Below are positions 1 through 64,000 of a DNA stretch of 64,000 bases, piece after piece; positions within the stretch are counted from its first letter, which is position 1, and each line of letters opens with the position of its first letter. The translations under genes and the position numbers were made by a program. Below the pieces are notes generated by a model. The model saw only the letters and a program-made list of their open reading frames with translations. It made no database searches and had not been told where the DNA came from. The stretch is taken from IMG/VR virus record IMGVR_UViG_2974548309_000001, positions 1 to 64,000 of that record; one strand, 5' to 3'. This DNA is from a virus.

Positions 1-56
1 ACTTCACACAAATAATTTTTAACTAAAGTACCCCCCCCCCCATACTTCACACAATC

Positions 57-73
57 TAGAGTCTTCGACTCTA
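57..73 (+). promoter_or_regulatory. Hairpin (7-bp stem tagagtc/gactcta, 3-nt loop ttc) followed by cTGGAG; candidate N4-type vRNAP early promoter hairpin (template-strand loop GAA)
   Basis: Perfect inverted repeat with a 3-nt loop read directly from the sequence. Four more hairpins with the same architecture and downstream TGGA lie upstream of early genes. N4 vRNAP promoters are known to be 5-7 bp stem / 3-nt loop hairpins. Confidence 0.45.
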
Positions 74-174
74 CTGGAGTAATGCATCCATGTCTGCTTA
101 CTCGTATGAGCTATATGCCATATATTTGACATGGTCTGCCTATGGATACATAGGCTCCTTTAAATTGTCTGGAG

Positions 175-519
175 ATGTGTATGAAACTTGTAAACTCTAT
201 TGGTATCTTTCGTGCTGTGTCTTCTTCAACTGTATCTGCTCTCAATGCTATTGAGCGTGGTGCAGTAGCTGTAGCTAATACTGCAAATATGGCAGTAGCC
301 TTAACCGAATGGGGTAACGATGAGATTGAGAATCTCCGTCATCACCGTGCTATCAAGCGTGAGGTAGAAGGTGAAATCTTCCGTACCAAATACGTTATGG
401 AAGCAGCTAAAGAAGTGGCAGAGGTACATGCAGAAGCAACCAAAGCTATGGCTAATGCAGACCCGGATGTTAAAGCTGTGTTCGATGAACTGGTAGCTAA
501 GCACCTCAAAGCCAAATAA
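175..519 (+). CDS. Hypothetical early protein (114 aa; start may be Met-3 at 181)
   Basis: Intact ORF in the rightward early block, followed by a terminator-like hairpin. Confidence 0.5.
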   Translation: MCMKLVNSIGIFRAVSSSTVSALNAIERGAVAVANTANMAVALTEWGNDEIENLRHHRAIKREVEGEIFRTKYVMEAAKEVAEVHAEATKAMANADPDVKAVFDELVAKHLKAK

Positions 520-525
520 CCGTAT

Positions 526-555
526 GCCTACTCTTCGGAGTAGGCTTTAAAAATT
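526..555 (+). terminator. Hairpin gcctactc-ttcg-gagtaggc followed by tttaaaaatt; probable intrinsic terminator
   Basis: 8-bp stem with a UUCG tetraloop, directly after the 175..519 stop. Confidence 0.4.
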
Positions 556-843
556 AAAAGCAGAACAGGAACAAAAACAAAAACAAGGTCACACATCAAA
601 AACAAGAACACACATAGGGCCTAAGATAGATAGTAAGTAAGCACTCTGGAGTGTTCACACAACACAATCTGGCAGGTAAGTACTGTATACATATACACTG
701 TATATAGATACATATCGATTCTGAAGCCTGTACGGTACCTAGGAGAAGAGCTAGGGAAAGGTAATAGGGTAGGATACCTGAACCTATTTAAATTGATTCT
801 AGATACCTTACAAGCCTTATACATCACCGAGAAACTACCTCTT

Positions 844-856
844 GTACCTTCGGTAC
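844..856 (+). promoter_or_regulatory. Hairpin gtacc-ttc-ggtac followed by tcgTGGAT; candidate vRNAP early promoter
   Basis: 5-bp stem with a 3-nt ttc loop, about 30 nt upstream of the ORF at 886. Same architecture as 57..73. Confidence 0.4.
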
Positions 857-885
857 TCGTGGATGAATAAGCCAGAGGCACTCAA

Positions 886-1197
886 ATGGGAATCATCAGA
901 CCTATCATTGGTTCAATTCCAGAACCATCAACCCGAGTAGTCAACAAGTACAAGGAGCCATACGATGTCTATATCGGCAGAGGTAGTGTATGGGGAAATC
1001 CTTATACAGTTCAAGCATATGGCAGAGAATTATGCATTGCAATGTACGAGCAGTACATACGTCAGAGACTACATCAGGAACCTGACCTATATCTACAATT
1101 ACTTGAGCTTAAAGGTAAGACATTAGGCTGTTTCTGTAAGCCTAAAGCATGTCATGGAGACATACTTATCAAGCTCATAGAAGAGTATTCAAACTAA
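886..1197 (+). CDS. Small early protein with a 'YIGRGSVWGNPY' motif, possibly DUF4326-like
   Basis: Intact 103-aa ORF. The R-x-S-x-WGNP(F/Y) motif is recalled from the DUF4326 family (recalled from memory, unverified). Confidence 0.45.
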   Translation: MGIIRPIIGSIPEPSTRVVNKYKEPYDVYIGRGSVWGNPYTVQAYGRELCIAMYEQYIRQRLHQEPDLYLQLLELKGKTLGCFCKPKACHGDILIKLIEEYSN

Positions 1198-1544
1198 TAC
1201 TCTAACTATCCCAATTCCAGTCAAACATACCATAGACCACTTAGAGACTATCTGGGTGGTCAGGAGAACTAATGTGCATACATTCAAATTCTATTTCTTA
1301 GATGGCTCAGTTGAGCAAGGCAAGGGTACATCTGTATCAGATGCATTCACAAAATTAGGTTATGGAGCAGGTGCTATTGCTTCATTAGATTACTATGAGC
1401 AACTCAATTAGAGAGAGCTAGTATGCTCAGTCAAATAACAGTATTGGAGTGTGTTCAAATTGAATGGGAGAAATATAACTATCTGCCATTCATTGACCGT
1501 TACAAACTAGTCTCACTTATCAAAAGAATACTGGAGAACTAATT

Positions 1545-1943
1545 ATGTCATACAAAGTTGTTAAATCATGGGTTACTGAAGCTGGTCTGAATGCATGTGT
1601 ACTGCTGGTCAATGATGGTTCACATCATTGTGGTTACGTAGAAGTTCCAGCAGCCATTGAGAACAAAAGGTTCGATGGGCATGGAGACGATGATGTATAC
1701 ATCACAGCACATGGAGGTATCACCTATCAGGGAATACCAGACTGGTCTAACGGTAAGACTGTCATCGGCTTTGACTGTGCTCATGCAGGTGACAGGATGA
1801 AATGCCCGGAGAAGTTCAAAGGTACAGTTATGGAGCACTCATTCATCTACACAGATGGAATCTGGAGAGATGAGGAGTACTGTGCTGATGAGTGTGAAGC
1901 TATTGCTGAACAGTTAATTAACTTAGTGCCAAAGGTGAATTAA
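1545..1943 (+). CDS. Hypothetical early protein (132 aa)
   Basis: ORF with GGAG-like RBS context; no recognisable motif. Confidence 0.5.
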   Translation: MSYKVVKSWVTEAGLNACVLLVNDGSHHCGYVEVPAAIENKRFDGHGDDDVYITAHGGITYQGIPDWSNGKTVIGFDCAHAGDRMKCPEKFKGTVMEHSFIYTDGIWRDEEYCADECEAIAEQLINLVPKVN

Positions 1944-2048
1944 ATGGATATCTGGTATACAGAGTTATTCTGGTCTTTGATTGGTGCCATTGTAGGTGGC
2001 ATCACTGTCTATTTAGCTATCAAATATGGGGATAACCATGATGCGTAA
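1944..2048 (+). CDS. Possible small hydrophobic peptide (34 aa, MDIWYTELFWSLIGAIVGGITVYLAIKYG...)
   Basis: Short ORF absent from the ORF track; it contains a single predicted TM helix. Speculative. Confidence 0.2.
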   Translation: MDIWYTELFWSLIGAIVGGITVYLAIKYGDNHDA

Positions 2049-2165
2049 ATCATTAATCCAGGGTACCAAAGCAGACGTAGCTCGCATGAAGAAGAGAGAG
2101 CTGGCTAAGCAGACAACACGTAGTGATAACTGCGCTCCTCGTCGTATTGTTACGTTTAATCATCC

Positions 2166-2543
2166 ATGTATTCAGGAGGTCTCTTGAAAGTAATCGTAGC
2201 CGGTGGAAGGGACTTCACCGACATGGTGTACATGGACTCATGCATCAAGCAATTAGTCATGGATGGCAGCATCTCTGATAATTCAGAACTGGTGTGTGGC
2301 ATGGCTCGTGGTGCTGATATCACAGGGTTTAACCTTTGGTACTATCACTACAAGCTACCTATCCATAAGTTCTACGCTGACTGGAAGTCAGAGCCTAGAC
2401 GTGCAGGATTCATTCGCAATGAAGACATGGGTGATGTGGCTGATGTGCTGGTAGCATTCTGGGATGGTGAATCCCGTGGTACTAAGCACATGATTGACTA
2501 CATGACCAAGCTGGGCAAACCAGTCTTTATCTTCAAGTATTAA
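2166..2543 (+). CDS. SLOG / DUF2493 (YspA-like Rossmann) family protein; likely true start is TTG at 2184 after AGGAGG
   Basis: Motifs 'VIVAGGRDF' and 'VCGMARGADITG' resemble the SLOG/DprA-LOG glycine-rich loops. Confidence 0.5.
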   Translation: MYSGGLLKVIVAGGRDFTDMVYMDSCIKQLVMDGSISDNSELVCGMARGADITGFNLWYYHYKLPIHKFYADWKSEPRRAGFIRNEDMGDVADVLVAFWDGESRGTKHMIDYMTKLGKPVFIFKY

Positions 2544-2550
2544 TCTTCAT

Positions 2551-2567
2551 CACCGTCTTCGACGGTG
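2551..2567 (+). promoter_or_regulatory. Hairpin caccgtc-ttc-gacggtg followed by gTGGAG; candidate vRNAP promoter
   Basis: 7-bp stem, ttc loop, TGGA 2 nt downstream. Confidence 0.4.
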
Positions 2568-2604
2568 GTGGAGTTCTCCCTTAAGTTCTCCTTTCCCCTG
2601 TAAG

Positions 2605-2619
2605 AGCGACTTCGTCGCT
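2605..2619 (+). promoter_or_regulatory. Hairpin agcgac-ttc-gtcgct followed by ggTGGAA; candidate vRNAP promoter (second of a tandem pair)
   Basis: 6-bp stem, ttc loop; 43 nt upstream of the ATG at 2662. Confidence 0.4.
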
Positions 2620-2661
2620 GGTGGAATAATCCAAAAACCATTAACTATCGAGGTAATTATC

Positions 2662-3093
2662 ATGGCTACTATCAACAACTCTAACGAAGCTCGTTCTATC
2701 ATCGGCGCAGCGCTGGGTGGTAAGGGTAACGGAAATCGTCAGCAGTCCGGCGACCGTCCGCAAGCTGAATTCTTCATCAACATCGGCGTAACCGTTCCGA
2801 TGCCTGATGAAAACGGGGATATGGTGGATACCTTCCTGTCTCTGCCGTATGGCCTGCCGCTGGATACCATGAGCGAGCTGGTTATCCGTGGTAACAACGA
2901 GGTCTGGAACAATCAGGCCGCTGCCCGTAATGAGCTGCTGAAAGCTCTGGTGAAAATGGGTAGCGAGCTGGAAGCGGGTAGCGGTCAGGAGCTGCCGAAA
3001 TTGCAGGTTCAGCTCTATCGCCGTAAAGAGCAGACCGAGCATACCGCATCCACCAGCGCGGTCAGTGCCATCCTGAATGCACTGTCGTCGTAA
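2662..3093 (+). CDS. Hypothetical early protein (143 aa) with host-like, GC-rich codon usage
   Basis: Intact ORF whose GC content is sharply above that of its neighbours. It is flanked by tandem hairpin promoters upstream and a strong terminator downstream. Confidence 0.6.
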   Translation: MATINNSNEARSIIGAALGGKGNGNRQQSGDRPQAEFFINIGVTVPMPDENGDMVDTFLSLPYGLPLDTMSELVIRGNNEVWNNQAAARNELLKALVKMGSELEAGSGQELPKLQVQLYRRKEQTEHTASTSAVSAILNALSS

Positions 3094-3101
3094 TCAGTAA
3101 T

Positions 3102-3129
3102 GGGAACCTTCGGGTTCCCTTTATTTTTT
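3102..3129 (+). terminator. Intrinsic terminator gggaacc-ttcg-ggttccc + tttatttttt
   Basis: Perfect 7-bp GC-rich stem, UUCG loop and a T-run. Confidence 0.7.
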
Positions 3130-3138
3130 GGAGGGGAT

Positions 3139-3321
3139 ATGCGTCTATTAGCAGTGTTTCTACTGTTTATGGTTTGTTTCGGCAAGATAACAATAACCAT
3201 TGTTGATGAAGATACAGTGCAATACCGGCATCAAATGAAATGTGTCAAAGAGAAGATTGCCAACGGAATTCCTCGTAGTGCAATCAAGTTAACTACTGAT
3301 TCATGTGAGGTCATCAAATGA
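3139..3321 (+). CDS. Small hydrophobic protein (60 aa, MRLLAVFLLFMVCFGK...)
   Basis: ATG 9 nt after GGAGG, immediately downstream of the terminator. It corresponds to the 3' part of track ORF 3100..3321. Confidence 0.4.
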   Translation: MRLLAVFLLFMVCFGKITITIVDEDTVQYRHQMKCVKEKIANGIPRSAIKLTTDSCEVIK

Positions 3322-3485
3322 ATATATTCCTGTTGTTGCTGTTTATAGTGCTGCGCACGTTCACTGGGTTGTGTTGGTTTATAGCATCAGCGATATGGTT
3401 CCTGTTCTGTGTAATGATTGGGATTATATGCCTACCTCATTACATAGGTGTATTGGTCAGAACATTAAACAAGCCCTCGAAATGA
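3318..3485 (+). CDS. Small membrane peptide (55 aa, MNIFLLLLFIVLRTFTGLCWFIASAIWFLFCVMIGII...)
   Basis: ORF under the 60-aa track cutoff, ATGA-overlapped with the previous stop and strongly hydrophobic. Preferred over track ORF 3305..3745. Confidence 0.35.
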   Translation: MNIFLLLLFIVLRTFTGLCWFIASAIWFLFCVMIGIICLPHYIGVLVRTLNKPSK

Positions 3486-3514
3486 GGGCTTTAACATGCC
3501 GCTGGGAGATAGTC

Positions 3515-3745
3515 ATGAATAATGAACTACTTATATTTCTTAACGCCTTTGTAAGATCTAATACTTATAAGGGCAGATCGAAAATCTGTTCAACACTTCA
3601 ATCAGAAGCTGAAAACTGTCAAGGAGCTTCATGTAGTGAATGTATCATAATGACTCAACATATATTTGAATATGAATATCCAATAGTAATTATAAATGTG
3701 AGTCAGGCAATTAATCCTAAAGGATGGGATATTAATGAATCCTGA
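3515..3745 (+). CDS. MNxELIxIL-family small Cys-rich protein (member 1; MNNELLIFLNAF...CQGASCSEC)
   Basis: Internal Met of track ORF 3305..3745. It shares the N-terminal motif with six other small ORFs. Confidence 0.45.
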   Translation: MNNELLIFLNAFVRSNTYKGRSKICSTLQSEAENCQGASCSECIIMTQHIFEYEYPIVIINVSQAINPKGWDINES

Positions 3746-3959
3746 ATTAATAGAAATATTCAGAGCCATGAGATTAAAAACCTCATCTCTAATGGCACAT
3801 GATATAGGTCCATTAGATTTTATTTGTGAGTGTATAGAATTTAATGCATTAGATTGGTGTGGAATAAAAGGGGGATGTGACCATTGTCTTTTAGGTACTA
3901 AAGAAGTATTTGGATATTCCAATCAAATAATAGTTACTAATAAAAGACTATATAAATAG
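3735..3959 (+). CDS. MNxELIxIL-family small Cys-rich protein (member 2; MNPELIEIFRAM...)
   Basis: ORF carrying the shared N-terminal motif and Cys pairs (CECIE...CDHC). Confidence 0.5.
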   Translation: MNPELIEIFRAMRLKTSSLMAHDIGPLDFICECIEFNALDWCGIKGGCDHCLLGTKEVFGYSNQIIVTNKRLYK

Positions 3960-4003
3960 GACTATCGATATTGGTAGTCCAATATCAATGTCTTGTTAGA
4001 TAG

Positions 4004-4270
4004 TTGTCAATCCAAGAGGATATCAATATGTCAAAGAAAGTAAAAGAAACTAGTAAAGTAGGAACTGTTAATCTGGGGTATGTTCCTGAATATACAGTGA
4101 CTTACAGTCGTGAAGAGAAGATATGGGGTGTCCATATTAATGGTACATCGGTATATATTCTCAAGCGTCCTGTTAATAAAAAGAACATGTACTATGTTGG
4201 TACACGTTATTTCAAAACTCTAAGGGATGCTATTTTCAGTGTAGTCATTGGAAGTACTATGCCCTTCTAA
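4004..4270 (+). CDS. Hypothetical protein (88 aa)
   Basis: Intact ORF. Confidence 0.45.
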   Translation: MSIQEDINMSKKVKETSKVGTVNLGYVPEYTVTYSREEKIWGVHINGTSVYILKRPVNKKNMYYVGTRYFKTLRDAIFSVVIGSTMPF

Positions 4271-4279
4271 GGGGTATGT

Positions 4280-4450
4280 ATGAACCAAGAATTAATTATT
4301 ATTCTCTCATCCATTTTGGATAAACATCTTTGCTTTAAATTTAAAGCTATAAATTGTGCTGGAATATCATGTCGTAATTGTTGTATTGATAAAAAGCAAA
4401 TTGATAATTACGTATACCAACTAATTCAATTTGGAGAGAGAATACTATGA
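4280..4450 (+). CDS. MNxELIxIL-family small Cys-rich protein (member 3; MNQELIIILSSI...CRNCC...FGERIL)
   Basis: 56-aa ORF below the track cutoff, found by hand. Its stop overlaps the next start (ATGA) and its C-terminus 'GERIL' is shared with member 4. Confidence 0.45.
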   Translation: MNQELIIILSSILDKHLCFKFKAINCAGISCRNCCIDKKQIDNYVYQLIQFGERIL

Positions 4451-4632
4451 ATAAAGAATTGATAGTTATTCTTAGAGCTATTCGTAGTACAGAAAAACTA
4501 TGTCATGAGACTAAAGATTTATTTAGTTGTGATAGTGTTGAATGTGATTCCTGCCCTTTAATGAAAAAAGTATTTACCTCAGAAAAATTTTATATAACTA
4601 AATTTCTTGAATTAGGTGAAAGAATACTATGA
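4447..4632 (+). CDS. MNxELIxIL-family small Cys-rich protein (member 4; MNKELIVILRAI...CDSVECDSCP...LGERIL)
   Basis: ORF with ATGA overlaps at both ends. Confidence 0.5.
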   Translation: MNKELIVILRAIRSTEKLCHETKDLFSCDSVECDSCPLMKKVFTSEKFYITKFLELGERIL

Positions 4633-4859
4633 ATAGGGAACTAATTAAAATAATAGAATCTCTATGTAATAGAGTTGAATATACTTCAAGCTCAGGAATT
4701 ATATTCATCGAAAGTAAACCTGAATTATGTAGGCTTATGAGATTACATAGAATCCCTAAATGCTCAGGTGTTCAATGTGATAATTGCTACTTTACCAGAA
4801 AAGATTTAACTGAAAATATCTATATATTCTGCCTTCATAAAGTTATTCAGACGTTCTAG
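4629..4859 (+). CDS. MNxELIxIL-family small Cys-rich protein (member 5; MNRELIKIIESL...CSGVQCDNC)
   Basis: ORF carrying the shared N-terminal motif. Confidence 0.5.
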   Translation: MNRELIKIIESLCNRVEYTSSSGIIFIESKPELCRLMRLHRIPKCSGVQCDNCYFTRKDLTENIYIFCLHKVIQTF

Positions 4860-4880
4860 TTTTCCTGTCGCTTCGCTCCT

Positions 4881-4893
4881 CAGCCTTCGGCTG
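4881..4893 (+). promoter_or_regulatory. Hairpin cagcc-ttc-ggctg followed by tagTGGGT; candidate vRNAP promoter upstream of the macro-domain gene
   Basis: 5-bp stem with a ttc loop, the same class as 57..73. Confidence 0.35.
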
Positions 4894-4925
4894 TAGTGGG
4901 TAGAATTCAACAATCAGAGGTAAAA

Positions 4926-5429
4926 ATGAGAGAGGCAAAGGGCAATATCCTTGAGATGGATTGTGATGCTGTATGCATTACGACCAATGGATTTGTAAAA
5001 AGTAATAGTGCTGCTGTAATGGGTGCAGGTATTGCCAAGCAAATGCGTATGGTAGTTCCAGGCTTAGATAAAGTGCTGGGACTTAAGATTGCGCAGGAAG
5101 GTAATAATGTACATGCATTACTGACTCACAATGGTATCTGGGTAGTATCATTTCCAGTTAAACCAATCACTGAAATCAGTGATGGTACAAACTTTGTTAA
5201 GCATAAGTTCTTCCCGGAAGGTCAGACAATTCCAGGCTGGGCATGTAAAGCTAAAATCGATTTGATTGAGCGTTCATGCAAACAGTTGGTTCAACTTGCT
5301 AATCAATATGGTTGGCAGAAAGTTGTATTGCCTCGACCGGGATGTGGTGCTGGTGAACTACAGTGGAGAGACGTTAAGAAACGTATCGAACCATTGTTAG
5401 ATGACAGGTTTGTTGTTTGCACCTATTGA
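4926..5429 (+). CDS. Macro-domain (ADP-ribose binding/processing) protein
   Basis: 'GNILEMDCDAVCITTNG...GAGIAKQ' matches the macro-domain 'GDIT..DAIVNAAN..GGGV..AI' core. A downstream 'PRPGCGAGEL' matches the second glycine-rich loop. GAGG RBS 6 nt upstream. Confidence 0.6.
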   Translation: MREAKGNILEMDCDAVCITTNGFVKSNSAAVMGAGIAKQMRMVVPGLDKVLGLKIAQEGNNVHALLTHNGIWVVSFPVKPITEISDGTNFVKHKFFPEGQTIPGWACKAKIDLIERSCKQLVQLANQYGWQKVVLPRPGCGAGELQWRDVKKRIEPLLDDRFVVCTY

Positions 5430-5436
5430 GGTGTTT

Positions 5437-5643
5437 ATGAATCAAGAACTGATATTTATTTTAAATGCAATACATGAAACCCCGGATGAAAGAGCAGGAA
5501 AAGGAAAAGACATATTGTGCAGATGTGTATATTGCACAGATATATTATGTAAATGTTGTCCATTTGATGCTCAGCTATTAGAACTATCTCCCGACGAACA
5601 TTTCGTCGCTCAAATCCATAAATCAATGGAAGCCATATCATGA
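5437..5643 (+). CDS. MNxELIxIL-family small Cys-rich protein (member 6; MNQELIFILNAI...CRCVYCTDILCKCC)
   Basis: Internal Met of track ORF 5401..5643; carries the shared motif. Confidence 0.5.
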   Translation: MNQELIFILNAIHETPDERAGKGKDILCRCVYCTDILCKCCPFDAQLLELSPDEHFVAQIHKSMEAIS

Positions 5644-6152
5644 ATTACGATACTCAACTCCTCATTGATGATTTCAAGCATCATTTCAAATACCAACCTG
5701 ATGGGACGTTGATTCGGCAGAACAATCGCAGAAATGACTTAAATGGACAGGTAGCAGGAACCTTAACCAAGAAGGGATATGTTCAAATATCCTTTAAGGG
5801 GAAGTTCTATTATGCTCATCAAATAATCTGGGCAATCCACCACAACGAATTTGTGAAACAGATTGACCATATTGACCGTGTTAAACATCACAACTGGATT
5901 GAGAATTTACGCAAAGCTACAGCACAAACCAATGCTTATAACAAACAAGGTTCAGCCCGTGGTGGTAGTAAGTTTAAAGGCGTCTATTGGGCACCTCATG
6001 CCAAAAAGTTTGTAGCAAGAATTACAGTCAATAAACAGGTCAAGCATCTAGGGTATTTCGACGATGAGTACAAAGCTGCTGAAGCCTATAACAAAGCTGC
6101 TGCGATTCATCATAAACAATTCGCCTGTACGGAGCTGTCCAATGAGCAATAG
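5640..6152 (+). CDS. HNH homing endonuclease with C-terminal AP2 DNA-binding domain
   Basis: 'IDHIDRVKHHNWIENLR' is an HNH core. 'GVYWAPHAKKFVARI...LGYFDDEYKAAEAYNKAA' is AP2-like. Confidence 0.7.
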   Translation: MNYDTQLLIDDFKHHFKYQPDGTLIRQNNRRNDLNGQVAGTLTKKGYVQISFKGKFYYAHQIIWAIHHNEFVKQIDHIDRVKHHNWIENLRKATAQTNAYNKQGSARGGSKFKGVYWAPHAKKFVARITVNKQVKHLGYFDDEYKAAEAYNKAAAIHHKQFACTELSNEQ

Positions 6153-7071
6153 CTACGAAACTCAACGTTTAATAGAAATGATGTTTAGCAAGCACCAAGC
6201 TCGTGACCTCATAAGAAAAGAATTAAAAGAGTCACCAGATATTATGGAGCTAGTTAATAAGGCAGTAGAGAAAGCCAAAGAATGGCAGATGGGTGATTAC
6301 TTTGAAAGTAAGAATCGTCGATTAGCTATTCTGGATTCAGATATATTTGAAGATTTTTATATCGATGTAGCTGGTTCATTAGCTCAATTCGGTGTAGCCA
6401 AATACACTCAGATAGTTGGTATGGTTTCAGGCATGATTAAAAACATGTCTCAAAAAGAAGCCATACGAACTGCTGGAGAACTTATTGGTTTAGCAGCAAT
6501 CGTAGATTTGGTAGATGTAATACCAGCCAAGCTCAGTAACACTGGTTCAATGGAATTGGTTAGTCGTATCCAGCTTGAACCAAAAACTCTCAAACTCATC
6601 AATCAGTATCAGTACCTTCCTCCAATGGTAGTCCCACCAAGACCTGTTAAAGATAACAAAGGTAGTGGGTATCTATCTATTGAATGGGATTCTCTAATCC
6701 TGAAGAACAATCATCATGAACTGGATATCTGTCTGGATAATATCAACAGATTTAATTCAGTAGCGTTTGCACTGGATGACCGTGTTATCCGAAATATCCG
6801 TGATAACCGTAAGCATCTGGACTCGCCCAAGAGTGAGGAAACTCATGATGAATGGCAAGCACGAGTGGAGTCGTTCCTGAAAATGGAACGTGAATCCATG
6901 AAGGTATTTGCCATGTTAATTAACGAAGGAAACAGGTTCTATCTGACTCACAAGTATGACAAACGTGGTCGTACTTATTGTCAGGGGTACCATGTGTCCT
7001 ATCAGGGTAATACTTATCGTAAAGCCATACTTCAGTTGGCTGATAAAGAACTCGTTCCAGTGGAGGAATAA
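6142..7071 (+). CDS. N4-type RNA polymerase II, small subunit (T7-like RNAP N-terminal-equivalent fragment)
   Basis: Lies immediately upstream of the catalytic T7-like fragment. The chosen start is the ATG overlapping the HNH stop. Assignment is from N4 gene order. Confidence 0.5.
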   Translation: MSNSYETQRLIEMMFSKHQARDLIRKELKESPDIMELVNKAVEKAKEWQMGDYFESKNRRLAILDSDIFEDFYIDVAGSLAQFGVAKYTQIVGMVSGMIKNMSQKEAIRTAGELIGLAAIVDLVDVIPAKLSNTGSMELVSRIQLEPKTLKLINQYQYLPPMVVPPRPVKDNKGSGYLSIEWDSLILKNNHHELDICLDNINRFNSVAFALDDRVIRNIRDNRKHLDSPKSEETHDEWQARVESFLKMERESMKVFAMLINEGNRFYLTHKYDKRGRTYCQGYHVSYQGNTYRKAILQLADKELVPVEE

Positions 7072-7307
7072 TGGCTGAATTATCTAAACCAGAACAACTC
7101 ATCAAAATCACTTTGTTGTTACGTGATATCCCGGATGAGTTGGAAACTCACTTCTGTAGTACCCATCCTGCATGTGAAAAGTTCTGTGGTGAGTCTCACG
7201 ACAAAACTAAATGTGCATTGTTCTATATGTCAAAGGATGAAATTAAACAGACCATCTTTGGTCTGGATTCAGCAGGGAGGCTGCTGGGAATCATTCCTGA
7301 TGAATAA
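7071..7307 (+). CDS. Hypothetical protein (78 aa)
   Basis: Intact ORF between the two RNAP II subunit genes. Confidence 0.4.
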   Translation: MAELSKPEQLIKITLLLRDIPDELETHFCSTHPACEKFCGESHDKTKCALFYMSKDEIKQTIFGLDSAGRLLGIIPDE

Positions 7308-7509
7308 TAAACTTTTAATTATTTTGTCAGAATTAAGATATTGGGCTGTATCAAATAATACAGTAGCAGCTTGCAAAGGTAACTACCTTAATATAGCTGA
7401 TTGGGGTAAATGCGAATTCTTTTGCATGTATTGCTGGCTAGTACAGACCAAATCTAAGAAGTATTACGCAGATAAAATTATCCAAACTTTCTCTCAACTT
7501 AATAAGTGA
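7300..7509 (+). CDS. MNxELIxIL-family small Cys-rich protein (member 7; MNNKLLIILSEL...CEFFCMYC)
   Basis: Internal Met of track ORF 7123..7509, overlapping the upstream stop. Confidence 0.4.
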   Translation: MNNKLLIILSELRYWAVSNNTVAACKGNYLNIADWGKCEFFCMYCWLVQTKSKKYYADKIIQTFSQLNK

Positions 7510-8744
7510 GACTCAAGATGCAGACGTTCACTCCGTTCCAGTATATCAAATTAGATATTGCTAACTCCTTTGGTTTAGACAAGGAGTTGTTTGAGGACCG
7601 GTTAAACTGGTTCGAAGCAAATAAAGATAACTTATCTGGTTTGGTGGATGATGCAGATGAACCTGCACAATTCTACGCAGGTAAGTTGTGCTATGAAGAT
7701 ACCAAGGCAGGACTGCCTACAGGGTATCTGGTAGGTATGGATGCTACTGCATCTGGTCTACAGTGCATGGCAGCACTGACAGGCTGTAAAGTCACAGCAG
7801 AGACTGTGAACATGGTTAATCCTGATGTACGTCATGATGCATACACCGATGGCTATAAAGTCATGGGTGACCTGCTGGATGGCAAACTGGATAAGATTGA
7901 ACGTTCTCATACCAAGGATGCGACTATGACCCATTTCTATGGGTCGAGAGCTAATCCAGTAAACCTGTTTGGTGAGAACACCATAGAGCTTCAGAAGTTC
8001 TATGAAATGGTTCAAATCATTGCTCCAGGTGCAAACATGCTCCGTGACGATTTGATTGCCCTATGGCAGGCAAATGCCCTACAGCATCACTGGACACTTC
8101 CAGATGGATTTAATGCTGTAGTTAAAGTCATGGTTCCGATGGAAGATAGCTTTGAAGTTAATGAACTGAATAGCTCGTTCACTCATCGTTATTGGGTTAA
8201 CCAAGGTCAGAAAGCTGGTCTGTCACTTGCAGCAAATGTCATTCACTCAGTAGATGGGATGATTGTTCGTGAGATGAATCGTCGTGCTAACTACGATTTG
8301 CTCAAAGTACAGCGTGTATACGAGCTTCTGACGAGTTCTACTAAGGCAGGCAGTGTTAAGCCTTCAGTAAGTGATACAAGGCTTGCACAGGCTCTTAAAT
8401 TAACTGAATCCCATAAGTTTGTATCTGCTGTTCTGATTGAGTTTATCGACCATCTCAATATTCACATGGTTCCTCATTGGGTTCGTAAAGAACTAATTGA
8501 AATCATTGAGAAGATGTTAGCTCATAAACCATACCCGATAGTGTCAATTCACGATTGTTTCAAATGTCATCCTCTATACATGAATAATGTACGTCAGAAC
8601 TATATCGATATCTTTGCACAGATTGCTGACAGCAATATGCTGTCTGCTATTGCATCTCAGATATCTGGTAAGCGTATTCCTGTCGCTAAGCTGTCTAACG
8701 ACCTGTCCAAATATATCCGCCAGAGTAATTACATGTTGAGCTAA
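7506..8744 (+). CDS. N4-type RNA polymerase II, catalytic subunit (T7-like single-subunit RNAP palm/fingers)
   Basis: 'GMDATASGLQCMAAL' matches T7 RNAP motif A, 'DGSCSGIQHFSAML'. 'SIHDCF' matches motif C, 'HDSFGT'. First ATG at 7518. Confidence 0.7.
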   Translation: MRLKMQTFTPFQYIKLDIANSFGLDKELFEDRLNWFEANKDNLSGLVDDADEPAQFYAGKLCYEDTKAGLPTGYLVGMDATASGLQCMAALTGCKVTAETVNMVNPDVRHDAYTDGYKVMGDLLDGKLDKIERSHTKDATMTHFYGSRANPVNLFGENTIELQKFYEMVQIIAPGANMLRDDLIALWQANALQHHWTLPDGFNAVVKVMVPMEDSFEVNELNSSFTHRYWVNQGQKAGLSLAANVIHSVDGMIVREMNRRANYDLLKVQRVYELLTSSTKAGSVKPSVSDTRLAQALKLTESHKFVSAVLIEFIDHLNIHMVPHWVRKELIEIIEKMLAHKPYPIVSIHDCFKCHPLYMNNVRQNYIDIFAQIADSNMLSAIASQISGKRIPVAKLSNDLSKYIRQSNYMLS

Positions 8745-8750
8745 AATCCT

Positions 8751-9131
8751 ATGTCTATCTTCACAGCTGTAACTATCGATATTGACCCGTCAGGTCATTA
8801 CGTAGGTATTAACCGTGACCGTATACGTGACTCTCTCGGGTACATACCTGAGATTGTTAATCGTGCTGTTTTATCTTCTGAAAATGAAGATGATGTAGGT
8901 CACAGGATTTGGGAAGTCTACTCATATGGGGAGCCTATGCTCCCTTCAGAAACTGAATCCAAATTCAGTAATGGTTTACTAACCTATCCGGGAGATGAAC
9001 CGCAATATCCAATTGCTGTTTATTATCTGAATAACACCAAAGGGCTTGATATCAAGTTCTGGCAATACGAGCGAGCCATGACCGTGTATACGGTCAATGG
9101 CGAAGCGAGACTAATCGGGAGAATGGATTAA
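8751..9131 (+). CDS. Hypothetical protein (126 aa)
   Basis: Intact ORF. Confidence 0.5.
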   Translation: MSIFTAVTIDIDPSGHYVGINRDRIRDSLGYIPEIVNRAVLSSENEDDVGHRIWEVYSYGEPMLPSETESKFSNGLLTYPGDEPQYPIAVYYLNNTKGLDIKFWQYERAMTVYTVNGEARLIGRMD

Positions 9132-9478
9132 TGATTACTATCGGTTTAATGATGAGAATGCAGTTTATCAAAGACCCTGAAGGTCATGGGTCTAACGTAA
9201 TTATCAAAGCATTTTATTACGACAAGGTTTGGGTACAACATGAACAATCAGGTGTCGATGAGTTAGTAGATATCGCTGATGTTGCATTCCGTAGCCCAAT
9301 TCCGGGTGATGCCCCTAACCACGACCTTATTGCCAGAGACCTTAGAGGTAAATGGCTCTTCTGGAAAGCTGAAGATGGATACTGGTATGAATGCTCAGAC
9401 CCAACAATCCCAACCACAGCCGAATACCAAGGTGAGGTTGAAGCCTATTCGGGCGAAGAACCTAAAACCCTTCACTAA
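9131..9478 (+). CDS. Hypothetical protein (115 aa)
   Basis: Intact ORF with ATGA overlap. Confidence 0.5.
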   Translation: MITIGLMMRMQFIKDPEGHGSNVIIKAFYYDKVWVQHEQSGVDELVDIADVAFRSPIPGDAPNHDLIARDLRGKWLFWKAEDGYWYECSDPTIPTTAEYQGEVEAYSGEEPKTLH

Positions 9479-9479
9479 G

Positions 9480-9635
9480 ATGTATGCCTGGGATGGAAAT
9501 ATCTATCCCATTCATAACGTCTTTATTAATGAATCTATCAAGATTTATGTTTGGGATGGATGGAAATATATCTCTGTCCTCCTACACCCCGAGGATTATG
9601 TATGCGTAGTTGTAAACGAGCAGTACTTGATGTAG
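9480..9635 (+). CDS. Small protein (51 aa, MYAWDGNIYPIHNVF...)
   Basis: ATG 2 nt after the upstream stop. Confidence 0.3.
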   Translation: MYAWDGNIYPIHNVFINESIKIYVWDGWKYISVLLHPEDYVCVVVNEQYLM

Positions 9636-9883
9636 CACTGCTCACTCTAATTCTATCTGCAATTATGATTGGCTTTATATCAGCTGCCTACGGCAGCGAT
9701 TCTGGTATTAATCCAACGTTCGAGAAAGTCGATATTCAGCGAGTACATGATGGCGATGCTGATGTGACTTGCTGGGTACTTTATGTACCCGGAACTCGAA
9801 AAATTATCAACCATACCAGTGATAGTTACAGTATTAGTTGTCTCCCAAATTCGGCTATCAGTCCAAAAGGAACCGATAAATGA
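9602..9883 (+). CDS. Small membrane/secreted protein (93 aa) with N-terminal hydrophobic segment
   Basis: 'MRSCKRAVLDVALLTLILSAIMIGFISAAYG' looks like a signal-anchor. Internal Met of the track ORF. Confidence 0.4.
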   Translation: MRSCKRAVLDVALLTLILSAIMIGFISAAYGSDSGINPTFEKVDIQRVHDGDADVTCWVLYVPGTRKIINHTSDSYSISCLPNSAISPKGTDK

Positions 9884-10065
9884 AGCTTGCCTTCTATTTA
9901 GTAGTCACCCTAATTGTTACTCTTATTTTATATGTTGGGGTACTACCAGCCATGATTTCTGCAAAAGATACCATGTCAGTGTTAGGCGGTATCGCTATTA
10001 CAGTCCTTTATCCGGTATGTCTGTACCGTATTTTTAAACCTCTGATTAGGAAATATTTCCCATGA
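9880..10065 (+). CDS. Small two-TM membrane protein (61 aa)
   Basis: Hydrophobic ORF with overlapping start/stop coupling. Confidence 0.45.
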   Translation: MKLAFYLVVTLIVTLILYVGVLPAMISAKDTMSVLGGIAITVLYPVCLYRIFKPLIRKYFP

Positions 10066-10922
10066 AAAAAGTATTTTTGACAGTTGCACTAGTATTAGGT
10101 GCACTAACTTTAACTGGCTGTGACCGTGTAGAACCGGGCCATGTTGGTATTAAAGTGAATAAGCTGGGCGACGACAAAGGCGTAGGCGAAGTTGTTGGCG
10201 TAGGTCGTTACTGGACTGGTTGGAACACAACCGTCTATACGTTCCCAACGTTCAAGCAGATGAAGACGTATGACGATACGTTTAACTTCCAAATGTCAGA
10301 TGGTACAACTATTGGCTATCACATCGGTATGGCCTACAAGGTCAACCCGACCAAAGTGACCACTGTCTTCCAAACGTATCGTAAAGGTGTCGATGACATC
10401 ACCGATACGGACATGAAACAGAAAATCGCTGATAGCCTCAACCGTCTGGCTAGCCGTATGACCACCGACAAGTTCATTGACGGCGGTAAAGCTGACCTTC
10501 TGGATGCTGCGCTGAAAGAAATGCAGGAAGAGATGGCTCCAATTGGTATCGACGTCATCAGTCTGTCCTACGTTGGGAAACCGGAATACCCGGAAACCGT
10601 TATCGCTTCTATCAATGCGAAAGTGACTGCGAACCAGACTACGCTGCAACGTACTCAAGAAGTATTGCAACGTGAAGCAGAAGCAAACATGGCTCGTGCT
10701 CAGGCAGATGGTGCTGCTGACGTTAAACGTAAAGAAGCACAGGCAGAAGCTGATGCCGTTATCATGAAGGCAAATGCTGAAGCAGAAGCTATCGCTAAAG
10801 TAGGTGAAGCCCTGAACCGCTATCCTCAGATGAAAGACCTTCGGTCTATTGAGAAGTGGAACGGTGCTCTGCCAACTTATATGACGCAGGGTAGTGTTAC
10901 CCCGTTCGTATCATTTAAGTGA
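10062..10922 (+). CDS. SPFH/band-7 (prohibitin/HflC-like) lipoprotein
   Basis: Signal peptide plus the lipobox 'LTLTGC'. The central SPFH-like region and the Ala/Glu-rich coiled-coil tail are typical of band-7 proteins. Codon usage is GC-rich. Confidence 0.6.
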   Translation: MKKVFLTVALVLGALTLTGCDRVEPGHVGIKVNKLGDDKGVGEVVGVGRYWTGWNTTVYTFPTFKQMKTYDDTFNFQMSDGTTIGYHIGMAYKVNPTKVTTVFQTYRKGVDDITDTDMKQKIADSLNRLASRMTTDKFIDGGKADLLDAALKEMQEEMAPIGIDVISLSYVGKPEYPETVIASINAKVTANQTTLQRTQEVLQREAEANMARAQADGAADVKRKEAQAEADAVIMKANAEAEAIAKVGEALNRYPQMKDLRSIEKWNGALPTYMTQGSVTPFVSFK

Positions 10923-11009
10923 TTCTATGCCCTCTTTGGAGGGCATTTTAATTTTTTATAAATGCTATAGGATGCTATGGCATTTCTACAAAGTTAAACA
11001 GGAACTCTT

Positions 11010-11459
11010 ATGCAAGTTAAACTGAGAACTCTCGTTTTTAAAAATCCTTCAATGTGTATCCCAGCTCCAGCTACTGATGGTTCTGCTGGCGTAGATTTAA
11101 GAGCTAATGTGGCTATGCCATTTACTCTTGCTCCGGACGAAACCAAACTGGTTGAAACTGGTATTGCTATTCATCTGGAAGATGTATCAAAAGCAGCAAT
11201 GATTCTTCCTCGTTCTGGCTTAGGTCATAAGCACGGTATTGTGCTGGGTAACCTCACTGGCCTCATTGATAGTGACTATCAGGGAGAGCTTATGGTGAGC
11301 TTGTGGAATCGCTCTACAGAGCCTTTCACAGTTAACCCTGGTGACCGTATTGCCCAGATGGTAATCGTCCCTGTAGAGCGTCCTGAATTCGTTGTAGTAG
11401 ATTCATTTGAGTCTACTGAACGTGGTGAAGGCGGCTTTAATTCAACAGGGACTAAATAA
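11010..11459 (+). CDS. dut: dUTP diphosphatase (dUTPase)
   Basis: Trimeric-dUTPase motifs are present: 'GSAGVDLRA', '[15 protein letters not shown]', '[11 protein letters not shown]' and 'GDRIAQMV'. Confidence 0.9.
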
Positions 11460-11632
11460 TGACTGAGCCAATGAATAAATTCGATTGGGAAAGGCATAAG
11501 CATAATATCGCTGAGATAGATAAAGCGATTGTTGGTCACGAAGCTGAGATAGCTCGTCTACAAGAAGAGCGTCGTGAGTATATCAATCGCCATAACTTAA
11601 ACAAATGTCTCGATAAAACCTATCCTGTCTAA
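11459..11632 (+). CDS. Small hypothetical protein (57 aa)
   Basis: ORF below the track cutoff, overlapping the dut stop. Its own stop is embedded in the downstream hairpin. Confidence 0.3.
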   Translation: MTEPMNKFDWERHKHNIAEIDKAIVGHEAEIARLQEERREYINRHNLNKCLDKTYPV

Positions 11633-11653
11633 GCGCCTACGGCGCTATTTTTG
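11632..11653 (+). terminator. Hairpin agcgcc-tac-ggcgct + ttttt (terminator; member of the stop-anchored hairpin family)
   Basis: 6-7 bp GC stem followed by a T-run. Confidence 0.6.
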
Positions 11654-11659
11654 GTTAGA

Positions 11660-11685
11660 GCCACCTCCGGGTGGCTTTATTTTTT
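11660..11685 (+). terminator. Intrinsic terminator gccacc-tccg-ggtggc + tttatttttt
   Basis: Perfect stem and T-run, 8 nt after the previous hairpin (a tandem terminator pair). Confidence 0.7.
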
Positions 11686-11696
11686 AGGAGAACCAG

Positions 11697-12020
11697 ATGG
11701 CTAAAGAATCAGGTTCAAAACTGAATGTAGAGTTGGGCGATAAGTATATTGTTACGTCCAACAGCTATACGTTTGTTTTGGTCGAACGTAAAAAGATTAA
11801 GAGTGGTGTTAAAGCAGGTCAGGACCAGTTTGCCAACTGTGGTTACTTCCAGAACCTTAACAGCTTAGCCAAATTCTTAATCAACAAAGAGATTCGTGAA
11901 AGCGAACTCACTTCATTACAGCAGATAGCCGAACGAGTGGATGAACTCGGAGAAGGTATCGGTAAGCTGTTAACTCAAATTATCAATCAATCTGAAGGTA
12001 AAACAGATGGAAAAGATTGA
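11697..12020 (+). CDS. Hypothetical protein (107 aa)
   Basis: ORF with an AGGAG RBS. Confidence 0.5.
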   Translation: MAKESGSKLNVELGDKYIVTSNSYTFVLVERKKIKSGVKAGQDQFANCGYFQNLNSLAKFLINKEIRESELTSLQQIAERVDELGEGIGKLLTQIINQSEGKTDGKD

Positions 12021-12417
12021 AGTAGTACTGCCGAGCAAAGAAACCATCATGACCGTACTGTCATGGCTGCATAGCGAAAAAGAAGAGCCATACATCAATT
12101 GTGCTCGTTCTTTGACTGCTGCATATGGTTCCAAGCTGGGCATGGAAGGTGGTATGCAGTTTATAGCTGAAATGGCTAAACAAACCATGTCTCCTGAAGT
12201 TGCTGAACGTGCTGCTGTAATCGAACAGATTCAAAAGTACATGCTGGAAGATGGTCTGCCAGAACATATTGTCATGATGGAAACCTCAAAAGCTTTACTG
12301 ATTTTAGCGCGCTTCTACATGCAATTTGGGGTTACTCCTCAGATTGTCCGGCAAGAATCTCAGTACACCATTGATGTTGGTTTACCGGGTATTTATTTCT
12401 TAAACCCGGAAGCCTAA
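12007..12417 (+). CDS. Hypothetical protein (136 aa)
   Basis: Intact ORF. Confidence 0.5.
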   Translation: MEKIEVVLPSKETIMTVLSWLHSEKEEPYINCARSLTAAYGSKLGMEGGMQFIAEMAKQTMSPEVAERAAVIEQIQKYMLEDGLPEHIVMMETSKALLILARFYMQFGVTPQIVRQESQYTIDVGLPGIYFLNPEA

Positions 12418-12432
12418 CGCACTCCGTGCGTT
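12416..12432 (+). promoter_or_regulatory. Stop-anchored hairpin aacgcac-tcc-gtgcgtt (7-bp stem, 3-nt loop), no T-run
   Basis: Shares the architecture 'TAA-stem-tcc-stem' with the hairpins at 17513 and 19797. Confidence 0.4.
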
Positions 12433-12483
12433 GTATAGGAGTCATTTGGCTCCTTATTTTTCATCTGAAAGAGGTAAATAAAA

Positions 12484-12810
12484 ATGTCCAAGCCAGAAAT
12501 CGATTTAAAAAAAATTGATACATTGCGTAATGCATTCAATGCAATGGTAGTATCTCACCAGCCAGTGTCGGTAGGTGATATTGTCATTATCAACCCTGCT
12601 AATGAAGGGTTCTTCCGTTTTCCGACAGTTGACCGTCCGGGTATTGTTACTGAACTGCTGCCCCATCCTAAAAGAGGTTGGGAATTTGAAGACAATGCTA
12701 GTAATACCCCAGCTTCTGCAATGATTTTTGATTGCATTGTTCACATCGTCGATGAAGATGGTGATGTAATCCCATTCCTAATGGATTCCCGCCGTCTCCT
12801 GAAAGTTTAA
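12484..12810 (+). CDS. Hypothetical protein (108 aa)
   Basis: Intact ORF. Confidence 0.5.
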   Translation: MSKPEIDLKKIDTLRNAFNAMVVSHQPVSVGDIVIINPANEGFFRFPTVDRPGIVTELLPHPKRGWEFEDNASNTPASAMIFDCIVHIVDEDGDVIPFLMDSRRLLKV

Positions 12811-12825
12811 CCGGGTAGGTGATGT

Positions 12826-13152
12826 ATGAGACCAATAGCTATTAAGCGTGCTATAGAGCGTGCTTTCAGCGCTAAATTGGTCCCGTTTATCAAAGGTAGT
12901 CCGGGCATTGGTAAATCTGCGATTATTCGTCAGATAGCCAAAGAGTTTAAGTTACTGGTTATTGACCTACGCTTAGGTCAGTGTGACCCAACTGACTTGC
13001 TCGGATTTCCTAATATTGAAAACGGGCGTTCGGTTTATCACCCACCAAAAGATATCCCCATTGTAGGGGATAAAGTGCCTGAAGGTTATAACGGCTGGCT
13101 GCTGTTCCTCGATGAGATGAATACAGCGCCAAAAGCTGTTCAAGCTGCTGCT
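12826..13152 (+). CDS. MoxR-like AAA+ ATPase, exon 1 (Walker A GSPGIGKS, Walker B LLFLDEMN...AVQAAA)
   Basis: The protein terminates exactly inside the conserved 'DE(I/M)N.A.P.VQ.ALLE' block of MoxR ATPases. Confidence 0.65.
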
Positions 13153-14011
13153 TAACATAATAGGCATTCATGGGAGAAATCCCATGTCTAAAGCTACTTA
13201 AAACAGGAAACTCTGACTGTTGTATTAGTTTAATACTGCTTGTACAATAAAAGACAATCTGTTGCTAAGTGGAATTATTATGGAACTCTGGAAAGACATA
13301 GAAAACTTCGAGGGCTTATACCAAGTATCGAACTTAGGTAGAGTAAGAAGTCTAGACCATCTGGTTGCCTGTAAAGGCAATAAAACCAGAATGGTTAAAG
13401 GTATCCTCCGTAAACCATCAATCAACCGAAAAGGGTATGCTCTATATGTATTGAGCAAACCAGAAGGATTGATAGGTATTACTGGACACCAATTAGTAGC
13501 CCAAGCATTTATGCCAGGCTTCCAGAGAGGTACTGAGTTAAACCATATCAATGGTAATAAACTCGATAATGCAATCACTAATTTAGAGCCAAGTAACTCA
13601 TCACATAATCAATTACATGCGGTGAGGACAGGACTTAAACAGAAATCTGGTAAGTCAAAATATCGTAATGTTACTTATGTAACTAACCCACGAGCTAAAG
13701 CTAAGTGGGCTGCAAGTATTCGACACGAAGGTAAATCATCCTATGGATGGAAAACTTTTATGAAGGAAGAAGATGCTGCACGATATGTAGATGAATTACT
13801 TGATTCAATTGGTGATACACAGCGTATCCGTAATTTTCCTAAATGCCCAACGACTATCCCGTGAGGGAGTAGAACCAAGTGGTTCGAAACAGTAGCCCCC
13901 TGAACAGGTAAAGCTGAAGGGGTTGATATAGTCTCCTCTGCATAGAAATATGCAGCAGTTCATAAGAGAACGTATAGTGCTTAACGAACACTGTAGAAGA
14001 TAAGGTATAAG
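13153..14011 (+). ncRNA. Putative group I intron (about 859 nt) carrying an HNH endonuclease ORF
   Basis: The 5' exon ends in U and the intron ends in G. The guide sequence 'UAAUAGGCA' can pair with the exon-1 end (UGCU, P1) and the exon-2 start (UAUUG, P10). 'GAUAUAGUC' is S-element-like. A 'caugggaGAAAucccaug' GNRA hairpin is present. Splicing restores 'AAALLDGMVGQ'. Confidence 0.6.
13280..13864 (+). CDS. HNH homing endonuclease (NUMOD4 'FEGLYQVSNLGRVRS' + HNH + AP2-like tail), intron-encoded
   Basis: Motifs read from the translation. The gene lies wholly between the two ATPase exons. Confidence 0.65.
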   Translation: MELWKDIENFEGLYQVSNLGRVRSLDHLVACKGNKTRMVKGILRKPSINRKGYALYVLSKPEGLIGITGHQLVAQAFMPGFQRGTELNHINGNKLDNAITNLEPSNSSHNQLHAVRTGLKQKSGKSKYRNVTYVTNPRAKAKWAASIRHEGKSSYGWKTFMKEEDAARYVDELLDSIGDTQRIRNFPKCPTTIP

Positions 14012-14695
14012 TTATTGGATGGAATGGTTGGTCAAACCAGACTTCATCCTGACGTATATATTGCAGCGGCAGGTAACAAAGATACTGATGGAGCCATCAC
14101 CACTACAATGAGTAGTGCGACTCTATCACGTATCGTCAATTTGGAACTGGAAGCGAACTTCGATGATTGGAAAATCTGGGCATTGGATAATGCCATCGAC
14201 CATCGCATCCTATCTTTCTTAATGTTTAAGGAAGACCTATTCCATAAATTCAATCCACAGGACCTTAAAAATCCATTCCCATGTCCTCGTACTTGGGACT
14301 TTACTAGCCGTGTTTCTCATGGTTTGGAACTCAGTATTGATAATGACTATGGCATTATCTCTGGGATAATCGGTCCGGGGGCTGCAAGAGAGTTCATTGA
14401 ATACACTTCAATCTATGGAAAGATTAAGACTATCGATGAAATTCTTAAAGACCCAGAAGGCATTGAAATTGAGAACAGACCGGACATTAAGTACGCTTAC
14501 GCTGGTTATGTTGCTTCTAAAATTGACCCTAATAACGGTGCTCAGTTGATGAAGTTTATCAATAAACTGCCGGTTGAATTCCAGATTGTAACTTTAAGTA
14601 GTGCTGTTAAAGCACGGCCTGCCATTGTTCAAGTTCCTGAAATTCAGGATTGGGTGATGAAATACGCTAACGAGTCCGGTGCAGGTATGCTCTAA
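14012..14695 (+). CDS. MoxR-like AAA+ ATPase, exon 2 (sensor region 'VYIAAAGN...' and C-terminal lid)
   Basis: Continues the MoxR motif order after the junction. The track ORF starts at TTG 14015 in the same frame. Confidence 0.6.
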   Translation, partial: LLDGMVGQTRLHPDVYIAAAGNKDTDGAITTTMSSATLSRIVNLELEANFDDWKIWALDNAIDHRILSFLMFKEDLFHKFNPQDLKNPFPCPRTWDFTSRVSHGLELSIDNDYGIISGIIGPGAAREFIEYTSIYGKIKTIDEILKDPEGIEIENRPDIKYAYAGYVASKIDPNNGAQLMKFINKLPVEFQIVTLSSAVKARPAIVQVPEIQDWVMKYANESGAGML

Positions 14696-14706
14696 GGAGA
14701 CCCTGT

Positions 14707-15804
14707 ATGGATAAAGATAAAGCGTTAGATTTAGCAAAAGTAGATTTGTTCTCGATAAGAAAGAATACTTTCATCTGTTCTATGTTCTGCTCGCTTCAGC
14801 TGAACTGGAATGATGATGTACCCACAGCTTGTACTGATGGGTTGAGTATAGAAATAAATCCAAAGTTCTTTATGGATTTATCCAGGCCGATGAGGGTGAC
14901 GCTTCTCGCCCATGAAACCTGGCATGTTGTGTTAAAACACATGTCGAGACTATCGGGAAGAAATCCAACCATCTGGAACTATGCCTGCGACTACTACATA
15001 AATAATATGTTGGATGACGCTGGCTATGCGATGGATTGTGGATTGATGGACCACAAGTACGATGGTATAAGTGCTCCACAAATCTACGACTTACTAATCA
15101 GTAACCCACCACCAATGCCATCTGGTGGATTTGGTTTGGATATTAAGAAGAACCAAGGTCTATCAGATGAACAGGTCAATACCCAGATTGACTCTATGCT
15201 TATCCGAAGCAGTATTGCTGCGTCTCAACGTGGTCAGTACGGCGATATCCCCGGAGACATACGTGCCTATCTGGAGGATTTATTAAATCCAAAACTGCCG
15301 TGGAATGACATTCTCAGAAACTTTGTTAATGAGATGACTCGAAACGATTATTCGTGGAAGAAGGTCAATAGACGTTTTCTTCCAGATATCTATCTTCCTT
15401 CATTAAACTCTGAAGGACTGGAGCATATCATTTTTTATACTGATATTTCCGGTTCAGTTACTGATGCACAGTTCACTGTGTACATCAGTGAAATTCATGC
15501 CATTAAGAAACAGCTGAATCCAAAAAGGATTACTGTCTGTACCTTCGATACGAGGATTCATAATGTGTATGAGTTAGAGGAAGGGGATGATATCAGTCAA
15601 TGTGAATTCACTGGTAGAGGTGGTACCTCATTAGGTTGCGTGTATGACCACGCAGCTAAAGAGAAACCCGAACTGATAGTTGTCTTCTCTGATTTAGACT
15701 GTCGTCAAATGGAGAAGGCACCTGTACCTAATGTTATTTGGGTTTGCCTTGATAACCCAAGAGCAGAAGTTAAGTTCGGACAACTGATTCACGTAAACAG
15801 TTAA
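14707..15804 (+). CDS. vWA-like / putative HExxH metallopeptidase-like protein (DUF2201-type MoxR partner)
   Basis: 'LLAHETWHVVLKH' is an HExxH-type motif. Its size and position immediately after the MoxR ATPase match the MoxR-vWA pairing (from general knowledge of MoxR-vWA systems). Confidence 0.5.
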   Translation: MDKDKALDLAKVDLFSIRKNTFICSMFCSLQLNWNDDVPTACTDGLSIEINPKFFMDLSRPMRVTLLAHETWHVVLKHMSRLSGRNPTIWNYACDYYINNMLDDAGYAMDCGLMDHKYDGISAPQIYDLLISNPPPMPSGGFGLDIKKNQGLSDEQVNTQIDSMLIRSSIAASQRGQYGDIPGDIRAYLEDLLNPKLPWNDILRNFVNEMTRNDYSWKKVNRRFLPDIYLPSLNSEGLEHIIFYTDISGSVTDAQFTVYISEIHAIKKQLNPKRITVCTFDTRIHNVYELEEGDDISQCEFTGRGGTSLGCVYDHAAKEKPELIVVFSDLDCRQMEKAPVPNVIWVCLDNPRAEVKFGQLIHVNS

Positions 15805-15851
15805 TATACGTGGCGGGTAATCTTTTTTAAGTTTACCTTTCAGATGTTTTT

Positions 15852-15884
15852 GCCCTCCTTGTGGGGGCATTTTTTTTTTTTTTT
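15852..15884 (+). terminator. Intrinsic terminator: GC hairpin (gccctcc...gggggc) followed by a 15-nt T homopolymer
   Basis: Stem-loop plus T15, read directly from the sequence. Confidence 0.7.
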
Positions 15885-15893
15885 GGAGGTCAT

Positions 15894-16151
15894 ATGGGTC
15901 TTTACCTGTATTGCCAAAATACCGAATGCGGTTCTTATGTTGACGGTATGGACTGTCAGTTATGTGGGTGGAAACAGCCACCACCTAAACCAGAATTCGA
16001 ATTGCCAGAAGATTTGAAGCAGGCTATTCAAAACGCTTTAGATTATGTCGGTCATGACTGTCGGTTAGACCATCATGGCTTATGCCAAGAACATGGACTT
16101 CAAGAAGGAGACTCCTGCTTCGCAGGCGTATTCAGAAAATACTTGGAGTGA
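15894..16151 (+). CDS. Small Cys-rich (zinc-ribbon-like) protein, 'LYLYCQNTECGSYVDGMDCQLCGW'
   Basis: ATG 6 nt after GGAGG, with two CxxC-like pairs. It resembles the ClpX N-terminal zinc-binding domain pattern 'LYCSFCGK...C..C' (resemblance only). Confidence 0.45.
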   Translation: MGLYLYCQNTECGSYVDGMDCQLCGWKQPPPKPEFELPEDLKQAIQNALDYVGHDCRLDHHGLCQEHGLQEGDSCFAGVFRKYLE

Positions 16152-16154
16152 ACC

Positions 16155-16565
16155 ATGTTTCTAAAGAAGGCGATGTTGCTGGCAAGAGAGCAGGCTCTCA
16201 AAGATTACAAGCATAAGCTTGTGGTAGGAATCCCCGATAAATCTGTTCCTCAGTATAACTACAAATGCCATATCAATGCTGCTCAGGCTGTAAAGACTGG
16301 ATTAGCTGTAGGCGTTGTTGAAGTAGTTATTATCTATTCAGATATGTGTATAGCTCACTACGTGAGTCTCATGGCTGATGGAACCATTGTGGATTTCACA
16401 TTGGGTATTGAGGTTCTAGATGCAGATGTACGTCTCGTTCGTTATGTTCATCCTGATGAATACAACAACATGAACGATACTCTCTGGAATCTTAAAAAGC
16501 ATTTGTGCAGAAACCTGCCTTGGTATATCCGAGCTAATGACAAAAGTCTTAGGGAAATCTGCTAA
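16155..16565 (+). CDS. Hypothetical protein (136 aa)
   Basis: Intact ORF. Confidence 0.5.
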   Translation: MFLKKAMLLAREQALKDYKHKLVVGIPDKSVPQYNYKCHINAAQAVKTGLAVGVVEVVIIYSDMCIAHYVSLMADGTIVDFTLGIEVLDADVRLVRYVHPDEYNNMNDTLWNLKKHLCRNLPWYIRANDKSLREIC

Positions 16566-17377
16566 TGAAAGAACAAGAGCAACTCAGGAAAGATATTTCC
16601 CGTATCTTTTCTATCTTTAAAGCCAGTGAATGTCAGTTGAGACCTCACTTCATTCTGACTGGCGAAAGTGGTACTGGAAAAACCTTTTTAATTAAGTCTC
16701 TGGCTGACCAGCATAAGATGGACTACATCGAAATTAATGCTGCTCAGCTAACCAAAGAAGGCTTATCGGGTAATAGCTTAAGCAAAGCTTTAGCTCCTTT
16801 ACGCCAAGCCAACGGTAATCCTGTTATTTGCTTTGTAGATGAATTCGACAAGTTATTCATCGCAGGCAATAACAATAGTGAGTTGGCTCATGAATCTACC
16901 AATGGAGTTCAGAATGAATTCCTGAAGGTTCTGGAAGCCGAGTATACCTCGGTATTTGGCGACTATGGCAAGTATGTGGACGTGCCTGTAAGTAACGTCC
17001 TGTTTGTCTTTGCCGGAGCATTCAATGGAGAACCGGATATTACTCTGGATAAACTCCGTAGCTTTGGTGTGAAGACTGAATTCTTAGGCCGTGTTGGTTT
17101 GGTATACAACACTGTCAAAGTCAGTCTGGAGTCTTTAATTAATATACTTAAAGGCTCATCTACTCTCTCAATGTATCTGGATTTATTTCCAGAAGTTAAG
17201 AGAGATAAAGCTGTCTCTGATATCTCAGCATTTATCAAAGATAATTATGAGATGAATACGTTGGGTATTCGTATGGTTAATACGTTAATTACTCAGTATT
17301 TCATTCAGGACGGTAAGCTTTCCCGAGATGAAGTCAAATCCAGTACTTTCCAAAACAAACTTAAGTTTGGTGAGTAA
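16565..17377 (+). CDS. ClpX/HslU-like AAA+ ATPase lacking an N-terminal zinc-binding domain
   Basis: Walker A 'GESGTGKT' and Walker B 'ICFVDEFDK' are present. 'NGVQNEFLKVLE...LFVFAGAF' parallels ClpX 'EGVQQALLKLIEG...LFICGGAF'. Confidence 0.55.
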   Translation: MKEQEQLRKDISRIFSIFKASECQLRPHFILTGESGTGKTFLIKSLADQHKMDYIEINAAQLTKEGLSGNSLSKALAPLRQANGNPVICFVDEFDKLFIAGNNNSELAHESTNGVQNEFLKVLEAEYTSVFGDYGKYVDVPVSNVLFVFAGAFNGEPDITLDKLRSFGVKTEFLGRVGLVYNTVKVSLESLINILKGSSTLSMYLDLFPEVKRDKAVSDISAFIKDNYEMNTLGIRMVNTLITQYFIQDGKLSRDEVKSSTFQNKLKFGE

Positions 17378-17512
17378 CGTGTCCAAATCTCCTATTGCTT
17401 GGGATGTATTTCGCATTCCCAGTACTCTTATTATCCGAACCAAGAAAACACATGTAGCCAAGATTGCTCGCAATCAAGGTTACAGAGTGATTCCTGTGTT
17501 CGGTAAAGGGTA

Positions 17513-17529
17513 AAGCGCCTCCGGCGCTT
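17513..17529 (+). promoter_or_regulatory. Stop-anchored hairpin aagcgcc-tcc-ggcgctt
   Basis: 7-bp stem with a 3-nt tcc loop, beginning at a TAA stop; no T-run. Confidence 0.4.
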
Positions 17530-17608
17530 GCCTCGGAAAAAGAAAGAGAAATTAACTCTCTTCATTAAAACAATGTAATTTTATCCCAATCTGAAAAGGT
17601 AAATCGAA

Positions 17609-19051
17609 ATGGCTAAAACTCTTAAACAAGACGAAAAAGAAGTTCACGTAGCAGAAGTCGTGCGTCACGGCGAAAAAATCATTCTGCCTGAGCAGATGAA
17701 GATGGGTGATGCTATCGACCTGTTGAAGCGTCGTCAGAAGTACGACGAAGAAGAAGTTGTTGTGCGCCGTACCTACAACGTATTCCCGTGGGATGGTGCC
17801 CATGCACTGATGAACGCGCTGACCGAACGTTACGGCTGGGCCGCTGCTGAAGCAACTCCGGGCTTCTTCGGTTCTAACCCGCCGCAGATGCTGGACGTAC
17901 AAGTCGGCTACGGTCGTACCAAAAAAGTACCGTGGGGCCGCTTCTCTCTGCCGCAGGTTGAAGGCTTTGTTCAGACCTCTGTCGCCAAGAAAGATGGCCG
18001 TATCAGCTTTGAGCTGGTAGCCAAAGTACTGCGCGCTGACGAGCGTACTATCGAACTACTGTTCGATACCGTGGAAGACAAGCTGCGCACTGAATCCATT
18101 TATATGGGTCAGGCGATTAAGATTCGCTTCCGCGATAACGACGGCGACCTGCTGGAAATGCCGGAACCGGAATTCATGAATCTGCAAGGTATCTCGCGCG
18201 ATTCTCTGGTTTATTCCGACGATGTTAACCAGCTGATTGAAACCAACCTGTTCACGCCGATTGAGCGCGTCGAAGACTGTATCGCCAACCACATGCCGGT
18301 TAAACGCGGCGTACTGCTGGGTGGGCCATACGGTACTGGTAAAACTATGGCTGCGACTGTTGCTGCGTCTATCGCGGTTAAAACTGGCGTTACCTACGTT
18401 TACGTGCCGCGTTCTGACGAGCTGTCTGATGCGATTCAGTTCGCTAAGCAGTACAGCGATAAGGCGTGCGTTATCTTCTGTGAAGATATCGACCGTGCTG
18501 TATCCGGTGAACGTAGCGTGAAGATGGACGATATCCTGAACATTCTGGATGGTATCGACACCAAATCTTCTCGCATCATCACCGTTCTGACTACCAACCA
18601 CCTCGAAAACATCAACCCGGCAATGCTGCGTCCGGGCCGTCTGGATGCCATCATCGATGTGACTCCGCCAGACGCGAAAGCAGTTGAAAAACTGGTTCGT
18701 CTGTACGGTCGTGACACTATCGACGCATCTGAAGACCTGACCCTGGTTGGCGAAGCGCTGGCTGGTACCATTCCGGCGGTTATCGCTGAAGTGGTTAAAC
18801 GTGCCAAGCTGCACCAGCTCCAGTATCAGGAGCCGGGTACCGTTATCGAGCAAATCAGCGGTAAAGCACTGCTGGATTCCGCTCTGACCATTCAGGCTCA
18901 GCGTAAACTGCTCGAAGAGCAGAGCAAGCCGAAAGTGAAAGAGCCAACCTTTAACGAAGTTATCGCAAACGCAGTTGCTCCGGCAATTGAAGCGGCGGTT
19001 AGCAAAGTTACCGGTCAGGTAGCAGAAATGCACGAACGCATCGTAGATTAA
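17609..19051 (+). CDS. Classical-clade AAA ATPase (FtsH/Cdc48-like AAA module with about 220-aa novel N-terminal region); host-like GC-rich codon usage
   Basis: 'LLGGPYGTGKT' is a Walker A motif and 'IFCEDIDR' a Walker B motif. 'TTNHLENINPAMLRPGRLD' is the sensor/second region of homology. Strong RBS 'AAAAGGTAAATCGAAATG'. Confidence 0.65.
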   Translation: MAKTLKQDEKEVHVAEVVRHGEKIILPEQMKMGDAIDLLKRRQKYDEEEVVVRRTYNVFPWDGAHALMNALTERYGWAAAEATPGFFGSNPPQMLDVQVGYGRTKKVPWGRFSLPQVEGFVQTSVAKKDGRISFELVAKVLRADERTIELLFDTVEDKLRTESIYMGQAIKIRFRDNDGDLLEMPEPEFMNLQGISRDSLVYSDDVNQLIETNLFTPIERVEDCIANHMPVKRGVLLGGPYGTGKTMAATVAASIAVKTGVTYVYVPRSDELSDAIQFAKQYSDKACVIFCEDIDRAVSGERSVKMDDILNILDGIDTKSSRIITVLTTNHLENINPAMLRPGRLDAIIDVTPPDAKAVEKLVRLYGRDTIDASEDLTLVGEALAGTIPAVIAEVVKRAKLHQLQYQEPGTVIEQISGKALLDSALTIQAQRKLLEEQSKPKVKEPTFNEVIANAVAPAIEAAVSKVTGQVAEMHERIVD

Positions 19052-19065
19052 TCTATCGGTGCAGT

Positions 19066-19090
19066 AGCGCTCGGATACGCCTCCTATGGG
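19066..19090 (+). terminator. Hairpin acgcctcc-tatg-ggggcgt (one G·U) + ttctagtt; weak terminator
   Basis: Stem-loop directly after the 19051 stop. Confidence 0.3.
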
Positions 19091-19117
19091 GGCGTATTCT
19101 AGTTAACTGGAGGTCGT

Positions 19118-19798
19118 ATGAAAAATCTCTATATGAAGATTGATGGTAGCCAGTATAAACGAATCTTCGTTGTCGGAGATTTGCATGGCTGCCTCACTGA
19201 ATTACAACAACAGTTATGGGCTAACCAGTTTGATACTCAAACTGACTTACTCATTTCTGTTGGTGATTTAATTGACCGAGGTCCTGATAGTTTAGGCTGC
19301 TTACGCCTAATCAATGAACCTTGGTTTAAAACTGTATTGGGTAACCATGAAGTTATGGCACTCAATGCATTGGCTTCTGAACCAGATACTCATGAAAGTG
19401 ATATGGCTTACATGGACTGGTTTCGCAATGGTGGTACATGGTTAATGTACATACCAGAAGAACAGAAGTCAGAAGTGCTCGAACTCTTTACTCAGGTAGC
19501 TGACCTGCCGGGTATCATTGAAGTCTCAGTAGATGACAAAACTATTGTTATCTGCCATGCAGACTACCCTTCAAACCAGTACGAGTTTGGTAAAGACGTT
19601 GACGTAGAAGCTTTGCTTTGGAATCGTGAACGTATGGTTAGAAACCAAAACTCAAGAGGTACTGTCATTAAAGGTGCTGACGAATTCTATTTCGGACACA
19701 CACCTGCCAAAGACCCTGTGCAATACCATAACCAAAACTATATCGACACTGGTGCAGTGTTCGAGAAGGGCCGGTTAACAATGGTACAAATCAAGTAA
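19118..19798 (+). CDS. Ser/Thr protein phosphatase (λ-PPase / PrpA-like, calcineurin-like metallophosphoesterase)
   Basis: Motifs 'GDLHG', 'GDLIDRGP' and 'GNHE' are in the canonical order. Confidence 0.85.
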   Translation: MKNLYMKIDGSQYKRIFVVGDLHGCLTELQQQLWANQFDTQTDLLISVGDLIDRGPDSLGCLRLINEPWFKTVLGNHEVMALNALASEPDTHESDMAYMDWFRNGGTWLMYIPEEQKSEVLELFTQVADLPGIIEVSVDDKTIVICHADYPSNQYEFGKDVDVEALLWNRERMVRNQNSRGTVIKGADEFYFGHTPAKDPVQYHNQNYIDTGAVFEKGRLTMVQIK

Positions 19799-19813
19799 CT
19801 GCCTCCGGCAGTT
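19797..19813 (+). promoter_or_regulatory. Stop-anchored hairpin aactgcc-tcc-ggcagtt
   Basis: Third member of the tcc-loop family. It begins at the phosphatase TAA. Confidence 0.4.
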
Positions 19814-19847
19814 GCTTTGGTTACTTCACATCTGCATAGGTGCTCAA

Positions 19848-20159
19848 ATGAAAATCGTGAAATTTGGTGTTATTAATTTTAGTCCTGCTGGTAAACCTAT
19901 ACCTGAACACTTTCAGGTAGACTTTGAATCAGCTGAGGAAAAGAAACTGTACGAAACAGACCACAGATACTTCATCTCAATGTTAATGGCAGCTATTTCT
20001 AAGCACATGAGCATTGAATCAATGAGCTGCGCGAGTATCGTTGATAGACTCGTTGAGAACGATTCTAAAGCGTTTACTCAGCCGGGTAAGGGATACGACA
20101 AGTCTCCTGAACAAATCGTCGTAGAATCGCTTCTACGTGCCTCTACGAAGCATGAATAA
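19848..20159 (+). CDS. Hypothetical protein (103 aa)
   Basis: Intact ORF; first ATG of track ORF 19812..20159. Confidence 0.45.
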   Translation: MKIVKFGVINFSPAGKPIPEHFQVDFESAEEKKLYETDHRYFISMLMAAISKHMSIESMSCASIVDRLVENDSKAFTQPGKGYDKSPEQIVVESLLRASTKHE

Positions 20160-20227
20160 CATCATCATGACTTTCATCTTGGGCATTCTTTGGATACTGG
20201 ACCTCTACTTAAAATATTAGGGGGAAT

Positions 20228-20494
20228 ATGTCAGAAGAATCTCCAAACAAATCATATCGTGGAAACATGATGTGTGTTCAGTTCAGTTATGATTTTAAAA
20301 TCATTCTCCCCATTGAAGACGGTAAAGCCCTGCTCGAGTTATTGAGTAGGGCTGAACTGTATGTCAGTGAATATAAGGGGCCTGAACGAATTGAACCAAT
20401 GGATAAAGATATCCAGGTTAAGTTCATTGCCAGAACCAAGTATGAATTACTTAAGTTAGCTTTTATGAGACACGAAGATGGCAAATCTGACTAG
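20228..20494 (+). CDS. Hypothetical protein (88 aa)
   Basis: Intact ORF. Confidence 0.45.
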   Translation: MSEESPNKSYRGNMMCVQFSYDFKIILPIEDGKALLELLSRAELYVSEYKGPERIEPMDKDIQVKFIARTKYELLKLAFMRHEDGKSD

Positions 20495-21722
20495 TTGTCA
20501 GGACTCTGCTGCAAAGCAGTTTATGTCTTTTCTGTGTACTCCAGCAAAGCATATGGTTATCTCTGGTCCACCCGGAGTAGGCAAGACGTATATGCTCAAT
20601 CACATGATTGAGATGCTTCCGAGCAGTCATCGTATTGCAACCATATTAGGTGCTGAACCTCTCAACAATGTTGTTGTATCAGCTACAACTAATAAAGCTG
20701 CTGAAGTACTTCAGGAAAGATTTCAAACCACAGTAAAAACCATATATTCTGCTTTAGGTTTAATGGTCAGAGATGACTATAGAACTGGTGAAACCATCAC
20801 CACTAAAGGTAAGAATTTTCAACCACTGTCAGATACGCTAGTCCTGCTAGACGAAGCATCAATGGCAGATACTCCATTACTGAACCTGATTGAAGAAGGT
20901 ACCCGTAGAAACTGTAAAATAGTTTTTATCGGTGACCATTGTCAGTTAGCGCCAGTGTCAGAGCAGATTAGTCCTGTATTCAATTCAGGCTATCTCACTT
21001 CATATCTCAATACCCAAATGAGGACTAATAATAGTCCAGAGTTAACTCTACTTAATACTCAGTTACGTGAGACAGTAGAGACGGGTGTCTTCAGACCAAT
21101 AATTCCAGTTCCCGGAGTCATAGACTTCTTAGGGGATGATGCAATGAGAGGCGCAATGCAAGCTCATTTCATCCAACAGGAATCTCCCGGTCATAAAATC
21201 CTCGTATTTACCAATAATACCGTTCAAGGCTACAACCAATACATAAGAACCAAGAAGAACTTACCACCTATAGTTCAAGTTGGTGACAATGTTGTCTCTA
21301 ACAACAGTATCGAGTGTGGTTCTAAACGCACTGTTATTGAAAAGAACTATGCTGTTTATTACGTAAGTGAAATCAAATATGACGATGTAGTACCTTATTA
21401 CTTCGTTGATATTGGTATTGGTACTTATGTACGTCAGCCAGTAGATTACAGTGAACTTCAAAAGTTCATTAGGTTAGCTGCTGACAGAAAAGATTGGGTT
21501 GAGTACTTCAGGTTGAAGAATGGATTCGCAGACTTGCGATTTTCATATGCTTCAACTGTGCATAAATCTCAAGGTTCTACCTACCATACTGTCTACATAG
21601 ACATTGGTGATTTATGTGTCTGTAAGGACATAAACCAATTAGCTCGCTTGCTGTATGTTGCAGTTAGTAGAGCCACTACGAGAGTAGTCTTTTATGGTAA
21701 TCCTCCTCGATTCATGAGGTGA
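20478..21722 (+). CDS. Dda/RecD-like SF1 DNA helicase
   Basis: 'GPPGVGKT', 'LLDEASMAD', 'IGDHCQLAPV' and 'VHKSQGSTY...YVAVSRAT' are the SF1 motifs I to VI. Confidence 0.85.
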   Translation: MANLTSCQDSAAKQFMSFLCTPAKHMVISGPPGVGKTYMLNHMIEMLPSSHRIATILGAEPLNNVVVSATTNKAAEVLQERFQTTVKTIYSALGLMVRDDYRTGETITTKGKNFQPLSDTLVLLDEASMADTPLLNLIEEGTRRNCKIVFIGDHCQLAPVSEQISPVFNSGYLTSYLNTQMRTNNSPELTLLNTQLRETVETGVFRPIIPVPGVIDFLGDDAMRGAMQAHFIQQESPGHKILVFTNNTVQGYNQYIRTKKNLPPIVQVGDNVVSNNSIECGSKRTVIEKNYAVYYVSEIKYDDVVPYYFVDIGIGTYVRQPVDYSELQKFIRLAADRKDWVEYFRLKNGFADLRFSYASTVHKSQGSTYHTVYIDIGDLCVCKDINQLARLLYVAVSRATTRVVFYGNPPRFMR

Positions 21723-22198
21723 TTATGATAGATAAAAGTGCCTACACTAAATCCAAATTCAAAATGGAATTACTGGATTGGATTTGTAATAAAATCACCG
21801 ACCCCTTCTGCTCATTTGTATCAGAAGAGGAGCATAAGCTATGTATGGCAAATGATACCCCTCAAGGATTCATGGTTGATAACATGATTTTTAAAGAGGG
21901 TTCAGACAACTTAGCTTTTGGTTGTAAGCCAGAGTTACTTGAAAGAGCCAAAGAGATTTGGTTACTCAAACTCAAAGTAAAAGAAGACTGGAATAGGATT
22001 GAAGGATACTTCAGAAGAATCATTGCTCGTATGGATGAGGTAGGGCAGTTGTATTGTTATGTCCCGCAGTTCATGCATAAAGCTTTAGATGAAGCATTCA
22101 TCGATGTAAGGAATAAATCTCCCATACCGGGGATTCACCCTGACCCAGAAATCTACAAACTCATTTCATTCTATGTAATGTCTCGATTGGTGATTTGA
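21719..22198 (+). CDS. Hypothetical protein (159 aa)
   Basis: ORF with ATGA overlap. Confidence 0.5.
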   Translation: MIMIDKSAYTKSKFKMELLDWICNKITDPFCSFVSEEEHKLCMANDTPQGFMVDNMIFKEGSDNLAFGCKPELLERAKEIWLLKLKVKEDWNRIEGYFRRIIARMDEVGQLYCYVPQFMHKALDEAFIDVRNKSPIPGIHPDPEIYKLISFYVMSRLVI

Positions 22199-22467
22199 TG
22201 AGATACGCATTTGTCATATCAAAGCTCATAGCTGTTGAGTACACCATCTTAAGGGATGGACTCCCTACACAGCTACTTGAGTCAAGATACACAGATGTAG
22301 GTATGTCCAGAACTTACTTTCTTGAAGTATCTGCCATTACAGATGAGCTATTTGACTTCATGGCTGAGCTGAAAAGTGAAGGCAGAGAGTATAGACTTAT
22401 GGACCTACTCGATTCTCCGCCAGATTTACCAGAGGTTAACTTAGATAATGAGACACCTGATTTTTGA
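22195..22467 (+). CDS. Hypothetical protein (90 aa)
   Basis: Intact ORF. Confidence 0.45.
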   Translation: MMRYAFVISKLIAVEYTILRDGLPTQLLESRYTDVGMSRTYFLEVSAITDELFDFMAELKSEGREYRLMDLLDSPPDLPEVNLDNETPDF

Positions 22468-24388
22468 ACCAGCTTCAAGATATCCAATTGCTATTCTCAT
22501 TAAACCTCAACAGCTTAGGAAGAAAGAGTTACGGGAACACTACATTGACCCCACTGGTTTAAAGCCAAGTCAATTTATTGCATTCGACCTTGAATATAAT
22601 GGGAAGAAAGCACCCGTAAAGTTGCAGAAAGACTATCTAGCCCAACTCCTACCAGAGCTATGTAATCTACGCACAGAATACGTTCTGTGTTGTGATGCAG
22701 CCTATTTCAAGACTCTAACCAAGCAAACAAAAGCAGAGCCATATTATGGCTACTCTTTGCCATGTGCGCTTAAAGGTTTTGAGCACTTGAATATCATTCT
22801 TTGTCCTAACTATGGCGGTCTGTTCTATGACCCAAATATCCAAGGCAAGATTGATTTAGGCTTACAGGCATTAGTCGGTAAGGTGCAAAAGTCCTATCAG
22901 GAACTTGGACAAGGTATTATCCATTCTGCTTACTATCCTGAGACTGTTGAAGACATTGAATCTTGGTTAGATTCTCTTCATCAATATCCAATATTGGCTT
23001 CGGATATAGAGGCATTTAGCCTCAAGTTCTATACAGCAGGTGTCGGTACCATTGGCTTTGCATGGGACCAACATAATGGTGGAGCATTCGCTGTTGATTA
23101 TACGAATGAACCAGAAAAAGCTAATAGGATAAGGTTGGCTCTTAAGAAGTTCTTTGAAACTTATAAAGGCAAACTGATTTGGCATAACGCTGGTTATGAC
23201 TTAACAGTACTTATCCATCAGCTTTGGATGAAAGGACTGCTAGACCAGAAAGGACTGCTTAAGGGCTTACATACTATGTGTCGTGATTTTCACGATACTA
23301 AGATTGTTACATATCTGGCTACCAATTCATGTGCAGGTAATGAGTTAGGGCTGAAAGCTCAGTCTCATGAGTTTGCTGGAAACTATGCACAGGAAGATAT
23401 TGCTGACATTACTAAAATTCCTATCAAAGAGCTTCTGGAGTACAACTTAGTTGACTGCTTAAGCACTTGGTATGTGGCTGATAAACATGCAGACACAATG
23501 GTCTTGGATGACCAGTGGAATATCTACAATGAGCTAATGCTACCTTCTCTGAAAAATATTATTCAGATGCAATTAACCGGTATGCCTATTGATATGGCAG
23601 AGGTTAAGAAGGTTAAGGCAGATATGGAGAAGGAACGAGATGGGTATCTGAGAGCAATTAAAGCTTTCAGTGTCGTTGATGTTCTGGTTCATAGGTTAAG
23701 GGTTAACCATGTAGAAACACGTAATGCCGGTCTGAAGACAAAGCAAATTACTCTGTCTGATGATGAAACGTTAGCAATAGAATTTAATCCAAATTCAAAC
23801 CCTCAGATGCAGGAACTGTTGTATAGTATTATGGGTTTACCTGTAATCGATTTAACTGAATCCAAACAGCCAGCTACAGGCGCTGATACATTGGATAAGT
23901 TAATCAACCATACAACAAATGAAAGACATAAAAAGATTCTCGAATGCCTTATTAAGTATTCAAAGGTAGAGAAAATCCTATCTGCATTTATTCCAGCATT
24001 TGAAGAAGCACCTTTAGCCGAAGATGGGATGCATTATCTCTTCGGTAGTTATAACTTAGGCGGTACTGTATCCGGTCGTTTGAGTTCATCAAAACCAAAC
24101 ATGCAACAGATTCCATCCTCTAAGAGTCCGTATGCTAAGCCAATCAAGCGATGCTTTAAGGCGGCAAAAGGTAAATTACTTATTGGATTGGATTTCGCTA
24201 GTTTGGAAGACCGTATTTCAGCTCTGACAACCAAAGACCCTAATAAACTTAAAGTGTACATGGGCCATACCGTTTACGAAGTGAACATTAATGGGACTAT
24301 CCATCATATCCGTGATGATGCTACAATCACCTTTGATGGTAAAACCTATACAGGGGAAGAATTTTATGACGCCTTTGGCTCACTTTGA
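22448..24388 (+). CDS. DNA polymerase (family A), N-terminal fragment: 3'-5' exonuclease region through polymerase motif A ('LDFASLEDRISAL')
   Basis: Motif A 'D-x-S-x-x-E-x-R' aligns with Pol I 'DYSQIELR'. The fragment terminates before motif B. Confidence 0.7.
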   Translation: MRHLIFEPASRYPIAILIKPQQLRKKELREHYIDPTGLKPSQFIAFDLEYNGKKAPVKLQKDYLAQLLPELCNLRTEYVLCCDAAYFKTLTKQTKAEPYYGYSLPCALKGFEHLNIILCPNYGGLFYDPNIQGKIDLGLQALVGKVQKSYQELGQGIIHSAYYPETVEDIESWLDSLHQYPILASDIEAFSLKFYTAGVGTIGFAWDQHNGGAFAVDYTNEPEKANRIRLALKKFFETYKGKLIWHNAGYDLTVLIHQLWMKGLLDQKGLLKGLHTMCRDFHDTKIVTYLATNSCAGNELGLKAQSHEFAGNYAQEDIADITKIPIKELLEYNLVDCLSTWYVADKHADTMVLDDQWNIYNELMLPSLKNIIQMQLTGMPIDMAEVKKVKADMEKERDGYLRAIKAFSVVDVLVHRLRVNHVETRNAGLKTKQITLSDDETLAIEFNPNSNPQMQELLYSIMGLPVIDLTESKQPATGADTLDKLINHTTNERHKKILECLIKYSKVEKILSAFIPAFEEAPLAEDGMHYLFGSYNLGGTVSGRLSSSKPNMQQIPSSKSPYAKPIKRCFKAAKGKLLIGLDFASLEDRISALTTKDPNKLKVYMGHTVYEVNINGTIHHIRDDATITFDGKTYTGEEFYDAFGSL

Positions 24389-24905
24389 AAAACGGTACGC
24401 AATTACCGAACAAGGCCAGATTATTAATCTGGCTAACAACCAACCACTCAAACCAACAGAAAATGAAAATGGTTATCTGAAGGTAGGATTGGCAACTGGT
24501 GACGGTGGGCATGTTCAAGAGTTAGTTCACATTCTTGTAGCTAAACACTTCATCCCTAACCCCTATGGCCACCCACAAGTGAACCATAAAGATGGGGTAA
24601 AGGCTAACTGTGCTAAAGACAATTTAGAATGGTGTTCAGCGCAAGGAAATGTACTTCATGCTTTGCAGTATGGATTACGACCCGGCTATATGTCAGCAGA
24701 CGATAAAGAGCAGCATTTAATGAGTGTGCTTGCAGGAGTGCAAGTTAGCGAATTAGCAGCTCAGATAAATCGTAGACCGGAAACGTTACACAAGATGTTG
24801 CGGGAAACTGCGAAACGGTTAGGTCTATCCTCCCAATGGGATGCACAAATGAAGGAGAATCGCCGTAATGCAGCTATTCGAAACCTTGCAAAAATCAACT
24901 CTTGA
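24366..24905 (+). CDS. HNH homing endonuclease inserted between the two DNA polymerase fragments
   Basis: 'NGYLKVGL...HILVAKHFI...VNHKDGVKANCAKDNLEW' is an HNH core. The gene is in a different frame from both polymerase fragments and overlaps each by 23-38 nt. Confidence 0.65.
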   Translation: MTPLAHFEKRYAITEQGQIINLANNQPLKPTENENGYLKVGLATGDGGHVQELVHILVAKHFIPNPYGHPQVNHKDGVKANCAKDNLEWCSAQGNVLHALQYGLRPGYMSADDKEQHLMSVLAGVQVSELAAQINRRPETLHKMLRETAKRLGLSSQWDAQMKENRRNAAIRNLAKINS

Positions 24906-25728
24906 TATTCCCGCTGGGGCTATTGTCACGGTAAAGCGTGTTGGCAACACTCCAGGGTATGATGGTCATTCTCTTAGAGCATTCGCTTATTTCGGCGAGC
25001 ACATGCCAGATATTGTTGATACAGTTTTAAGTATCAATAGCATTGCTGACGTGTACCCAGACTTTAGACAAGATTCTAAAGCACCTACTTTTGCACTTAC
25101 CTATCAAGGTACTTATCACACACTGATGGCTAACTGCGGCTTTTCTGAAGAGAAAGCCAAGACAGTTGAACAGAGATACCATGAACTTTATTGGGTCTCT
25201 GATGAATGGGTTAACGATAAGTTAGCTCAAGCCAGTAGAGATGGTTATATCACTGGTGCATTCGGATTAAGGATTCGTACTCCATTAATCAAAAAAGTTG
25301 TTTGGGGAACCAGTAAAACTCCATATGAAGCTAAAGCTGAAGGCAGAACTGCTGGTAATGCTTTAGGTCAATCATGGTGCTTACTGAATAACCGAGCAGC
25401 CAATGAGTTCATGGAACGAGTCTGGAATTCTCCATATGCAGAACTAATCAAGCCATGTGCTCAGATTCATGATGCTCAGTATTATCTGGTTCCAGATGAT
25501 ATTGAGATTGTGAAATGGGTAAATGACAACTTGGTTGAGTGTGTTCAGTGGCAAGACCATCCCGACATTTATCATGATGAAGTGAAACTTGGAGGGGAAC
25601 TCAGTGTCTTCTATCCATCATGGGCTAATGATATCTCCCTTAAGAACGGAGCTTCTATGGAAGATATTCTGAATACATGTGAAGTTGGATTGGATAAGTA
25701 TCTGCACCCGGAGAAATATAAAAAATGA
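24868..25728 (+). CDS. DNA polymerase (family A), C-terminal fragment (motif B 'RQDSKAPTFALTYQG', motif C 'QIHDAQY')
   Basis: Aligns with Pol I 'RRSAKAINFGLIYG' and 'VHDE'. Confidence 0.7.
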   Translation: MQLFETLQKSTLDIPAGAIVTVKRVGNTPGYDGHSLRAFAYFGEHMPDIVDTVLSINSIADVYPDFRQDSKAPTFALTYQGTYHTLMANCGFSEEKAKTVEQRYHELYWVSDEWVNDKLAQASRDGYITGAFGLRIRTPLIKKVVWGTSKTPYEAKAEGRTAGNALGQSWCLLNNRAANEFMERVWNSPYAELIKPCAQIHDAQYYLVPDDIEIVKWVNDNLVECVQWQDHPDIYHDEVKLGGELSVFYPSWANDISLKNGASMEDILNTCEVGLDKYLHPEKYKK

Positions 25729-26030
25729 CAATTTTACAGTCCCCTATTGATAGTGCTCCTGCCATTTTGCAGGAAGCATCCCGTTGTATTGGTGATAGAG
25801 CAAGCGAGCGTGACCAAGAGTCGGAGCGTTCTATGGCTCGTACTGTAGCTGCATTCAATGCGATGTATAACCTAGGTATGACTGTTGAAGCTGGATGGGC
25901 TTTCATGGTCTTACTTAAAATGTCTAGAAGTGTGGGCGGTGGATTTAAAATGGATGATTATATTGATGGTGCCGCATACTTCGCACTAATGGGAGAAGAG
26001 GCACTTCATGAAAGGAATACCACCAGTTGA
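25725..26030 (+). CDS. Hypothetical protein (101 aa)
   Basis: Intact ORF. Confidence 0.5.
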   Translation: MTILQSPIDSAPAILQEASRCIGDRASERDQESERSMARTVAAFNAMYNLGMTVEAGWAFMVLLKMSRSVGGGFKMDDYIDGAAYFALMGEEALHERNTTS

Positions 26031-26526
26031 ATATTTTCATGAAAATTTAATATACGACCCTTTGACTGGATACTTTTATTGGAAAACCAATAGAGTAAAC
26101 GGAAAGGGTAGAGCAGGTGACCGATGTGAACAGCTGGATAGTAAAGGTTACTATCAAATAAAACTCAATGGAGTTAAATATTTAGCTCATAGGGTAGCAA
26201 TATACATGACTGAAAATGTATGGCCTGATGGTCTTATAGACCATAAAGATAGAATTACTACTAACAATGCTTACCTTAATTTAAGAAAAGCATCTCAAAT
26301 GGAAAATGCATTTAACGCTAAGTTAAATAAAGCAAATTCTAGTGGGGTAAAAGGAGTAAGACTACGTAAAGGCAGATACATAACTTATGTAACTAAAGAT
26401 GGTAAACAGTATTCAGCAGGTTCTTTTTCTACTTTAACTGAAGCTGCACAAGCTGTAGCTGAGTTAAGACAAAAATTACATGGTCAGTTTGCTAATCATA
26501 TTCAATTAGAATTACCACTGGAGTAA
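26008..26526 (+). CDS. HNH-AP2 homing endonuclease
   Basis: 'IDHKDRITTNNAYLNLR' is an HNH core. 'GVKGVRLRKGRYITYVTKDGKQYSAGSFSTLTEAAQA' is AP2-like. It is a paralog of the 5640 gene. Confidence 0.7.
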   Translation: MKGIPPVEYFHENLIYDPLTGYFYWKTNRVNGKGRAGDRCEQLDSKGYYQIKLNGVKYLAHRVAIYMTENVWPDGLIDHKDRITTNNAYLNLRKASQMENAFNAKLNKANSSGVKGVRLRKGRYITYVTKDGKQYSAGSFSTLTEAAQAVAELRQKLHGQFANHIQLELPLE

Positions 26527-26528
26527 AA

Positions 26529-27164
26529 ATGCAGGTTAAATTTATTACTGCAACACCAGATGCAGAAAAAATTATTGGATATATTGCTCGTGTATCCAAT
26601 CCTGATAACCAAGAAAATCCTTCAGTAGCAGGCTTACTTAAATATTGTATTGCCCACGCTCATTGGAGTGTGTTTGAACAAGCACACATGACTCTTGAGA
26701 TTGAAACTACTCGTGCCATCTCAGCACAGATTCTTCGTCATCGTAGTTTTACATTTCAAGAATTCAGTCAAAGATACGCGGAAGTAACTGAGTTACCTGT
26801 CGTATTCGACTTACGTTCTCAGGATATGAAGAATCGTCAAAACTCCATAGACAACATTCCTAATGATATTAAAGCCGATTTACAGGCCAAAATTCGTACC
26901 CATCTAGTAAATACTCAACGTTTATATGAAGAGTTGTTATTTCATGGTGTAGCTAAAGAATGTGCTCGTATGGTTTTACCAATGTGCTCTCCTACCAAAA
27001 TTTACATGACTGGTAATGTTCGTAGTTGGATTACATATATCCAACTTCGTAGTGCTAATGGCACTCAAAAAGAACATATGGAAATTGCTTTAGCTGCTAA
27101 AGAAATTTTTAAATCACAGTTTCCTACTATTGCCGAAGCACTCGGCTGGACTAAGGAAGAATAA
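26529..27164 (+). CDS. thyX: Flavin-dependent thymidylate synthase ThyX
   Basis: The ThyX signature 'RHR-x7-S-x-R-Y' is present as 'RHRSFTFQEFSQRY'. Confidence 0.75.
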   Translation: MQVKFITATPDAEKIIGYIARVSNPDNQENPSVAGLLKYCIAHAHWSVFEQAHMTLEIETTRAISAQILRHRSFTFQEFSQRYAEVTELPVVFDLRSQDMKNRQNSIDNIPNDIKADLQAKIRTHLVNTQRLYEELLFHGVAKECARMVLPMCSPTKIYMTGNVRSWITYIQLRSANGTQKEHMEIALAAKEIFKSQFPTIAEALGWTKEE

Positions 27165-27165
27165 T

Positions 27166-27804
27166 ATGTCTACTCGTTTAACTAATGATGCTCGTGACAA
27201 AATCGTTGCTGCTGCAATGGAAAAATCTGGATTTCCTAAGCGTTTAAAAGAAGCCAGACAGAATGTAGAAAAGATTAAAATGGAATGTTTAATCGCTGCA
27301 TTTGGTGGGCTGAAAGCTTATCGTCGTCTCTGCGACAGATTCAATACTATCCAAGAGAAAGTCCAATCCTTAAAGGATGAAGGTATCTTGGTTAGAGACC
27401 CAAGAGATTACAGCACATGGAATGCTGACAAGATTAATATTGCAGGGATGAACGTACAGTATCCGTGTCAAACTGTTTTATCCTTAGAAGAGTTTAAAGG
27501 ACTTAAGTTTATCCGTCTTCATAATGGTAATAAGCCTACTCTAACCGCTGATAACCCATTGGTTCAGAAGTTCCTTGATGCAGAGAAAGTCGTAGAAGAA
27601 TTAGATTCTTCTGCTAGAAGCATCAAAGAAAACGTTAAAGCAGTAGTTTACTCTGTATCTACTACTAAACGTCTGGTTGAAGTATGGCCTGAAGCAGCAG
27701 AGCTGATTCCAACTGATATCGAAGTAGTCCGTGCTGGATTACCTGCAATTGACTTCGCTAATCTGAATGCCTCTATTGGCATCCCTTCTGAGAAGAAGGC
27801 GTAA
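27166..27804 (+). CDS. Hypothetical protein (212 aa)
   Basis: ORF; first ATG of track ORF 27130..27804. Confidence 0.5.
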   Translation: MSTRLTNDARDKIVAAAMEKSGFPKRLKEARQNVEKIKMECLIAAFGGLKAYRRLCDRFNTIQEKVQSLKDEGILVRDPRDYSTWNADKINIAGMNVQYPCQTVLSLEEFKGLKFIRLHNGNKPTLTADNPLVQKFLDAEKVVEELDSSARSIKENVKAVVYSVSTTKRLVEVWPEAAELIPTDIEVVRAGLPAIDFANLNASIGIPSEKKA

Positions 27805-27806
27805 TC

Positions 27807-28793
27807 ATGAAACTGACCAACAACACTAACATCGCTTTATCGATGGCAGTTTGGTTGGCGACGGACGATTACGACTACGTTGAGAAACCAAACTACATCT
27901 CTGCAACTAGCTTATTGAAGAGTGTTCGTCAGCTAACGTTAATGAAGCGTCTCACAGGCACTACAGACGTTGCTGTGGACATATCCTCACAAATCCCTAA
28001 CCGGATGGGTTCAGCCTTCCACGATGCGATTGAGAGAGCCTGGAAAGGTAATTATCGAGAATCGCTAAAAGCTCTTGGTTATCCCAAGAGAGTTATTGAT
28101 GCGATTCGTATCAATCCAAGTGAAGAAGAACTGAATGACGATATCATTCCAATCTGGTTAGAAACTCGTATTGAAAAGGAATTCAGAGGTTGGACCATTG
28201 GAGGTAAGTTCGACATGGTAATGGAGTATCGTCTGAGGGACGTTAAGTCCACCAGCGTATTCACTTACACGAACAAGTCCAATGACGAGAAGTTCAGAAT
28301 GCAGGGTAGTATTTACCGCTGGCTTAACCCAGAGAAAATCAAGCATGACCACATGTACATTGATTATCTCTTCGTTGATTGGTCTGCAAACCAAGCCAGA
28401 AGTAATAAGGATTATCCTCAACAGAAGATTTTAGAATATCCATTGCAGTTGAAATCTGTACAGGAAACGGAGCAGTATATCGCCTCCAAGTTGTCTGCGT
28501 TAGAACGATACAAAGACACTCCTGAACCAGAGCTTCCTGAATGTACAGATGAAGAGTTATGGCGTACAGAACCTAAGTATAAGTACTACAAAAATCCTCA
28601 GAAGATGGGGCGTAGTACCAGTAACCATGACAATCTCCATGATGCCAACCTAGCTTTAGCGAAAGATGGTGGAGTAGGGATTGTGGTCACAATACCGGGC
28701 GAAGTGAAAGCGTGTAGATTCTGTAGTGTCTACGCAAGTTGTACTCAGAAAGATAAGTATCTGGCATCAGGTGAACTTAATATTTCAGATTGA
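27807..28793 (+). CDS. Putative nuclease with C-terminal Cys cluster (possible PD-(D/E)xK / Cas4-like fold)
   Basis: The C-terminal 'CRFCSVYASC' cluster and a D..E.K-like segment support a nuclease. The functional call is weak. Confidence 0.35.
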   Translation: MKLTNNTNIALSMAVWLATDDYDYVEKPNYISATSLLKSVRQLTLMKRLTGTTDVAVDISSQIPNRMGSAFHDAIERAWKGNYRESLKALGYPKRVIDAIRINPSEEELNDDIIPIWLETRIEKEFRGWTIGGKFDMVMEYRLRDVKSTSVFTYTNKSNDEKFRMQGSIYRWLNPEKIKHDHMYIDYLFVDWSANQARSNKDYPQQKILEYPLQLKSVQETEQYIASKLSALERYKDTPEPELPECTDEELWRTEPKYKYYKNPQKMGRSTSNHDNLHDANLALAKDGGVGIVVTIPGEVKACRFCSVYASCTQKDKYLASGELNISD

Positions 28794-30964
28794 GGAATCC
28801 AATGTTTGATTTATCATCTGCGACTTATCACCCTATCACTGAACAGATTGTTGATGTGCTTTGCAAGAAGACACTTAACAACAACCGTCTATTCTTTAGG
28901 GTACAGGTAAGTTACTTCTTAGCTAAGATGGCATCTAACATGCGTTGCACGTTGGATACACTGGATAGAGGAAAACTTCCTGTAAACGTCTATGTCCTGA
29001 ACTTAGCCCCATCTGGTTCAGGTAAAGGGCATTCAACCAACATCATCGAAGGACAATTCTTAAGCCAGTTTAAGAAGACATTTCTCAATGATACTTTTCC
29101 ATTTGTAGCTCAACAGAACCTTGTTGATATAGCTGCTCAGAGAGCTGCTAAAAATGGTACAGACCCAGCAGATGAACTGGTTAAAGTTGAGAAGGAGTTC
29201 GCCTCAACTGGTGCATTAGCCTATTCATTTGATAGTGGTACTGTGCCTGCTCTCAAGCAGTTACGCCATAAACTGCTGTTAGCTAATGCTGGTGCAGCAT
29301 CTTTCGAGTGCGATGAATTAGGTAAGAACCTGATTGCTAATACCGACCTGTTAACTGCATTCCTTGAGTTGTATGACCAAGGACAGATTAAACAGAAGTT
29401 AATCAAGAACACAGCAGACTCACAGAGGGCAGAAGAGCTGGAGGGTAAAACTCCATCTAACATGCTTATGTTCGGTACACCAAGTAGTTTGCTGAATGGT
29501 GGTAAAGAAGAAGATGAGTTCTATGCTCTGCTAGAAGCAGGGTATGCGAGACGTTGTCTGTTTGGATATTCTCGTAAAGAGGATTTCGAAGCAGAGATGA
29601 CTCCTGAACAAATCTTCGACATGCTTACTGACTCTACCTCCAATGCCACTGTGGTGAGACTATCTCAACATTTCGGTATGTTGGCAGATGCGGTTAAGTT
29701 TAACCAACATATTATGGTTAACAGAGATGTGAGCATTAAGCTCATTGCCTACAAACTTCACTGTGAGCAGTTAGCTGATAAACTCCCTGACCACGAAGAG
29801 ATTCGTAAAGCAGAACTACGTCACAGATACTTTAAAGCACTCAAGTTATCTGGGGTGTATGCATTTGTTGACGAGACTACAGAAGTAACAGAATCACAGC
29901 TCATGTCTGCGATTAAGTTAGTCGAAGAGTCTGGTGAAGCTTTTAACAGAATTCTCAGTCGTGAGAAGAACTATGTGAAGTTAGCCAACTACATTGCAGA
30001 AGTAGGCAAGGAAGTAACTCATGTAGATTTGGTAGAGGACTTACCATTCTACAAAGGTAGTAACTCTCAGAAGCAAGAGCTAATGAATTTAGCCATTGCT
30101 TATGGCTATAAGCATCACATTATCATCAAGAAAACATTCATTGATGGTATCGAGTTCTTCAAGGGTGAAGCTCTTAAGCCAACATCACTTGATAAACTTA
30201 TGGTGAGTTACAGCGGTCATGTGGCATATGACTACCTGTCTGAACAAATCTCCTTTGAGAATCTGATGCAGTTATGTCAGATGGAAGATATGCATTGGAT
30301 TAACCATGCACTACTCAAAGGTAATGTCGGTAATGGTCATAGGGATGGAAGCAATATCATTCCGGGATTCAACGTTGTAGTTATTGATGTTGATGGAGGA
30401 ACTTCATTGGAAGAAGTTAAGGTGTTGATGAAAGACTATATGTATTTCATTCATACAACCAAGCGCCATCAGACCGAAGGATACGGTGACCGGTTCAGAC
30501 TCATTATGCCAATCAATTATCATCTGAAACTCGATGAGAATGAATTCAGAGAATTCATGAACAACATCTTTGAATGGTTACCGTTCTCTGTAGATGAACA
30601 AACCAGTCAACGTTGCAGGAAGTGGTCTACCCATCCGGGTGAAACTTTTTTCAATGAAGGTGAAGTTCTTGATGCATTAGCGTTCATTCCGAAGACTAGT
30701 AAGAATGATGAATTGAAAAAGACTATGGTTGATTTGAGTAATCTCGACAACCTTGAACGTTGGTTTGCCCAACGTATGGGGTCAGGAAATCGCAACAATC
30801 AGCTGCTGAAATTTGCTATGATGTTAGCTGATACAGGCATGAACTATCAGTCTATCCTGGATAAGGTACTTGGCTTCAATGCCAAGCTGGATAATGGACT
30901 TCCAGAGATTGAGATCCATAGTACTATCATGCGTAGCGTAAGTAAGAAAATCTCTGAGAAATAG
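28790..30964 (+). CDS. Large replication-associated protein (724 aa) with P-loop 'APSGSGKGHS' and a possible primase-polymerase-like 'VVVIDVDGG' motif
   Basis: Both motifs are read from the translation. Assigning a replicative primase/helicase role relies on N4 gene order. Confidence 0.45.
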   Translation: MRNPMFDLSSATYHPITEQIVDVLCKKTLNNNRLFFRVQVSYFLAKMASNMRCTLDTLDRGKLPVNVYVLNLAPSGSGKGHSTNIIEGQFLSQFKKTFLNDTFPFVAQQNLVDIAAQRAAKNGTDPADELVKVEKEFASTGALAYSFDSGTVPALKQLRHKLLLANAGAASFECDELGKNLIANTDLLTAFLELYDQGQIKQKLIKNTADSQRAEELEGKTPSNMLMFGTPSSLLNGGKEEDEFYALLEAGYARRCLFGYSRKEDFEAEMTPEQIFDMLTDSTSNATVVRLSQHFGMLADAVKFNQHIMVNRDVSIKLIAYKLHCEQLADKLPDHEEIRKAELRHRYFKALKLSGVYAFVDETTEVTESQLMSAIKLVEESGEAFNRILSREKNYVKLANYIAEVGKEVTHVDLVEDLPFYKGSNSQKQELMNLAIAYGYKHHIIIKKTFIDGIEFFKGEALKPTSLDKLMVSYSGHVAYDYLSEQISFENLMQLCQMEDMHWINHALLKGNVGNGHRDGSNIIPGFNVVVIDVDGGTSLEEVKVLMKDYMYFIHTTKRHQTEGYGDRFRLIMPINYHLKLDENEFREFMNNIFEWLPFSVDEQTSQRCRKWSTHPGETFFNEGEVLDALAFIPKTSKNDELKKTMVDLSNLDNLERWFAQRMGSGNRNNQLLKFAMMLADTGMNYQSILDKVLGFNAKLDNGLPEIEIHSTIMRSVSKKISEK

Positions 30965-31014
30965 CCTCTGCCAAGAGGCTTTATAGTCTTTACTCCAATC
31001 CATCAGGAGAAACA

Positions 31015-31746
31015 ATGTCAGAACCAATCAAAGACCTGCTACTCATTGCAGGCGCATCGTCATCTGGTAAATCTGCATCGTTGATGACGTTGCCTGACCA
31101 TCCGGGTGTAATGTATCTGAACTGTGAATCAGGTAAGCGTCTGCCATTTCCAAACAAGTTTGACAGGTATGTAATCACAGACCCACTTCAAGTGTATGAG
31201 GCATTTGATGCAGCAGAGAATATGCCACATATTCATACCATTGTTGTGGATTCCATTACATTCCTGATGGATATGTTTGAGTCACTTTATGTAGTGAACT
31301 CAACCAATACCATGAAAGGATGGGCGGACTATAACCAGTTCTTCAAGAATCTGATGCAGGACAAGGTAGCTAAGTCTACCAAACGAGTAATCTTTACTGC
31401 TCATACCTTATCTCAACTCAATGAGAATGAGATGGTCATTGAGACCAAAATCCCTGTTAAAGGTGCTCTTAAGAACCAAGGTATTGAAGCGTACTTTACC
31501 TGTATTGTTTATGCCAAAAAGATTCAACTGAAGCACCTCAAGAATTATGAAAATGATTTATTGGTGGTGACTCCAGAAGAAGAAATGCTTGGCTTCAAAC
31601 ATGTGTTCCAAACCAGTATCACTAAAGATACGGTTCATGAACGCATTCGTTCTCCACGCTTTATGTGGAAAACAGCTGAGACGTTCATCGATAACGATGC
31701 AATGAAAGTGTTAAATCGAATCAAAGAATTCTACGAAGAAGATTAA
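31015..31746 (+). CDS. RecA-like P-loop ATPase (Sak4 / AAA_24-like recombination ATPase)
   Basis: Walker A 'GASSSGKS' and Walker B 'TIVVDSITFL'; size about 240 aa. Confidence 0.5.
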   Translation: MSEPIKDLLLIAGASSSGKSASLMTLPDHPGVMYLNCESGKRLPFPNKFDRYVITDPLQVYEAFDAAENMPHIHTIVVDSITFLMDMFESLYVVNSTNTMKGWADYNQFFKNLMQDKVAKSTKRVIFTAHTLSQLNENEMVIETKIPVKGALKNQGIEAYFTCIVYAKKIQLKHLKNYENDLLVVTPEEEMLGFKHVFQTSITKDTVHERIRSPRFMWKTAETFIDNDAMKVLNRIKEFYEED

Positions 31747-31755
31747 GGATAAAAT

Positions 31756-32496
31756 ATGTCTCTGTTAAATAATCTGACTACCAAAGCTGGCGTTGAAGGT
31801 GAGAAAGATATGCTTGGTGGAGGCGGTGCATTAGACTCTGCCATTTATCCAAGTACAGTCAAAGTAGGCTATCTGTCTAAATCAGGCGGTGGTGCTTTAG
31901 CTCTGAACGTCATTCTTGATATCAATGGTAAAGAAGTACGTCAGCAGCTCTGGATGACCTCTGGTGATGCCAAAGGTAATAAGAATACCTACATCGATAC
32001 TCGTACTAATAAAGAACATTATTTGCCAGGCTTTATCACTGCCAATAGCTTAGCTCTGCTTACTGTAGGTAAAGAAATTGGTGAATGTGAGCTGGAGAAG
32101 AAAGTCATCAAACTGTATGACTTTGATGCCAAAGGTGAAGTCCCAACAGAAGTTGAAGTATTTGTTGAACTGACTGGTCAACAGATTCTCACTGGTCTGC
32201 AACGCATCACCGTAGACAAGAATGTTGATTCAGGTGAAGTTGATTCCAATGGTAAGAAAATTTATGTGCCATCTGGTGAGACTCGTGACATTAATGAAAT
32301 CAACAAATTCTTCCGTGCAGACGATGGTCTGACCGTTCCTGAAATTGAAGCTCAGGTAACTGAAGCTAAATTCAAGAACGATTGGGAGAACAAGTTTGCT
32401 GGTAAAATCATCAACAGAGCCAAAGGCTTAGATGGTGTGAAAGCAGGTGCTCCATCAGCTGCTAAGCAACCAACCAAATCTTTGTTCTCTAAATAA
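31756..32496 (+). CDS. Putative single-stranded DNA-binding protein (N4 SSB-like position)
   Basis: Gly-rich N-terminus, followed by a strong terminator. The position mirrors the N4 SSB after the recombination genes. The call is positional. Confidence 0.35.
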   Translation: MSLLNNLTTKAGVEGEKDMLGGGGALDSAIYPSTVKVGYLSKSGGGALALNVILDINGKEVRQQLWMTSGDAKGNKNTYIDTRTNKEHYLPGFITANSLALLTVGKEIGECELEKKVIKLYDFDAKGEVPTEVEVFVELTGQQILTGLQRITVDKNVDSGEVDSNGKKIYVPSGETRDINEINKFFRADDGLTVPEIEAQVTEAKFKNDWENKFAGKIINRAKGLDGVKAGAPSAAKQPTKSLFSK

Positions 32497-32505
32497 TAAA
32501 AAATA

Positions 32506-32530
32506 AGCCCACTACGGTGGGCTTTTAAAT
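32506..32530 (+). terminator. Intrinsic terminator agcccac-tacg-gtgggct + tttaaat
   Basis: Perfect 7-bp stem. Confidence 0.55.
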
Positions 32531-32774
32531 GGGCGTTCTTATGACTATCAAAGTAAGGGTGTTCCAAAATGTCTCTGGTACAGCATACCAGAAGTTATCT
32601 CATAAAATCATTCAAGGAATTATTGATAATCCAGATGATAAAGAGATTGATGTTCTTCTGACTGGTTGGGAACACGCTTCCTCTAAGTCACTTATGAGAA
32701 CGCATGTACTAAAGCAACTCGAATGGTTTAAGTCTCAGGGTTACACTGTCATTTTTAATGACACGAGACTTTAA
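32529..32774 (+). CDS. Hypothetical protein (81 aa)
   Basis: Intact ORF. Confidence 0.45.
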   Translation: MGVLMTIKVRVFQNVSGTAYQKLSHKIIQGIIDNPDDKEIDVLLTGWEHASSKSLMRTHVLKQLEWFKSQGYTVIFNDTRL

Positions 32775-32777
32775 TTC

Positions 32778-33188
32778 ATGCATAAACTTATCGCACCTCT
32801 CCGAGTACATAAATCCAAGAACAAACTATTCAGTCTTAACCTGAATACCTACAGGAATGAGAATAGATTTGCATTGGATACTGCCAAAGTTAACTTCAAA
32901 AAGATTATGGAAGAGCAGATTTTACAGCTGCCAACCTTTCAGAAGGTTCGTATTACATATGTCTTTTATCCAGGTACACGTCACTTAAGTGATATTGGTA
33001 ATGCATGTTCCGTTGTCGATAAGTTTTTTGCAGATGCTCTAGTAGAACTAGGGAAACTCCCAGATGACAATTATCTTTATGTTCCTGAATTGGCTTTTCG
33101 GTTTGGGTCTATAGACCGAGAGAAGCCAAGAGTAGAAATCTTTATTGAGGAAATTAATTATCATGCAGATAACTTTAAACCAAGATGA
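32778..33188 (+). CDS. RusA-like Holliday-junction resolvase (tentative)
   Basis: 'DIGNACSVVDKFFADALVELGKLPDDNYL' resembles the RusA 'D.DN..K..DAL...G...DD..I' catalytic segment. Confidence 0.4.
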   Translation: MHKLIAPLRVHKSKNKLFSLNLNTYRNENRFALDTAKVNFKKIMEEQILQLPTFQKVRITYVFYPGTRHLSDIGNACSVVDKFFADALVELGKLPDDNYLYVPELAFRFGSIDREKPRVEIFIEEINYHADNFKPR

Positions 33189-33600
33189 AATTCTGGAAGC
33201 TCTGAAAGACTATGCTTTCCGTGTTATCAACGTAGCTCCAGGTAACGATATCACTATCGACCTGAAAGCAGGTCGTGGTGAGAATGGTTATTCAGCAACT
33301 TTGGATATCGTTCCACAGAAGCTGACTGAATCTCATGTACCAACCCAAGCATATAACCGCACAGAGAAATCTGAAGGTAGTGTAGGGCTTCGTACAGAGG
33401 TCATGGAGCGTACAGTTGAACCTCGTCATGGAATTATGAGGGCAGAGGCTGTAGAGGCTCCTGCGGAGCTTCCAGTGGTTGGTGAAGATGTAATTGATAC
33501 CAAACCACTGGAAGAGCCTCAGACTCAAGACGATGCTAACCCGGATGTAGATGCATACTTAGAAGGCCAGAAAACTCGTTCTCTGTTCGCTCGCACCTGA
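33163..33600 (+). CDS. Hypothetical acidic protein (145 aa)
   Basis: Intact ORF. Confidence 0.45.
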   Translation: MQITLNQDEILEALKDYAFRVINVAPGNDITIDLKAGRGENGYSATLDIVPQKLTESHVPTQAYNRTEKSEGSVGLRTEVMERTVEPRHGIMRAEAVEAPAELPVVGEDVIDTKPLEEPQTQDDANPDVDAYLEGQKTRSLFART

Positions 33601-33613
33601 TTAAGGAGCCAAG

Positions 33614-33766
33614 ATGAAAGCACTTAAAGCTGCTTTCATTACTGCTCTCATAGTAGGGGTCTTTTTTGCATGGCCCCTAGTTCTGACAGTTGCTGTGATA
33701 GCAGGCATATTCTGGTTCATCTATATGGCACTTAATCAACAGGACGACGACAAACCTCAAGGATGA
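33614..33766 (+). CDS. Small membrane peptide (50 aa)
   Basis: AGGAG RBS and a single TM helix. Below the track cutoff. Confidence 0.3.
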   Translation: MKALKAAFITALIVGVFFAWPLVLTVAVIAGIFWFIYMALNQQDDDKPQG

Positions 33767-33779
33767 GGTTGGAGATAAT

Positions 33780-34013
33780 ATGTTTACTCTCTGGTTTTTA
33801 ATTGGCTTATGCGTAACTCTTTACATTCTTTATATCCGAGATGGAAATAAGGTTAATGAAAAGAGAAGCAAGTTAAGAGAATGCTTTGATGATGATGGAG
33901 TTTATTGCGCCATCCTAATCCCAGCATACTTAACTTGGTTATGCATCTTCGCAGTATTCTGGCCTTTAGTTGTATACGCAGTGTACTTCTACAAAGGTAA
34001 AGATAAGGTATAA
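33780..34013 (+). CDS. Small two-TM membrane protein (77 aa)
   Basis: Hydrophobic ORF. Confidence 0.45.
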   Translation: MFTLWFLIGLCVTLYILYIRDGNKVNEKRSKLRECFDDDGVYCAILIPAYLTWLCIFAVFWPLVVYAVYFYKGKDKV

Positions 34014-34016
34014 CAA

Positions 34017-34409
34017 ATGGCTGTTACTGTTACTCCCCAAAGTATTGAAGATAAAATTGCAGGGGTTTACTACTTAAATGTAGGTACTGCACTTGCTGCT
34101 GTGAATCATACTGTTATTTCACAACGACAAGAAATCAATCCTAACCATGCGGTAGAGTTAGGTTTAGTTACTATCTGCATCATAGTTTTAGAGAATGGTT
34201 ACAAGGTTGAAGGCACTTCAGCTTGTGTTGACCCTAATCTTTATGATGAAGAAAAAGGACGTAAAGCTGCATACGAAAATGCTTTTGAAAAGATTTGGCA
34301 GCTAGAGGGTTATCTGCTTAAAGAATCTCTGCATGAAGCCAAACAAACTCAGGCACAGTTAGCAGACTTTAGTCTTGATGATTGTGAAGGCGGAGCCTGT
34401 AAAATTTAA
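34017..34409 (+). CDS. Hypothetical protein (130 aa)
   Basis: Intact ORF, the last rightward gene before the convergent terminator. Confidence 0.5.
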   Translation: MAVTVTPQSIEDKIAGVYYLNVGTALAAVNHTVISQRQEINPNHAVELGLVTICIIVLENGYKVEGTSACVDPNLYDEEKGRKAAYENAFEKIWQLEGYLLKESLHEAKQTQAQLADFSLDDCEGGACKI

Positions 34410-34416
34410 ATAAAGC

Positions 34417-34445
34417 CCCATCCTTGGGGCTTTTTCTTTTAGTAC
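34417..34445. terminator. Bidirectional terminator aagcccca-tcc-ttggggctt flanked by A- and T-runs, between convergent rightward middle genes and the leftward vRNAP gene
   Basis: Perfect 9-bp stem with T-runs on both strands. Confidence 0.65.
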
Positions 34446-37400
34446 AGTTCAACCAGTGGGTGTACTGTGAATCCATTCAATGCAGTACCTATCCCAATGT
34501 TGTAGTTCAGGCTGCCAGTCACTAAGTTAGCGTCAGTGATGTTCGGCAGATTCGATTCCCAACTATTACTGAACATCAGGAAGAGTGCTCTCAGTGGATT
34601 CTCACGAATCGTTCTGAGAATAACTTTCTGAATTCTAATCTTATAGTTCAGGAACCAAGTTAATCCCATTGCATCCAGATAGAATCTGGTACGACTTGGA
34701 AGGATATCGTAGTTAACGAATTCATCCATCACTCGTGCAATGGCACTATCTTTATCCATTGGATTATTCTTACGAGTAGTCAGCTGTTTATACAGTGAAT
34801 ACTTAGCAACGAAGTCACCATACTGAATTGAACGGTTTAGTAAGAAGTAGATATGACTATCTCTTGAAAGTGTTACTTCCTTAGCAACTCGTTTAACACT
34901 GTCTGGAACAGAAGAAGTGTATTCGTCCATTTTGGTTAACAGTTTATCTTTCAGAGAGTAATCATCCTGCTGACCTAAATCCTCTGCGATAGTAGGCAGT
35001 AAACCTGCTTTGATTAAATCAGCAACAGGGTTACGGGCCTGTGAATCTTTGAGTTCAGAAATCTTTCTCTGATACTCATCAGCCATCTTAGGATTCTGTC
35101 CTACAGCCAGATAGTGAGAATACTCGTTAATCAGTTTCTCATTTCTTCTGTATTCTTCAGCAGCCAATACAGCTACAGACATGTCTTTAGCCATAGTAAC
35201 TGGACTGATGCCTACAGTCGCTAAGTGAACCATGTTGGAAACAATGTTGGCTGCTGATACGACTACTGAACGTACAACAATCCAATCTTTCATTTCCTTC
35301 ACAAATTCCATAATCCCACGCTCACCTAAGCGGAGATACTTAGCAGCATTCTTACCTAAGAATGTCTCTGCGATACTCACAAAGGCTTTCTGGAACTCTT
35401 TAGAGTAACCAGTCTGACCAGCCCACATATTCAGTACAGAAGGCTCACGATAACCAAATGCGTTATTCAGTAAGTCTTTACGTACCTTGATATCACCATT
35501 AGGCCAAATCTTTTTGGCAGCTTCTTTCATTTCAATTGGCATCAACTCATAAATCTCTTTGAGCTGTGCATCAGTTGAGTTCTTATTGATAGTGATGTAC
35601 TGGTATGCATTGCCTTGGCGAGCATCTTTCACATACATCTCATGCAATCTCTGAAGAAGCATCTCATTGTATTTCTCAGCCTGAATCTCCTCAGCAATAC
35701 GACCTTCCCAAGCTGCCATTACCTTAGTGAAATCATTATCAATATCCAGATGTGCTTCTTTGTTAGCACGAGGAATTTGATAAGAGTATCCCATGATTGA
35801 ACCAGCTCTATTCAGAGTAGGTTGCATATAGCTCTGAGTACCAGTAGGCATAGGCTTATTGGCATCAAACAGTTCATCAACCTTACTACGTTTCAGAGTA
35901 GCTAATGCAGTTTTCTCCTTACTACCCCAAACACCTGGGGTCATTGAACCATTAACACTTCTACCTGAAATTGGGTTTACACCACCTACGGTGGTTTGTA
36001 GGGTGCTCATTACCCCAGCAATCCAACGAGGCTCACCACCATTATTTGAGTGGTAGTAGTACATTGGCTGCTTGCTTAGGTCACTTGGGTCACGAGCAAA
36101 CTGAGCACCTCTGACGTAGCCTCTACGAATCAGGCTTGGCTCATCTAAAACAGATGCCACAATGACCTTTTTATTTGGGTCAGTCAGAGTAGGCGTGTAA
36201 CCTTTTACAGCTGCCAGAGACTGATTCTTACCAGATTTGGCTAACTCAGCACTCTGCAAACTGCTGTAATATTTCAGCGTAAAAGTCATGCCATTGTTAT
36301 CTGGCTCACCTTTAGTCATCTCTCTACTGATGACATTACTTACAGTTTCTTTATCAGCTTGTGACAATTCAGTCAGAGCTGACAATGAAGCCAGAGTATC
36401 AATCAGCTGCGTAGCTGAGTTAACAACAGTATCGTTAGGTCTGACTTTACCAGTACCGATTAAGCGAGCAATAGCCGCAGCATTAGGCAACTGATAAACC
36501 AGTGGACTAACTCCATGCACCATTTGCTTAGCCAAGCCTTTAGCAGACTTAATATAGAATGGGGCATTCTGGGCACCAACTGAATTGAGCTGAGATTCCA
36601 TAGAAGCAATCTCTTTAGCCAGTTCATTTGGATTAGTCAGTAACTCATTCAGACGAGCCAAGTCATATCCATTGGCAAACAGATAAGCCATATCAGTATT
36701 AGCAACCACCTTCTGAATAGCTTCTTTCTCAGTCTGGTTCAGTGAAACAAAAGTCTGCTCAATCATGCCCGGAACCATCTCACGAATAATCTGACGTGCT
36801 CTATCAGCAGCCATGTTCTTCTGAGTTAACAAGGTATGAATGCTCTGATTGGTTTCATTGGAACCAATGAATTCATTAACCAGTTCAGCCAGAGTACCCA
36901 GCTTATCATCCTGATGAATGTTCATCATGATAGTGGTAATTGCTGTACGCACGTCCTGAGCATCTTGGTCATTGAATACAGCAGAACCAGCACTGATACC
37001 AAACGCTACAGACTTAGGAACAATCTTCTGTACCTTGAGTAACTGGTTTCTAACCATGTGACCAAAGGCATTCAGTTTATCCTGAACAGTCTGCGAGATT
37101 TCTTCGCTACCACGTTCAACTCTTCCCAGCAGATTATCTCTGACTTCACTATCAACATGGCTAATGTTTTTAGCCAGTTTAGTTAAGCGAGTAGCAACAG
37201 TAGCATTGGACAGAGATTTAGTAGCCAGTCCTGACAGCCAAGTCAGAATGGAATTAACTAAATCACCAATACGTTCTCTGATGGTAGTAGCCGGTGCTGA
37301 ACGAGTACGTTTAACACTCATTTGAGCCAGTTTATTTCTCAGAGGTTCATTGGTTTCTGCTAATGCAATAAAGTTAGCCAATCTGTTAGTACGACCAGTA

Positions 37401-40400
37401 GCATCAGTAGTGATAGCAGTATTGCCAAATACAGCATAATATCTCTGTTTAGCCAGAGCCATCTCAGTAGCAGACGTGTTGTTAGGGTCAGTGAGGAAAT
37501 CACTATACTTCAACTGGTCTCTTGCCTGAGCATACAGACTACGTGCTACCAGAACATTTGGAGAGAAATTCTCCAGACCATACTTCATAGATACCTGAAG
37601 CATCTTGAAGACAAACGCCTCTTTCTCACTCATGTCAAAACCATGAGCAATCAGAGCATCTGGAGATTTATCAATCTCAGGGTCAATGCTATCTACCAAG
37701 AGTTTCTCTTGGAAATGGTCCAGACCAGAAATCTGCTGACCAGATTGTTTAATCACTCTAACAATATTTGACTGGAGATAATCCAGAGTATCAGTCAAAT
37801 GATTGATATGGTCTTGCGTTGCTTTACCCGGTTTCAGTTTGTTGAACAAGGTTTCAGCATCCAATCTGTTAATGTTGTTGGCATTACGCTGTGCAAAACT
37901 GGTTACATCGTCTGTATTCACAGAAGTTGTAGCATCAGTTAATGCAACAGTATGACCTAGCAGTCTTGACCAGTAAGAGTTAATCTCTGGATTAGAACCA
38001 ATTGCAAACAAGCGCTTGATAGAATCAGCTAACTGTTTCAGCACATTGGTAACCTTACCGGCAATAGTCTTCTTAGTCATTGCATCAATCATTCTTGGGT
38101 TAACTAAACCCCATGCAATGAATTCAGCAGTAGCCTGAGCCATATCACCAGTTTCAATGTGATTCTTAATCAGATTAACTACAGAATCTGTTTCTGGATT
38201 AGTGTTTGTATATTCATTAACAAACTTAGTCATGAGAGCTTCAATAGAAGCAATCTCAGTTCTCTGATTTGGATTTAGACTGGTTGGGTCAATGTAATAA
38301 GCCTGAACAGTATTGGCAGTAGCAGCATGGATTAACTCATGCATAACTGTCTCAATAGACTGAGAACCGATATAGATGTTCTGGCCTTCTGTAAGCCCTA
38401 AGAAGCTGTTAGTAAACTTAGCCTTAGTATCAGGCGTCATTTCTTGTTGAATAGCTGATAGAGCTTCTGGAGAGCCTACATAAACATTAATATCGTTAGG
38501 AATGACTTTCTCAATTTTATCAAGAATAAATCCAGTGATTTTATTCTGACGAGATGGCAGAGATTTAGCTGCCTCTCTAACAGCAGCAACCACATCACCT
38601 TTAGCCAGAACTTTAACACCTTCATGACCAGCCAGATTTCTACCATTCTTATCCAGAGCCTCAGTCATCTGACGAGTAGGTGGAATGGTTACTCTACCCA
38701 TAGGCAGAGATACTGAATCCATAGTTGGTAATTCAGTATTAGAAACTAATTGCTCCAGAGGAGTTCTGATATCAGTAGCTTGTTCACTGGTCTGCTTACC
38801 ATTCTGTACATTGAATGGAATGTTAGCACCAGTCATCTGGTTAATAGAGGTAACTGTATCACCAGCAAATAAACCTCGTTTGATAGCAGTCTGAGTAGCA
38901 GCTTCTCTCTTAAGCAGAGTAGTGAATGCTTTCATTACTTCTGGGCTAGTAGGTGAATCAGTTTCATCAGCACCAATCATTTCCATAATTCCACGGAAAG
39001 ATTGTCCCAGACGAATATTAGCTTCTGGACCTAATTCCTCTACTAAATTCACTCCATCCATTGCTTGTTCAAAGCGGTTAGTGAAATCTTGCAGTAAATC
39101 GAATTCATTCCAGCTTTGCAGAACACCTTGGTTAATAGCCTGTGAACCAGACTCAAGATGCTGAACAGCATTGATGTAACCATCGAATACGTTAAGTGCG
39201 TTATTCGGGTTGATATCACGAGCAATGGCTTGCATAGCTGCTTCTACAGACTGAACCAATAAAGGCATTACACGAGTACCTGGTTCGGTATAGGTAGGCA
39301 TGTCTACACCAAAGGTAGACCTACGCATTTTACCATCTAGTTCTCTACGCCCTCTGGACTCCATTCTGTATACATCAGATGGAATACGTCCTTCCTCACT
39401 CAGAAGAATACCTTCGTTCAGCCTATCAACATCTAAGTTGTTAGCAGTGAACCATGAATTAAAAATTGGCATTGAACCAATCAAATAATTCTTAATGTCA
39501 TTGTACTGCTGCTGAGATAAAGACTCATATTTAGAGAGCTTACCTGCTTTACGCAGTTCATCTTCTAAACGAGTTACTTCTTTATTCCATCGAGCCATGA
39601 ACACTTCATGCATCACAGCAGCAGCGTAAACCATCATCTTGCCACGGTTAATTACAGTACCAAATTCAGTAGCAATAGACTGATTAACAGCAGCGCCAAT
39701 CCCGATTTTAATGTTTTGAGTGATAGCATCAATTTGTTCTCCGGAGAATTTAAATTGGGTTACATCAGACCCTAAATTAATAGGTTCTCCGATATTAACC
39801 CAGTCACCATTACGGAATACACGAGCAGAAGTTAACTCGTTAGTAGTTTGAGTCAGGTCTTGGATATGAGCAATTGCAGCATCTCTCTCTTCAACAGTAG
39901 TTGCTGAATCCACTGCTCTTAATGCTTTAGTAATTGCTTCGTAGTAACCATTAACAATACCCATAGCAATCTTTCTATTAATAGCGTTAGCACCACCAGA
40001 ATAGACTGTTACGGTTACTGGATTCTTAAGTAATCCACGACCAATCTTAATTGTATGTTCAACTTGTTCACCTTCGACAATATTCACATCACCAATTAGT
40101 TTGTAAGCAGCCAGAGTTACACGCACCTGATTTCTCAGACGTTCAATGTTTCTGGTTTCCTCCCGCTGTTCCTGACGAGACTTACCTTTCATAGCTGCAA
40201 TTCTGTTAGGAATAGCACGGAAAGAGTCCATCATATTGTTGATGTACTGTTGAGTACCAGCAGCAGCAGTCTTATATAGGTCTAAGAATCCTGGGTCTTC
40301 AGCAGCATCATTGTACAGACGGTCAGATTGAGCATAGAACAAACCACCCTTCTCCAGTTTATCTAGAAGGTCTTGGTTAATATCTTTTAATCCAAGATGG

Positions 40401-43400
40401 ATAATAGAGTTAAATGGACCGTTAGTAACACCATCAAGCTCCAACATGATATGGGTCTGGAATGACTCTTTACCTTGCTCTACAGCCAGCTCATATTGAG
40501 CCTGTGCATACAGTGCATGAAGAGTTTTAGTCTTCTCTTTACCTGCATTCACAGCCTCTAACAGAATCTCTGCATCTGCATCACTAATAAAGTCCTGATT
40601 CTCCGCAGCTTTAAGAATATTGATAGCATCTCTAAACAGGCCAGTATCGATAGCTTTATTCACTCTATCTCTGGCTGTATTAGAAGACAGCTTATCAATT
40701 GCAATACCCAAACCTTGAGCAATAGCATAATCAAGAAATGCATTATGTAGAGGATTATTCAGTTCAATAGTAGATGGCTCAACAGTAACCAATTCACGAT
40801 GTAACTTAGAAGCCTGTGGATTCAAGTCACCTGAGTTCAACATCATACGATAGTTACTGATGACGTTATAAGCAAAGTAGATTGGAGTAGTAGCAAGGTC
40901 TTTACCTGCTTCTACCATACGAGTTAAACCATTAACTAAAGTATTAATGTCTCGTTCAATGGTACGGTTAGAACCCTGAATAGATTTCAAATGAGCCTCG
41001 TTAGCATTCTCTTCTGACTGAATGCCTAACATTCTACCAGTCCATTGAGTACCTAACTTATCAAGCATCAGGTCATGTAGACCCATGTTAATGAAGTGAG
41101 GTTGTTTGCTACCTTTATTACGGGCAGCAAGCGCCTTCTTAGGAATATCCTGACCACCACCATTTTTAACTTTAGTGCTCTGATTTTTTGGTGGAGTACC
41201 GAAGTATGCACCTGCTCTTTCTCTCTGAGGATTAGTCAATTGACCTAATAGGTCATTAGAATCCTGCATTAATTTTACTAAACGAGTAGCAGCCTCTGAC
41301 TCTTCATTCATACGAATGAATACACGAGAGTTCTTCATGTTTGAAAAAATAACTTTAGGAGAACCAACAGCAGCTAATTCACTATTCTTAACAACAGTTT
41401 CCTGAACTAAACCAGCATTAATCATGACGTTCAGTACTTCAGTTGCCAGTGCTTTAGACACAGCATCACGTACAGAAATAGGTGCATTAGGGTCTGCATT
41501 GATACCTAATACCCCAAAGATTTCTCTGCTTAAATAATCAATAACATTCTGACGGTCAGTACCAACGTTACGTAGTAAGTCAACCTGTTCTACAGTAGGT
41601 CTGGTTTTGTTATCTAAACCAAGAATATCCATAACTGCTCTGTCATCATTGAATGTAGTTTCAGATGCATTACGTACAAACCACTGCATCATTCCAGCAG
41701 TCATTGCTTCAATAACTGGTTGAGGTAAGAAATAAACATTCTCATCATTGATGTTTCTAACTTCATTAAAGTACTCAACAGGATAAGTTTCCCAGAAGAT
41801 ACGTTGACCTTCAGGAGTTAATTTACCCCAAGACTGAAGCAGAGACTGTTCAATAGCAGGCACTAAACCAGCAAATTGACGAAGTACATTTACTTCTTTC
41901 TCAGTTACTTGTTCTGGTTGAATGAATCCTTTAAACAGATTCTGAATCTGAGTAATTGGGTTAGAGCCATTAGTAAAGATGTTATTAAGTCTCCCAGAGA
42001 AATTAGAAGTTCTCAGGAATGCTGAACGTTTACCAGTAGGTTTAAACCATTTCTTAACTTGGTTAGTGGCCTGATATTCTTTATCAGCATCTGAAGTAGA
42101 TTTAGCATCAGAACGTACAGTCTCTGCCTGTAACCCATTCAGAATGTCATAGTTAACACCTTTATCTAAACCAAGGTCTAACTGAGACTCATCCATTAAG
42201 TCTGTTTCAACAGATGTAGGAGTTTCCTGAATCTGAATATCAGATTCTACAGTTTCTGGTTTCTCAAACAGTTCACCCTGAACAGGTTCTTCATTAACCT
42301 GTGCTGGAGCTTCTGTAACAGCCTCTGGCTGTGTTTCTGTAGTCTCAACCGGTGTTTGTACCTCTTCCTGAGAAGTCTCTTCAGAAGGCGCTACAAGAGC
42401 TTTTGAAGCAGTGTTGAGTTGAGATAAGGTCTTCTCATAAACTGCTTTAATTGCATTTTTCCCTGCTTCAGTAATTTCTCTAGTACCTACACCAGCAAAG
42501 TTCTTAGTCAGGACTGGGGTGCCAGTTTGTATAAACTTTCCATTACTGTAGGTGTACCAGTTATTGTCTTTTTGGTTGAACACATATACAGGTTTACCTT
42601 GGTCAACGGCCATTTGTACTGCCCAACCAGTACCCCCTTCAACAATATTCCCTGCAATGTTGCCAATGGCGAAGACTGCATCAGAGTTCAATACTTGATA
42701 GTAGTTACGTTGCAGCAGAGTACGCACATAAGCATTACTTGGTGGATATCGACGGCCCAGGGATTCATTAGCTTTCTTCAAAGCAGGATCTGCTTTAGCT
42801 AACTGCTCTGCTGTTAATGGAGTATTTCCTTTAGGTGTTTTGTTTCCTGCTCCAAAGTAATGAGCTGAATTACCTAAACCAAACAACTTACCTACCGTAT
42901 CCCAAACAGTATCGGAACCTACTGCACCACCTGAATGCAGTGTGTAGTCTGATATACCAACGTCTGAAGAGGGTGACAAAGTAGTATTAGTCTCTTGCGT
43001 CTCCTTGTAACTAGTTGTTTGCTTAGGAGTGCTTGCAGGAGCTTCTGTAGTATCCTGAGTTTGATTAACTTCTTCAGTAGCCATAGGCTGAGACTCAGCA
43101 GGTACTTCAACAGGTTTACCATCTACTAGTTGACTTGTAATAGTGTGTGCCTGTCTTACAGCAGCAGCATCATTACGAATTTCCTGTATTAAGTTCTTAG
43201 AACGTACAGGATGATAAGTCATAGGATTTCCATCCAGTGACAAATATGGTTGACCAGTAATAGGGTTGACTACCATTACAGGCTGATTACCAGTGAAATT
43301 CTCGGCTGCCAGCTCAAATGCATTAACTTTGGTTTCCATGTGCGTAGCAAAACTGTTCAGATGGTCTAACAGACCCTGAGCACGTTTAGTATCACCTAAT

Positions 43401-45898
43401 GATAATGCACGGAAGATACCTTGCTGATATTGCTGAATACCAATAAACCCTTCAGAACCCTGACGTACATCCTGACTTACCTGACTCATAACTTTGCCAG
43501 TAGCAGAGATGACTCTCAGCTTGTTTAAGTCTTGTTGGCTTAAACCAATAGCATCTGCTGAGTTAATCAGTTTATCTGCTGTCTCAGGAGTAATAGATGC
43601 AGCATCTAAATTCATTTGAGCCAGAACAGATTTAACTCCTTTCTGTACTTCAGGAGACTGGTAGGTCTCTGGAGTAATTTCAGAAGGCAGTGATTCCATG
43701 ACTTTAGTCATTTCATCAGGAGTCAGTTTAAAGCTTTCAGCAGTAGTCTTGATGGCTTGTACATCAGGATTACTCAGTACTGCATTGATGTTATCAATAG
43801 CAGTCTGATACTGAGCTTTCTGTTCTTCTGGAGCAGATTCCATCTGTGCCTGAATGTTAGGCAGAGCTTCTTCATATGCAGAGATAACGTTGTTACCAAC
43901 AGTAGCAAGGTCACGTCTTGAAGCTTCATCCAGTTGACGATTACGGATTGCACGAGCAATACGCATAATTGAATCAGGAGAGCTGATTTCTTCTTCTGGG
44001 ATGGCTTTAAAGACTTCTTTTGCAGCTGGTTCAGTAACAGCATCTACAGCTTTAGTAGCAGGAGCTGCTTCTGGAGTAGCAGTTTCTGGTTGTGGAGAAG
44101 TCTGCTGAACAGATTCATTAGCAGTATTTACAGTGTTTCTGAAATCCTGTGCTCTGGTTTGTTCTTTTTGAGCTTGTCTCTCATTAAATGCACTACGACC
44201 CTGCTGGATTCCTTCCTGAATTGCTCTAGGTGTTTCACTAACAGCCGAACCAAAAGCACCCATACCCGCACCAGCAAGAGCAGACTCAGCAACGTTTGAA
44301 CCAATATCTTCAGATAAGGACTGAGATTCATCAGCAGAAGTCCGTACACCGAGATTAGAGCCAAATTGACCAGTAGCCCCTTGCGATGCTTCCTCAACAG
44401 TCTCTTTAAGTGTGTTACCAAGGATGCGTGATGCAGCACTTGAGAATCCTTTACCTTCTAATAATGAAGGAGAGAAAATTCGAGATTCAAATGGAGCAGC
44501 AAGTTTACCTGTTAACGCACCCAACGTACCTGCTACAGCAGCTGTGACGTTACCAGCCTGAGTACGCACTTGTCTTCTGGCTTGGTCTTTAGACATATCA
44601 TCAGCAATGAGGTCTCTGTACATAGGAGACTTCTCAGCAAGCTGAGCATCAGTCATTCTATCAATCTGGTCGAGAGTCTGCTGCATGTTAGAACCAGCTT
44701 CTTGGAAGCCAACATAACTAACAAAAGCATTCTCAGCAGCATTCTGAAGTTTTTCTCTACCATATTTGGTAGCAACTAACTTAGTAGCAAAATCTTCACC
44801 ATACTCTTTAACTAGTTCTTTAAATGCACCACGGGTAGCTAACTTACCTACTAAACCACCAGTTAATAAATCAGGAGCAGATTCTGCAATCAGAGTAGTT
44901 AATGCACCTGGTTTATCTCCATACTGTTCAGCAGTGTTAACGAACTGGCGCAGCTGTTCCTTAGCACCAGCGACTAATGGATTATCACCTTTAGCAATGT
45001 CAGCAGCTTCACGCTGAGCACCTTGGTTCTTGAACTGTTCTTTCTGTGCTTCAATCACAGATTGTTCATACAGGATACCTGGAGAGTATTGACCTCTCTG
45101 TTCATCAGTAAATTCTTTTAAAGGTTTATCAATACCTGCTTGGTCTATCAGAGTAGGTTGACCTGCTAAGTCTTCACGTCCAGTTACATCAGCAATTAAA
45201 TCCTGGGTATTTTGGGTAGCCAGATTAACTAAACCAAGACCAAAGCGAGCTGTGTTACCTAACCAAACTTGAGCAGCATTACCAATGTCACTGGCTTCAA
45301 TACCCTGACCAGAGAATTCATCAGTGTTTGCCTGAGCGATATTCAGAGATAACTTATCTCGTGCAGCTTGAGGTCCATACTTCTGCTGTAGAGCAGCAAT
45401 AGGCATGTACTGTAAGTCTTCCAGATACTGCTGATTAGCAGGAATTTGAGCCTGTTGTGCAGGTGCCTGATAGTTTGGATGGTTCGGGTCAAATGGGCCA
45501 GTACCACCAAATTCTGGAGACACTTGGGGGTTAATCATCTTGCGATAGAAAGGTTTAGTACGTGCAATAGCATCGTAGTTAGCCTGCATCTCAGGAGTGA
45601 TTGGCTGTGCTTCTGAAATACTAAAATCATTAATATTGCCAGTATTAGCAGGAGCAGTAGGAGCAGCAGTAAGCATCTGAGTCATCTGCTCACGAGTATA
45701 TTTAGGACCTGCTTCTGCTAAACGAATAGCTTCCTGTGCTCTCTGGTATCCCGGGGAACCAACAGGAAAATCAATCTCTACTCCCGGAACAGGAGCACCC
45801 ATCTCTACACGTTTCTGTTGAGTAGCTTGATTTAGTTCTTGTGCTTTTTGCGCCCCAACACCAGATAACTGTTGTTCTTTTTCAAATCCGGTAGCCAT
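34439..45898 (-). CDS. Giant virion protein (3,819 aa), N4 gp50-type virion-encapsidated RNA polymerase (vRNAP)
   Basis: An uninterrupted 11.5-kb ORF at the position and orientation of N4 gp50, at the head of the leftward late block. It contains an internal SLOG/DprA-like Rossmann segment. Identification is by size and synteny; polymerase motifs were not verified. Confidence 0.7.
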   Translation of the reverse strand: MATGFEKEQQLSGVGAQKAQELNQATQQKRVEMGAPVPGVEIDFPVGSPGYQRAQEAIRLAEAGPKYTREQMTQMLTAAPTAPANTGNINDFSISEAQPITPEMQANYDAIARTKPFYRKMINPQVSPEFGGTGPFDPNHPNYQAPAQQAQIPANQQYLEDLQYMPIAALQQKYGPQAARDKLSLNIAQANTDEFSGQGIEASDIGNAAQVWLGNTARFGLGLVNLATQNTQDLIADVTGREDLAGQPTLIDQAGIDKPLKEFTDEQRGQYSPGILYEQSVIEAQKEQFKNQGAQREAADIAKGDNPLVAGAKEQLRQFVNTAEQYGDKPGALTTLIAESAPDLLTGGLVGKLATRGAFKELVKEYGEDFATKLVATKYGREKLQNAAENAFVSYVGFQEAGSNMQQTLDQIDRMTDAQLAEKSPMYRDLIADDMSKDQARRQVRTQAGNVTAAVAGTLGALTGKLAAPFESRIFSPSLLEGKGFSSAASRILGNTLKETVEEASQGATGQFGSNLGVRTSADESQSLSEDIGSNVAESALAGAGMGAFGSAVSETPRAIQEGIQQGRSAFNERQAQKEQTRAQDFRNTVNTANESVQQTSPQPETATPEAAPATKAVDAVTEPAAKEVFKAIPEEEISSPDSIMRIARAIRNRQLDEASRRDLATVGNNVISAYEEALPNIQAQMESAPEEQKAQYQTAIDNINAVLSNPDVQAIKTTAESFKLTPDEMTKVMESLPSEITPETYQSPEVQKGVKSVLAQMNLDAASITPETADKLINSADAIGLSQQDLNKLRVISATGKVMSQVSQDVRQGSEGFIGIQQYQQGIFRALSLGDTKRAQGLLDHLNSFATHMETKVNAFELAAENFTGNQPVMVVNPITGQPYLSLDGNPMTYHPVRSKNLIQEIRNDAAAVRQAHTITSQLVDGKPVEVPAESQPMATEEVNQTQDTTEAPASTPKQTTSYKETQETNTTLSPSSDVGISDYTLHSGGAVGSDTVWDTVGKLFGLGNSAHYFGAGNKTPKGNTPLTAEQLAKADPALKKANESLGRRYPPSNAYVRTLLQRNYYQVLNSDAVFAIGNIAGNIVEGGTGWAVQMAVDQGKPVYVFNQKDNNWYTYSNGKFIQTGTPVLTKNFAGVGTREITEAGKNAIKAVYEKTLSQLNTASKALVAPSEETSQEEVQTPVETTETQPEAVTEAPAQVNEEPVQGELFEKPETVESDIQIQETPTSVETDLMDESQLDLGLDKGVNYDILNGLQAETVRSDAKSTSDADKEYQATNQVKKWFKPTGKRSAFLRTSNFSGRLNNIFTNGSNPITQIQNLFKGFIQPEQVTEKEVNVLRQFAGLVPAIEQSLLQSWGKLTPEGQRIFWETYPVEYFNEVRNINDENVYFLPQPVIEAMTAGMMQWFVRNASETTFNDDRAVMDILGLDNKTRPTVEQVDLLRNVGTDRQNVIDYLSREIFGVLGINADPNAPISVRDAVSKALATEVLNVMINAGLVQETVVKNSELAAVGSPKVIFSNMKNSRVFIRMNEESEAATRLVKLMQDSNDLLGQLTNPQRERAGAYFGTPPKNQSTKVKNGGGQDIPKKALAARNKGSKQPHFINMGLHDLMLDKLGTQWTGRMLGIQSEENANEAHLKSIQGSNRTIERDINTLVNGLTRMVEAGKDLATTPIYFAYNVISNYRMMLNSGDLNPQASKLHRELVTVEPSTIELNNPLHNAFLDYAIAQGLGIAIDKLSSNTARDRVNKAIDTGLFRDAINILKAAENQDFISDADAEILLEAVNAGKEKTKTLHALYAQAQYELAVEQGKESFQTHIMLELDGVTNGPFNSIIHLGLKDINQDLLDKLEKGGLFYAQSDRLYNDAAEDPGFLDLYKTAAAGTQQYINNMMDSFRAIPNRIAAMKGKSRQEQREETRNIERLRNQVRVTLAAYKLIGDVNIVEGEQVEHTIKIGRGLLKNPVTVTVYSGGANAINRKIAMGIVNGYYEAITKALRAVDSATTVEERDAAIAHIQDLTQTTNELTSARVFRNGDWVNIGEPINLGSDVTQFKFSGEQIDAITQNIKIGIGAAVNQSIATEFGTVINRGKMMVYAAAVMHEVFMARWNKEVTRLEDELRKAGKLSKYESLSQQQYNDIKNYLIGSMPIFNSWFTANNLDVDRLNEGILLSEEGRIPSDVYRMESRGRRELDGKMRRSTFGVDMPTYTEPGTRVMPLLVQSVEAAMQAIARDINPNNALNVFDGYINAVQHLESGSQAINQGVLQSWNEFDLLQDFTNRFEQAMDGVNLVEELGPEANIRLGQSFRGIMEMIGADETDSPTSPEVMKAFTTLLKREAATQTAIKRGLFAGDTVTSINQMTGANIPFNVQNGKQTSEQATDIRTPLEQLVSNTELPTMDSVSLPMGRVTIPPTRQMTEALDKNGRNLAGHEGVKVLAKGDVVAAVREAAKSLPSRQNKITGFILDKIEKVIPNDINVYVGSPEALSAIQQEMTPDTKAKFTNSFLGLTEGQNIYIGSQSIETVMHELIHAATANTVQAYYIDPTSLNPNQRTEIASIEALMTKFVNEYTNTNPETDSVVNLIKNHIETGDMAQATAEFIAWGLVNPRMIDAMTKKTIAGKVTNVLKQLADSIKRLFAIGSNPEINSYWSRLLGHTVALTDATTSVNTDDVTSFAQRNANNINRLDAETLFNKLKPGKATQDHINHLTDTLDYLQSNIVRVIKQSGQQISGLDHFQEKLLVDSIDPEIDKSPDALIAHGFDMSEKEAFVFKMLQVSMKYGLENFSPNVLVARSLYAQARDQLKYSDFLTDPNNTSATEMALAKQRYYAVFGNTAITTDATGRTNRLANFIALAETNEPLRNKLAQMSVKRTRSAPATTIRERIGDLVNSILTWLSGLATKSLSNATVATRLTKLAKNISHVDSEVRDNLLGRVERGSEEISQTVQDKLNAFGHMVRNQLLKVQKIVPKSVAFGISAGSAVFNDQDAQDVRTAITTIMMNIHQDDKLGTLAELVNEFIGSNETNQSIHTLLTQKNMAADRARQIIREMVPGMIEQTFVSLNQTEKEAIQKVVANTDMAYLFANGYDLARLNELLTNPNELAKEIASMESQLNSVGAQNAPFYIKSAKGLAKQMVHGVSPLVYQLPNAAAIARLIGTGKVRPNDTVVNSATQLIDTLASLSALTELSQADKETVSNVISREMTKGEPDNNGMTFTLKYYSSLQSAELAKSGKNQSLAAVKGYTPTLTDPNKKVIVASVLDEPSLIRRGYVRGAQFARDPSDLSKQPMYYYHSNNGGEPRWIAGVMSTLQTTVGGVNPISGRSVNGSMTPGVWGSKEKTALATLKRSKVDELFDANKPMPTGTQSYMQPTLNRAGSIMGYSYQIPRANKEAHLDIDNDFTKVMAAWEGRIAEEIQAEKYNEMLLQRLHEMYVKDARQGNAYQYITINKNSTDAQLKEIYELMPIEMKEAAKKIWPNGDIKVRKDLLNNAFGYREPSVLNMWAGQTGYSKEFQKAFVSIAETFLGKNAAKYLRLGERGIMEFVKEMKDWIVVRSVVVSAANIVSNMVHLATVGISPVTMAKDMSVAVLAAEEYRRNEKLINEYSHYLAVGQNPKMADEYQRKISELKDSQARNPVADLIKAGLLPTIAEDLGQQDDYSLKDKLLTKMDEYTSSVPDSVKRVAKEVTLSRDSHIYFLLNRSIQYGDFVAKYSLYKQLTTRKNNPMDKDSAIARVMDEFVNYDILPSRTRFYLDAMGLTWFLNYKIRIQKVILRTIRENPLRALFLMFSNSWESNLPNITDANLVTGSLNYNIGIGTALNGFTVHPLVELY

Positions 45899-45972
45899 TA
45901 GGAATCCTCAGAAGGGAATTAACTGATAGAAGTGTACTAAAAGAAATCCCTCACTAGGAGGGATTTTTGTAC

Positions 45973-47397
45973 TTAACGAGTATTACTATTGAATTTCGGG
46001 TCACCTAATCGTTCATCCAGGAACTTAACTAACTCTTTTCGTTTACCGGTATAGTCCGGCACTACTGGAGTTAATTTAGGTAGGGCCTCACCAGTAATGT
46101 TAGCTTTAGGCAGTGAACGTTGATATTGAATCAAAGGAGCATTTGCTTCCTTAACCAAGGAATCTCCTGTCGAGTCAACCAAACGTAAAGCATCAGTGTA
46201 GGTTTGACGTGCAGCAGCATTGTTAGCTGTCTGTCTGGTCTGTTTAGCAATGTCTTCAACATCACCAAACGATACTGTTACCCCATCAGCAAAGCCTCCC
46301 CATCTACCCGGAGATAGTGACTTCTCAATGATGTAACCAACGGTACTAGGAGTAGCTCCAGGGTATGCTTTCTTAACTCGGCTATATGCTTCAATAGCTT
46401 CATTAGGGTCACTCAGACGTGACTGGAGACTTTTAATAACATCATCAGCAGAAGTCTTAGTATCATCCTGTAAACTGAATACAGTAGGGTCTACGCCTTG
46501 TCTAATGAATGCTGCTCGTACATCTTGGGTAGCATCCTGTTTAAACTGCTGACCCGCCTGAGCATTCTGTGTAGTCAGAGAAGTTAATACACCAGCTTGC
46601 TCAGGAGTAGGAGCACCTAATGCCTGAATATTCTGACCAACAGCAGTAGCAACCTGATTACCTGTAACCGGGTTGATATCATATTTCTTCTGAAGTTCAG
46701 CAGCTTTAGCACCCATTGGTTTATCTGGATTATCCAGAACCCATTGGTTTAATTCCTGAGCATAGCTACGGAAGTTACCTCGCTCTTTTGCAGCAGCAGC
46801 TCTTTCAGAGTTAGCAGCAGCTCTTGCAGCACGAGCATCAGCAAGCTGTGCTCTCTGTAAACTAAGCTGTTCAATCTGCTGTCTGCGATTAGTTAAATCA
46901 CCATAGAGCTGACGAGAGTCTGCAAAGTTAGCTTCATTCTGTCTGAGGAATGCTTCAGCTTGAGCAGGGTTAGCAGCCAATAAAGAATAGAATTGGTTCT
47001 CATAAGGTTGAGAAGCTTGTTCTTTCTGTAATTGGTCTAACTGGATTTGACCAGTCATATCCTGTCTCAACTGACCCGGACGAGTAGCCAATGTCTGGTT
47101 AATAGCATTCTGGTCTAATGCTGCACCAAATCTTTGACGTAAAGCATCAGCAGCATACTGAGGCATTGCCTCCTGTAATTGGTTAGGGTCACGATAGTTA
47201 AGTAACTCATTCTGTAATGCAGCAGTATTTTGGGTACGTGCTGTATCAAAGTTTAAGTTACTTAATTGACGCTGTTGGTCGAAGGTTCCAAGTAAGCCAG
47301 AGATGGCATCTCGGATACCTTGAACACCAACTTCTTGAAGTCTTGCAACTCCAGTTAAGTCGGGAGCATCAATATTTCTCCAAGTAATCTGAGCCAT
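45973..47397 (-). CDS. Virion structural protein (474 aa), Gln/Ala-rich
   Basis: Intact ORF in the late structural block. Confidence 0.55.
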   Translation of the reverse strand: MAQITWRNIDAPDLTGVARLQEVGVQGIRDAISGLLGTFDQQRQLSNLNFDTARTQNTAALQNELLNYRDPNQLQEAMPQYAADALRQRFGAALDQNAINQTLATRPGQLRQDMTGQIQLDQLQKEQASQPYENQFYSLLAANPAQAEAFLRQNEANFADSRQLYGDLTNRRQQIEQLSLQRAQLADARAARAAANSERAAAAKERGNFRSYAQELNQWVLDNPDKPMGAKAAELQKKYDINPVTGNQVATAVGQNIQALGAPTPEQAGVLTSLTTQNAQAGQQFKQDATQDVRAAFIRQGVDPTVFSLQDDTKTSADDVIKSLQSRLSDPNEAIEAYSRVKKAYPGATPSTVGYIIEKSLSPGRWGGFADGVTVSFGDVEDIAKQTRQTANNAAARQTYTDALRLVDSTGDSLVKEANAPLIQYQRSLPKANITGEALPKLTPVVPDYTGKRKELVKFLDERLGDPKFNSNTR

Positions 47398-47406
47398 ATC
47401 TACCTC

Positions 47407-47886
47407 TTAGAAGTTTAAACGATTCTGGTTCAGGTAGTTTTGAACATCCTGTTCTTTACCTTCATAGTTAGATGTACGACCTCTAATACGGTCTTCAAGT
47501 GCTGTATTATAGGCTTGGGTCTGATTTCGCAGGTTAGTATTAAAAGCATTCTTCTGGAAGTTTAACTGGTCACGAGCTAAATCTAACTGCTGCATACCTG
47601 TCCAGCCTTGGAACAATGAACCTAACCCCTGAGCCAATGGAGATACAATTCCACTTGATTGAAATCCTGTCTCAGGGTTAGTACCACCAAATAGAATACG
47701 CATCGTATCTTCAGATGGAAGCCAAGAAGCAAATATACTTCCTAAGCCACTAGTTGCTGGTGCTCCATCTGTGATGGGGGTGGATAAATTAGTATTTAAT
47801 ACTGAACTCTGAGTAGGATTATACCCAGAGTCAAATAATGGAAGTTGGCTGGTTTGATAACCACCAAAATTCAAATCAAAAGCCAT
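47407..47886 (-). CDS. Virion structural protein (159 aa)
   Basis: Intact ORF in the late block. Confidence 0.5.
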   Translation of the reverse strand: MAFDLNFGGYQTSQLPLFDSGYNPTQSSVLNTNLSTPITDGAPATSGLGSIFASWLPSEDTMRILFGGTNPETGFQSSGIVSPLAQGLGSLFQGWTGMQQLDLARDQLNFQKNAFNTNLRNQTQAYNTALEDRIRGRTSNYEGKEQDVQNYLNQNRLNF

Positions 47887-47897
47887 ATGTCACCTCA

Positions 47898-50228
47898 TTA
47901 TTTAAATGGCATAGCTGGAACATTAGTAAGGTCATCAGGTAATGCTAACAGTGTGGTAACGAAATCCTGAATAGTATTCAAAGTAAGAGGGCCAGGATTC
48001 TGAAGTAATGTTCTATTAAAGAATGATTGAGCTGTCTCAAACAGATTCAGATATCCACCACGAGTTAAATCCTCAATAGAGATATCTTGGTTTCCATTAA
48101 GAGCATTCATTGCATCTTTAATCTGTTCCATTCTATCTTCATAGAGTTCCTGTTGAACTCTCATTTCTTTCATCACCGCCTGCAAATCACTTTGAAGCCT
48201 TTGGTTAACACCTTTAGTTACCGCAGGTACTAATTGTAATACTTCTGAAGCGTAAGGTAATCCTTTACTACCACCAGCACCTGCTTCTGATGAGACACCA
48301 TAAGCCAAAGCAACTACAGCAATAATAACACCGATTTCTGGCGCTACTCTTCTAATGACTTGCTGCACAGCTACAGCCACAACTACACCAATAGCAATCT
48401 GTGTGCCTAAGTAAATAGCTACTGCTGCTGCTACAGATGTACCTGCTGCTGTCGCTGCTGACGCAGCAGCCGCTGCACCTGTTGCTAATGAGCCTAATGA
48501 GATAACAGATACGACGATGGCAATAACAATAACGACTACTTTGAACCATCCTGATTGGTACCATTTAAGCTTCTTCTCTTCATACGAATTAGCTACTAAA
48601 TGAAGACAATCAAAAGTCATCTGAGTACGGTCAACTAAATCCATATCAAGTACAACGGAACGGCATAATGGAATGAGGAATGCTTCATTACCATCTGTAC
48701 TTTCTAAACTCTTCTTAGCACTGGTAGAGACATTGTGACCTTTATAGATATGGTTTATGTGCTCTAAACCACACAGCTCTATCTCCTCATACTGATTAGC
48801 TGAAATCTGTTTTCTGAAATAGATAACAGATACATCAGCAGTTAACTCAGTAGACTGGTCAAATTCATTAATGATGGTGATAGAAGCTGCTGTACCAAGC
48901 TCTCTGGTAATAGTGCCTTCAGTACCAATAACACCTGTCTTCACAATGTATGAAGCATACTGATAGCTGATGGTTACATCGTATGGTTCCTGCCTCAGTT
49001 TTAAATTATTTACAGGAGGCTTAGGACTACTCTTTCCTGTAGTACCATCAACAGCAGTAACATTATCGTTATACCAAGTTAAATAGGCTTCCTTCTGTGA
49101 AGGAGAATGTTGAGCCAGATACTTAAAATACTCATGCAGATATGCAATTGACGATGGGTACTTTGAGTTGAGTGAAATACCCAATACAAAGAATGCATGG
49201 TCAATATCACCTACATCAGGGTTTTCATTAAGCTTATCTCCAAGTTCAGTAAGACTAACCCCGATACGTCTCAGGATGTTCTTATTGGCTTTATATTCAT
49301 CTGCTGGAACATTAGCAGGATTAGTCCAATCCTTGTTATATACCCTCAGAGGAACGATAGGATAATAGTCACTATTGGCTACATCATCATCGAGGATATC
49401 GTCCAGAGTAGGATAGGTACCTGTGCCAGCTTCATACATGAAGTATTGCTTACGAGATAAAGTATCCACTACAACAGTGGTTGTGATAGTGGTTTTGAGA
49501 GCCAGTATATCTACTTCAGTTTTTACTGTAGTAGTTGTATATGTGTACTCACCAAAGTTGTTATTAACATCATTGGTAGTTACTTCATCATCCACATCAC
49601 CAATCTGATAATCTCGTTCTTCTACAGTGACTGTAGGAGTACCAGCTTCACGTACACGATAAATGACTTGGTAATAATCACCAGATAAATTCACATCTGG
49701 GAATAAAACTGTTTCTGTGTATACAACAGTTTCTCCATCTAGATAATCAATAGTGACTACACCATTATTATCAATTGAATATTGGTAGTCTGCGTTGGTA
49801 GGAACACCTGGAGGAGGATTACCAAATCCACCGTGGTCTTCATCCCAATCATAGGTTTTGGTTAAGTAATCCTCAGTCCAATAACCAAGGTCTACTGTAC
49901 CGAAATCTGACATGACTAAGGCAACTTGCTTACCAGAGTTGAGAGATGATAGTACATCCATCAAATCCTCTTGGTTCAATGTGCCATAGCCAATACGTCC
50001 TTCAGGTAAGCCTGTAGGAGAGTAATCTCTAGCGTATCGATATGTCTGGTCAATCTTAATACCCATGCCATTCAAATATGAACTTTGCATAGTGGCAGAA
50101 ATATCTGTACCAGCCATGATAGCGGAGTTAATAGTCTTTCTAAGAAAGTTGGTTTGCTCTTTGTCCCCAGACAAGTTGAATGTCTGTGAAGCTACAGAGA
50201 TAACCTTTTTACGACTAAATAATCCCAT
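47898..50228 (-). CDS. Large virion structural protein (776 aa) with a long hydrophobic Ala/Val-rich segment
   Basis: Intact ORF in the late block. Confidence 0.55.
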   Translation of the reverse strand: MGLFSRKKVISVASQTFNLSGDKEQTNFLRKTINSAIMAGTDISATMQSSYLNGMGIKIDQTYRYARDYSPTGLPEGRIGYGTLNQEDLMDVLSSLNSGKQVALVMSDFGTVDLGYWTEDYLTKTYDWDEDHGGFGNPPPGVPTNADYQYSIDNNGVVTIDYLDGETVVYTETVLFPDVNLSGDYYQVIYRVREAGTPTVTVEERDYQIGDVDDEVTTNDVNNNFGEYTYTTTTVKTEVDILALKTTITTTVVVDTLSRKQYFMYEAGTGTYPTLDDILDDDVANSDYYPIVPLRVYNKDWTNPANVPADEYKANKNILRRIGVSLTELGDKLNENPDVGDIDHAFFVLGISLNSKYPSSIAYLHEYFKYLAQHSPSQKEAYLTWYNDNVTAVDGTTGKSSPKPPVNNLKLRQEPYDVTISYQYASYIVKTGVIGTEGTITRELGTAASITIINEFDQSTELTADVSVIYFRKQISANQYEEIELCGLEHINHIYKGHNVSTSAKKSLESTDGNEAFLIPLCRSVVLDMDLVDRTQMTFDCLHLVANSYEEKKLKWYQSGWFKVVVIVIAIVVSVISLGSLATGAAAAASAATAAGTSVAAAVAIYLGTQIAIGVVVAVAVQQVIRRVAPEIGVIIAVVALAYGVSSEAGAGGSKGLPYASEVLQLVPAVTKGVNQRLQSDLQAVMKEMRVQQELYEDRMEQIKDAMNALNGNQDISIEDLTRGGYLNLFETAQSFFNRTLLQNPGPLTLNTIQDFVTTLLALPDDLTNVPAMPFK

Positions 50229-50257
50229 AGAGTAAAAAGGGGCCGAAGCCCCTCTCC

Positions 50258-51007
50258 TTAGTAATTAACCTGAACTCCATCTGCGACTTTTCTCGTAAAG
50301 GCATCCACAGCAGCTGTATCAAAGCCTGTTGGAAGTGGAGTTCCATCGTCCACTGTCTTACGAGTAATCCAAGTATCAGCCACAATCTTAAGTGCTTTCT
50401 GTTCAGCATCTCGAAGGAACCCATCTCTCTGTTGTTTATACAGAGCAATTTGAGCACCCAGAATACCGGTAACAGAAACACCATCAACAGAATCAGAAAT
50501 CTGTGCCATCTCAGTTTTAATCTTCTGTCTGGTTAAATCAGCAGTAGCTTCTTGAACAGCAATCTGCTTATCCAGTAATTGCATTTCCTTGTCTTTAACC
50601 AGAAGTTCTTTATCAGCCAGTTCAACCTGCTTCTCAGCTAATTGAATCTGCTGTTCCATCAGTTCCATCTGCTTCTGAGCATTCAGTAATTCTTGCTGCT
50701 TGTTCAGTAAATCTTGAGCAGCCAAAGCTACCTGTGCATCTGCTAATTTAATCTGCGACTGCACCAGAAGGTTATTCAGGTACGTCTTATCTCTTTCAGT
50801 AAGGAAGAGTACAGCCTGTCCCAATACTGCCGTTAACTGGCCCAGATATACTTCTGCATACGATGTGCCAGTAATACGGTCTTGTTCCCATTGATAGGTA
50901 AGATGAGCATTGGCTGCTGTCATTAACTCATCAAAGATACCTGTACCATCAACGACCTTAGTAGTTAGGTCTTCGTTGGTAATGGGTTGAATAACATAAT
51001 CAGCCAT
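50258..51007 (-). CDS. Virion protein (249 aa) with coiled-coil region
   Basis: Intact ORF with heptad-like Q/L/E repeats. Confidence 0.5.
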   Translation of the reverse strand: MADYVIQPITNEDLTTKVVDGTGIFDELMTAANAHLTYQWEQDRITGTSYAEVYLGQLTAVLGQAVLFLTERDKTYLNNLLVQSQIKLADAQVALAAQDLLNKQQELLNAQKQMELMEQQIQLAEKQVELADKELLVKDKEMQLLDKQIAVQEATADLTRQKIKTEMAQISDSVDGVSVTGILGAQIALYKQQRDGFLRDAEQKALKIVADTWITRKTVDDGTPLPTGFDTAAVDAFTRKVADGVQVNY

Positions 51008-51018
51008 TGCTCTACTCC

Positions 51019-51573
51019 TTAATCAATAGATTTAGAGGCAGCCTGCTGAGCTTTAAGAGCTTCCAGCTCTGCTTCAGTCAGTTGAGGCAGTACTTCAATA
51101 CTGTATGCTTTAGCCAGAAATGTCTGTTGGGTATCTCCCTTAGGACCTTTAATAGTTTTGACAGAAGCATATTCACGGTCACGTAAGAACTTATAAATGA
51201 TGTTCGGAACGTGATAACCATTCTCATAGAATTCTTCACGGTAAGGAACAAATACTTTAACGTTACCAACTACATCATTACCTACAGTGATAATCTCACC
51301 GTGGTAGTCAGCCTTAGATGGGTCCATACAAGTCAGACGAATACGAACCAGTTTCATTGCATCATCAGCAGCTTCAGCTCTGAGTTGAGCAGCAGACTTG
51401 GTAGTTGATTTGGTTTCAGTCACAGTTTCTTCCTCAGATACATTTTCATTCTTACCTTCTAAAACTGCATTCACTTTCTCACGCAGTTTATCTACACCGA
51501 TATTAGGATGGTAAGAAATACCTAATTGGTCAGCACGCTGTTTCAGTACATCTAATTCATTCAGTTCAGACAT
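51019..51573 (-). CDS. Virion/decoration protein (184 aa)
   Basis: Intact ORF adjacent to the capsid gene. Confidence 0.45.
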   Translation of the reverse strand: MSELNELDVLKQRADQLGISYHPNIGVDKLREKVNAVLEGKNENVSEEETVTETKSTTKSAAQLRAEAADDAMKLVRIRLTCMDPSKADYHGEIITVGNDVVGNVKVFVPYREEFYENGYHVPNIIYKFLRDREYASVKTIKGPKGDTQQTFLAKAYSIEVLPQLTEAELEALKAQQAASKSID

Positions 51574-51686
51574 AGAAGTTTTCCTTTTAGGACTCTGGGT
51601 GGAACCAGTTTTGGTCTAGCTAAGTGTATCGTATTTTTTAGATAAAAAAAGAGTGGGTTTCCCCACTCTCTTAGTCAAAATCTCAA

Positions 51687-52856
51687 TTACATCTGAGCTA
51701 CAGTCTTGAACAGTGCAATCCATTCAGGACGCAGAATCAGTGAACCGTAGTACCATTTGATTGAGGTGAAGCCCATTTCGCCATACGGGTCTGCATAAGA
51801 TGCAGTCTCGATGCCTGGTTTCTTGGTATAGGTAACGAACTTAACAGTCTTACCATCTGTCTGGAAACCGATAGTGGTGAAGGAGCCAGAACCAACACAC
51901 AGCATTGGGAATACGTCGTACTTGCCAGAAGTAGCGTAGTAACCTGGGTTGGTAGTAACTGCTTTACCAGCACCTGCCCATTTCAGCATCTTAGGAACAA
52001 CGATGATGCGGAAAGAAGCGATAGAACCAATCTCACCTTGCAGGATAGTACCAGCATCAGCATACTGCTGAACCGGGATGAAAGCTGCATTGTCAAACGG
52101 GTCTTTCATCTTACGCAGCATCAGTTCCAGCTCAGAACCAATGTACAGAGCACGAGCACCTGGAATAACACGAGTATCAATCATACGCGAACCAGCAATC
52201 AGCTTGGTCTGCATAGGACACAGGTTGTCATTCAGAGTAATACCCATCTTAACCAGACCGTCATAGGTAACTACAGTAGCAGTACCTTCGCCAGTCATAT
52301 CTGCGTTAGAGGTAGCAGCACCTGGATAACGAACAACACCAGCACCATTCAGCAGGTCAATCTGCAACTGGTCTTCAGTGATTTCGTTAGCACCTTTAAC
52401 AGCTTCCTGAATCAGGTGCATATCCAGCTCTTCGTCGGTATCGAAATCCATTGCTTCCTGAGTCCACTCATAGAAGAAGCCGAATTTCTTGATAGTGCCT
52501 TGCAGCTGAATACGGGTGAAACCAACACGGTTAACACGACCACCATTCTCGGTCAGAGCAGGCATCTTAGCTGGGATAGTACCGATATCTTTGCTAGAAC
52601 CATACAGGTTACCGTTAGTAATAGTAGCACCAGCAGCATCAATACCTTGGTCGTTGACGTTACGGTCATCCAGCAGTGGGATATAGTGATACAGCTTAAT
52701 GGTTTTACCCATGTTCTTAGGCATGTTGGTTACATCAGCCAACTGACCAAAGTACATTTCTTTAGCTGCATCAACGAGCGCTTTCTTGTAGTAGTAGTCC
52801 AGACGAATCTGCGGACCAACACTAGAAGACGTAGTATTAGGAGCATTATACTTCAT
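51687..52856 (-). CDS. Major capsid protein
   Basis: The 389-aa ORF sits between the scaffold-like gene and the decoration gene. Its GC-rich, host-optimised codon usage is typical of the most highly expressed late gene. The call is positional (N4 gp56-like). Confidence 0.6.
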
Positions 52857-52872
52857 AATTAATCACCCTCGA

Positions 52873-53988
52873 TTATCGAAACTTAGAGTTAAACGCTTTC
52901 TCAAACTCTTCATCAGACATAGACAGAGGATTTAAATCTGGCTCTTTAGTTGTCTGAGTCTGTTTGGATGGACTTGCAGCCTTACGCTTTGCAGCCCTTT
53001 CAGTATCATCTTGCGTAGGTACTTTTGGCTTAACTTCTACTGGCTGTTGGGTTGGCTTCTTATTGAATGCGCCCTGAGCAGCAAGTTGTTTACCAATAGC
53101 TTCATACGCCTGTAAATCTGAAAGACCACTCAAATTCCCCAATGCTCTCTGCTTCATCATCTCAGAGGCGATTGTGTCAAAAATTCCATTTGCCACATGC
53201 TCATTGATGAGTGGAATAAGATTTGGTTCATTTGCAAGTGCACGTTTACTGTTATCATCCCATTCATCGAGAATGACGGTCATTGTCCGATTATATGTTG
53301 GAGTATGTTCGATACTATCCAACACCGTATCTAGATTAACCTGTGCATCCGAGACTGAGTAATTACCAGGTGTGTACTTCGGTTCTTCCTGTGTATTTAC
53401 ATCGAGAGGGTCAATGCCACTCTCCTTAATGAGTTTGCCAATAGCATCAGGATTCTTTTTATCTAAATCGATTAGATAAGTAATCTTTTGCTCATCAAGC
53501 AGACCATTATTTTCCAACATCTTAAGAACTTTTAAAGATGGTTTCAAGGCCGCCATCTTTTTATTATAGTTTGCTCCTTGTTGCATCAGCTTAATAGCTT
53601 CATCAACTGAGTCGATTTTAATATCTCGACCATTCGCTTTGAATGGAGCAAACAACTTATTCAACTGAGCTTGAGCATCAGCTACTTCAGGTTCAGCCTC
53701 AGTAGATTTATTCTCTTGTTCAGTTGATTCTGTTCCTTCCTGAGTATCAGTAGATTGAGTTTCTTGCTCTGTAGAAGTATCAACTTCTTCAGTAGTTTCA
53801 GTCTCAGTATCTTCTGTATCTTCAGCTTGAGTAGTAGTAGTTGTTTCAACTTCTACTTCTTCTTTCTTTTCAGTCTGAGTTTCCGTTTGCTCATGTGAAG
53901 ATGCCGACTTAAAGGTCGGCATCGGAGCATTCAGGAAATCAGCATCAGACATACTAAGAATAGATTGTTCAACACTGTTTCCAGCCAT
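52873..53988 (-). CDS. Putative scaffolding protein (371 aa, extremely acidic Thr/Glu-rich N-terminus)
   Basis: Composition and position between portal and capsid. Confidence 0.45.
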   Translation of the reverse strand: MAGNSVEQSILSMSDADFLNAPMPTFKSASSHEQTETQTEKKEEVEVETTTTTQAEDTEDTETETTEEVDTSTEQETQSTDTQEGTESTEQENKSTEAEPEVADAQAQLNKLFAPFKANGRDIKIDSVDEAIKLMQQGANYNKKMAALKPSLKVLKMLENNGLLDEQKITYLIDLDKKNPDAIGKLIKESGIDPLDVNTQEEPKYTPGNYSVSDAQVNLDTVLDSIEHTPTYNRTMTVILDEWDDNSKRALANEPNLIPLINEHVANGIFDTIASEMMKQRALGNLSGLSDLQAYEAIGKQLAAQGAFNKKPTQQPVEVKPKVPTQDDTERAAKRKAASPSKQTQTTKEPDLNPLSMSDEEFEKAFNSKFR

Positions 53989-53994
53989 ATGCTA

Positions 53995-54348
53995 TTACTC
54001 CTGTACGTCTTCTTCTAACAGCTCAACTTCGGTTGCTTGGTCAGCAGGCAGAGAACCACGAGCTTGTTCAGCAAACATTTCCACGCGAGCCAAGAACTGA
54101 CGGAAATACGCAATGGCTAACATCTGGTTACGGATTTCAGCCTGGGAAGCCTCGTCCTGCATTGCAGGGTGAGCCAGAAGAGATACTAGTCGCTTAGGTT
54201 CATTTTCGAAGAACTCGGTATCAACCAGTTTCTTCCAATCACGATTCTTAACGATGCGAGAAACAGCATCACCTAAAGCAATCATTTCTTTCTTCTGTTC
54301 AATAGTGATTCGAATTTGTTCTACTTGACTCATGTCGTGTGTCCTCAT
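53995..54348 (-). CDS. Hypothetical late protein (117 aa)
   Basis: Intact ORF. Confidence 0.45.
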   Translation of the reverse strand: MRTHDMSQVEQIRITIEQKKEMIALGDAVSRIVKNRDWKKLVDTEFFENEPKRLVSLLAHPAMQDEASQAEIRNQMLAIAYFRQFLARVEMFAEQARGSLPADQATEVELLEEDVQE

Positions 54349-54357
54349 TACGAGATA

Positions 54358-56478
54358 TTAGATTTCACTAAGTGGCTTACCAGTCTTGAGAATATAGTCC
54401 ACAATCTTGGTTTGGGTTTGGCTTTCAGCTTGAGCCTGAATACGTTCAACATCACGAGCCTGTTTAACACCAGACTCTTGTTCAACATAATCCAGATTTT
54501 TAAGGTCTGTATCACTTTGAACGTTTCCAGCTTGTGTAGCTTTATACCCTGCTGAAGCTCTGTTTTCAATCGCTTTAGATTGAGTTTCTGCAATTTGAGC
54601 CTCTAATAATGCAATTTCCAGCTCAGCTTTACGTTGTGCAAGTGGGTCAGGTTGAGGCTGATATTTCTCAATTCGTTTAGCTAAGTCAGGCATATTTCTC
54701 AGTCGAGCAATATCACTTAATACCATCTGAGACATTTCAAATGGCAGGCTATTACCCATAGTCTGAAGCATGAATGCTAACTCTTGTGCCTTCTGGTTAT
54801 CTGCTTCAGCAGTAGAAATACTTAACTTGAGGTCAAAGTTTCCAGCTAATTCATCTCTACGAACTGATACGAAATCATCATTAGTGATTCGTACAACTTC
54901 TTCTTCAGATAAGAACTCAGCATTCATAGATACAAACTTATAGCCAATATCTATAATGCCTTGAGCCAATCTACGAAGAATACCTAACTCACGTTTAGAA
55001 GCAGCATCAAGTGCTCCACGAATACCAGTAGCTACATCGCCTAAAGCTTGTGATGCAATACCTTGTGAGAATGACTTAACACCAGTAAGAGATTCAGCTT
55101 CATTATTCTGATACTGAATCATCAGAGGCGCTGACTGAGGAATCTCAGGAGACGTATGCATATAGACACCTTGTCTTGGGTCCACGTTTGCATTGAACTC
55201 ATAGTCTTCACCTTTATCAAACTTACGTCTGTTAGTCACATCCAACATGTCTTTACGAATACCAGTTTGACCATTAGCACTACGAGCCAGAATATCAATC
55301 ATGGCACGAGTAGTAGCTCCAATAATCTTCTGGTTATCTTCTAGTAAAGCACCATCAGGCTCACCATAGATAGAGCGAGTAACTGGCAGATAGGGAACGA
55401 TAACAAATGGAATTTGTTTATCTGGGAATGGGTTCTCTTCAAGACGAATCATCGTATTCCCTACAAAGGTAGCTACGATTGGTACAGTCTTACCATCACC
55501 ATTAATATCCCAATATCCCCAATACTCATAAGCAATAAACTTCTTACGAGGTTCATCCTTAAAGTTGAAACCAGATTGGTCTTCGGTCATATGGTCAGGA
55601 GTATTAAGAGGATTAGACATACTTGTAGAAATCTTATCCAGATTCTTATATCTACCATCTTTCTCTAAATCCGACTTAGAAGTCTCAAAACTATAAATAA
55701 CAAACTGAGCTTGTTTGATATCACCATTACAAGTTGGGTCGATAACTACGTTCTGAGAGTTAACTACTTCAACAGTAGGTTGGTTAACAATAATCTTTTC
55801 GTACTCAACTTCCTGAGTACCTTCTTGTCTAGCCACATATGCACCACGATTCTCAAAGGAATAATCTACAGAGGCAATAATGTCATCTGGTAGATTGTGA
55901 TATGCATTAGGGTTCTCCAGCTTTAACTGAAGAGCTTCTTGGATAGCAGCTACTTGGTCAGGAGTCTGTGCTGGATAATATGCATACACAGGAACAGTCT
56001 CTTTAATTTTTTGAGTCTGTTCACGCCAACCAACACGAACAATTACAGTACCTTCATTAACAGCAGTACGAACGTAATCATCAATGAAACGTACCTTATC
56101 AATCTTAATATTGAACTGATAATTAAGTACTAATTGGTTCTGGATAGCAGCTTGTCTGTCTTCCCATGTAACAGGAGCCACAGAGAATAACTCATCTGTA
56201 CTTAAGAATGGTTCTGTAAGAGCTGAGTATCTCCATTCAGCTTGCTTACGAATGAGCATAGGTTGTACTGAAGACCTACCTGGTAACTTCTTAGGTTTAG
56301 CAGGACCAGTAACATTCAGGTTATCTAGCCAAGTAGTAATCTTGCTCATTTGAGCACTATGAGCGCTGGATGCAGAATCGTAATCTGACTTGAGGTCAGT
56401 TACGTTAGGTTCATTTTTCCAATCAGTTAAGTTGGCAGACTCTGCTGGGTCAACTGTTGGTAATTCATCTTTAGCCAT
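54358..56478 (-). CDS. Portal protein (706 aa)
   Basis: Size and position upstream of the scaffold/capsid genes at the head of the operon. The call is positional (N4 gp59-like). Confidence 0.55.
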   Translation of the reverse strand: MAKDELPTVDPAESANLTDWKNEPNVTDLKSDYDSASSAHSAQMSKITTWLDNLNVTGPAKPKKLPGRSSVQPMLIRKQAEWRYSALTEPFLSTDELFSVAPVTWEDRQAAIQNQLVLNYQFNIKIDKVRFIDDYVRTAVNEGTVIVRVGWREQTQKIKETVPVYAYYPAQTPDQVAAIQEALQLKLENPNAYHNLPDDIIASVDYSFENRGAYVARQEGTQEVEYEKIIVNQPTVEVVNSQNVVIDPTCNGDIKQAQFVIYSFETSKSDLEKDGRYKNLDKISTSMSNPLNTPDHMTEDQSGFNFKDEPRKKFIAYEYWGYWDINGDGKTVPIVATFVGNTMIRLEENPFPDKQIPFVIVPYLPVTRSIYGEPDGALLEDNQKIIGATTRAMIDILARSANGQTGIRKDMLDVTNRRKFDKGEDYEFNANVDPRQGVYMHTSPEIPQSAPLMIQYQNNEAESLTGVKSFSQGIASQALGDVATGIRGALDAASKRELGILRRLAQGIIDIGYKFVSMNAEFLSEEEVVRITNDDFVSVRRDELAGNFDLKLSISTAEADNQKAQELAFMLQTMGNSLPFEMSQMVLSDIARLRNMPDLAKRIEKYQPQPDPLAQRKAELEIALLEAQIAETQSKAIENRASAGYKATQAGNVQSDTDLKNLDYVEQESGVKQARDVERIQAQAESQTQTKIVDYILKTGKPLSEI

Positions 56479-56632
56479 TTCGGTTATCCCTCAGTTACTT
56501 TGCAAGCAGTATATATGTTTTGATGCATTTCTGAACTTAGTTTGCTGTCTGTCTCCATATTTATCTAATCTTTTTAAGTGTATCTATTGTATTCTTTACT
56601 CACTTCTTAAGAAGAATATTGGAGGCTTTCAA

Positions 56633-57007
56633 ATGCATGAGCCAGTTTCAGGAACTGCTATCACGACAGGTTTGGGTGCTACTACTCTACTGTCTTATTG
56701 GGCAGGTATTCCACCTGGAGTCATCATTGGTTCATTTGCTGGAGCAGTGGTCTATGTTTTGACCAATTCAGACATTCCCCTATTTAAAAGGTTAAGTTTT
56801 TTCTTAATCTCTTTTGTAGTGGGAATCATTGGTTCAGAGTATGCATCTAAGATAATGAGTGCTGTTACTTCAGCTCTCACTAGAACAGATATTACTGTGG
56901 ACCTTTCGGTTGGAGCATTTGTAGCTTCTGCGGTAGCTATTAAACTAATCCTAAGTCTGATTGCAAAAGCAAAGATTCCCGACTCACCGACGGGAGGAAC
57001 TCAGTGA
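56633..57007 (+). CDS. Holin-like membrane protein (124 aa, 3-4 TM helices)
   Basis: GGAGG RBS. It is the first gene of the rightward cassette that precedes the lysozyme. Confidence 0.5.
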   Translation: MHEPVSGTAITTGLGATTLLSYWAGIPPGVIIGSFAGAVVYVLTNSDIPLFKRLSFFLISFVVGIIGSEYASKIMSAVTSALTRTDITVDLSVGAFVASAVAIKLILSLIAKAKIPDSPTGGTQ

Positions 57008-57306
57008 TGGTCATTGTTGATTACTTAAGGTCGTTAGGGCCACTTGAGATTCTCAATGCAGTTATCTGCTTTGGTATTTCATTTCGTCTGATGTGCTTCA
57101 GACAAGGCTCTGCACAACACAAAGTTATCTACTCATTCTTGGCTTACATCCTCATAGTAGCTACAGCAGCTATTGGTATCAGAATCCTGATGAAGCACTG
57201 CACCCATGTCGATATATGGGAAGTGATTGTCAATGGAACTGTGCTAATCGGTGTTGTAGGCTCTAGAGGCAATATTGCTAGATTCGTAAAGGTGGAATTT
57301 AAATGA
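57004..57306 (+). CDS. Second small membrane protein (100 aa; holin/antiholin partner)
   Basis: Hydrophobic ORF coupled by ATGA overlaps. Confidence 0.45.
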   Translation: MMVIVDYLRSLGPLEILNAVICFGISFRLMCFRQGSAQHKVIYSFLAYILIVATAAIGIRILMKHCTHVDIWEVIVNGTVLIGVVGSRGNIARFVKVEFK

Positions 57307-57794
57307 GTAGAACCATGTCACAGAACGGACTGAGGTTTACAGCAGCTTGGGAACAACTCAGAACCAAAGCCTATAGAGCTACCTCTAAGGAGAAGTACCT
57401 AACCATTGGTTATGGTCACTATGGTTCGGATGTTAAACCAGGAGATACAATCACTGCTGATGGTGCCTTAGTCTTACTTAATAAAGATATGGATGAAGCT
57501 GTTCAGTTAGCTGACTCCATTGCCAGTAAGAAATTTAACCAGTCTCAGTTTGATGCTATCTGTGACCTTATCTTTAATGTTGGACCTAAAGCTGTGGCAG
57601 CAGGCACAGGAACAGGTAAAGCAGTTAGAGAAGGTGATATAGCAACTCTCAGAACCAAACTTCCTCAATTCAGAAATCAAGGTGGAGTACCTACTCTCGG
57701 TGTATACCGTAGAGCTATAGGTCGTCTTGCTCTGTTTGATGGTAAGACTTGGTCTGAAGCTGAGTCCATTGGTCGAGCAGTCAAATCATTGTGA
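57303..57794 (+). CDS. Endolysin, T4-lysozyme-like (GH24)
   Basis: 'AWEQLRTKAYRATSKEKYLTIGYGH' parallels T4 E '[21 protein letters not shown]', including the catalytic Glu and the downstream Asp/Thr. Confidence 0.8.
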   Translation: MSRTMSQNGLRFTAAWEQLRTKAYRATSKEKYLTIGYGHYGSDVKPGDTITADGALVLLNKDMDEAVQLADSIASKKFNQSQFDAICDLIFNVGPKAVAAGTGTGKAVREGDIATLRTKLPQFRNQGGVPTLGVYRRAIGRLALFDGKTWSEAESIGRAVKSL

Positions 57795-57802
57795 GGTAAT
57801 AC

Positions 57803-58351
57803 ATGATTGATAAAACCAAGTTAATTAAGCTTGGTTTAATTGCTCTAGCTCTCATCTTGGTGGGAGCTTTTTTATCTTGGTATATAACCAGTAACCATTA
57901 TGAGACTGCACTTGCTACACAGAAGTCTTCATACGATGGGAAACTGAAATCTATATCAGATGAAGCAGCATTTAAACTAGGTAACGAAGTAGACCGTAAC
58001 AACAAACTCCAGAAAGACTTAGCTGATTTAGACGCTAAGAAATATCAGGAACTCCAACATGAAAAAGATGCTAACGATAAGCTCACTGCTGATGTTGCTT
58101 CTGGTAAGCGTAGGGTGCTCTTCGCAGAAGCCAGTCTTGCAACCTGTAAGCTCTCCAGAAGTACAGGAGCAAAGGCCAGCAGCATGGTCGATGGAACCTC
58201 ACTCGAACTCTCTGCAACTGCTGGACGAAACATTCTCGGTATCCGAAGAGGAATAATCGAAGACCAAGCTAAATTAGATTACCTACAAGACTACATACGT
58301 AAGGTAGAGGAATCTAAGAATGCCAGAATTAATACCCAGACAAAGAAGTAA
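57803..58351 (+). CDS. i-spanin (Rz-like; N-terminal TM + coiled-coil periplasmic domain)
   Basis: TM helix 'LIKLGLIALALILVGAF', then a coiled coil, following the endolysin. Confidence 0.65.
   Translation: MIDKTKLIKLGLIALALILVGAFLSWYITSNHYETALATQKSSYDGKLKSISDEAAFKLGNEVDRNNKLQKDLADLDAKKYQELQHEKDANDKLTADVASGKRRVLFAEASLATCKLSRSTGAKASSMVDGTSLELSATAGRNILGIRRGIIEDQAKLDYLQDYIRKVEESKNARINTQTKK
58059..58256 (+). CDS. o-spanin (Rz1-like lipoprotein) embedded in the +1 frame of the i-spanin gene
   Basis: Lipobox 'LLVSVGC' and a Pro-rich mature region, wholly inside 57803..58351. Confidence 0.65.
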   Translation: MKKMLTISSLLMLLLVSVGCSSQKPVLQPVSSPEVQEQRPAAWSMEPHSNSLQLLDETFSVSEEE

Positions 58352-58437
58352 CTCCCTTCGGGAGTGAGCAGTGGTACTTCCCTATATCCGTATAACGTTC
58401 TCTAAGGTCCTACGGGGCCTTTTTTATTGGAGTTAAT

Positions 58438-58632
58438 ATGAATGCTCAACTAGTAGAGATTCAATGCCGTCTAGGTGCCTTACAGGCTGAATTAGAAGCC
58501 ATGAAGATAGCTAACCTAAGACGACTCTCAGATAACTACTCAGAAGCCTATGACGAAGAAGCATTCTTCTATGTGGCTTCCCAGATGGAAGCTTTAGCTC
58601 AACGAGCTGTGGAGATTAGCCATGAGGGTTAA
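58438..58632 (+). CDS. Hypothetical protein (64 aa)
   Basis: Intact ORF. Confidence 0.4.
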   Translation: MNAQLVEIQCRLGALQAELEAMKIANLRRLSDNYSEAYDEEAFFYVASQMEALAQRAVEISHEG

Positions 58633-58939
58633 AACTTATCTTCGAAGGGAACGTAATGGTGAACTCCCTAAACAGGAATTCAAAGATGATACAGGTGTAT
58701 ATGAGTATCCAGATGCACTACTGACTCTGTACATTAACGTTCTATTTAACAATTCGAATACAGCGTTACGTCGAGGTATCGATGAGATGCTTAAAAGAAT
58801 TGAATCACCAAGAGTCCGTCACATACTGATTATCATTAAAAGAGCACCAATACCCATTGGTAAGTTAAATTTCTTTTACTCAGCATTGGAACAAGACCTT
58901 GGTGAGATTAAAGAGCTATCAAATAAAAACTCCTCCTAA
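58622..58939 (+). CDS. Hypothetical protein (105 aa)
   Basis: Intact ORF. Confidence 0.4.
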   Translation: MRVKTYLRRERNGELPKQEFKDDTGVYEYPDALLTLYINVLFNNSNTALRRGIDEMLKRIESPRVRHILIIIKRAPIPIGKLNFFYSALEQDLGEIKELSNKNSS

Positions 58940-59199
58940 TGCTGGCTTGTGGAAGCCGCACGGTAAACACTGCTTTTCTGGTCATAGCCCCGGCTCCGCA
59001 TACGAAAAAGCTCTTTTCGGAGCTTAATCATAACATCCTTTTCAAATCGGGACGCAGTAACCGTAGTCCACTTCATCTGCAATCGGGTCTACGGGGAAAG
59101 AAAGTTCCGACGGAACCATATCTAACATTGGTTTTATAAGAGAGAGGACATACATATCAGCATACAGAAGAGGAAATAGAATAGTAGTCTAGTGACAAA

Positions 59200-59226
59200 A
59201 GCGCCAGACTTGGCGCTTTCTTTTAA
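59200..59226. terminator. Terminator agcgcca-gact-tggcgct + ttcttttaa
   Basis: Perfect 7-bp stem in the convergent intergenic region. Confidence 0.55.
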
Positions 59227-59247
59227 TATGAATCATAGATGTGAAAA

Positions 59248-59270
59248 GGGGCCGAATGGCCCCTTTTTTA
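59248..59270. terminator. Bidirectional terminator ggggcc-gaat-ggcccc flanked by A4 and T7
   Basis: Perfect GC stem with U-runs on both strands. It would terminate both the lysis cassette and the leftward tail operon. Confidence 0.65.
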
Positions 59271-59425
59271 TTCTGTTGTCTTGATATGCCTGATATGTCA
59301 TATCTCAACAAAGTGGATGTTGTTTTAGGAAACTCCGGCTGTTTCGGCCTGCGCTAACCGTTGCAAGCCGTAGTTGGTGTGAATTGTTGCGTATACCATT
59401 AATTCGGCCTCTTATTTTTCAGTAA

Positions 59426-62302
59426 TTACCAAGTAGATACTGCCGCTCTAACCCAGGTATTTGTTGCAACACACACATAAAGATATGTGGAAGATATTGC
59501 AATATTTCCAGCAACCCCGGATGCAGTAGCTGAGGCAGGAACATCAACTACACGAGGTAACCTGTACCAACTATTCCATGCTGAAGTATTAGTGTTCCAG
59601 GTTCTTCTGTAGGTATTACCTGTAGTCGATACAAAGTCTTCATATGCCCCGGCACGTAAGTTCTGGTGCCCACCATACAATGCAACAACACCATAAGATT
59701 CTGGCCATGTAGCATCGTTATAAACAGGCGAAGTCATCATAGCATAAGGTGCTATGATAGATGGTGTAGATGAGACTGTGATAAGAGAAACCATGTTATT
59801 GGTTACAGTCTTACCCTGCATCTGCCAATCACCATTAGAGTTATACACCCATGAATCAATAGACTCATTAGGGGAACCCACACACTTAACAACCATGCCC
59901 GGTAACCATGTAATCAAACCATAGTTACTGAATGTACTCGCTGAAGGTTTACCAAAAGTACTGCTCTCATACGTAGTGGCATAGTCTAAAAATTCCCATA
60001 ACCCAGTGTTTGGGGAGACTCGTACCCGGCCTAAATACCGGTCAGTACAGTAAATACCTTTAACACGGGGTAAAGAGTGGAAGTTATTAGATGCACGGAT
60101 TACAGCATCAAAACCATACACATATGGAGCTACCGAACCATTTGCTATGAATAGGTTAGGGAGATAAGACGAACCATCTGATGACCTTCTAGCAGGAACA
60201 CCAGAAAAACTAATCTTAGCTGCCGTATTTGAGTAAGTAACAGCCCAATACAGAATAAGCTGGGCCTGCGCAATAGTATCGCTAGAGGTGCTTGGTGGGT
60301 TATGGGTAACACCATTGATACTAACCTGTGCAATCTGACGGTCCCCAGCACAGTGAATAGCATAGTAAGTATCATCAGCATAGTTACCACGAATGCTAAT
60401 ACTATTGATATCCAGGTTATAAATCGTAGTATACCCAATACCAATGAGAGTCCGGTTATTCCCAGTAGGCCAAAGTTGGATATTGGATAAAACCAAGGAA
60501 TTAATAAGGCAGGTATGTGCATCACCTGTGCTTGCCGCAGTCAGTGAACCAATGCGGATAGAGTTATACAGATGCTGGTTAGTGGATGCACCTGCAACTC
60601 GTACACTGATATCATCAATGATTACACTACCCATGGTATTCCAATAGTCTGTAGCAGGAGCTGAACCCACTGGGTCAGAAGCACCTACTCGAACACCACT
60701 GTACTGGGTATACCCTTTAACATTGCTGATATGTACCTTCTCTACACCAATGCCACCTTGACCGCCAACAACTACACCATTCCACGTATAGACGGTAGTA
60801 TTCGGGTCAATATCACTGGTTTTATGCCAAGGATTAACATTGCGAATAGTTACTGACTTACAGGTTAGGTAATCTAAATTTGTTACCATAGCAGAGTCTG
60901 CTTCAGTACCCCCTTCAACCCAAAGGATACCAGCAAAAACTGCTACCATGTCATCAGTAGTAAAGCCATAAACGTTCTCAATGAGCACGTCTTCTGAGCA
61001 CCCAGTAATACCATCACCACGAGATCCCCCTTGAGGGAACGCCTGCGCAATGTGCGAATTAAACCGCAGATTGCTGGCGTGTAGTTTTTTATTTCCAGCA
61101 TGGTTCATGGAGTGACCACGAAAACTATGGACATACATATTGTCGAGACGAACGTTATTAAACAGGCTAACAATAAATCCGTGTGAAAGGTCTTTGAACG
61201 TACCATTGCTATTCAGAGTCTCATCACCCTGACCGGCCCAGTTGCCGTCAAACTCGCCGCCAAACCATTCAAAATCATGTTTCCGGTCACTGACAAAAAC
61301 CATCATGTTGCAGCGAGCGTTATCAGCGAGTTTAAATACAACGCCTGGTGCGCAAATGACCCGCAGATTTTTAGTGAGCAGGCATTTTAATTTACGTGTG
61401 ATGTGATAGGTGCCTTTCGGGATAAATACAGTCTCATATGTTGATTTGAACGCATCGTATAACGCCTGCGTGTCATCATGTACACCATCACCAGTTGCAC
61501 CAAAGGCTTGTGGCATAGTCCAGCTTATCGCCTGTTGAACTGTTAACCCTTGTTCAAGGCCAATCTGGCTTCCGCCGCTTGGCTGCGCCAAAACCGCCAG
61601 AGTCGACTGTTCGGCAGCGTCATTAATGATTTGCTGAATTTGATCTCTTGCAGCCTCAGCAGCTAACTCTGAATCCTTAGAGTTCATCTCTGAAGTTTTT
61701 GCTGCATTTTCAGATGCAGCAGCCGCAGCAGCGCTGGCAGCAGCTTCTTGAGCTTTTTCTGTAGCTTCCTTCAAAGCTTCATAAGCAAATAAATCAATAT
61801 CTTTAAAAATAATTGGGTCAGTACCAGGAACCAAAGAATACTGAGGACCATCTACTTGCCATACATCGCCTTGAGAAGAAAAAACAAGAGTTCCATCGAC
61901 TACATCTTTTGGACCATCAAAATCTACTGAACGAGTCCATGCATTATTCTGAACATCATAGATGCCATTCTCTACAGGATTAGTTTGACCTAAAACTAAA
62001 ACTCTCATACCTGTAGTTGCGAGTACTGAGTAATCACCTGAATGAGCAGACCAGGTAAGTACCTGATTACCAGATAAAGTAATAGGAGATGCAGCCACTG
62101 CTTGAACAGGAGCTTTAACAGCAATGTTTGTAATCAATCCATACTGAAGTAAGAATTGATAAATCTGGTCCAGATAATCTAAGTTATCTGCAACAGCCTT
62201 AACATTGTCATATGCAGAGTTGATATACTTCTCAATCAATCCTGCACTTGAATTGCAAGAGTTAACTGGAGGTGTAGACATTATACCCATCCTCTTAAGC
62301 AA
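59426..62302 (-). CDS. Tail spike / receptor-binding appendage protein (958 aa) with predicted right-handed β-helix (pectate-lyase-like) domain
   Basis: The N-terminal adaptor-like region is followed by repetitive β-helix-like segments ('NVRLDNMYVHSF...NLRFNSH'). It sits in the tail-gene block. Confidence 0.55.
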   Translation of the reverse strand: MLKRMGIMSTPPVNSCNSSAGLIEKYINSAYDNVKAVADNLDYLDQIYQFLLQYGLITNIAVKAPVQAVAASPITLSGNQVLTWSAHSGDYSVLATTGMRVLVLGQTNPVENGIYDVQNNAWTRSVDFDGPKDVVDGTLVFSSQGDVWQVDGPQYSLVPGTDPIIFKDIDLFAYEALKEATEKAQEAAASAAAAAASENAAKTSEMNSKDSELAAEAARDQIQQIINDAAEQSTLAVLAQPSGGSQIGLEQGLTVQQAISWTMPQAFGATGDGVHDDTQALYDAFKSTYETVFIPKGTYHITRKLKCLLTKNLRVICAPGVVFKLADNARCNMMVFVSDRKHDFEWFGGEFDGNWAGQGDETLNSNGTFKDLSHGFIVSLFNNVRLDNMYVHSFRGHSMNHAGNKKLHASNLRFNSHIAQAFPQGGSRGDGITGCSEDVLIENVYGFTTDDMVAVFAGILWVEGGTEADSAMVTNLDYLTCKSVTIRNVNPWHKTSDIDPNTTVYTWNGVVVGGQGGIGVEKVHISNVKGYTQYSGVRVGASDPVGSAPATDYWNTMGSVIIDDISVRVAGASTNQHLYNSIRIGSLTAASTGDAHTCLINSLVLSNIQLWPTGNNRTLIGIGYTTIYNLDINSISIRGNYADDTYYAIHCAGDRQIAQVSINGVTHNPPSTSSDTIAQAQLILYWAVTYSNTAAKISFSGVPARRSSDGSSYLPNLFIANGSVAPYVYGFDAVIRASNNFHSLPRVKGIYCTDRYLGRVRVSPNTGLWEFLDYATTYESSTFGKPSASTFSNYGLITWLPGMVVKCVGSPNESIDSWVYNSNGDWQMQGKTVTNNMVSLITVSSTPSIIAPYAMMTSPVYNDATWPESYGVVALYGGHQNLRAGAYEDFVSTTGNTYRRTWNTNTSAWNSWYRLPRVVDVPASATASGVAGNIAISSTYLYVCVATNTWVRAAVSTW

Positions 62303-62988
62303 GGTTTCATATTAGTAGAATTGAGACTAGCGTTATCCAAGTCAAGTTCTTCAATCTTAGAACACTCAGCCTCATACTTAACATTCCACTCCACACCCTT
62401 CTGAGTTGCCCCATCACTTGGCAGCATTGAGTAAAAAGCAGCTGCTACGAAATAGCATAATGCTTTTACATGACTTGCCGGTAGAACAACTTCAACAGTA
62501 GTTGGGTCTGTAGTGTCAGTAGGAATCCAATCATGATTAGCCCGATACGTTACAAACAGAGCATTAGTATCAATAGGTCTAATTACTTGAATACAATCAA
62601 AGGATGGTGTGAAGAGTTCGCAACACATTGCATCATTGTTTAATTGTAATTCATGCCCTACTTCATTAGCTACACGTTCAACTCTAATTACATTCTCTTG
62701 GAATGGATAGAATTGACTGTCCTCAATATACTTGTATTTCTCTTGAGAGTCTTGGTTTGTCTGAGCAAATTGTCTTCTCAAGTAGTAATGGGAAATGTGC
62801 TCATACATTTGAATAGTTACTTGTCCTTCTCTCAAAGGAAAGCGGGAATGCAGGTCAGTTAAACCAAGATTAATCTGGGTGATAACTTTAGGGTAATCTT
62901 TTGCTCTGATACCATTACCCGTATTCCCCACATTAAGTTGGTTTAACTCCCCTGTTGATAACATCTGAAAAAGGTCACTCAATTTCAT
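62281..62988 (-). CDS. Virion/tail-associated protein (235 aa)
   Basis: Intact ORF between the terminase and the tailspike. Confidence 0.45.
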   Translation of the reverse strand: MKLSDLFQMLSTGELNQLNVGNTGNGIRAKDYPKVITQINLGLTDLHSRFPLREGQVTIQMYEHISHYYLRRQFAQTNQDSQEKYKYIEDSQFYPFQENVIRVERVANEVGHELQLNNDAMCCELFTPSFDCIQVIRPIDTNALFVTYRANHDWIPTDTTDPTTVEVVLPASHVKALCYFVAAAFYSMLPSDGATQKGVEWNVKYEAECSKIEELDLDNASLNSTNMKPCLRGWV

Positions 62989-63037
62989 AATGTGGTCTCA
63001 GTCAAAGAGTAAACATCCACCACATTATAAACAACAA

Positions 63038-63988
63038 TCAGACGAGATAACTATCTATTCCATTGTCTGGAGAAGGAGTTGGCATATCCCATACACTGTC
63101 TTCTTGGATAGAGCCTCCAGAAGCTTGTGAAGGCTTCCAGACCTTCAGACATGACAACATACTAATCGTATCAATAAAGTCGTCATGCTTTGATTTAAAG
63201 CCCTCCACAGTAGCCAACCGAAGCTCATCCATAGCTTCCAACATAATCTTCTCATCCTTCAGTTCTTCAGGAAAAAAGAACTTACCAGCTTTGAACCAAG
63301 GTAACACTGAGTTAAATCTCACCATCTTATTGGTGTTAGGTCTGATGCCAGGCTTGTTATTGTTTCCGTCAGAAGCAAAGTTAAACCAGATGTTCCTGTT
63401 CATCATCTCATCACGTAACAAGGAGATAAATCCTCCCTGTTGACCAGTGACTTCAATACCTACTGACTGAGGTTGGTACTCCACCACTAATCTAAAGAGG
63501 TCATCAAAGTTCTTATTCATTAATTGACGACGACAGATACCATCAACCCAGAACCAATCACCATTGCTATTGATTGCCCATACAGAAATGACCGAATAGT
63601 CAGCTGATTGTTTCTCACTGGTAGCAAAGTCAGTAGTGATATAGAAGTTGAACATACCTCTGTTCAGTAAAAGAGACTTACGCTTGTACCACTGGATATC
63701 AGATTCCAGTACAAGTCTCTCTTCATCTGAAGTAATCCTCAACATCAGTTCCTGATTGAATGCAGCCACTTGTCCAGTAGCTACAGCAAGGTCATATTGG
63801 CTCTTAACGAAGTCATATGAGAAACGGTCTTCCCAAGCACCTACGAATTCTTCTCTCGAACAAGGGAATTTCTCACAAATGGGGAATACGTTGACGTACC
63901 AACCACCTGATTCCACTGCTTCATAAAGAATATCGTTCTTGTTAAAGGGTGTGCCACTGAAAACAATCTTTCTACGAGTAGGGTCCAA
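63038..63988 (-). CDS. Terminase large subunit, C-terminal nuclease half (5'-truncated by window end)
   Basis: 'FSGTPF' is ATPase motif III. The RNaseH-like nuclease motifs 'DYSVISVWAI...DG' and 'KHDDFIDTISM' are present. The ORF runs off the window edge. Confidence 0.75.
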   Translation of the reverse strand: MDPTRRKIVFSGTPFNKNDILYEAVESGGWYVNVFPICEKFPCSREEFVGAWEDRFSYDFVKSQYDLAVATGQVAAFNQELMLRITSDEERLVLESDIQWYKRKSLLLNRGMFNFYITTDFATSEKQSADYSVISVWAINSNGDWFWVDGICRRQLMNKNFDDLFRLVVEYQPQSVGIEVTGQQGGFISLLRDEMMNRNIWFNFASDGNNNKPGIRPNTNKMVRFNSVLPWFKAGKFFFPEELKDEKIMLEAMDELRLATVEGFKSKHDDFIDTISMLSCLKVWKPSQASGGSIQEDSVWDMPTPSPDNGIDSYLV

Positions 63989-64000
63989 AGCATAATCAAC

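Follow-up and report, generated by a model that had tools for sequence, protein, structure and literature searches.

Five C-ttc-G hairpins at the left genome end of Klebsiella phage Pylas as probable promoters of its virion RNA polymerase

Early genes, virion polymerase, and hairpins of Pylas

Klebsiella phage Pylas (MH899585, Schitoviridae) is an N4-like schitovirus encoding a giant virion RNA polymerase (vRNAP), and the window studied here, i.e., the whole 64-kb stretch of DNA that was analyzed, corresponds to bases 1-64000. The vRNAP gene lies on the minus strand (34439-45898), and its product of 3819 aa, the proposed reader of the hairpins described below, matched the N4 vRNAP structures in a phmmer search (E 9e-166), with a T7-like catalytic core in which D559, R666, K670, Y678, and D951 (N4 mini-vRNAP numbering) are kept at top posterior probability. 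Identity of the polymerase domain to N4-type enzymes is only ~24%. Among the N4 promoter-contact residues that we compared (K114, R119, W129, K267/K268, K849/K850, D901, and R904), K850 paired with Pylas K2123 at good posterior probability, the K114-W129 stretch (the N4 -11 recognition element, comprising K114, R119, and W129) was not alignable, and the MAFFT and HMMER alignments disagreed on D901 and R904, with low confidence in both.

On the plus strand near the left genome end, the gene at 2662-3093 encodes a homologue of N4 gp2 (BLASTP, 34% identity, E 1e-18), which in N4 is an ssDNA-binding cofactor of the heterodimeric RNA polymerase RNAPII, and this gene is locally GC-rich (52% vs 41% for the genome in the GC profile). 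Two RNAPII subunit genes occupy 6142-8744 on the same strand (6142-7071 and 7518-8744); GenBank mislabels both as “virion RNA polymerase subunit,” while the Pollock annotation calls their counterparts N4 gp15-like and gp16-like. The GenBank record has no promoters annotated in this region, and the third of the five hairpins is labeled there as a terminator.

Our own inverted-repeat scan bore out the five perfect TTC-loop hairpins that a sequence-only reading of this DNA had listed (sites A to E, from left to right), all on the plus strand and pointing rightward within 4.9 kb of the left genome end. Site A (57-73, TAGAGTC-ttc-GACTCTA; predicted +1 at G76, in c TGGAG) lies inside the 769-bp terminal repeat, with its end 108 nt 5' of the start codon of gene 001 (181-519), and corresponds in position to N4 P1. 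Site B (844-856, GTACC-ttc-GGTAC; predicted +1 at G861) stands 30 nt 5' of gene 002 (DUF4326, 886-1197), heading the 002-008 gene block. Site C (2551-2567, CACCGTC-ttc-GACGGTG; predicted +1 at G2570), 95 nt from the annotated start codon, is the first of two tandem sites that precede the gp2 homologue; its downstream partner, site D (2605-2619, AGCGAC-ttc-GTCGCT; predicted +1 at G2623), is 53 nt away centre to centre and 43 nt 5' of the gp2 homologue, and matches N4 P2 in its position. Site E (4881-4893, CAGCC-ttc-GGCTG; predicted +1 at G4898) stands 33 nt 5' of the macro-domain gene 018, after which come both RNAPII subunit genes, and is the functional equivalent of N4 P3.

Every stem is perfect (7, 5, 7, 6, and 5 bp at sites A-E), the loop closure is identical in all five hairpins (C-TTC-G), and the tag 3' of the hairpin is TGGA at sites A-D and TGGG at site E. 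The sequence-only reading had described this tag as following 1-3 nt past the stem; these gap sizes are correct, but they are not the defining distance, since T, G, and G always stand at +10, +11, and +12 from the loop centre, a position that is fixed because the gap exactly offsets the stem length. Relative to the loop centre, the G at +11 falls where the start sites of N4 P1-P3 have been mapped.

Rarity, conservation, and template-strand determinants

The full motif combines a stem of at least 5 bp, a TTC loop, and an in-register TGG. It was observed 5 times vs 0.017 times expected (maximum 1) from 300 dinucleotide-preserving shuffles searched on both strands. Hairpins of at least 5 bp with a 3-nt loop are frequent in the window (155 per strand); none of the other TTC-loop hairpins (four on the plus strand and two on the minus strand) had TGG, and five further hairpins with TGG in register had other loops and were scattered over both strands. 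The stem-free pattern CTYCGN7TGG matched 8 times vs 1.47 expected, the surplus matches having stems of just 1-2 bp, and it had no match in the rest of the genome (62000-70408). In nearest-neighbour DNA folding, which as used here does not capture triloop extra stability, sites A, B, and E scored only modestly better than shuffles (z -1.1 to -1.8).

Each of the 8 related phages or contigs in which the full set was looked for has all five sites at syntenic positions, e.g., MY01, KpCHEMY26, TR2, Pollock, Shigella B2, and FSL SP-058, so the set of five is not specific to this genome as had been proposed; sites A-D were also found and aligned in 3 further metagenomic contigs, and site A is kept in 10 relatives. 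Conservation in related phages had been set beforehand as a test that could refute the promoter reading, and the hairpins passed it with compensatory stem changes. The 12 different stems among the 8 relatives, the 3 further contigs, and N4 are 100% Watson-Crick, with no G·T pairs, as are 165/165 stem cells over 33 distinct sequences, among which 4 of the 5 stem pairs show double compensatory changes; slid controls gave only 22-49% pairing. For example, the syntenic stems at site B in relatives read GTACC, CCCTC, and CTCAC, each fully complementary, while TR2-type phages carry a compensated stem at site C (CTGGC/GCCAG) and Pollock does at site E (CTGCC/GGCAG). The hairpin and leader of site D are invariant from 2600 to 2632 in 7/7 aligned phages. 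At site E, the T at -1 is lost in the two closest relatives (C in MY01, G in KpCHEMY26), and TGG is displaced by +1 in TR2.

A clade covariance model, built without any Pylasvirus sequence, recovered exactly sites A-E at 22-36 bits and E 1.6e-4 to 5e-9 (A, 33.2 bits, E 5e-8; B, 22.4 bits, E 1.6e-4; C, 35.8 bits; D, 36.3 bits; E, 28.8 bits), with the next match at 14 bits. A model from N4 P1-P3 alone did not separate the Pylas sites from background (best was D, 13.7 bits, E 0.5), because the N4-specific stem and flank bases are absent from them.

Viewed on the template strand, 5/5 sites can form a hairpin of the N4 kind (5-7 bp stem, 3-nt loop) and are placed leftmost and rightward before early genes (gp1, gp2, and RNAPII). 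The template loop-closing pair of N4, 3'G:C5' (-13G:-9C), is required for extrusion and stability (PMC4496689), and the corresponding coding-strand C at -13 and G at -9 were present in 50/50 aligned sites. The coding loop T(-12)-T(-11)-C(-10) gives template 5'-GAA-3', and hence the bases of the sheared pair, in 5/5 sites, with T-12 and C-10 invariant over the 50 aligned sites. In N4, a purine (A or G) at -11 in the loop centre stacks on W129; the template base here is A at all five sites, as in N4 P1. The predicted start bases, template +1C/+2C, are likewise present at 5/5 sites (coding GG at centre +11/+12, preceded by T). The exception concerns -8G of the N4 template stem, a base that R904 contacts via the major groove. 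This base is said to be indispensable to the N4 vRNAP and is part of that enzyme's own specificity. Sites A-E have T, C, T, A, and C, respectively, at template -8, relatives vary there, and among the aligned sites only those of N4 and site C of the TR2 type carry G. Because template -8 is never G in Pylas, the N4 R904 contact has no counterpart base there.

Alternative roles of the hairpins

The hairpins might act in RNA, as intrinsic terminators or 3'-end/processing hairpins of upstream transcripts. True terminators do lie nearby on the plus strand, one of terminator type after gene 001 (526-545, GCCTACTC-ttcg-GAGTAGGC then TTTAAAAATT; RNA fold -14.3 kcal/mol, z -4.2) and an intrinsic terminator after the gp2 homologue (3102-3119, GGGAACC-ttcg-GGTTCCC then TTTATTTTTT), both with TTCG loops of 4 nt, vs 3 nt in the promoter hairpins, and T-rich tails. 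A T-run follows 0/5 of the hairpins at sites A-E, and the terminator scan calls none of them. Site A, at a distance of 57 nt from the genome end, has nothing upstream to terminate. Furthermore, an RNA hairpin would allow G·U pairs in the core stem, yet these occupy 0/165 cells, and an RNA role gives no reason for the constancy of the loop, for its closing pair and the -4 T, or for the locked register of TGG. As an account of all five sites, it is very unlikely.

A weaker form, which does not exclude promoter function, confines the RNA role to site C, which may be bifunctional, ending or stabilizing the site-B transcript while also serving as a DNA promoter for the gp2 homologue. This is the site that GenBank annotates as a terminator (2545-2577, a TransTermHP call); it begins 2 nt past the stop codon of gene 008, and in the plus sense its stem reaches 13 bp (2545-2573) via two G·T/U pairs, with a fold of -19.8 kcal/mol (z -4.4). 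On the template strand, these two G·U pairs would be C·A mismatches. Between TR2-type and Pylas versions of site C, the outer 5' arm differs at five positions, all of them transitions that keep pairing with a G/T-rich 3' arm. As covariation this argument is weak, because 5'-arm transitions opposite G/T keep pairing and the outer 3' arm is already constrained by the promoter start region.

There is similarly little probability that sites A-E are promoters of the heterodimeric RNAPII (i.e., for middle transcription) and not of the virion enzyme. The middle promoters of Pseudomonas phage LUZ7 are GC-rich hairpins too: their stems have 6 bp or more, their loops 3-4 nt, and transcription starts at a G ~15 nt downstream. 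A sixth conserved TTC hairpin of Pylas, at record position ~65.5 kb and thus outside the window, has TGG 15 nt from its loop centre, which fits the LUZ7 middle geometry better than the early one. However, sites A-E precede the very genes that RNAPII itself needs (two subunits and the gp2 cofactor) and that must therefore be switched on before any RNAPII is present. In addition, the mapped vRNAP promoters of N4 share the +11 register and the loop determinants with sites A-E, whereas N4 RNAPII promoters are non-hairpin with a T start.

Finally, that the hairpins are chance or generic repeats without specific function, as the abundance of short 3-nt-loop hairpins and the five in-register TGG hairpins with other loops might suggest, is effectively refuted by the shuffle statistics, the restriction of the full motif to one strand and the first 4.9 kb, and the stem covariation across genera, and has virtually no likelihood left.

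Proposed promoter function and comparison with known systems

Taken together, the encoded vRNAP, the N4 P1-P3 geometry, and the conservation with compensatory stem changes support the sequence-only reading of vRNAP hairpin promoters, and sites A-E very probably act as early promoters for the giant RNA polymerase that Pylas packages in its virion. For Pylas and the members of its subfamily, our literature search turned up neither mapped 5' ends of transcripts nor in vitro results; extrusion, dependence on SSB and gyrase, where exactly RNA starts, and whether each single site is active are inferred by analogy. Mechanistically, the left genome end would enter the cell along with the polymerase, and supercoiling by host gyrase would extrude the short inverted repeats as cruciforms; activity of N4-type promoters requires such extrusion plus host SSB and is limited to single-stranded template. 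The template strand would then present a stem of at least 5 bp capped by a very stable 5'-C(GAA)G-3' triloop, in which -10G and -12A would form a sheared G·A pair, while the non-template hairpin would be melted by host SSB. The polymerase would recognize three parts of the template hairpin (loop, G:C closing pair, and ds/ss junction at -5/-4), and its RNA would likely begin with GG, copied from a template CC 11 nt downstream of the loop centre. Site A would thereby drive gene 001 up to the 526-545 hairpin, site B genes 002-008, tandem sites C and D the gp2 homologue in a unit predicted to be closed by the 3102-3119 terminator, and site E gene 018 (macro domain) plus both RNAPII subunit genes.

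More tentatively, and with the balance of probability against it as a whole, the virion polymerases of Humphriesvirinae/Triduovirus might combine a re-tuned promoter specificity with a dual use of site C. They may have given up the -8G stem contact and may recognize their promoters by the C(GAA)G triloop together with the junction pair -5/-17 (G/C), the invariant -4 T, and the TGG start. The same 29 bases of site C may form a 13-bp RNA hairpin ending or stabilizing the upstream early transcript, and may also form a 7-bp template-DNA hairpin starting the first of two tandem gp2-cofactor transcripts.

The template core 5'-C-GAA-G-3' (5/5 sites) resembles the extra-stable DNA mini-hairpins of the d(GCGAAGC) type reportedly described by Hirao and co-workers, a GNA triloop closed by C:G, which are a structural motif and not a genetic element. 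An N4 review explains hairpin stability by the sheared G·A pair and stacking. N4 P1, P2, and P3 were mapped experimentally, and crystal and cryo-EM structures exist with the P2 and P1 hairpins. As the sequence-only reading had suggested checking, P1-P3 (e.g., P1, GTTGC-ttc-GCAAC tta TGGA) have the same layout and loop-to-TGG register as the Pylas sites. N4 and Pylas share a template hairpin with a 5-7 bp stem, a 3-nt loop, G:C closing, -10G, -12A, and a -11 purine, a non-template T at -4, and CC on the template at centre +11/+12. The N4 tags (TGGA, TGGA, and TGGT at P1, P2, and P3) stand in the Pylas register with their G at the known +1 (template +1C), which contradicts the claim that TGGA is peculiar to Pylas. 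The GAA loop of N4 P1 is that of Pylas, while P2 and P3 have GGA vs GAA at all Pylas sites. In both phages, the sites lie leftmost in the genome and rightward, with the first inside the terminal repeat, and they stand ahead of the gene in the gp1 position, of gp2, and of the genes for RNAPII; Pylas has 5 sites vs 3 in N4, the extras being the site before the 002-008 block and the tandem pair before gp2.

Having more than three sites is no oddity either. Klebsiella phage KP8, a member of another subfamily (Enquatrovirinae) whose promoters were found through similarity to N4 (PMC6950046), has four predicted ones (P1-P4), each a hairpin, three bases, and then TGGA or TGGG (PMC6950046, Table 1). 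Its predicted early sites precede gp2-type and RNAPII genes as in Pylas but, unlike Pylas, have TCC loops and N4-type GC at -14/-8 in the stems (PMC6950046). In LUZ7, ONT-cappable-seq mapped 9 early start sites, with hairpins and a conserved 3-nt loop as in Pylas, stems of at least 4 bp, and G, the predicted start base in Pylas, as the preferred start (PMC9163698). The two strongest LUZ7 early starts stand in tandem before the gp2-type gene Drc, a precedent for sites C and D, although the tandem spacing is 33 nt vs 51-53 nt in the Pylas group, and starts lie 13-14 nt from the hairpin centre vs the predicted 11 nt in Pylas (PMC9163698). KP8 and LUZ7 already provide examples of sites in excess of three and of a tandem pair ahead of a gp2/Drc-type gene. 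Overall, sites A-E very probably belong to a promoter class that is already known, as members that had so far escaped annotation and whose stem specificity appears altered.

TTC-loop hairpins of the early region

The first 5000 bases of the window were 100% identical to the start of the Klebsiella phage Pylas record (MH899585), whose genome of 70,408 bp belongs to Schitoviridae, Humphriesvirinae, Pylasvirus. The GenBank record annotates a 769-bp terminal repeat (1–769), many small rightward genes, no promoters, and one "terminator" feature at 2545–2577; the Pylas genome announcement likewise makes no mention of promoters. Searching both strands of the window for perfect 3-nt-loop hairpins recovered, at their exact coordinates, the five TTC-loop hairpins claimed in the sequence-only reading, all on the + strand and here called sites A to E: site A (57–73; TAGAGTC-ttc-GACTCTA, then c TGGA), site B (844–856; GTACC-ttc-GGTAC, then tcg TGGA), site C (2551–2567; CACCGTC-ttc-GACGGTG, then g TGGA), site D (2605–2619; AGCGAC-ttc-GTCGCT, then gg TGGA), and site E (4881–4893; CAGCC-ttc-GGCTG, then tag TGGG). 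The earlier description of TGG as lying 1–3 nt after the stem was accurate for the gap but hid a stronger rule: because the gap shortens as the stem lengthens, TGG is fixed relative to the loop, with T, G, and G at loop-centre +10, +11, and +12 in all five sites.

The window contains 155 3-nt-loop hairpins of at least 5 bp per strand, among which TTC loops occur nine times on the + strand and twice on the − strand; of these TTC-loop hairpins, the five sites alone have the TGG. The full motif was observed five times, compared to a mean of 0.017 and a maximum of 1 in 300 dinucleotide-preserving shuffles; the five-hairpin observation is confirmed as far beyond chance. Stem-free pattern searches returned a few additional matches elsewhere in the window, every one with a stem of 1–2 bp, and the six extra window matches to a relaxed pattern (CTYCGN4TN3GG) were ruled out with stems all of 1–2 bp. 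The right-hand 8.4 kb of the genome (62000–70408), which reaches beyond the window, held no pattern match.

Conservation and covariation in relatives

We then compared these sites with those of MY01, KpCHEMY26, TR2, Pollock, Shigella B2, FSL SP-058, and several metagenomic contigs. The stem-free pattern located four or five sites per relative, all on the gene strand and syntenic, so that the conservation in related phages on which the sequence-only reading had staked its proposal was found in every relative. Site A is conserved; site B stems (GTACC, CCCTC, and CTCAC) are each fully complementary; the stem of site C shows compensatory changes in TR2-type phages (CCGTC/GACGG to CTGGC/GCCAG); and site D is invariant together with its entire leader, with a C–D spacing of 51–53 nt in every relative. 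At site E, Pollock carries a compensated stem (CAGCC to CTGCC); the T at -1 (counted from the predicted start, +1, with the loop centre at -11) is replaced by C in MY01 and by G in KpCHEMY26, and in TR2 the TGG lies one base off.

When 50 sites, 33 of them distinct, were aligned without gaps, the coding-strand columns C-13, T-12, C-10, G-9, T-4, and G+2 were invariant, and T-11, T-1, and G+1 nearly so. Across the 33 distinct sites, stem pairing was 100% Watson–Crick in 165 cells, and no G·T pairs occurred. Double compensatory changes were present in four of the five stem pairs, the closing pair being invariant, and sliding the partner column as a control lowered pairing to 22–49%. Because the relatives' sites were chosen by loop and start sequence rather than by stem, this complementarity is an independent observation, with the reservation that orthologous sites have a common ancestry. 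The lack of G·T pairs fits a template-strand DNA hairpin better than an RNA hairpin. A second covariance model, trained on the relatives and N4 while every Pylasvirus sequence was left out, returned exactly sites A–E (22–36 bits, E 1.6e-4 to 5e-9); the best match after these scored 14 bits. The clade-specific consensus comprises a C-TTC-G loop and closing pair, a Watson–Crick stem of any sequence whose junction pair is G/C, a T at -4, and a T-GG start.

Predicted transcription units and neighbouring elements

Site A sits inside the terminal repeat, 57 nt away from the genome end, and its unit would carry gene 001, after which comes a C(UUCG)G hairpin (526–545); site B (predicted start G861) has genes 002–008 downstream. 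Sites C and D, in tandem, precede a homologue of N4 gp2 (34% identity, E 1e-18) with a strong terminator behind it (3102–3119), and site E (predicted start G4898) has a macro-domain gene and the two subunit genes of RNAPII, the second phage RNA polymerase, downstream. Hairpins of the early region fall into two classes, the putative promoters with a C(TTC)G triloop and TGG, and the terminators (526–545 and 3102–3119) with a C(UUCG)G tetraloop and a T-rich tail, so that one loop base separates them; a terminator scan called none of the five sites.

The stretch holding the gp2 homologue (2601–3200) is the most GC-rich of the early region (52% vs a genome mean of 41%), and the leader and ribosome-binding region of this gene are nearly invariant across genera, which fits very high expression from tandem promoters. 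Matches to sigma-70-like promoters are strongly depleted in 1–9500 (8 vs 30 ± 6.3 in shuffles), fitting a region not meant for the host polymerase.

In GenBank, the 'terminator' label at 2545–2577 covers site C and is explained by the stem of this site, which in the + sense lengthens to 13 bp by way of two G·U pairs (z −4.4 and −19.8 kcal/mol when folded as RNA) and begins 2 nt past the stop codon of gene 008. A dual role for site C, as terminator of the upstream transcript and promoter of the next unit, is a minority hypothesis, for which this lengthened RNA stem speaks together with the retention of its extension in TR2-type phages via five transitions; no T-run follows site C, however, and the transition evidence is weak because the 3' arm is rich in G and T, so that any transition in the 5' arm leaves the two paired. 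A plain terminator as its sole role is ruled out by the absent T-run and the promoter-type conservation, and a promoter remains the preferred reading of site C. The same record labels the two RNAPII subunit genes (6142–7071 and 7518–8744; N4 gp15/gp16-like) "virion RNA polymerase subunit", and the true gene of the giant virion RNA polymerase (vRNAP) is named merely "RNA polymerase".

Several further features were noted around these units. The macro-domain gene is separated from the first RNAPII subunit gene by an HNH endonuclease gene (5640–6152), which probably entered the site E unit recently, as none is annotated at the equivalent place in the tables of MY01, KpCHEMY26, Pollock, and SP-058. 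Directly upstream of hairpin E, the 16-mer TGTCGCTTCGCTCCTC (4866–4881) is invariant in all seven aligned phages while its flanks vary, and it contains a second CTTCG core (4871–4875) with a stem of only 2 bp and no in-register TGG; the 16-mer may be what is left of a tandem promoter, or may serve in binding or processing. Six small ORFs of 56–76 aa (within 3515–4859 and 5437–5643) form a paralogous family starting MNxEL(I/L)..(I/F)(L/F/I) with 4–6 cysteines each, five of them in a very AT-rich stretch (28–34% GC), and the block has no hairpin promoter ahead of it.

At the left genome end, a C12 homopolymer (31–42) is flanked by two ACTTCACACAA copies (1–11 and 44–54), the second abutting hairpin A, and the left ends of Pollock, MY01, and Shigella B2 are alike (a CACACA motif separated by about 20 nt from a C10–12 run, followed by ATACTTCACACA and the hairpin); genome-end recognition, a packaging signal, or an aid to hairpin extrusion are possibilities for this layout. 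Outside the window, at about 65,504–65,520 of the Pylas record, a sixth hairpin (AAGCACC-ttc-GGTGCTT) with the C-TTC-G core sits in a divergent intergenic region upstream of a rightward tRNA cluster. Its TGGA, preceded by TTTCTTT, is 15 nt rather than 11 from the loop centre; it scored 15.5 bits with the clade model and is a conserved island in Pollock and KpCHEMY26, and it may act as a terminator or as a hairpin promoter of the middle type with the LUZ7 geometry. The right-end region of TR2 has an extra hairpin with a 4-nt loop (ACGTC-ctcc-GACGT gga TGGGG; 1195–1208 of the fetched locus) upstream of a rightward right-end ORF, with no counterpart found in Pylas.

The virion polymerase and comparison with N4, KP8, and LUZ7

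A 3819-aa ORF on the − strand (34439–45898) matches the solved N4 vRNAP at E 9e-166, and the catalytic residues D559, R666, K670, Y678, and D951 (N4 mini-vRNAP numbering) align at top posterior probability and are conserved. Identity of the polymerase domain is 80–90% inside the Pylas group and about 22–26% against every other schitovirus, N4 types included. A homologue search with the Pylas polymerase domain as query gave no match at E ≤ 1e-10, and pairwise MAFFT and phmmer alignments with N4 place the specificity loop differently, the -11 element staying unaligned in both.

Scanning the N4 record in the same way as the window yielded three elements with the same architecture and loop-to-TGG register as the Pylas sites, bearing out the likeness to published N4 promoters that had been suggested: P1 (90–102; GTTGC-ttc-GCAAC tta TGGA) upstream of gp1, P2 (557–573; AAGAAGC-tcc-GCTTCTT t TGGA) upstream of gp2, and P3 (4546–4562; AAGCTGC-tcc-GCAGCTT t TGGT) upstream of the RNAPII genes. 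N4 promoters are centred at -11; extrusion and stability need a 3'G:C5' loop-closing pair plus 5'G and 3'A in the template loop, and the enzyme recognises -11A/G, -10G, -8G, and +1C, with W129 stacking on -11, R904 contacting -8G, and the beta-intercalating hairpin defining where the duplex ends, between -5 and -4 (PMC4496689). The template strand of all five Pylas sites reads 5'-C(GAA)G-3', and all five share with N4 the G:C closing pair, -10G, -12A, and template CC at +1/+2, as well as -11A, the same as in N4 P1. The sole N4 determinant lacking is -8G, where the template has T, C, T, A, and C in sites A–E. A covariance model from P1–P3 only was non-discriminative in the window: it scored site D at 13.7 bits (E 0.5) and B at 10.1 bits, both among chance matches, and left A, C, and E unlisted. 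Evidently N4-specific bases are not shared, and we do not take this failure as evidence against the hairpins.

Taken together, we consider it very probable, from sequence anatomy and analogy, that sites A–E are N4-type vRNAP early promoters, with all mechanistic steps beyond that anatomy inferred from N4. Our literature search found no description of hairpin promoters for Pylas or Humphriesvirinae, whose records lack promoters and mislabel one site as a terminator. For Pylas and its relatives, the sites offer a testable early transcription map of five predicted starts, at G76, G861, G2570, G2623, and G4898, and four predicted units, useful for annotating those phages of the subfamily that are therapeutic candidates against Klebsiella, Salmonella, and E. 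coli, and 12 natural stem variants together with the loss of -8G offer a specificity panel for the divergence of vRNAP hairpin recognition.

Two features thought specific to this genome proved to be more general. The downstream TGGA is the known start region, as TGG is shared by N4 P1–P3 and by KP8, whose four predicted promoters end in TGGA or TGGG (PMC6950046). Having five sites rather than three is also not distinctive, since more than three were already known from LUZ7, where nine early starts were mapped and the two strongest form a tandem ahead of Drc, the gene with the highest expression in that phage (PMC9163698); a tandem pair before a gp2-type gene is thus common to Pylas and LUZ7 and not new. 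The general picture of how N4-like infection starts is unchanged by sites A–E, which are unannotated additions to a known promoter class, common to the whole subfamily.

Follow-up and report, generated by a model that had tools for sequence, protein, structure and literature searches.

Why should one short early gene of a virus stand behind two consecutive hairpins, be closed by a strong terminator and use codons that set it apart from the early genes around it, and what does its 143-aa product do? The window analysed here, that is, the whole stretch of 64,000 nucleotides (IMG/VR record IMGVR_UViG_2974548309_000001, positions 1 to 64,000), carries this arrangement at positions 2551-3129, and the sequence-only reading of it had proposed a self-contained unit designed for very high and very early expression of a protein without recognisable motif, perhaps a host-takeover or anti-defence effector. 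Our analysis confirms every element of the architecture at its stated coordinates, with a limit on how self-contained the unit is, and replaces the function: with a probability of roughly 85%, we consider the unit to be the counterpart, in Klebsiella phage Pylas, of the P2-gp2-terminator early transcription unit of phage N4. This reading is carried by the homology of the protein, the match of the hairpins to a promoter motif, the covariation of their stems, the codon bias, the terminator and the presence of the partner genes.

The protein of the unit is related to N4 gp2

Positions 2400-3300 match the record of Klebsiella phage Pylas (MH899585.1) at 100% identity, and the numbering is the same in the window and in that record. 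This phage is an N4-like podophage of the Schitoviridae (Humphriesvirinae, Pylasvirus), i.e., a schitovirus. In its GenBank record, the ORF at 2662-3093 is entered as Pylas_009, 'DNA binding protein; conserved hypothetical RNA polymerase subunit', positions 2545..2577 are marked 'terminator', and no promoters are annotated.

A tblastn search with the 143-aa protein (2662..3093, + strand) returned 207 phage records from many host genera, many of the matches being labelled 'N4 gp2-like', 'RNAP1 subunit A' or 'ssDNA-binding protein', and included N4 gp2 itself (EF056009, E 8e-11). Direct BLASTP of Pylas_009 against N4 gp2 gave E 1e-18 with 34% identity over 115 aa, and phrog_4099 was the sole PHROG matched by both proteins (1.3e-37 for Pylas_009 and 2.8e-50 for N4 gp2). 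The similarity is both significant and full-length: in a multiple alignment, conservation extends across the entire protein, with shared RPxA, N-x-G, SLPxGLPLDT and LxVQLxRxKE motifs. Both proteins are acidic, with a pI of 4.97 for Pylas_009 and 5.20 for the 128-aa N4 gp2, the latter being the figure quoted for gp2 in PMC7145618. Scans of Pylas_009 against Pfam and NCBIfam returned no match (the Pfam copy scanned did not include PF26984) and no OB-fold or SSB domain, while precomputed tables show PF26984.1 to be carried by all database homologues of the protein; an Rfam scan of the cassette region returned no match either. Hence, the premise that the protein lacks recognisable relatives was wrong, since Pylas_009 is related to N4 gp2, that is, to a known housekeeping protein of phage.

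The genomic setting is also that of a gp2 gene, at 2.7 kb from the left end, in the early region, downstream of hairpin promoters and in a genome that encodes RNAPII. Pylas possesses the full set of partner genes: a gp1-like gene (Pylas_001, 181-519), assigned through phrog_5020, a family common to it and N4 gp1 (their pairwise BLASTP is insignificant); the N4 gp15-like small subunit of RNAPII (Pylas_021, 6142..7071, + strand; phrog_2166 'N4-like RNA polymerase', E 5e-114); the N4 gp16-like large subunit (Pylas_024, 7518..8744, + strand; PF00940 E 4e-16, phrog_2051 E 2.5e-160); and a virion RNA polymerase (vRNAP) of 3819 aa (34439..45898, - strand; BLASTP with N4 mini-vRNAP, residues 998-2103, E 2e-48 at 23% identity). 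The two RNAPII subunits are the presumed partners of the Pylas gp2 homologue, and the vRNAP is the enzyme expected to read the hairpin promoters described below.

N4 gp2 is a non-specific ssDNA-binding protein that binds the gp15-gp16 heterodimer (RNAPII) (PMC4496689, Rothman-Denes review), brings this polymerase to middle promoters in single-stranded form and is needed, by genetic evidence, for middle transcription (PMC4496689). By its homology, Pylas_009 is a relative of N4 gp2 and, as such, a component of the phage's own middle-transcription machinery, for which we predict sequence-independent binding of ssDNA and recruitment of RNAPII. It is important to note that the gp2 function is transferred to Pylas_009 by homology, as identity with N4 gp2 is only 34%.

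We also ran a structure-prediction search on the 143-aa protein. An AlphaFold2 model built with 41 homologues reached a mean pLDDT of 69 (moderate), with ten-residue blocks across residues 31-120 averaging 75-86, and contains a beta-hairpin (42-60) and a long helix (80-101); the termini are mostly of low confidence, with pLDDT below 50 at residues 1-31 and 125-130. Fold searches with this model gave no significant match to a solved fold and retrieved neither an OB-fold nor a structure of Drc, the LUZ7 cofactor discussed below; no DNA-binding fold is recognisable in the model. Accordingly, Pylas_009 showed neither sequence or fold similarity to Drc (LUZ7 gp14) nor the fold of an OB-fold SSB. 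Our literature search found no published gp2 structure. Given a moderate model and no solved-fold match, structure neither confirms nor explains ssDNA binding by this protein.

Two predicted tandem hairpin promoters precede the gene

The two consecutive hairpins reported upstream of the gene, starting at 2551 and 2605, are present, have 3-nt loops and fit a promoter type. The distal one (2551..2567, + strand; CACCGTC-ttc-GACGGTG) begins 8 nt past the stop codon of Pylas_008 and pairs 2551-2557 with 2561-2567 (7 bp) around the loop TTC at 2558-2560, read as GAA on the template strand; the proximal one (2605..2619, + strand; AGCGAC-ttc-GTCGCT) pairs 2605-2610 with 2614-2619 (6 bp) around TTC at 2611-2613. 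Both are thus inverted repeats with a 3-nt loop and a stem within the 5-7 bp range. Folded as ssDNA, they reach -8.7 kcal/mol (z -3.6) and -6.5 kcal/mol (z -4.0), respectively, relative to shuffles. An identical GGTGGA lies directly 3' of both hairpins, 13 of 15 positions are the same in a loop-anchored alignment (TTCGaCGgTGGTGGA vs. TTCGtCGcTGGTGGA), and the exact 15-mer TTCGNCGNTGGTGGA is found at these two sites only. The predicted starts, each a G in the RNA located 11 nt from the loop centre in the direction of the left-end early genes, are G2570 for the distal and G2623 for the proximal hairpin, the latter giving a 39-nt leader. The spacing of the two promoters is 53 nt.

For a looser motif, TTCGNNNNTNNTGG, the window contains 10 copies where 0.97 are expected, a count reached by none of 100 shuffles. 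A stem of at least 5 bp around TTC is formed by exactly five of these copies, each of them between genes on the + strand and no further than 4.9 kb from the left end; their loops start at 64, 849, 2558, 2611 and 4886. Besides the tandem pair, these comprise predicted promoters of the same type at 57..73 (TAGAGTC-ttc-GACTCTA, + strand), in the terminal repeat and upstream of the gp1-like gene; at 844..856 (GTACC-ttc-GGTAC, + strand), upstream of Pylas_002 to Pylas_008; and at 4881..4893 (CAGCC-ttc-GGCTG, + strand), upstream of a macro-domain gene and the RNAPII genes.

The hairpin consensus is shared across subfamilies, with one lineage-specific position

The left end of N4 contains GTTGC-ttc-GCAAC-TTATGGA and GAAGC-tcc-GCTTC-TTTTGGA, the second just upstream of gp2, and we assign these two hairpins, by position and consensus, as the probable P1 and P2 promoters of N4. 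We built a search motif on the five hairpins of Pylas and relaxed it at one loop position so that the TCC loop of N4 P2 would also be accepted; the widened motif picks out both N4 sites as well as syntenic hairpins in the seven relatives scanned (KpCHEMY26, MY01, SP154, TR2, Shigella B2, FSL SP-058 and Pollock), with five syntenic sites per early region wherever the fetched locus reaches them. Of copies with 4 bp or more of stem, the same scan returned none on the opposite strand.

The 23 distinct instances collected in this way show little or no variation in the loop, the C:G closing pair, T(-4), T(-1), G(+1) and G(+2); the closing pair is unchanged in 23/23, and TGG at -1 to +2 is invariant in all 23. 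Four of the five inner stem pairs vary on both sides (50 of 115 cells), and the covariation score is 1.03 vs. 0.20 for shuffled data. Possession of a stem was a selection criterion for the 23 instances, so that their pairing as such carries no information and only the covariation does.

The coding sequence around the cassette is about 72-80% identical to that of seven phages outside Pylasvirus, and the upstream intergenic region shows 88% identity across eight phages, above the surrounding coding sequence. Neither the proximal hairpin nor its flanks vary in any of the 8 relatives; the distal hairpin is kept in 8 phages and, in TR2, has undergone compensatory changes in its stem (ACTGGC-ttc-GCCAGT).

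The determinants reported for N4 promoters are template -11A/G, -10G, -8G and +1C and the loop-closing G:C pair (PMC4496689). With the loop placed at -12 to -10, both Pylas hairpins have the template loop GAA, a C:G closing pair and +1C, that is, the loop 5'-G(-10) R(-11) A(-12)-3' closed by -9C:-13G. Position -8 does not follow N4: the non-template base is A (2562) in the distal and T (2615) in the proximal hairpin, corresponding to template T and A instead of G. The same position is variable in all Humphriesvirinae instances and is C (template G) in N4 P1, N4 P2 and G7C. In N4, template -8G is contacted by residue R904 of vRNAP, and its absence from both Pylas hairpins means that recognition details must differ from those of N4. 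We compared vRNAP residues, with the numbering offset validated on N4, to see whether the lack of -8G is matched by a change at the contacting residue; the equivalent of R904 in the Pylas enzyme appears to be Arg, and the -11 recognition element did not align, the alignment being of low identity (23%). Because of position -8, we file the Pylas hairpins as putative promoters of the same mechanistic class, lacking the specificity of the N4 enzyme and read by the Pylas enzyme. Their promoter activity is predicted from the sequence, and extrusion dependent on supercoiling and SSB, followed by initiation by vRNAP, is likewise putative, by analogy with N4.

The gene has capsid-like codons, a predicted leader of low structure and an intrinsic terminator

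The higher GC and host-like codons noted for ORF 2662-3093 proved to be extreme for this genome: its GC (0.555) and GC3 (0.636) are both the highest of 79 ORFs (means of 0.41 and 0.36), and its fraction of E. coli-type optimal codons is 0.745 (rank 2 of 79). Leu is encoded by CTG in 87% of cases, Arg by CGT in 86%, Ile by ATC in 100% and Pro by CCG in 83%, and AGA, AGG, ATA and CTA are absent. The major capsid gene of Pylas has a matching profile (CTG 89% of Leu, CGT 92% of Arg), and the other early genes show CTG at 22%, AGA plus AGG at 39% and ATA at 28%. In all orthologues examined, optimal-codon content and GC both exceed the values for the remainder of the respective early locus, N4 gp2 included (Fop 0.71; GC 0.43 vs. 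0.37 for the early locus). That is, the codon bias is a trait of the family, not the scar of a transfer, because every examined orthologue has it. Among the three Pylasvirus genomes, GC3 of the gp2 gene is 0.64, 0.57 and 0.51; the Pylas gene exceeds those of KpCHEMY26 and MY01 in GC3 but not in E. coli-type optimal codons, and for this reason we do not claim directional codon optimisation within Pylasvirus. The extreme GC3 of the Pylas gene goes with a GC-rich host.

A Shine-Dalgarno sequence, GAGGT (2650..2654, + strand), lies 7-8 nt ahead of the ATG and is evident both in the sequence and as a GenBank RBS feature. For the leader that begins at the proximal start, folding gives -3.2 kcal/mol, no better than shuffles, and an RNA-level element in the leader was rejected on this ground.

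Downstream, the proposed UUCG-loop terminator at 3102..3129 (+ strand; GGGAACC-UUCG-GGUUCCC followed by UUUAUUUUUU) is genuine by terminator scan, RNA folding and conservation. It is a GC-rich stem-loop followed by a U-tract, as an intrinsic terminator should be, with a 7-bp stem (5 GC pairs), 9 U in the 10 nt past the stem and a folding energy of -14.7 kcal/mol. Across nine phages including N4, CCUUCGGG is invariant and the outer stem covaries; the same holds for CCTTCGGG, which is invariant in these 9 phages while the stems covary. The U-tract runs straight into the RBS of Pylas_010, and there is no hairpin promoter in 3129-4881; given both, the AT-rich ORFans at 3139-4859 probably need read-through or middle promoters for their expression.

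How self-contained the unit is depends on which end is considered. It does have its own predicted promoters and its own terminator, but no T-tract terminator separates it from the upstream Pylas_008, so that transcripts from the promoter at 849 can read into it.

Comparison with related and analogous cassettes

The closest described counterpart is the P2-gp2-terminator unit of N4. Like Pylas, N4 has, in its left-end early region, a homologous protein (34% identity, same PHROG, similarly acidic pI); upstream of its gene stands a hairpin promoter with a 3-nt loop that shares the consensus for loop, closing pair and start, and downstream an intrinsic terminator with a CCUUCGGG loop, all in a genome with gp1-, gp15- and gp16-like genes and a vRNAP. 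The differences are that Pylas has two tandem promoters where N4 has one, that seven extra early genes lie between the gp1-like and gp2-like genes of Pylas, that template -8 is not G in Pylas, and that GC3 is 0.64 in Pylas vs. 0.32 in N4, i.e., the enrichment is much stronger.

The cassette of promoter, gp2, CCUUCGGG and terminator is found in G7C as well as in N4, with a single promoter in each. In G7C, a hairpin (GACGC-tcc-GCGTC-ttatgga) lies directly upstream of the gp2 homologue and a UUCG terminator is present, and in Klebsiella phage KP8 a predicted hairpin promoter (GGGCTGC-TCC-GCAGC-CTTTGGA) likewise lies directly upstream, corresponding to the single putative promoter P3 described before the homologue named 'RNAP1 subunit A' (PMC6950046). 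Both phages, which belong to subfamily Enquatrovirinae and relatives, differ from Pylas in having one promoter and a TCC loop (template GGA) in place of TTC. Because N4, G7C and KP8 each have one promoter, the doubling is a feature of the group comprising Pylas, Ithaca, Pollock and TR2.

Pseudomonas phage LUZ7 offers a parallel for the doubling. Its two strongest early starts belong to tandem hairpin promoters 33 nt apart that drive Drc, the top-expressed phage gene with up to 64% of phage transcripts (PMC9163698), and Drc (LUZ7 gp14) is a functional analogue of gp2 that can coat ssDNA (PMC9163698; PMC7145618). Thus, in both phages an early gene for an ssDNA-binding RNAPII cofactor stands behind tandem hairpin promoters, the cofactor role in Pylas being predicted by homology. 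Drc, however, is reported to be unrelated in sequence to gp2, is basic (pI 9.2 vs. about 5) and is able to bind supercoiled DNA, and the LUZ7 starts lie 13-14 nt from the hairpin centre as opposed to the 11 predicted in Pylas. In short, the known N4 gp2 cassette has in this unit a well-constructed representative, whose promoter doubling is specific to its group and parallels LUZ7.

Alternative explanations

Of the alternatives, the one raised initially for this locus is that the 143-aa protein is a host-takeover or anti-defence effector, with strong expression flooding the cell with an inhibitor of host functions. An early gene that is strongly expressed by design, and whose product matches nothing in the Pfam and NCBIfam libraries (again, with a Pfam copy that lacks PF26984) and has no solved structural relative, would suit such a role, and for Drc, the non-homologous analogue, toxicity upon expression in its own host has been reported (PMC7145618), so that Pylas_009 may also have a secondary effect on the host. 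We nevertheless consider an effector very unlikely, as the clear, full-length homology is to a protein with a role in phage middle transcription, the gp2 homologue co-occurs with the RNAPII genes, and the gene is both conserved and syntenic in the 207 phage records from many host genera, a pattern that fast-evolving anti-defence genes do not show. Even less credible, and in our view close to negligible, is the possibility that the composition of the gene reflects recent horizontal acquisition from a GC-rich source (the host or another phage) rather than selection for expression. The gene has a GC of 0.555 within an early region of 0.39, Klebsiella genomes have about 57% GC, which is near the value for the gene, and the range of GC3 given above is a wide spread for three close relatives. 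A recent arrival, however, should not be syntenic across the family back to N4, nor should its flanking intergenic signals be conserved along with it in the seven closest relatives (the downstream terminator aligns even with that of N4), nor should each orthologue, N4 included, surpass its neighbouring genes in optimal codons and GC. Moreover, in its codons the gene mirrors the capsid gene of the same phage, and a capsid-like profile is a classic signature of translational selection.

The remaining alternative concerns the promoters and holds that only the proximal hairpin (2605-2619) is one, the distal hairpin (2551-2567) being a terminator or pause site for transcripts of Pylas_002 to Pylas_008. 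This would agree with the GenBank terminator feature at 2545..2577, with the location of the hairpin 8 nt past the Pylas_008 stop codon, with the single promoter before gp2 in N4, G7C and KP8, and with the fact that a terminator precedes P2 in N4. It is nonetheless an improbable account: no T-tract follows the stem and the terminator scan did not report this hairpin, which instead matches the promoter consensus through +3 and equals the proximal promoter at 13 of 15 positions; in TR2, covarying changes in the stem leave the loop, closing pair and start region intact; and tandem active hairpin promoters are documented in LUZ7. Hence, we favor two tandem promoters in front of the gp2 homologue.

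Proposed mechanism and implications

Under the preferred reading, i.e., a Pylas counterpart of the N4 gp2 unit, the following sequence of events can be proposed by analogy with N4 and LUZ7. The injected vRNAP (34439-45898) would recognise hairpins extruded on the template strand, with a 5-7 bp stem, the loop 5'-GAA-3' and a C:G closing pair, and would begin RNA at the G located 11 nt downstream of the loop centre (G2570 and G2623). The tandem promoters, together with a short leader of low structure, a good Shine-Dalgarno sequence and capsid-grade codons, would then yield an abundant, early, acidic protein of 15 kDa, and the UUCG intrinsic terminator would halt most transcripts, leaving gp2 mRNA far above the mRNA of the downstream AT-rich ORFans. 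As in N4, Pylas_009 would coat ssDNA without sequence specificity, bind the heterodimeric RNAPII (Pylas_021 and Pylas_024) and bring it to melted middle promoters, thereby effecting the switch from early to middle transcription.

With respect to expression level, our literature search found no expression data on gp2-family genes, and the design for very high and very early expression that had been proposed for the unit is the best reading by inference, because of the promoter fit, the capsid-level codons, the genuine terminator and the precedent of Drc in LUZ7. By the same reasoning, the unit appears to be built, as in LUZ7, to supply early and in quantity a cofactor that coats DNA stoichiometrically. 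That tandem promoters recur before an RNAPII cofactor suggests that the abundance of this cofactor limits the early-to-middle switch.

We further hypothesize, with the odds in our estimation evenly balanced, that promoter doubling before an RNAPII-recruiting, ssDNA-binding cofactor arose independently in two lineages (before gp2 in Pylas/Ithaca/Pollock/TR2 and before Drc in LUZ7) and that the gp2 family may have an ssDNA-binding fold without a solved relative. The latter part rests on the predicted model, whose beta-hairpin, long helix and disordered termini are neither an OB fold nor Drc-like. If true, independent doubling in front of unrelated cofactors would point to a general selection for stoichiometric amounts of DNA-coating cofactors.

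The results also sharpen the annotation of a group of Klebsiella phages that are therapeutic candidates: five early promoters (predicted) had been left unannotated, one of these being mislabelled as a terminator, the gp2 homologue can be named, and the RNAPII subunits can be told apart from the virion polymerase. In addition, the 23 covarying hairpins separate what is held across subfamilies (loop, closing pair, -4T, -1T, +1G and +2G) from what is lineage-specific (-8), and this set should aid the understanding of promoter recognition by virion RNA polymerases. Finally, Pylas-type hairpins could serve as compact, orthogonal expression signals.

Predicted hairpin promoters of the early region

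The first of the two hairpins preceding Pylas_009, the gp2 homologue, lies within a segment labelled as a terminator in GenBank (2545-2577). This label is doubtful because the segment has no T-tract and instead fits the hairpin-promoter consensus of the virion RNA polymerase (vRNAP) through +3; that is, the terminator label is probably a mis-annotation. The pyrimidine-rich spacer separating the two hairpins contains a direct repeat, GTTCTCC, in two copies (2573-2579 and 2585-2591), which is kept in most relatives.

Three more hairpin promoters of the same type (i.e., with a TTC loop and the pattern G N4 T N2 TGG), all absent from the annotation, are predicted upstream of the gp1-like gene (57-73), Pylas_002 (844-856) and the block with the macro-domain gene and the genes for RNAPII, the phage's second RNA polymerase (4881-4893). 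Relatives carry syntenic copies, and their stems covary.

Putative middle-transcription genes and the start of N4 gp2

The gp1-like gene, Pylas_001 (181-519), shares a PHROG protein family (5020) with N4 gp1, a proposed second cofactor of middle transcription; pairwise BLASTP between the two is insignificant, and the optimal-codon fraction of Pylas_001 is fairly high (0.69).

As for gp2 itself, the gene annotated in the N4 record (EF056009, 586-1071) starts at ATG 586, which lies 10 nt past the predicted start of P2, the hairpin promoter assigned upstream of N4 gp2, and lacks a Shine-Dalgarno (SD) sequence. ATG 685 has a GGAGAG SD, and both homology and PHROG coverage begin there. The annotated start is probably too far upstream. 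Translation from ATG 685 gives a protein of 128 aa with a pI of 5.20, in agreement with the literature value for gp2 (PMC7145618).

Despite being annotated as "virion RNA polymerase subunit", the genes at 6142-7071 and 7518-8744 are, by their family and domain assignments (phrog_2166, phrog_2051 and PF00940), gp15/gp16-like subunits of RNAPII. Two small ORFs (7071-7509) lie between them; in N4, we take the gp15 and gp16 genes to be adjacent.

Other genes in the window

Several small Cys-rich early ORFs (3515-4859, 5437-5643 and 7300-7509) share an N-terminal "MN.EL(I/L).IL" motif and look like one paralogous family; the DNA in which they lie is very AT-rich (GC 0.26-0.36). An intron-split NTPase gene (12826-14695) and the HNH endonuclease carried by its intron (13280-13864) are listed here from the GenBank annotation only. 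Finally, high expression or acquisition may account for the other codon and GC outlier besides Pylas_009, namely Pylas_042 (17609-19051). This gene encodes an AAA+ ATPase (PF00004), which the annotation describes as an FtsH-like metalloprotease, and has a GC of 0.525 and the highest optimal-codon fraction in the window (0.80).

Follow-up and report, generated by a model that had tools for sequence, protein, structure and literature searches.

Seven small genes of Klebsiella phage Pylas constitute, on the evidence of sequence profiles, a single family of diverged paralogs with a conserved scaffold and four essentially invariant cysteines. The family is real but uncharacterised, and it is the fastest-changing part of the early region of this phage. 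There is about an even chance, in our estimate, that its members are metal-stabilised early scaffold proteins, each lineage of which would bind a different host (or phage) target.

A paralogous family of seven small genes

The window analysed here, a stretch of 64,000 nucleotides, is from Pylas, an N4-like phage (Schitoviridae, Humphriesvirinae). The seven open reading frames listed in an earlier, sequence-only reading were recovered exactly, all on the + strand and with the N-terminal strings quoted there. They are the annotated CDSs gp12, gp13, gp15, gp16, gp17, gp19 and gp23 of the GenBank record of Pylas, where they have ribosome-binding sites and are called “hypothetical” in every case. 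Since the seven ORFs occupy three different reading frames, they are not a frame artefact, the refutation which that reading had itself proposed.

The leftmost member, gp12 (3515..3745; 76 aa; Cys25/35/40/43), represents lineage H and stands in the left part of the array, which is variable; it shares its final 11 nt with the beginning of gp13 (3735..3959; 74 aa; Cys31/42/48/51 and an extra Cys33), of lineage E, which among the phages compared occurs only in those of Klebsiella. Lineage A comprises gp15 (4280..4450; Cys18/26/31/34), the minimal member with 56 aa, and gp16 (4447..4632; 61 aa; Cys19/28/33/36). Both end in GERIL and ATGA overlaps join gp15 to gp16 and gp16 to gp17, as claimed earlier; the GERIL codons of gp15 contain the Shine-Dalgarno sequence of gp16. 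Lineage B, represented by gp17 (4629..4859; 76 aa; Cys34/45/50/53 plus Cys13 and Cys68), was found in six of six phages compared. The acidic gp19 (5437..5643; 68 aa; Cys28/33/38/41 and two more) is of lineage C, and has the RNAPII small-subunit gene directly downstream in relatives, with an HNH gene intervening in Pylas. Finally, the basic gp23 (7300..7509; 69 aa; Cys25/38/42/45), of lineage D, overlaps gp22 by 8 nt and always has the RNAPII large-subunit gene directly downstream. In every phage looked at, the ORFs are intact, with Shine-Dalgarno sequences or coupled starts.

When the window was translated in six frames, an HMM built from the seven proteins matched them alone (E 1e-15 to 1e-27, the next best being 0.15), and a 128-sequence profile likewise retrieved all seven (E 1e-11 to 1e-18, with noise at 0.1). 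In leave-one-out tests, six of seven members were recovered (E 1e-6 to 1e-12). The one missed, gp23 (E 0.12), was matched at E 1.2e-8 once the search used a family profile of 92 sequences, none of them gp23-like (D-type). By these statistics the resemblance goes far beyond chance, which bears out the proposal that these small Cys-rich proteins are genuine paralogs, and a profile search found no further copies elsewhere in the Pylas genome.

Searches of Pfam, NCBIfam and the PDB gave no match for family members; the 128 members yielded two stray unrelated Pfam hits only (hmmscan), and the best PDB sequence match was a B-box at E 0.8. The only matches are to PHROGs phrog_16571, phrog_28062, phrog_14146 and phrog_32354, all of “unknown function”; they are full-length, the best being gp19 against phrog_16571 (E 2.2e-11). 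In these PHROGs, the same proteins had already been grouped from public phage genomes, but they are split there into at least four unnamed groups, with no record of a function, a motif or paralogy. Literature searches likewise turned up no mention of them. Among 1.84 billion representatives, the family forms about 100 clusters at 50% identity, nearly all of 57-89 aa, and every genomic context looked at was a Humphriesvirinae-type early region.

Conserved scaffold and predicted fold

Similarity among the members covers the full protein length, beyond the N-terminus alone. The N-terminal helix carries the motif MNxEL[ILV]xI[LI]; in the form M-N-x-[ED]-L-[ILV]-x-I-[LIF] it starts at residue 1 in all seven members, with K4 in gp23, F8 in gp12 and F9 in gp13. 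All seven then show the essentially invariant pattern C-x(5-17)-C-x(3-9)-C-x2-C, that is, one CxxC pair and two further cysteines, followed by a C-terminal helix with a conserved Tyr-x3-[IL][IL] (Tyr/Phe-x3-[ILV][ILV] across the seven, gp19 carrying Phe for Tyr). Each is a single-domain protein of 56-76 aa, inside the family range of about 55-90 aa, and is encoded in the early region between the gp2-like and RNAPII large-subunit genes. Across 128 sequences, the four cysteines are conserved at ≥99%, and M1, N2, L5, I8 and Y44 at ≥90%. Leu5, Ile8 and Leu9 use many synonymous codons (six for Leu5), and the N-terminal motif is therefore selected at the protein level.

The AlphaFold model made with the 128-sequence alignment shows a hairpin composed of helices only, the Cys site being at the tip (pLDDT 74.6). 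In the gp15 model (m9f182e9999fc), helices span residues 3-13, 17-20, 31-33 and 38-55. Confidence is moderate overall, at 81-86 in the helices and 64-65 in the Cys region, where a lower value is expected because the model lacks metal. The four cysteines may bind a metal. When orthologs of one lineage are compared, the helices hardly vary and most of the entropy falls in the loops that surround the Cys site.

These results change the picture drawn by the sequence-only reading in several respects. The C-terminal halves, each with one CxxC pair, are not simply divergent, given that the four cysteines and the Tyr-x3-[IL][IL] helix are conserved; the idea of a conserved handle with a hypervariable Cys-rich tail gives way to that of a scaffold conserved from end to end, with variability restricted to the Cys-site loops. 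The suggested zinc ribbon, with two CxxC knuckles on beta-hairpins and a three-stranded sheet, does not agree with an all-helical model and a single CxxC. The C4 zinc finger of DksA/TraR-type proteins, small RNAP-binding regulators that are also phage- and plasmid-encoded, was considered as well; it has a different Cys spacing (CxxC-x17-CxxC), and there is no match to Pfam zf-dskA_traR.

Four invariant cysteines in a small helical protein might also indicate a nucleic-acid-binding zinc-finger or Fe-S regulator, WhiB-like and redox-sensing, which would bind DNA, RNA or a sigma factor and in that way alter the expression of host or phage genes. The WhiB-like (Wbl) proteins of actinobacteria and actinophages are small and helical, with four invariant cysteines, several paralogs per genome and phage-encoded versions, and the multi-paralog organisation of the Pylas family resembles theirs by analogy. 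A Pro follows the last Cys in 47 of 128 members, as is frequent in Fe-S motifs, and several lineages are basic (B, +2.6 to +6.6; F, +1.5 to +5.5; one member with pI 10.2). Elsewhere in the family, charge is neutral or strongly acidic (−4 to −6 in lineage C), and therefore there is no common nucleic-acid-binding electrostatics. Furthermore, the Wbl spacing C-x(14-22)-C-x2-C-x5-C differs from that of the family, in which the short spacers come in the opposite order (x4 first, x2 second); host range differs too, there is no sequence match, and none of the 128 members matches Pfam Whib or any zinc-finger model. With the PDB search also empty, we regard such a regulatory role as very unlikely.

Genomic setting

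The array lies between an N4 gp2-like gene and genes for N4 RNAPII-type subunits on the same strand (6142..8744, +; gp21, 6142-7071; gp24, 7518-8744; with gp22 and gp23 between them), which are identified by the Pollock annotation “N4 gp15-like / gp16-like” and a PF00940 match. In N4, gp1, gp2, gp15 and gp16 are early gene products (PMC4496689). The RNAPII subunit genes and the synteny with N4 thus mark this as the early region. Sigma-70-like promoters are depleted (11 vs 33.5 expected), and the family is probably expressed early.

The setting is a host-takeover region. Inside the array is a non-member, gp14 (4028..4270, +), a homolog of N4 gp8 (Pfam PF25713 N4_GP8, E 1.8e-27; annotated in Pfam as “Bacteriophage N4 DNA replication inhibitor”), and a gp14-type gene has the same position in the metagenomic relative L008. 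None of the seven members matches the PF25713 profile; gp14 alone does. N4 gp8 is unrelated in sequence to the family, has no Cys motif and is single-copy, but it is a small early protein from the same genome region and shows the type of job that small early N4-type proteins do. Between gp17 and gp19 lies gp18 (4926..5429, +), a macro-domain protein (ADP-ribose binding or hydrolysing), whose Pfam Macro match (E 2e-4) is just under the curated cut-off and agrees with the record annotation; the macro-domain gene has the same position in all relatives.

This gene order raises the question whether the proteins serve the phage's own transcription, as accessory factors that bind RNAPII (gp21/gp24), the gp2-like cofactor or the virion RNAP and act in assembly, specificity or switching rather than on host targets. 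Lineages C and D (and F) are always immediately upstream of the genes for the small and large RNAPII subunits in all six phages and in L008, with starts that overlap or closely abut them; lineages A-D keep the same order in six of six phages, across genera; and gp22, a strictly conserved four-Cys protein, sits in the same RNAPII-gene slot. Most members are far from the RNAPII genes (7-12 such in L008 and SP-058), however, and N4 has an RNAPII with adjacent subunit genes yet no family member, the best six-frame match in its genome (E 0.03) being an unrelated CxC/CxxC protein, gp13 of N4. Moreover, RNAPII subunits are 95-97% identical among three Klebsiella phages, whereas gp19 and gp23 fall to 41-58%, which is hard to square with co-evolving partners. 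A transcription-accessory role is thus quite unlikely, in our view.

Divergence, selection and recombination

The copy-number variation that the earlier reading proposed to look for exists: related phages have 7, 8, 8, 8, 10, 12 and 16 copies per genome, Pylas having seven. The left part of the array varies with host genus, and pI, which is lineage-specific, ranges from 4.7 to 10.2. The two lineage A genes, previously taken for a recent tandem duplication, are only 36% identical in amino acids and 60% in nucleotides, and gp15 is nearer to Salmonella phage SP-058 ORF 5179 (55%) than to gp16; judged by these identities, their split is old.

Compared with 22 neighbouring genes, family genes have higher dN and omega and lower identity (Mann-Whitney p <0.001), with a median omega of 0.39 vs 0.10 and a median amino-acid identity of 79.5% vs 95.5%. 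Their evolution is thus faster than that of the genes around them. Among three phages roughly 91-94% identical, the divergence islands are the interiors of family genes, and the gene ends are conserved: the gp19 interior is 30-57% identical in nucleotides to KpCHEMY26 and MY01, and both of its ends are 97-100% identical. Within roughly 95% identical flanks, gp12 is only 26% identical to its KpCHEMY26 counterpart (dS 2.7); for gp13 against the same phage, omega is about 0.98. The most divergent alleles have very high dS values, which show that recombination has replaced alleles; positive selection need not be involved.

Every measurable pair of family genes has an omega below 1, and the family is under purifying selection. 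The same measure bears on the notion that the ORFs encode no functional proteins: they would be copies of a DNA repeat, or spurious gene calls in an early region rich in AT, and their 5' end would be kept by constraints on the nucleic acid itself, for instance in translation initiation or recombination. Recombination does use the conserved 5' motif as a site, and several members are without annotation in the genomes of relatives. Against this stand, besides omega, the synonymous codons at conserved residues, the four cysteines and C-terminal Tyr retained across about 100 clusters down to 25% identity, and ORFs that are intact everywhere we looked. The notion is vanishingly improbable and effectively refuted.

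Recombination has also changed gene content. A 172-bp deletion, running from the conserved 5' motif of one paralog to that of its neighbour, has cost Pylas one member; the first 9 nt of gp16 come from the lost neighbour, the junction lies in ATGAATAA(A)GAATT, and Pylas agrees with the reconstructed junction at 122 of 128 positions.

Proposed function

In the interpretation that we favour, the amphipathic N-terminal helix MNxEL[ILV]xI[LI]xx[IL] would pack against the C-terminal Y-x3-[IL][IL] helix in a helical hairpin, at the tip of which the four invariant cysteines would hold a metal, most likely a structural Zn2+ or possibly a small Fe-S cluster. The products would be small, lineage-specific cytoplasmic proteins, all on one scaffold, and their genes would be transcribed by the virion RNA polymerase right after DNA entry. 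The start/stop overlaps of 4-11 nt that chain the genes suggest that they are probably co-transcribed and translationally coupled. Each paralog lineage may stoichiometrically bind or inhibit a different macromolecule of the host, or possibly of the phage, during takeover or defence evasion, with specificity conferred by the helix1-Cys1 and Cys1-Cys2 loops, the Cys2-Cys3 knuckle and the segment past Cys4. The repertoire would be remodelled by recombination anchored on the conserved gene ends: unequal crossover between 5' motifs would lose or gain whole members, and exchange with diverged relatives would replace gene interiors.

The idea of different targets draws on the lineage-specific pI and the entropy in the Cys-site loops, which suggest a protein-binding function with the variable loops as binding surface. 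Rapid divergence fits proteins that bind and neutralise host factors, and an effector or anti-defence function, as surmised earlier, may be inferred. Counting against this interpretation are the moderate confidence of the AlphaFold model and the fixed order of lineages A-D in all genera, with two of them hard against the RNAPII genes, an arrangement that could also point to a conserved role within the phage instead of an arms race; in addition, overall omega stays below 1.

A bolder version, unlikely though conceivable, is that the family is a cassette-type inhibitor repertoire on a new metal-knuckle helical-hairpin fold, whose gene ends double as recombination anchors. The MNxELIxIL 5' end and the 3' end, which overlaps the start of the next gene, would then let phages of the subfamily swap, delete and duplicate “tips”, each neutralising a different host defence or takeover target. 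If true, this would be a bacteriophage counterpart of the poxvirus and ASFV genomic accordion, and a compact natural binder scaffold. Poxvirus “genomic accordions” and ASFV MGFs are an evolutionary analogue of the family: they too are tandem paralogs in a terminal early-expressed region, with copy number altered by unequal recombination and fast divergence relative to core genes. The Pylas family differs in belonging to a bacteriophage, in the 60-80 aa size of its proteins and in their predicted metal-knuckle scaffold, and its copy-number change is at most putatively adaptive.

Small ORFan early genes house host-takeover and anti-defence functions of phages; the majority are singletons, among which priorities are difficult to set. 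This family offers a scaffold of 60 aa that its signature makes easy to recognise, with 7-16 diverged copies in each genome, about 100 natural clusters and mappable loops. If its members are inhibitors of host factors or defences, they would help to explain the strain-level host range of N4-like Klebsiella, Salmonella, Shigella and E. coli phages and would be a source of new small inhibitors; even if they are not, this is a missing Pfam-level family, with many copies unannotated in deposited genomes. In the part of the early region that was compared (about 3000-7700 of the window), most of the sequence divergence between otherwise near-identical Klebsiella phages is due to family genes. The Klebsiella phages compared are therapeutic candidates.

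Seven related genes in the Pylas genome

Positions 3000-8000 of the window are 100% identical to the genome of Klebsiella phage Pylas (MH899585 / NC_049444), an N4-like podophage classified in Schitoviridae, Humphriesvirinae, Pylasvirus; coordinates in the window and in the genome coincide. ORF listing and translation confirmed the seven plus-strand ORFs at 3515, 3735, 4280, 4447, 4629, 5437, and 7300 with the N-termini first read from the sequence; they occupy three reading frames, which argues against a frame artefact as the source of their similarity. All seven are annotated CDSs in GenBank (gp12, gp13, gp15, gp16, gp17, gp19, and gp23), labeled hypothetical or novel uncharacterized. A six-frame motif scan for an MN-x-[EKQ]-L-[ILV] start together with C-x(3-5)-C-x2-C returned only these genes, as did a seven-member profile searched against the six-frame translation (E 1e-15 to 1e-27; next match 0.15). 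When each member was left out in turn, six of the seven were retrieved (E 1e-6 to 1e-12). The exception, gp23, scored E 0.12 against the profile of the six other Pylas copies, and E 1.2e-8 against a 92-sequence family profile stripped of all gp23-like sequences. The final 6.5 kb of the genome, which lie beyond the window, contain no further copy. The suggestion that these ORFs are non-functional repeats is effectively excluded.

A conserved scaffold with variable loops

The members were aligned first as 31 sequences from six phages and then as 128 sequences, and in both alignments the similarity spans the whole length. The sequence-only reading had described a hypervariable Cys-rich tail; instead, a conserved four-Cys site is followed by a conserved C-terminal helix, and variation is confined to the loops between. 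In gp15 numbering, the conserved N-terminal residues are Met1, Asn2, Glu4, Leu5 (invariant), Ile8, Leu9, and Ile/Leu12. Cys18, Cys26, Cys31, and Cys34 are each at least 99% conserved, and Tyr44 (92%), [ILV][ILV] at 48-49, and Leu/Ile55 follow. Spacing is 5-17 residues between the first and second Cys (mode 10; a single residue in 1 of 128 sequences), 3-9 between the second and third (mode 4), and always 2 between the third and fourth. The conserved Leu5, Ile8, and Leu9 are encoded by many synonymous codons, position 5 alone using six different Leu codons, so selection on this N-terminal motif acts on the protein rather than on a nucleotide signal. A beta-clamp-binding motif (QLxLxL) was also considered for this N-terminus and rejected, as by eye the conserved positions are misaligned.

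With 35 sequences, AlphaFold modeled gp16 poorly (pLDDT 57); with 128 sequences, it modeled gp15 at pLDDT 74.6 and pTM 0.48. The gp15 model contains helices at 3-13, 17-20, 31-33, and 38-55, with confidence of 81-86 in the terminal helices and 64-65 in the Cys region. The model predicts a helical hairpin whose connecting tip carries the Cys site; with no strand, this is not the zinc ribbon considered earlier. The four Cys would meet at one site, as deduced from their invariance. Within orthologous lineages (n = 8-24), entropy is near zero in the N-terminal helix, the Cys, and the C-terminal helix, and the highly variable positions are the stretch before the first Cys, the loop between the first and second, the residues between the second and third, and about eight residues past the fourth. 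Net charge also differs by lineage, from -4 to -6 in lineage C (gp19) to +2.6 to +6.6 in lineage B (gp17), and pI across the family ranges from 4.7 to 10.2. A common scaffold presenting different surfaces at a putative metal-site tip fits this pattern of variation and charge. The proteins could also be regulators, with Zn or Fe-S, that bind nucleic acid or sigma factor, yet the lineage charges are mixed and there is no profile match of any kind, which leaves this reading improbable.

Neither Pfam nor NCBIfam gave a meaningful match for the seven members or for all 128 aligned members, and the best match of a PDB sequence profile search (B-box/RING, E 0.8) was not significant. The scaffold is without a detectable relative. 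PHROGs divides the family over phrog_16571, 28062, 14146, and 32354, all of function unknown. In the searchable literature, including the Pylas announcement, the Schitoviridae taxonomy paper, and the Shigella B2 paper, we found no mention of the family and no description of its motif, paralogy, or dynamics; what is already public is the proteins, as hypothetical proteins and four unnamed PHROGs.

Distribution and copy number

An exhaustive HMMER scan of 1.84 billion representatives yielded about 100 clusters at E <=0.001, nearly all of 57-89 aa and bearing the same signature. The sole match of different architecture in this whole-library search (E 8e-6) was a 291-aa protein (P0090; L009 10001-10876) with two internal copies of an LC...C-x-G-[VI]-x-C-x-N-C core. 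Its contig is unrelated but phage-like, with portal and terminase genes, and is binned as Candidatus Pacearchaeota; we found neither homologs nor annotated neighbors of this protein, and thus no functional lead. A further match of 1117 aa (P0048) was spurious, to bacterial Ig/cadherin repeats.

When gp19 and gp17 were searched by tblastn against 50,697 phage records, matches were found in Humphriesvirinae only, in phages of Klebsiella, Salmonella, Shigella, and Escherichia, and often at unannotated positions. Phage N4 lacks the family; its one weak match, N4 gp13, is an unrelated CxC...CxxC protein. The suggested copy-number variation among related phages was borne out, with 7 members in Pylas, 8 each in the Klebsiella phages KpCHEMY26 and MY01 and in Pollock, 10 in Shigella phage B2, and 12 in Salmonella phage SP-058. 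The largest array seen, with 16 members in the same synteny, lies at 3191-8420 of a divergent, Humphriesvirinae-like metagenomic contig (Logan SRR33471241); a few of its copies apparently lack the first Cys. Five of eight members are unannotated in KpCHEMY26 (within 4277-5028 and 5606-5809) and likewise five of eight in MY01 (within 5279-6027 and 6605-6808), and a spurious minus-strand CDS is called near the family genes of KpCHEMY26 at 3317-3430. Intact members, many of them unannotated, are also present in the SP-058, FSL SP-076, S5, and B2 deposits.

Lineage turnover and probable allele replacement

Clustering placed paralogs from all six phages in lineages A (the GERIL type, gp15 and gp16), B (gp17), C (gp19), and D (gp23), in the fixed order A, B, macro domain gene, C, RNAPII-a, gp22, (F), D, RNAPII-b, where RNAPII is the N4-type non-virion polymerase. 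To the left of the N4 gp8 homolog the lineages differ by host group, with H (gp12), E (gp13), and N in Klebsiella phages, J, K, L, O, and P in Salmonella/Shigella phages, and I in Pollock and B2. The proposal that gp15 and gp16 arose by recent duplication did not hold: gp15 is 55% identical to SP-058 ORF 5179 and 36% identical to gp16 (60% in nucleotides), and the split of gp15 from gp16 is therefore older than the genera.

Family genes were compared with 22 neighboring genes between Pylas and both KpCHEMY26 and MY01. The family is significantly more divergent (Mann-Whitney P 0.0004-0.0009), with a median amino acid identity of 79.5% versus 95.5% in neighbors, median dN of 0.116 versus 0.024, and median omega of 0.39 versus 0.10. 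In a 30-nt sliding window, the region is otherwise 90-100% identical and gene ends are 97-100% identical, and islands of divergence lie inside family genes: gp12 in KpCHEMY26 (23-43%), gp19 in Pylas (30-57%), gp23 in MY01 (40-63%), the 3' part of gp17 in MY01 (47%), and the center of gp13 in KpCHEMY26 (67%). The very high dS in these islands (0.75-2.7 versus about 0.15-0.3) makes import of alleles by recombination their best reading, in preference to hypermutation in situ. In gp13 (omega 0.98) and gp15/gp16 (about 0.5), the change has occurred in place and is relaxed or diversifying.

KpCHEMY26 and MY01 carry an extra member between the orthologs of gp15 and gp16, and relative to them Pylas is missing exactly 172 bp. 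At the junction, which falls within the start motif that the genes share, ATGAATAAAGAATT of the lost gene is joined to GAATTGATAG of gp16, so that Pylas gp16 has gained its ATG from the lost gene; KpCHEMY26 uses GTG. A reconstruction of the deletion agrees with Pylas at 122 of 128 positions. Parsimony favors loss in Pylas, since the gp16 region is 100% identical in Pylas and KpCHEMY26. The position of the junction makes the conserved 5' motif a demonstrable site of unequal recombination, and the family repertoire would turn over through recombination at conserved gene ends.

Gene chaining

The genes gp12 and gp13 overlap by 11 nt and gp22 and gp23 by 8 nt, and ATGA is shared at gp15/gp16, gp16/gp17, and gp19/gp20. 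In lineage A, the codons of the recurrent GERIL end double as the Shine-Dalgarno sequence of the next gene (GGAGAGAG / GGTGAAAG), and where other members end in -NE, as they often do, this is the ATGAAT of the next member read out of frame. This arrangement points to probable translational coupling of chained members.

Probable early-region setting and possible function

The Pylas genes run gp9, gp10, gp11, [gp12, gp13], gp14, [gp15, gp16, gp17], gp18, [gp19], gp20, gp21, gp22, [gp23], gp24, with family members in brackets. From the annotation of relatives, gp9 is an N4 gp2-like cofactor; gp14 (4028-4270, plus strand), annotated as hypothetical, is clearly homologous to the DNA-replication inhibitor gp8 of N4 (PF25713, E 1.8e-27); and gp18, between gp17 and gp19, encodes a macro domain. 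The RNAPII small and large subunits are gp21 (6142-7071) and gp24 (7518-8744). Their record label, virion RNA polymerase subunit, is misleading, as homology to N4 gp15/gp16 identifies the non-virion RNAPII heterodimer (Pollock annotation; PF00940 in the metagenomic relative).

The injected virion RNA polymerase of N4 makes gp1, gp2, gp15, and gp16 as early products (PMC4496689), and by synteny the array is presumably early as well. Sigma-70-like promoters are depleted three-fold over positions 1-12000 of the window (11 versus 33.5 +/- 5.8 in shuffles), which fits a region that host RNA polymerase does not read. Terminator-like hairpins are enriched there (15 versus 6.7), one of them at 3102-3119 just upstream of gp10.

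Fast-evolving multigene families of small early proteins are familiar from phage and eukaryotic-virus biology. The most likely reading, to which we give about an even chance, is that the members are metal-stabilized mini-proteins expressed early and that the lineages bind different host (or phage) targets in takeover or defense evasion. Lineages C, D, and F adjoin RNAPII genes, which supports a role as accessory factors of RNAPII or transcription; this role is nevertheless unlikely, given that the family is absent from N4 and has diverged far more than RNAPII. The remaining probability falls to functions outside the mini-protein reading and its three rivals.

Other observations in the region

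gp22 (7071-7307, plus strand; 78 aa; C29, C35, C39, C48) lies between the two RNAPII subunit genes. Its similar helix/four-Cys/helix layout made it a candidate eighth member, which was rejected: the protein falls in phrog_22821 (E 1.4e-50), and its hhalign probability is 1%. Its identity across Klebsiella, Salmonella, Shigella, E. coli, and metagenomic relatives is 81-99%, in stark contrast to the surrounding family, and it is a candidate conserved RNAPII partner.

The HNH/AP2-type homing endonuclease gene gp20 (5640-6152, plus strand), between gp19 and the RNAPII small-subunit gene, is present in Pylas only; in KpCHEMY26 and MY01, which lack it, the sequence picks up again at about 6160. The interior of gp19, beside gp20, is the region's most divergent allele, possibly through co-conversion with the mobile gene. 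The small protein gp11 (3318-3485, plus strand), encoded immediately upstream of the array and with two predicted TM segments, is also unusually divergent among the three Klebsiella phages (69-78% amino acid identity, omega 0.34-0.42). Outside the window, the RefSeq tRNA-Pyl at L011 2055-2130 (Pylas 65954-66029), among six phage tRNA genes, is probably a suppressor-type or mis-called tRNA.
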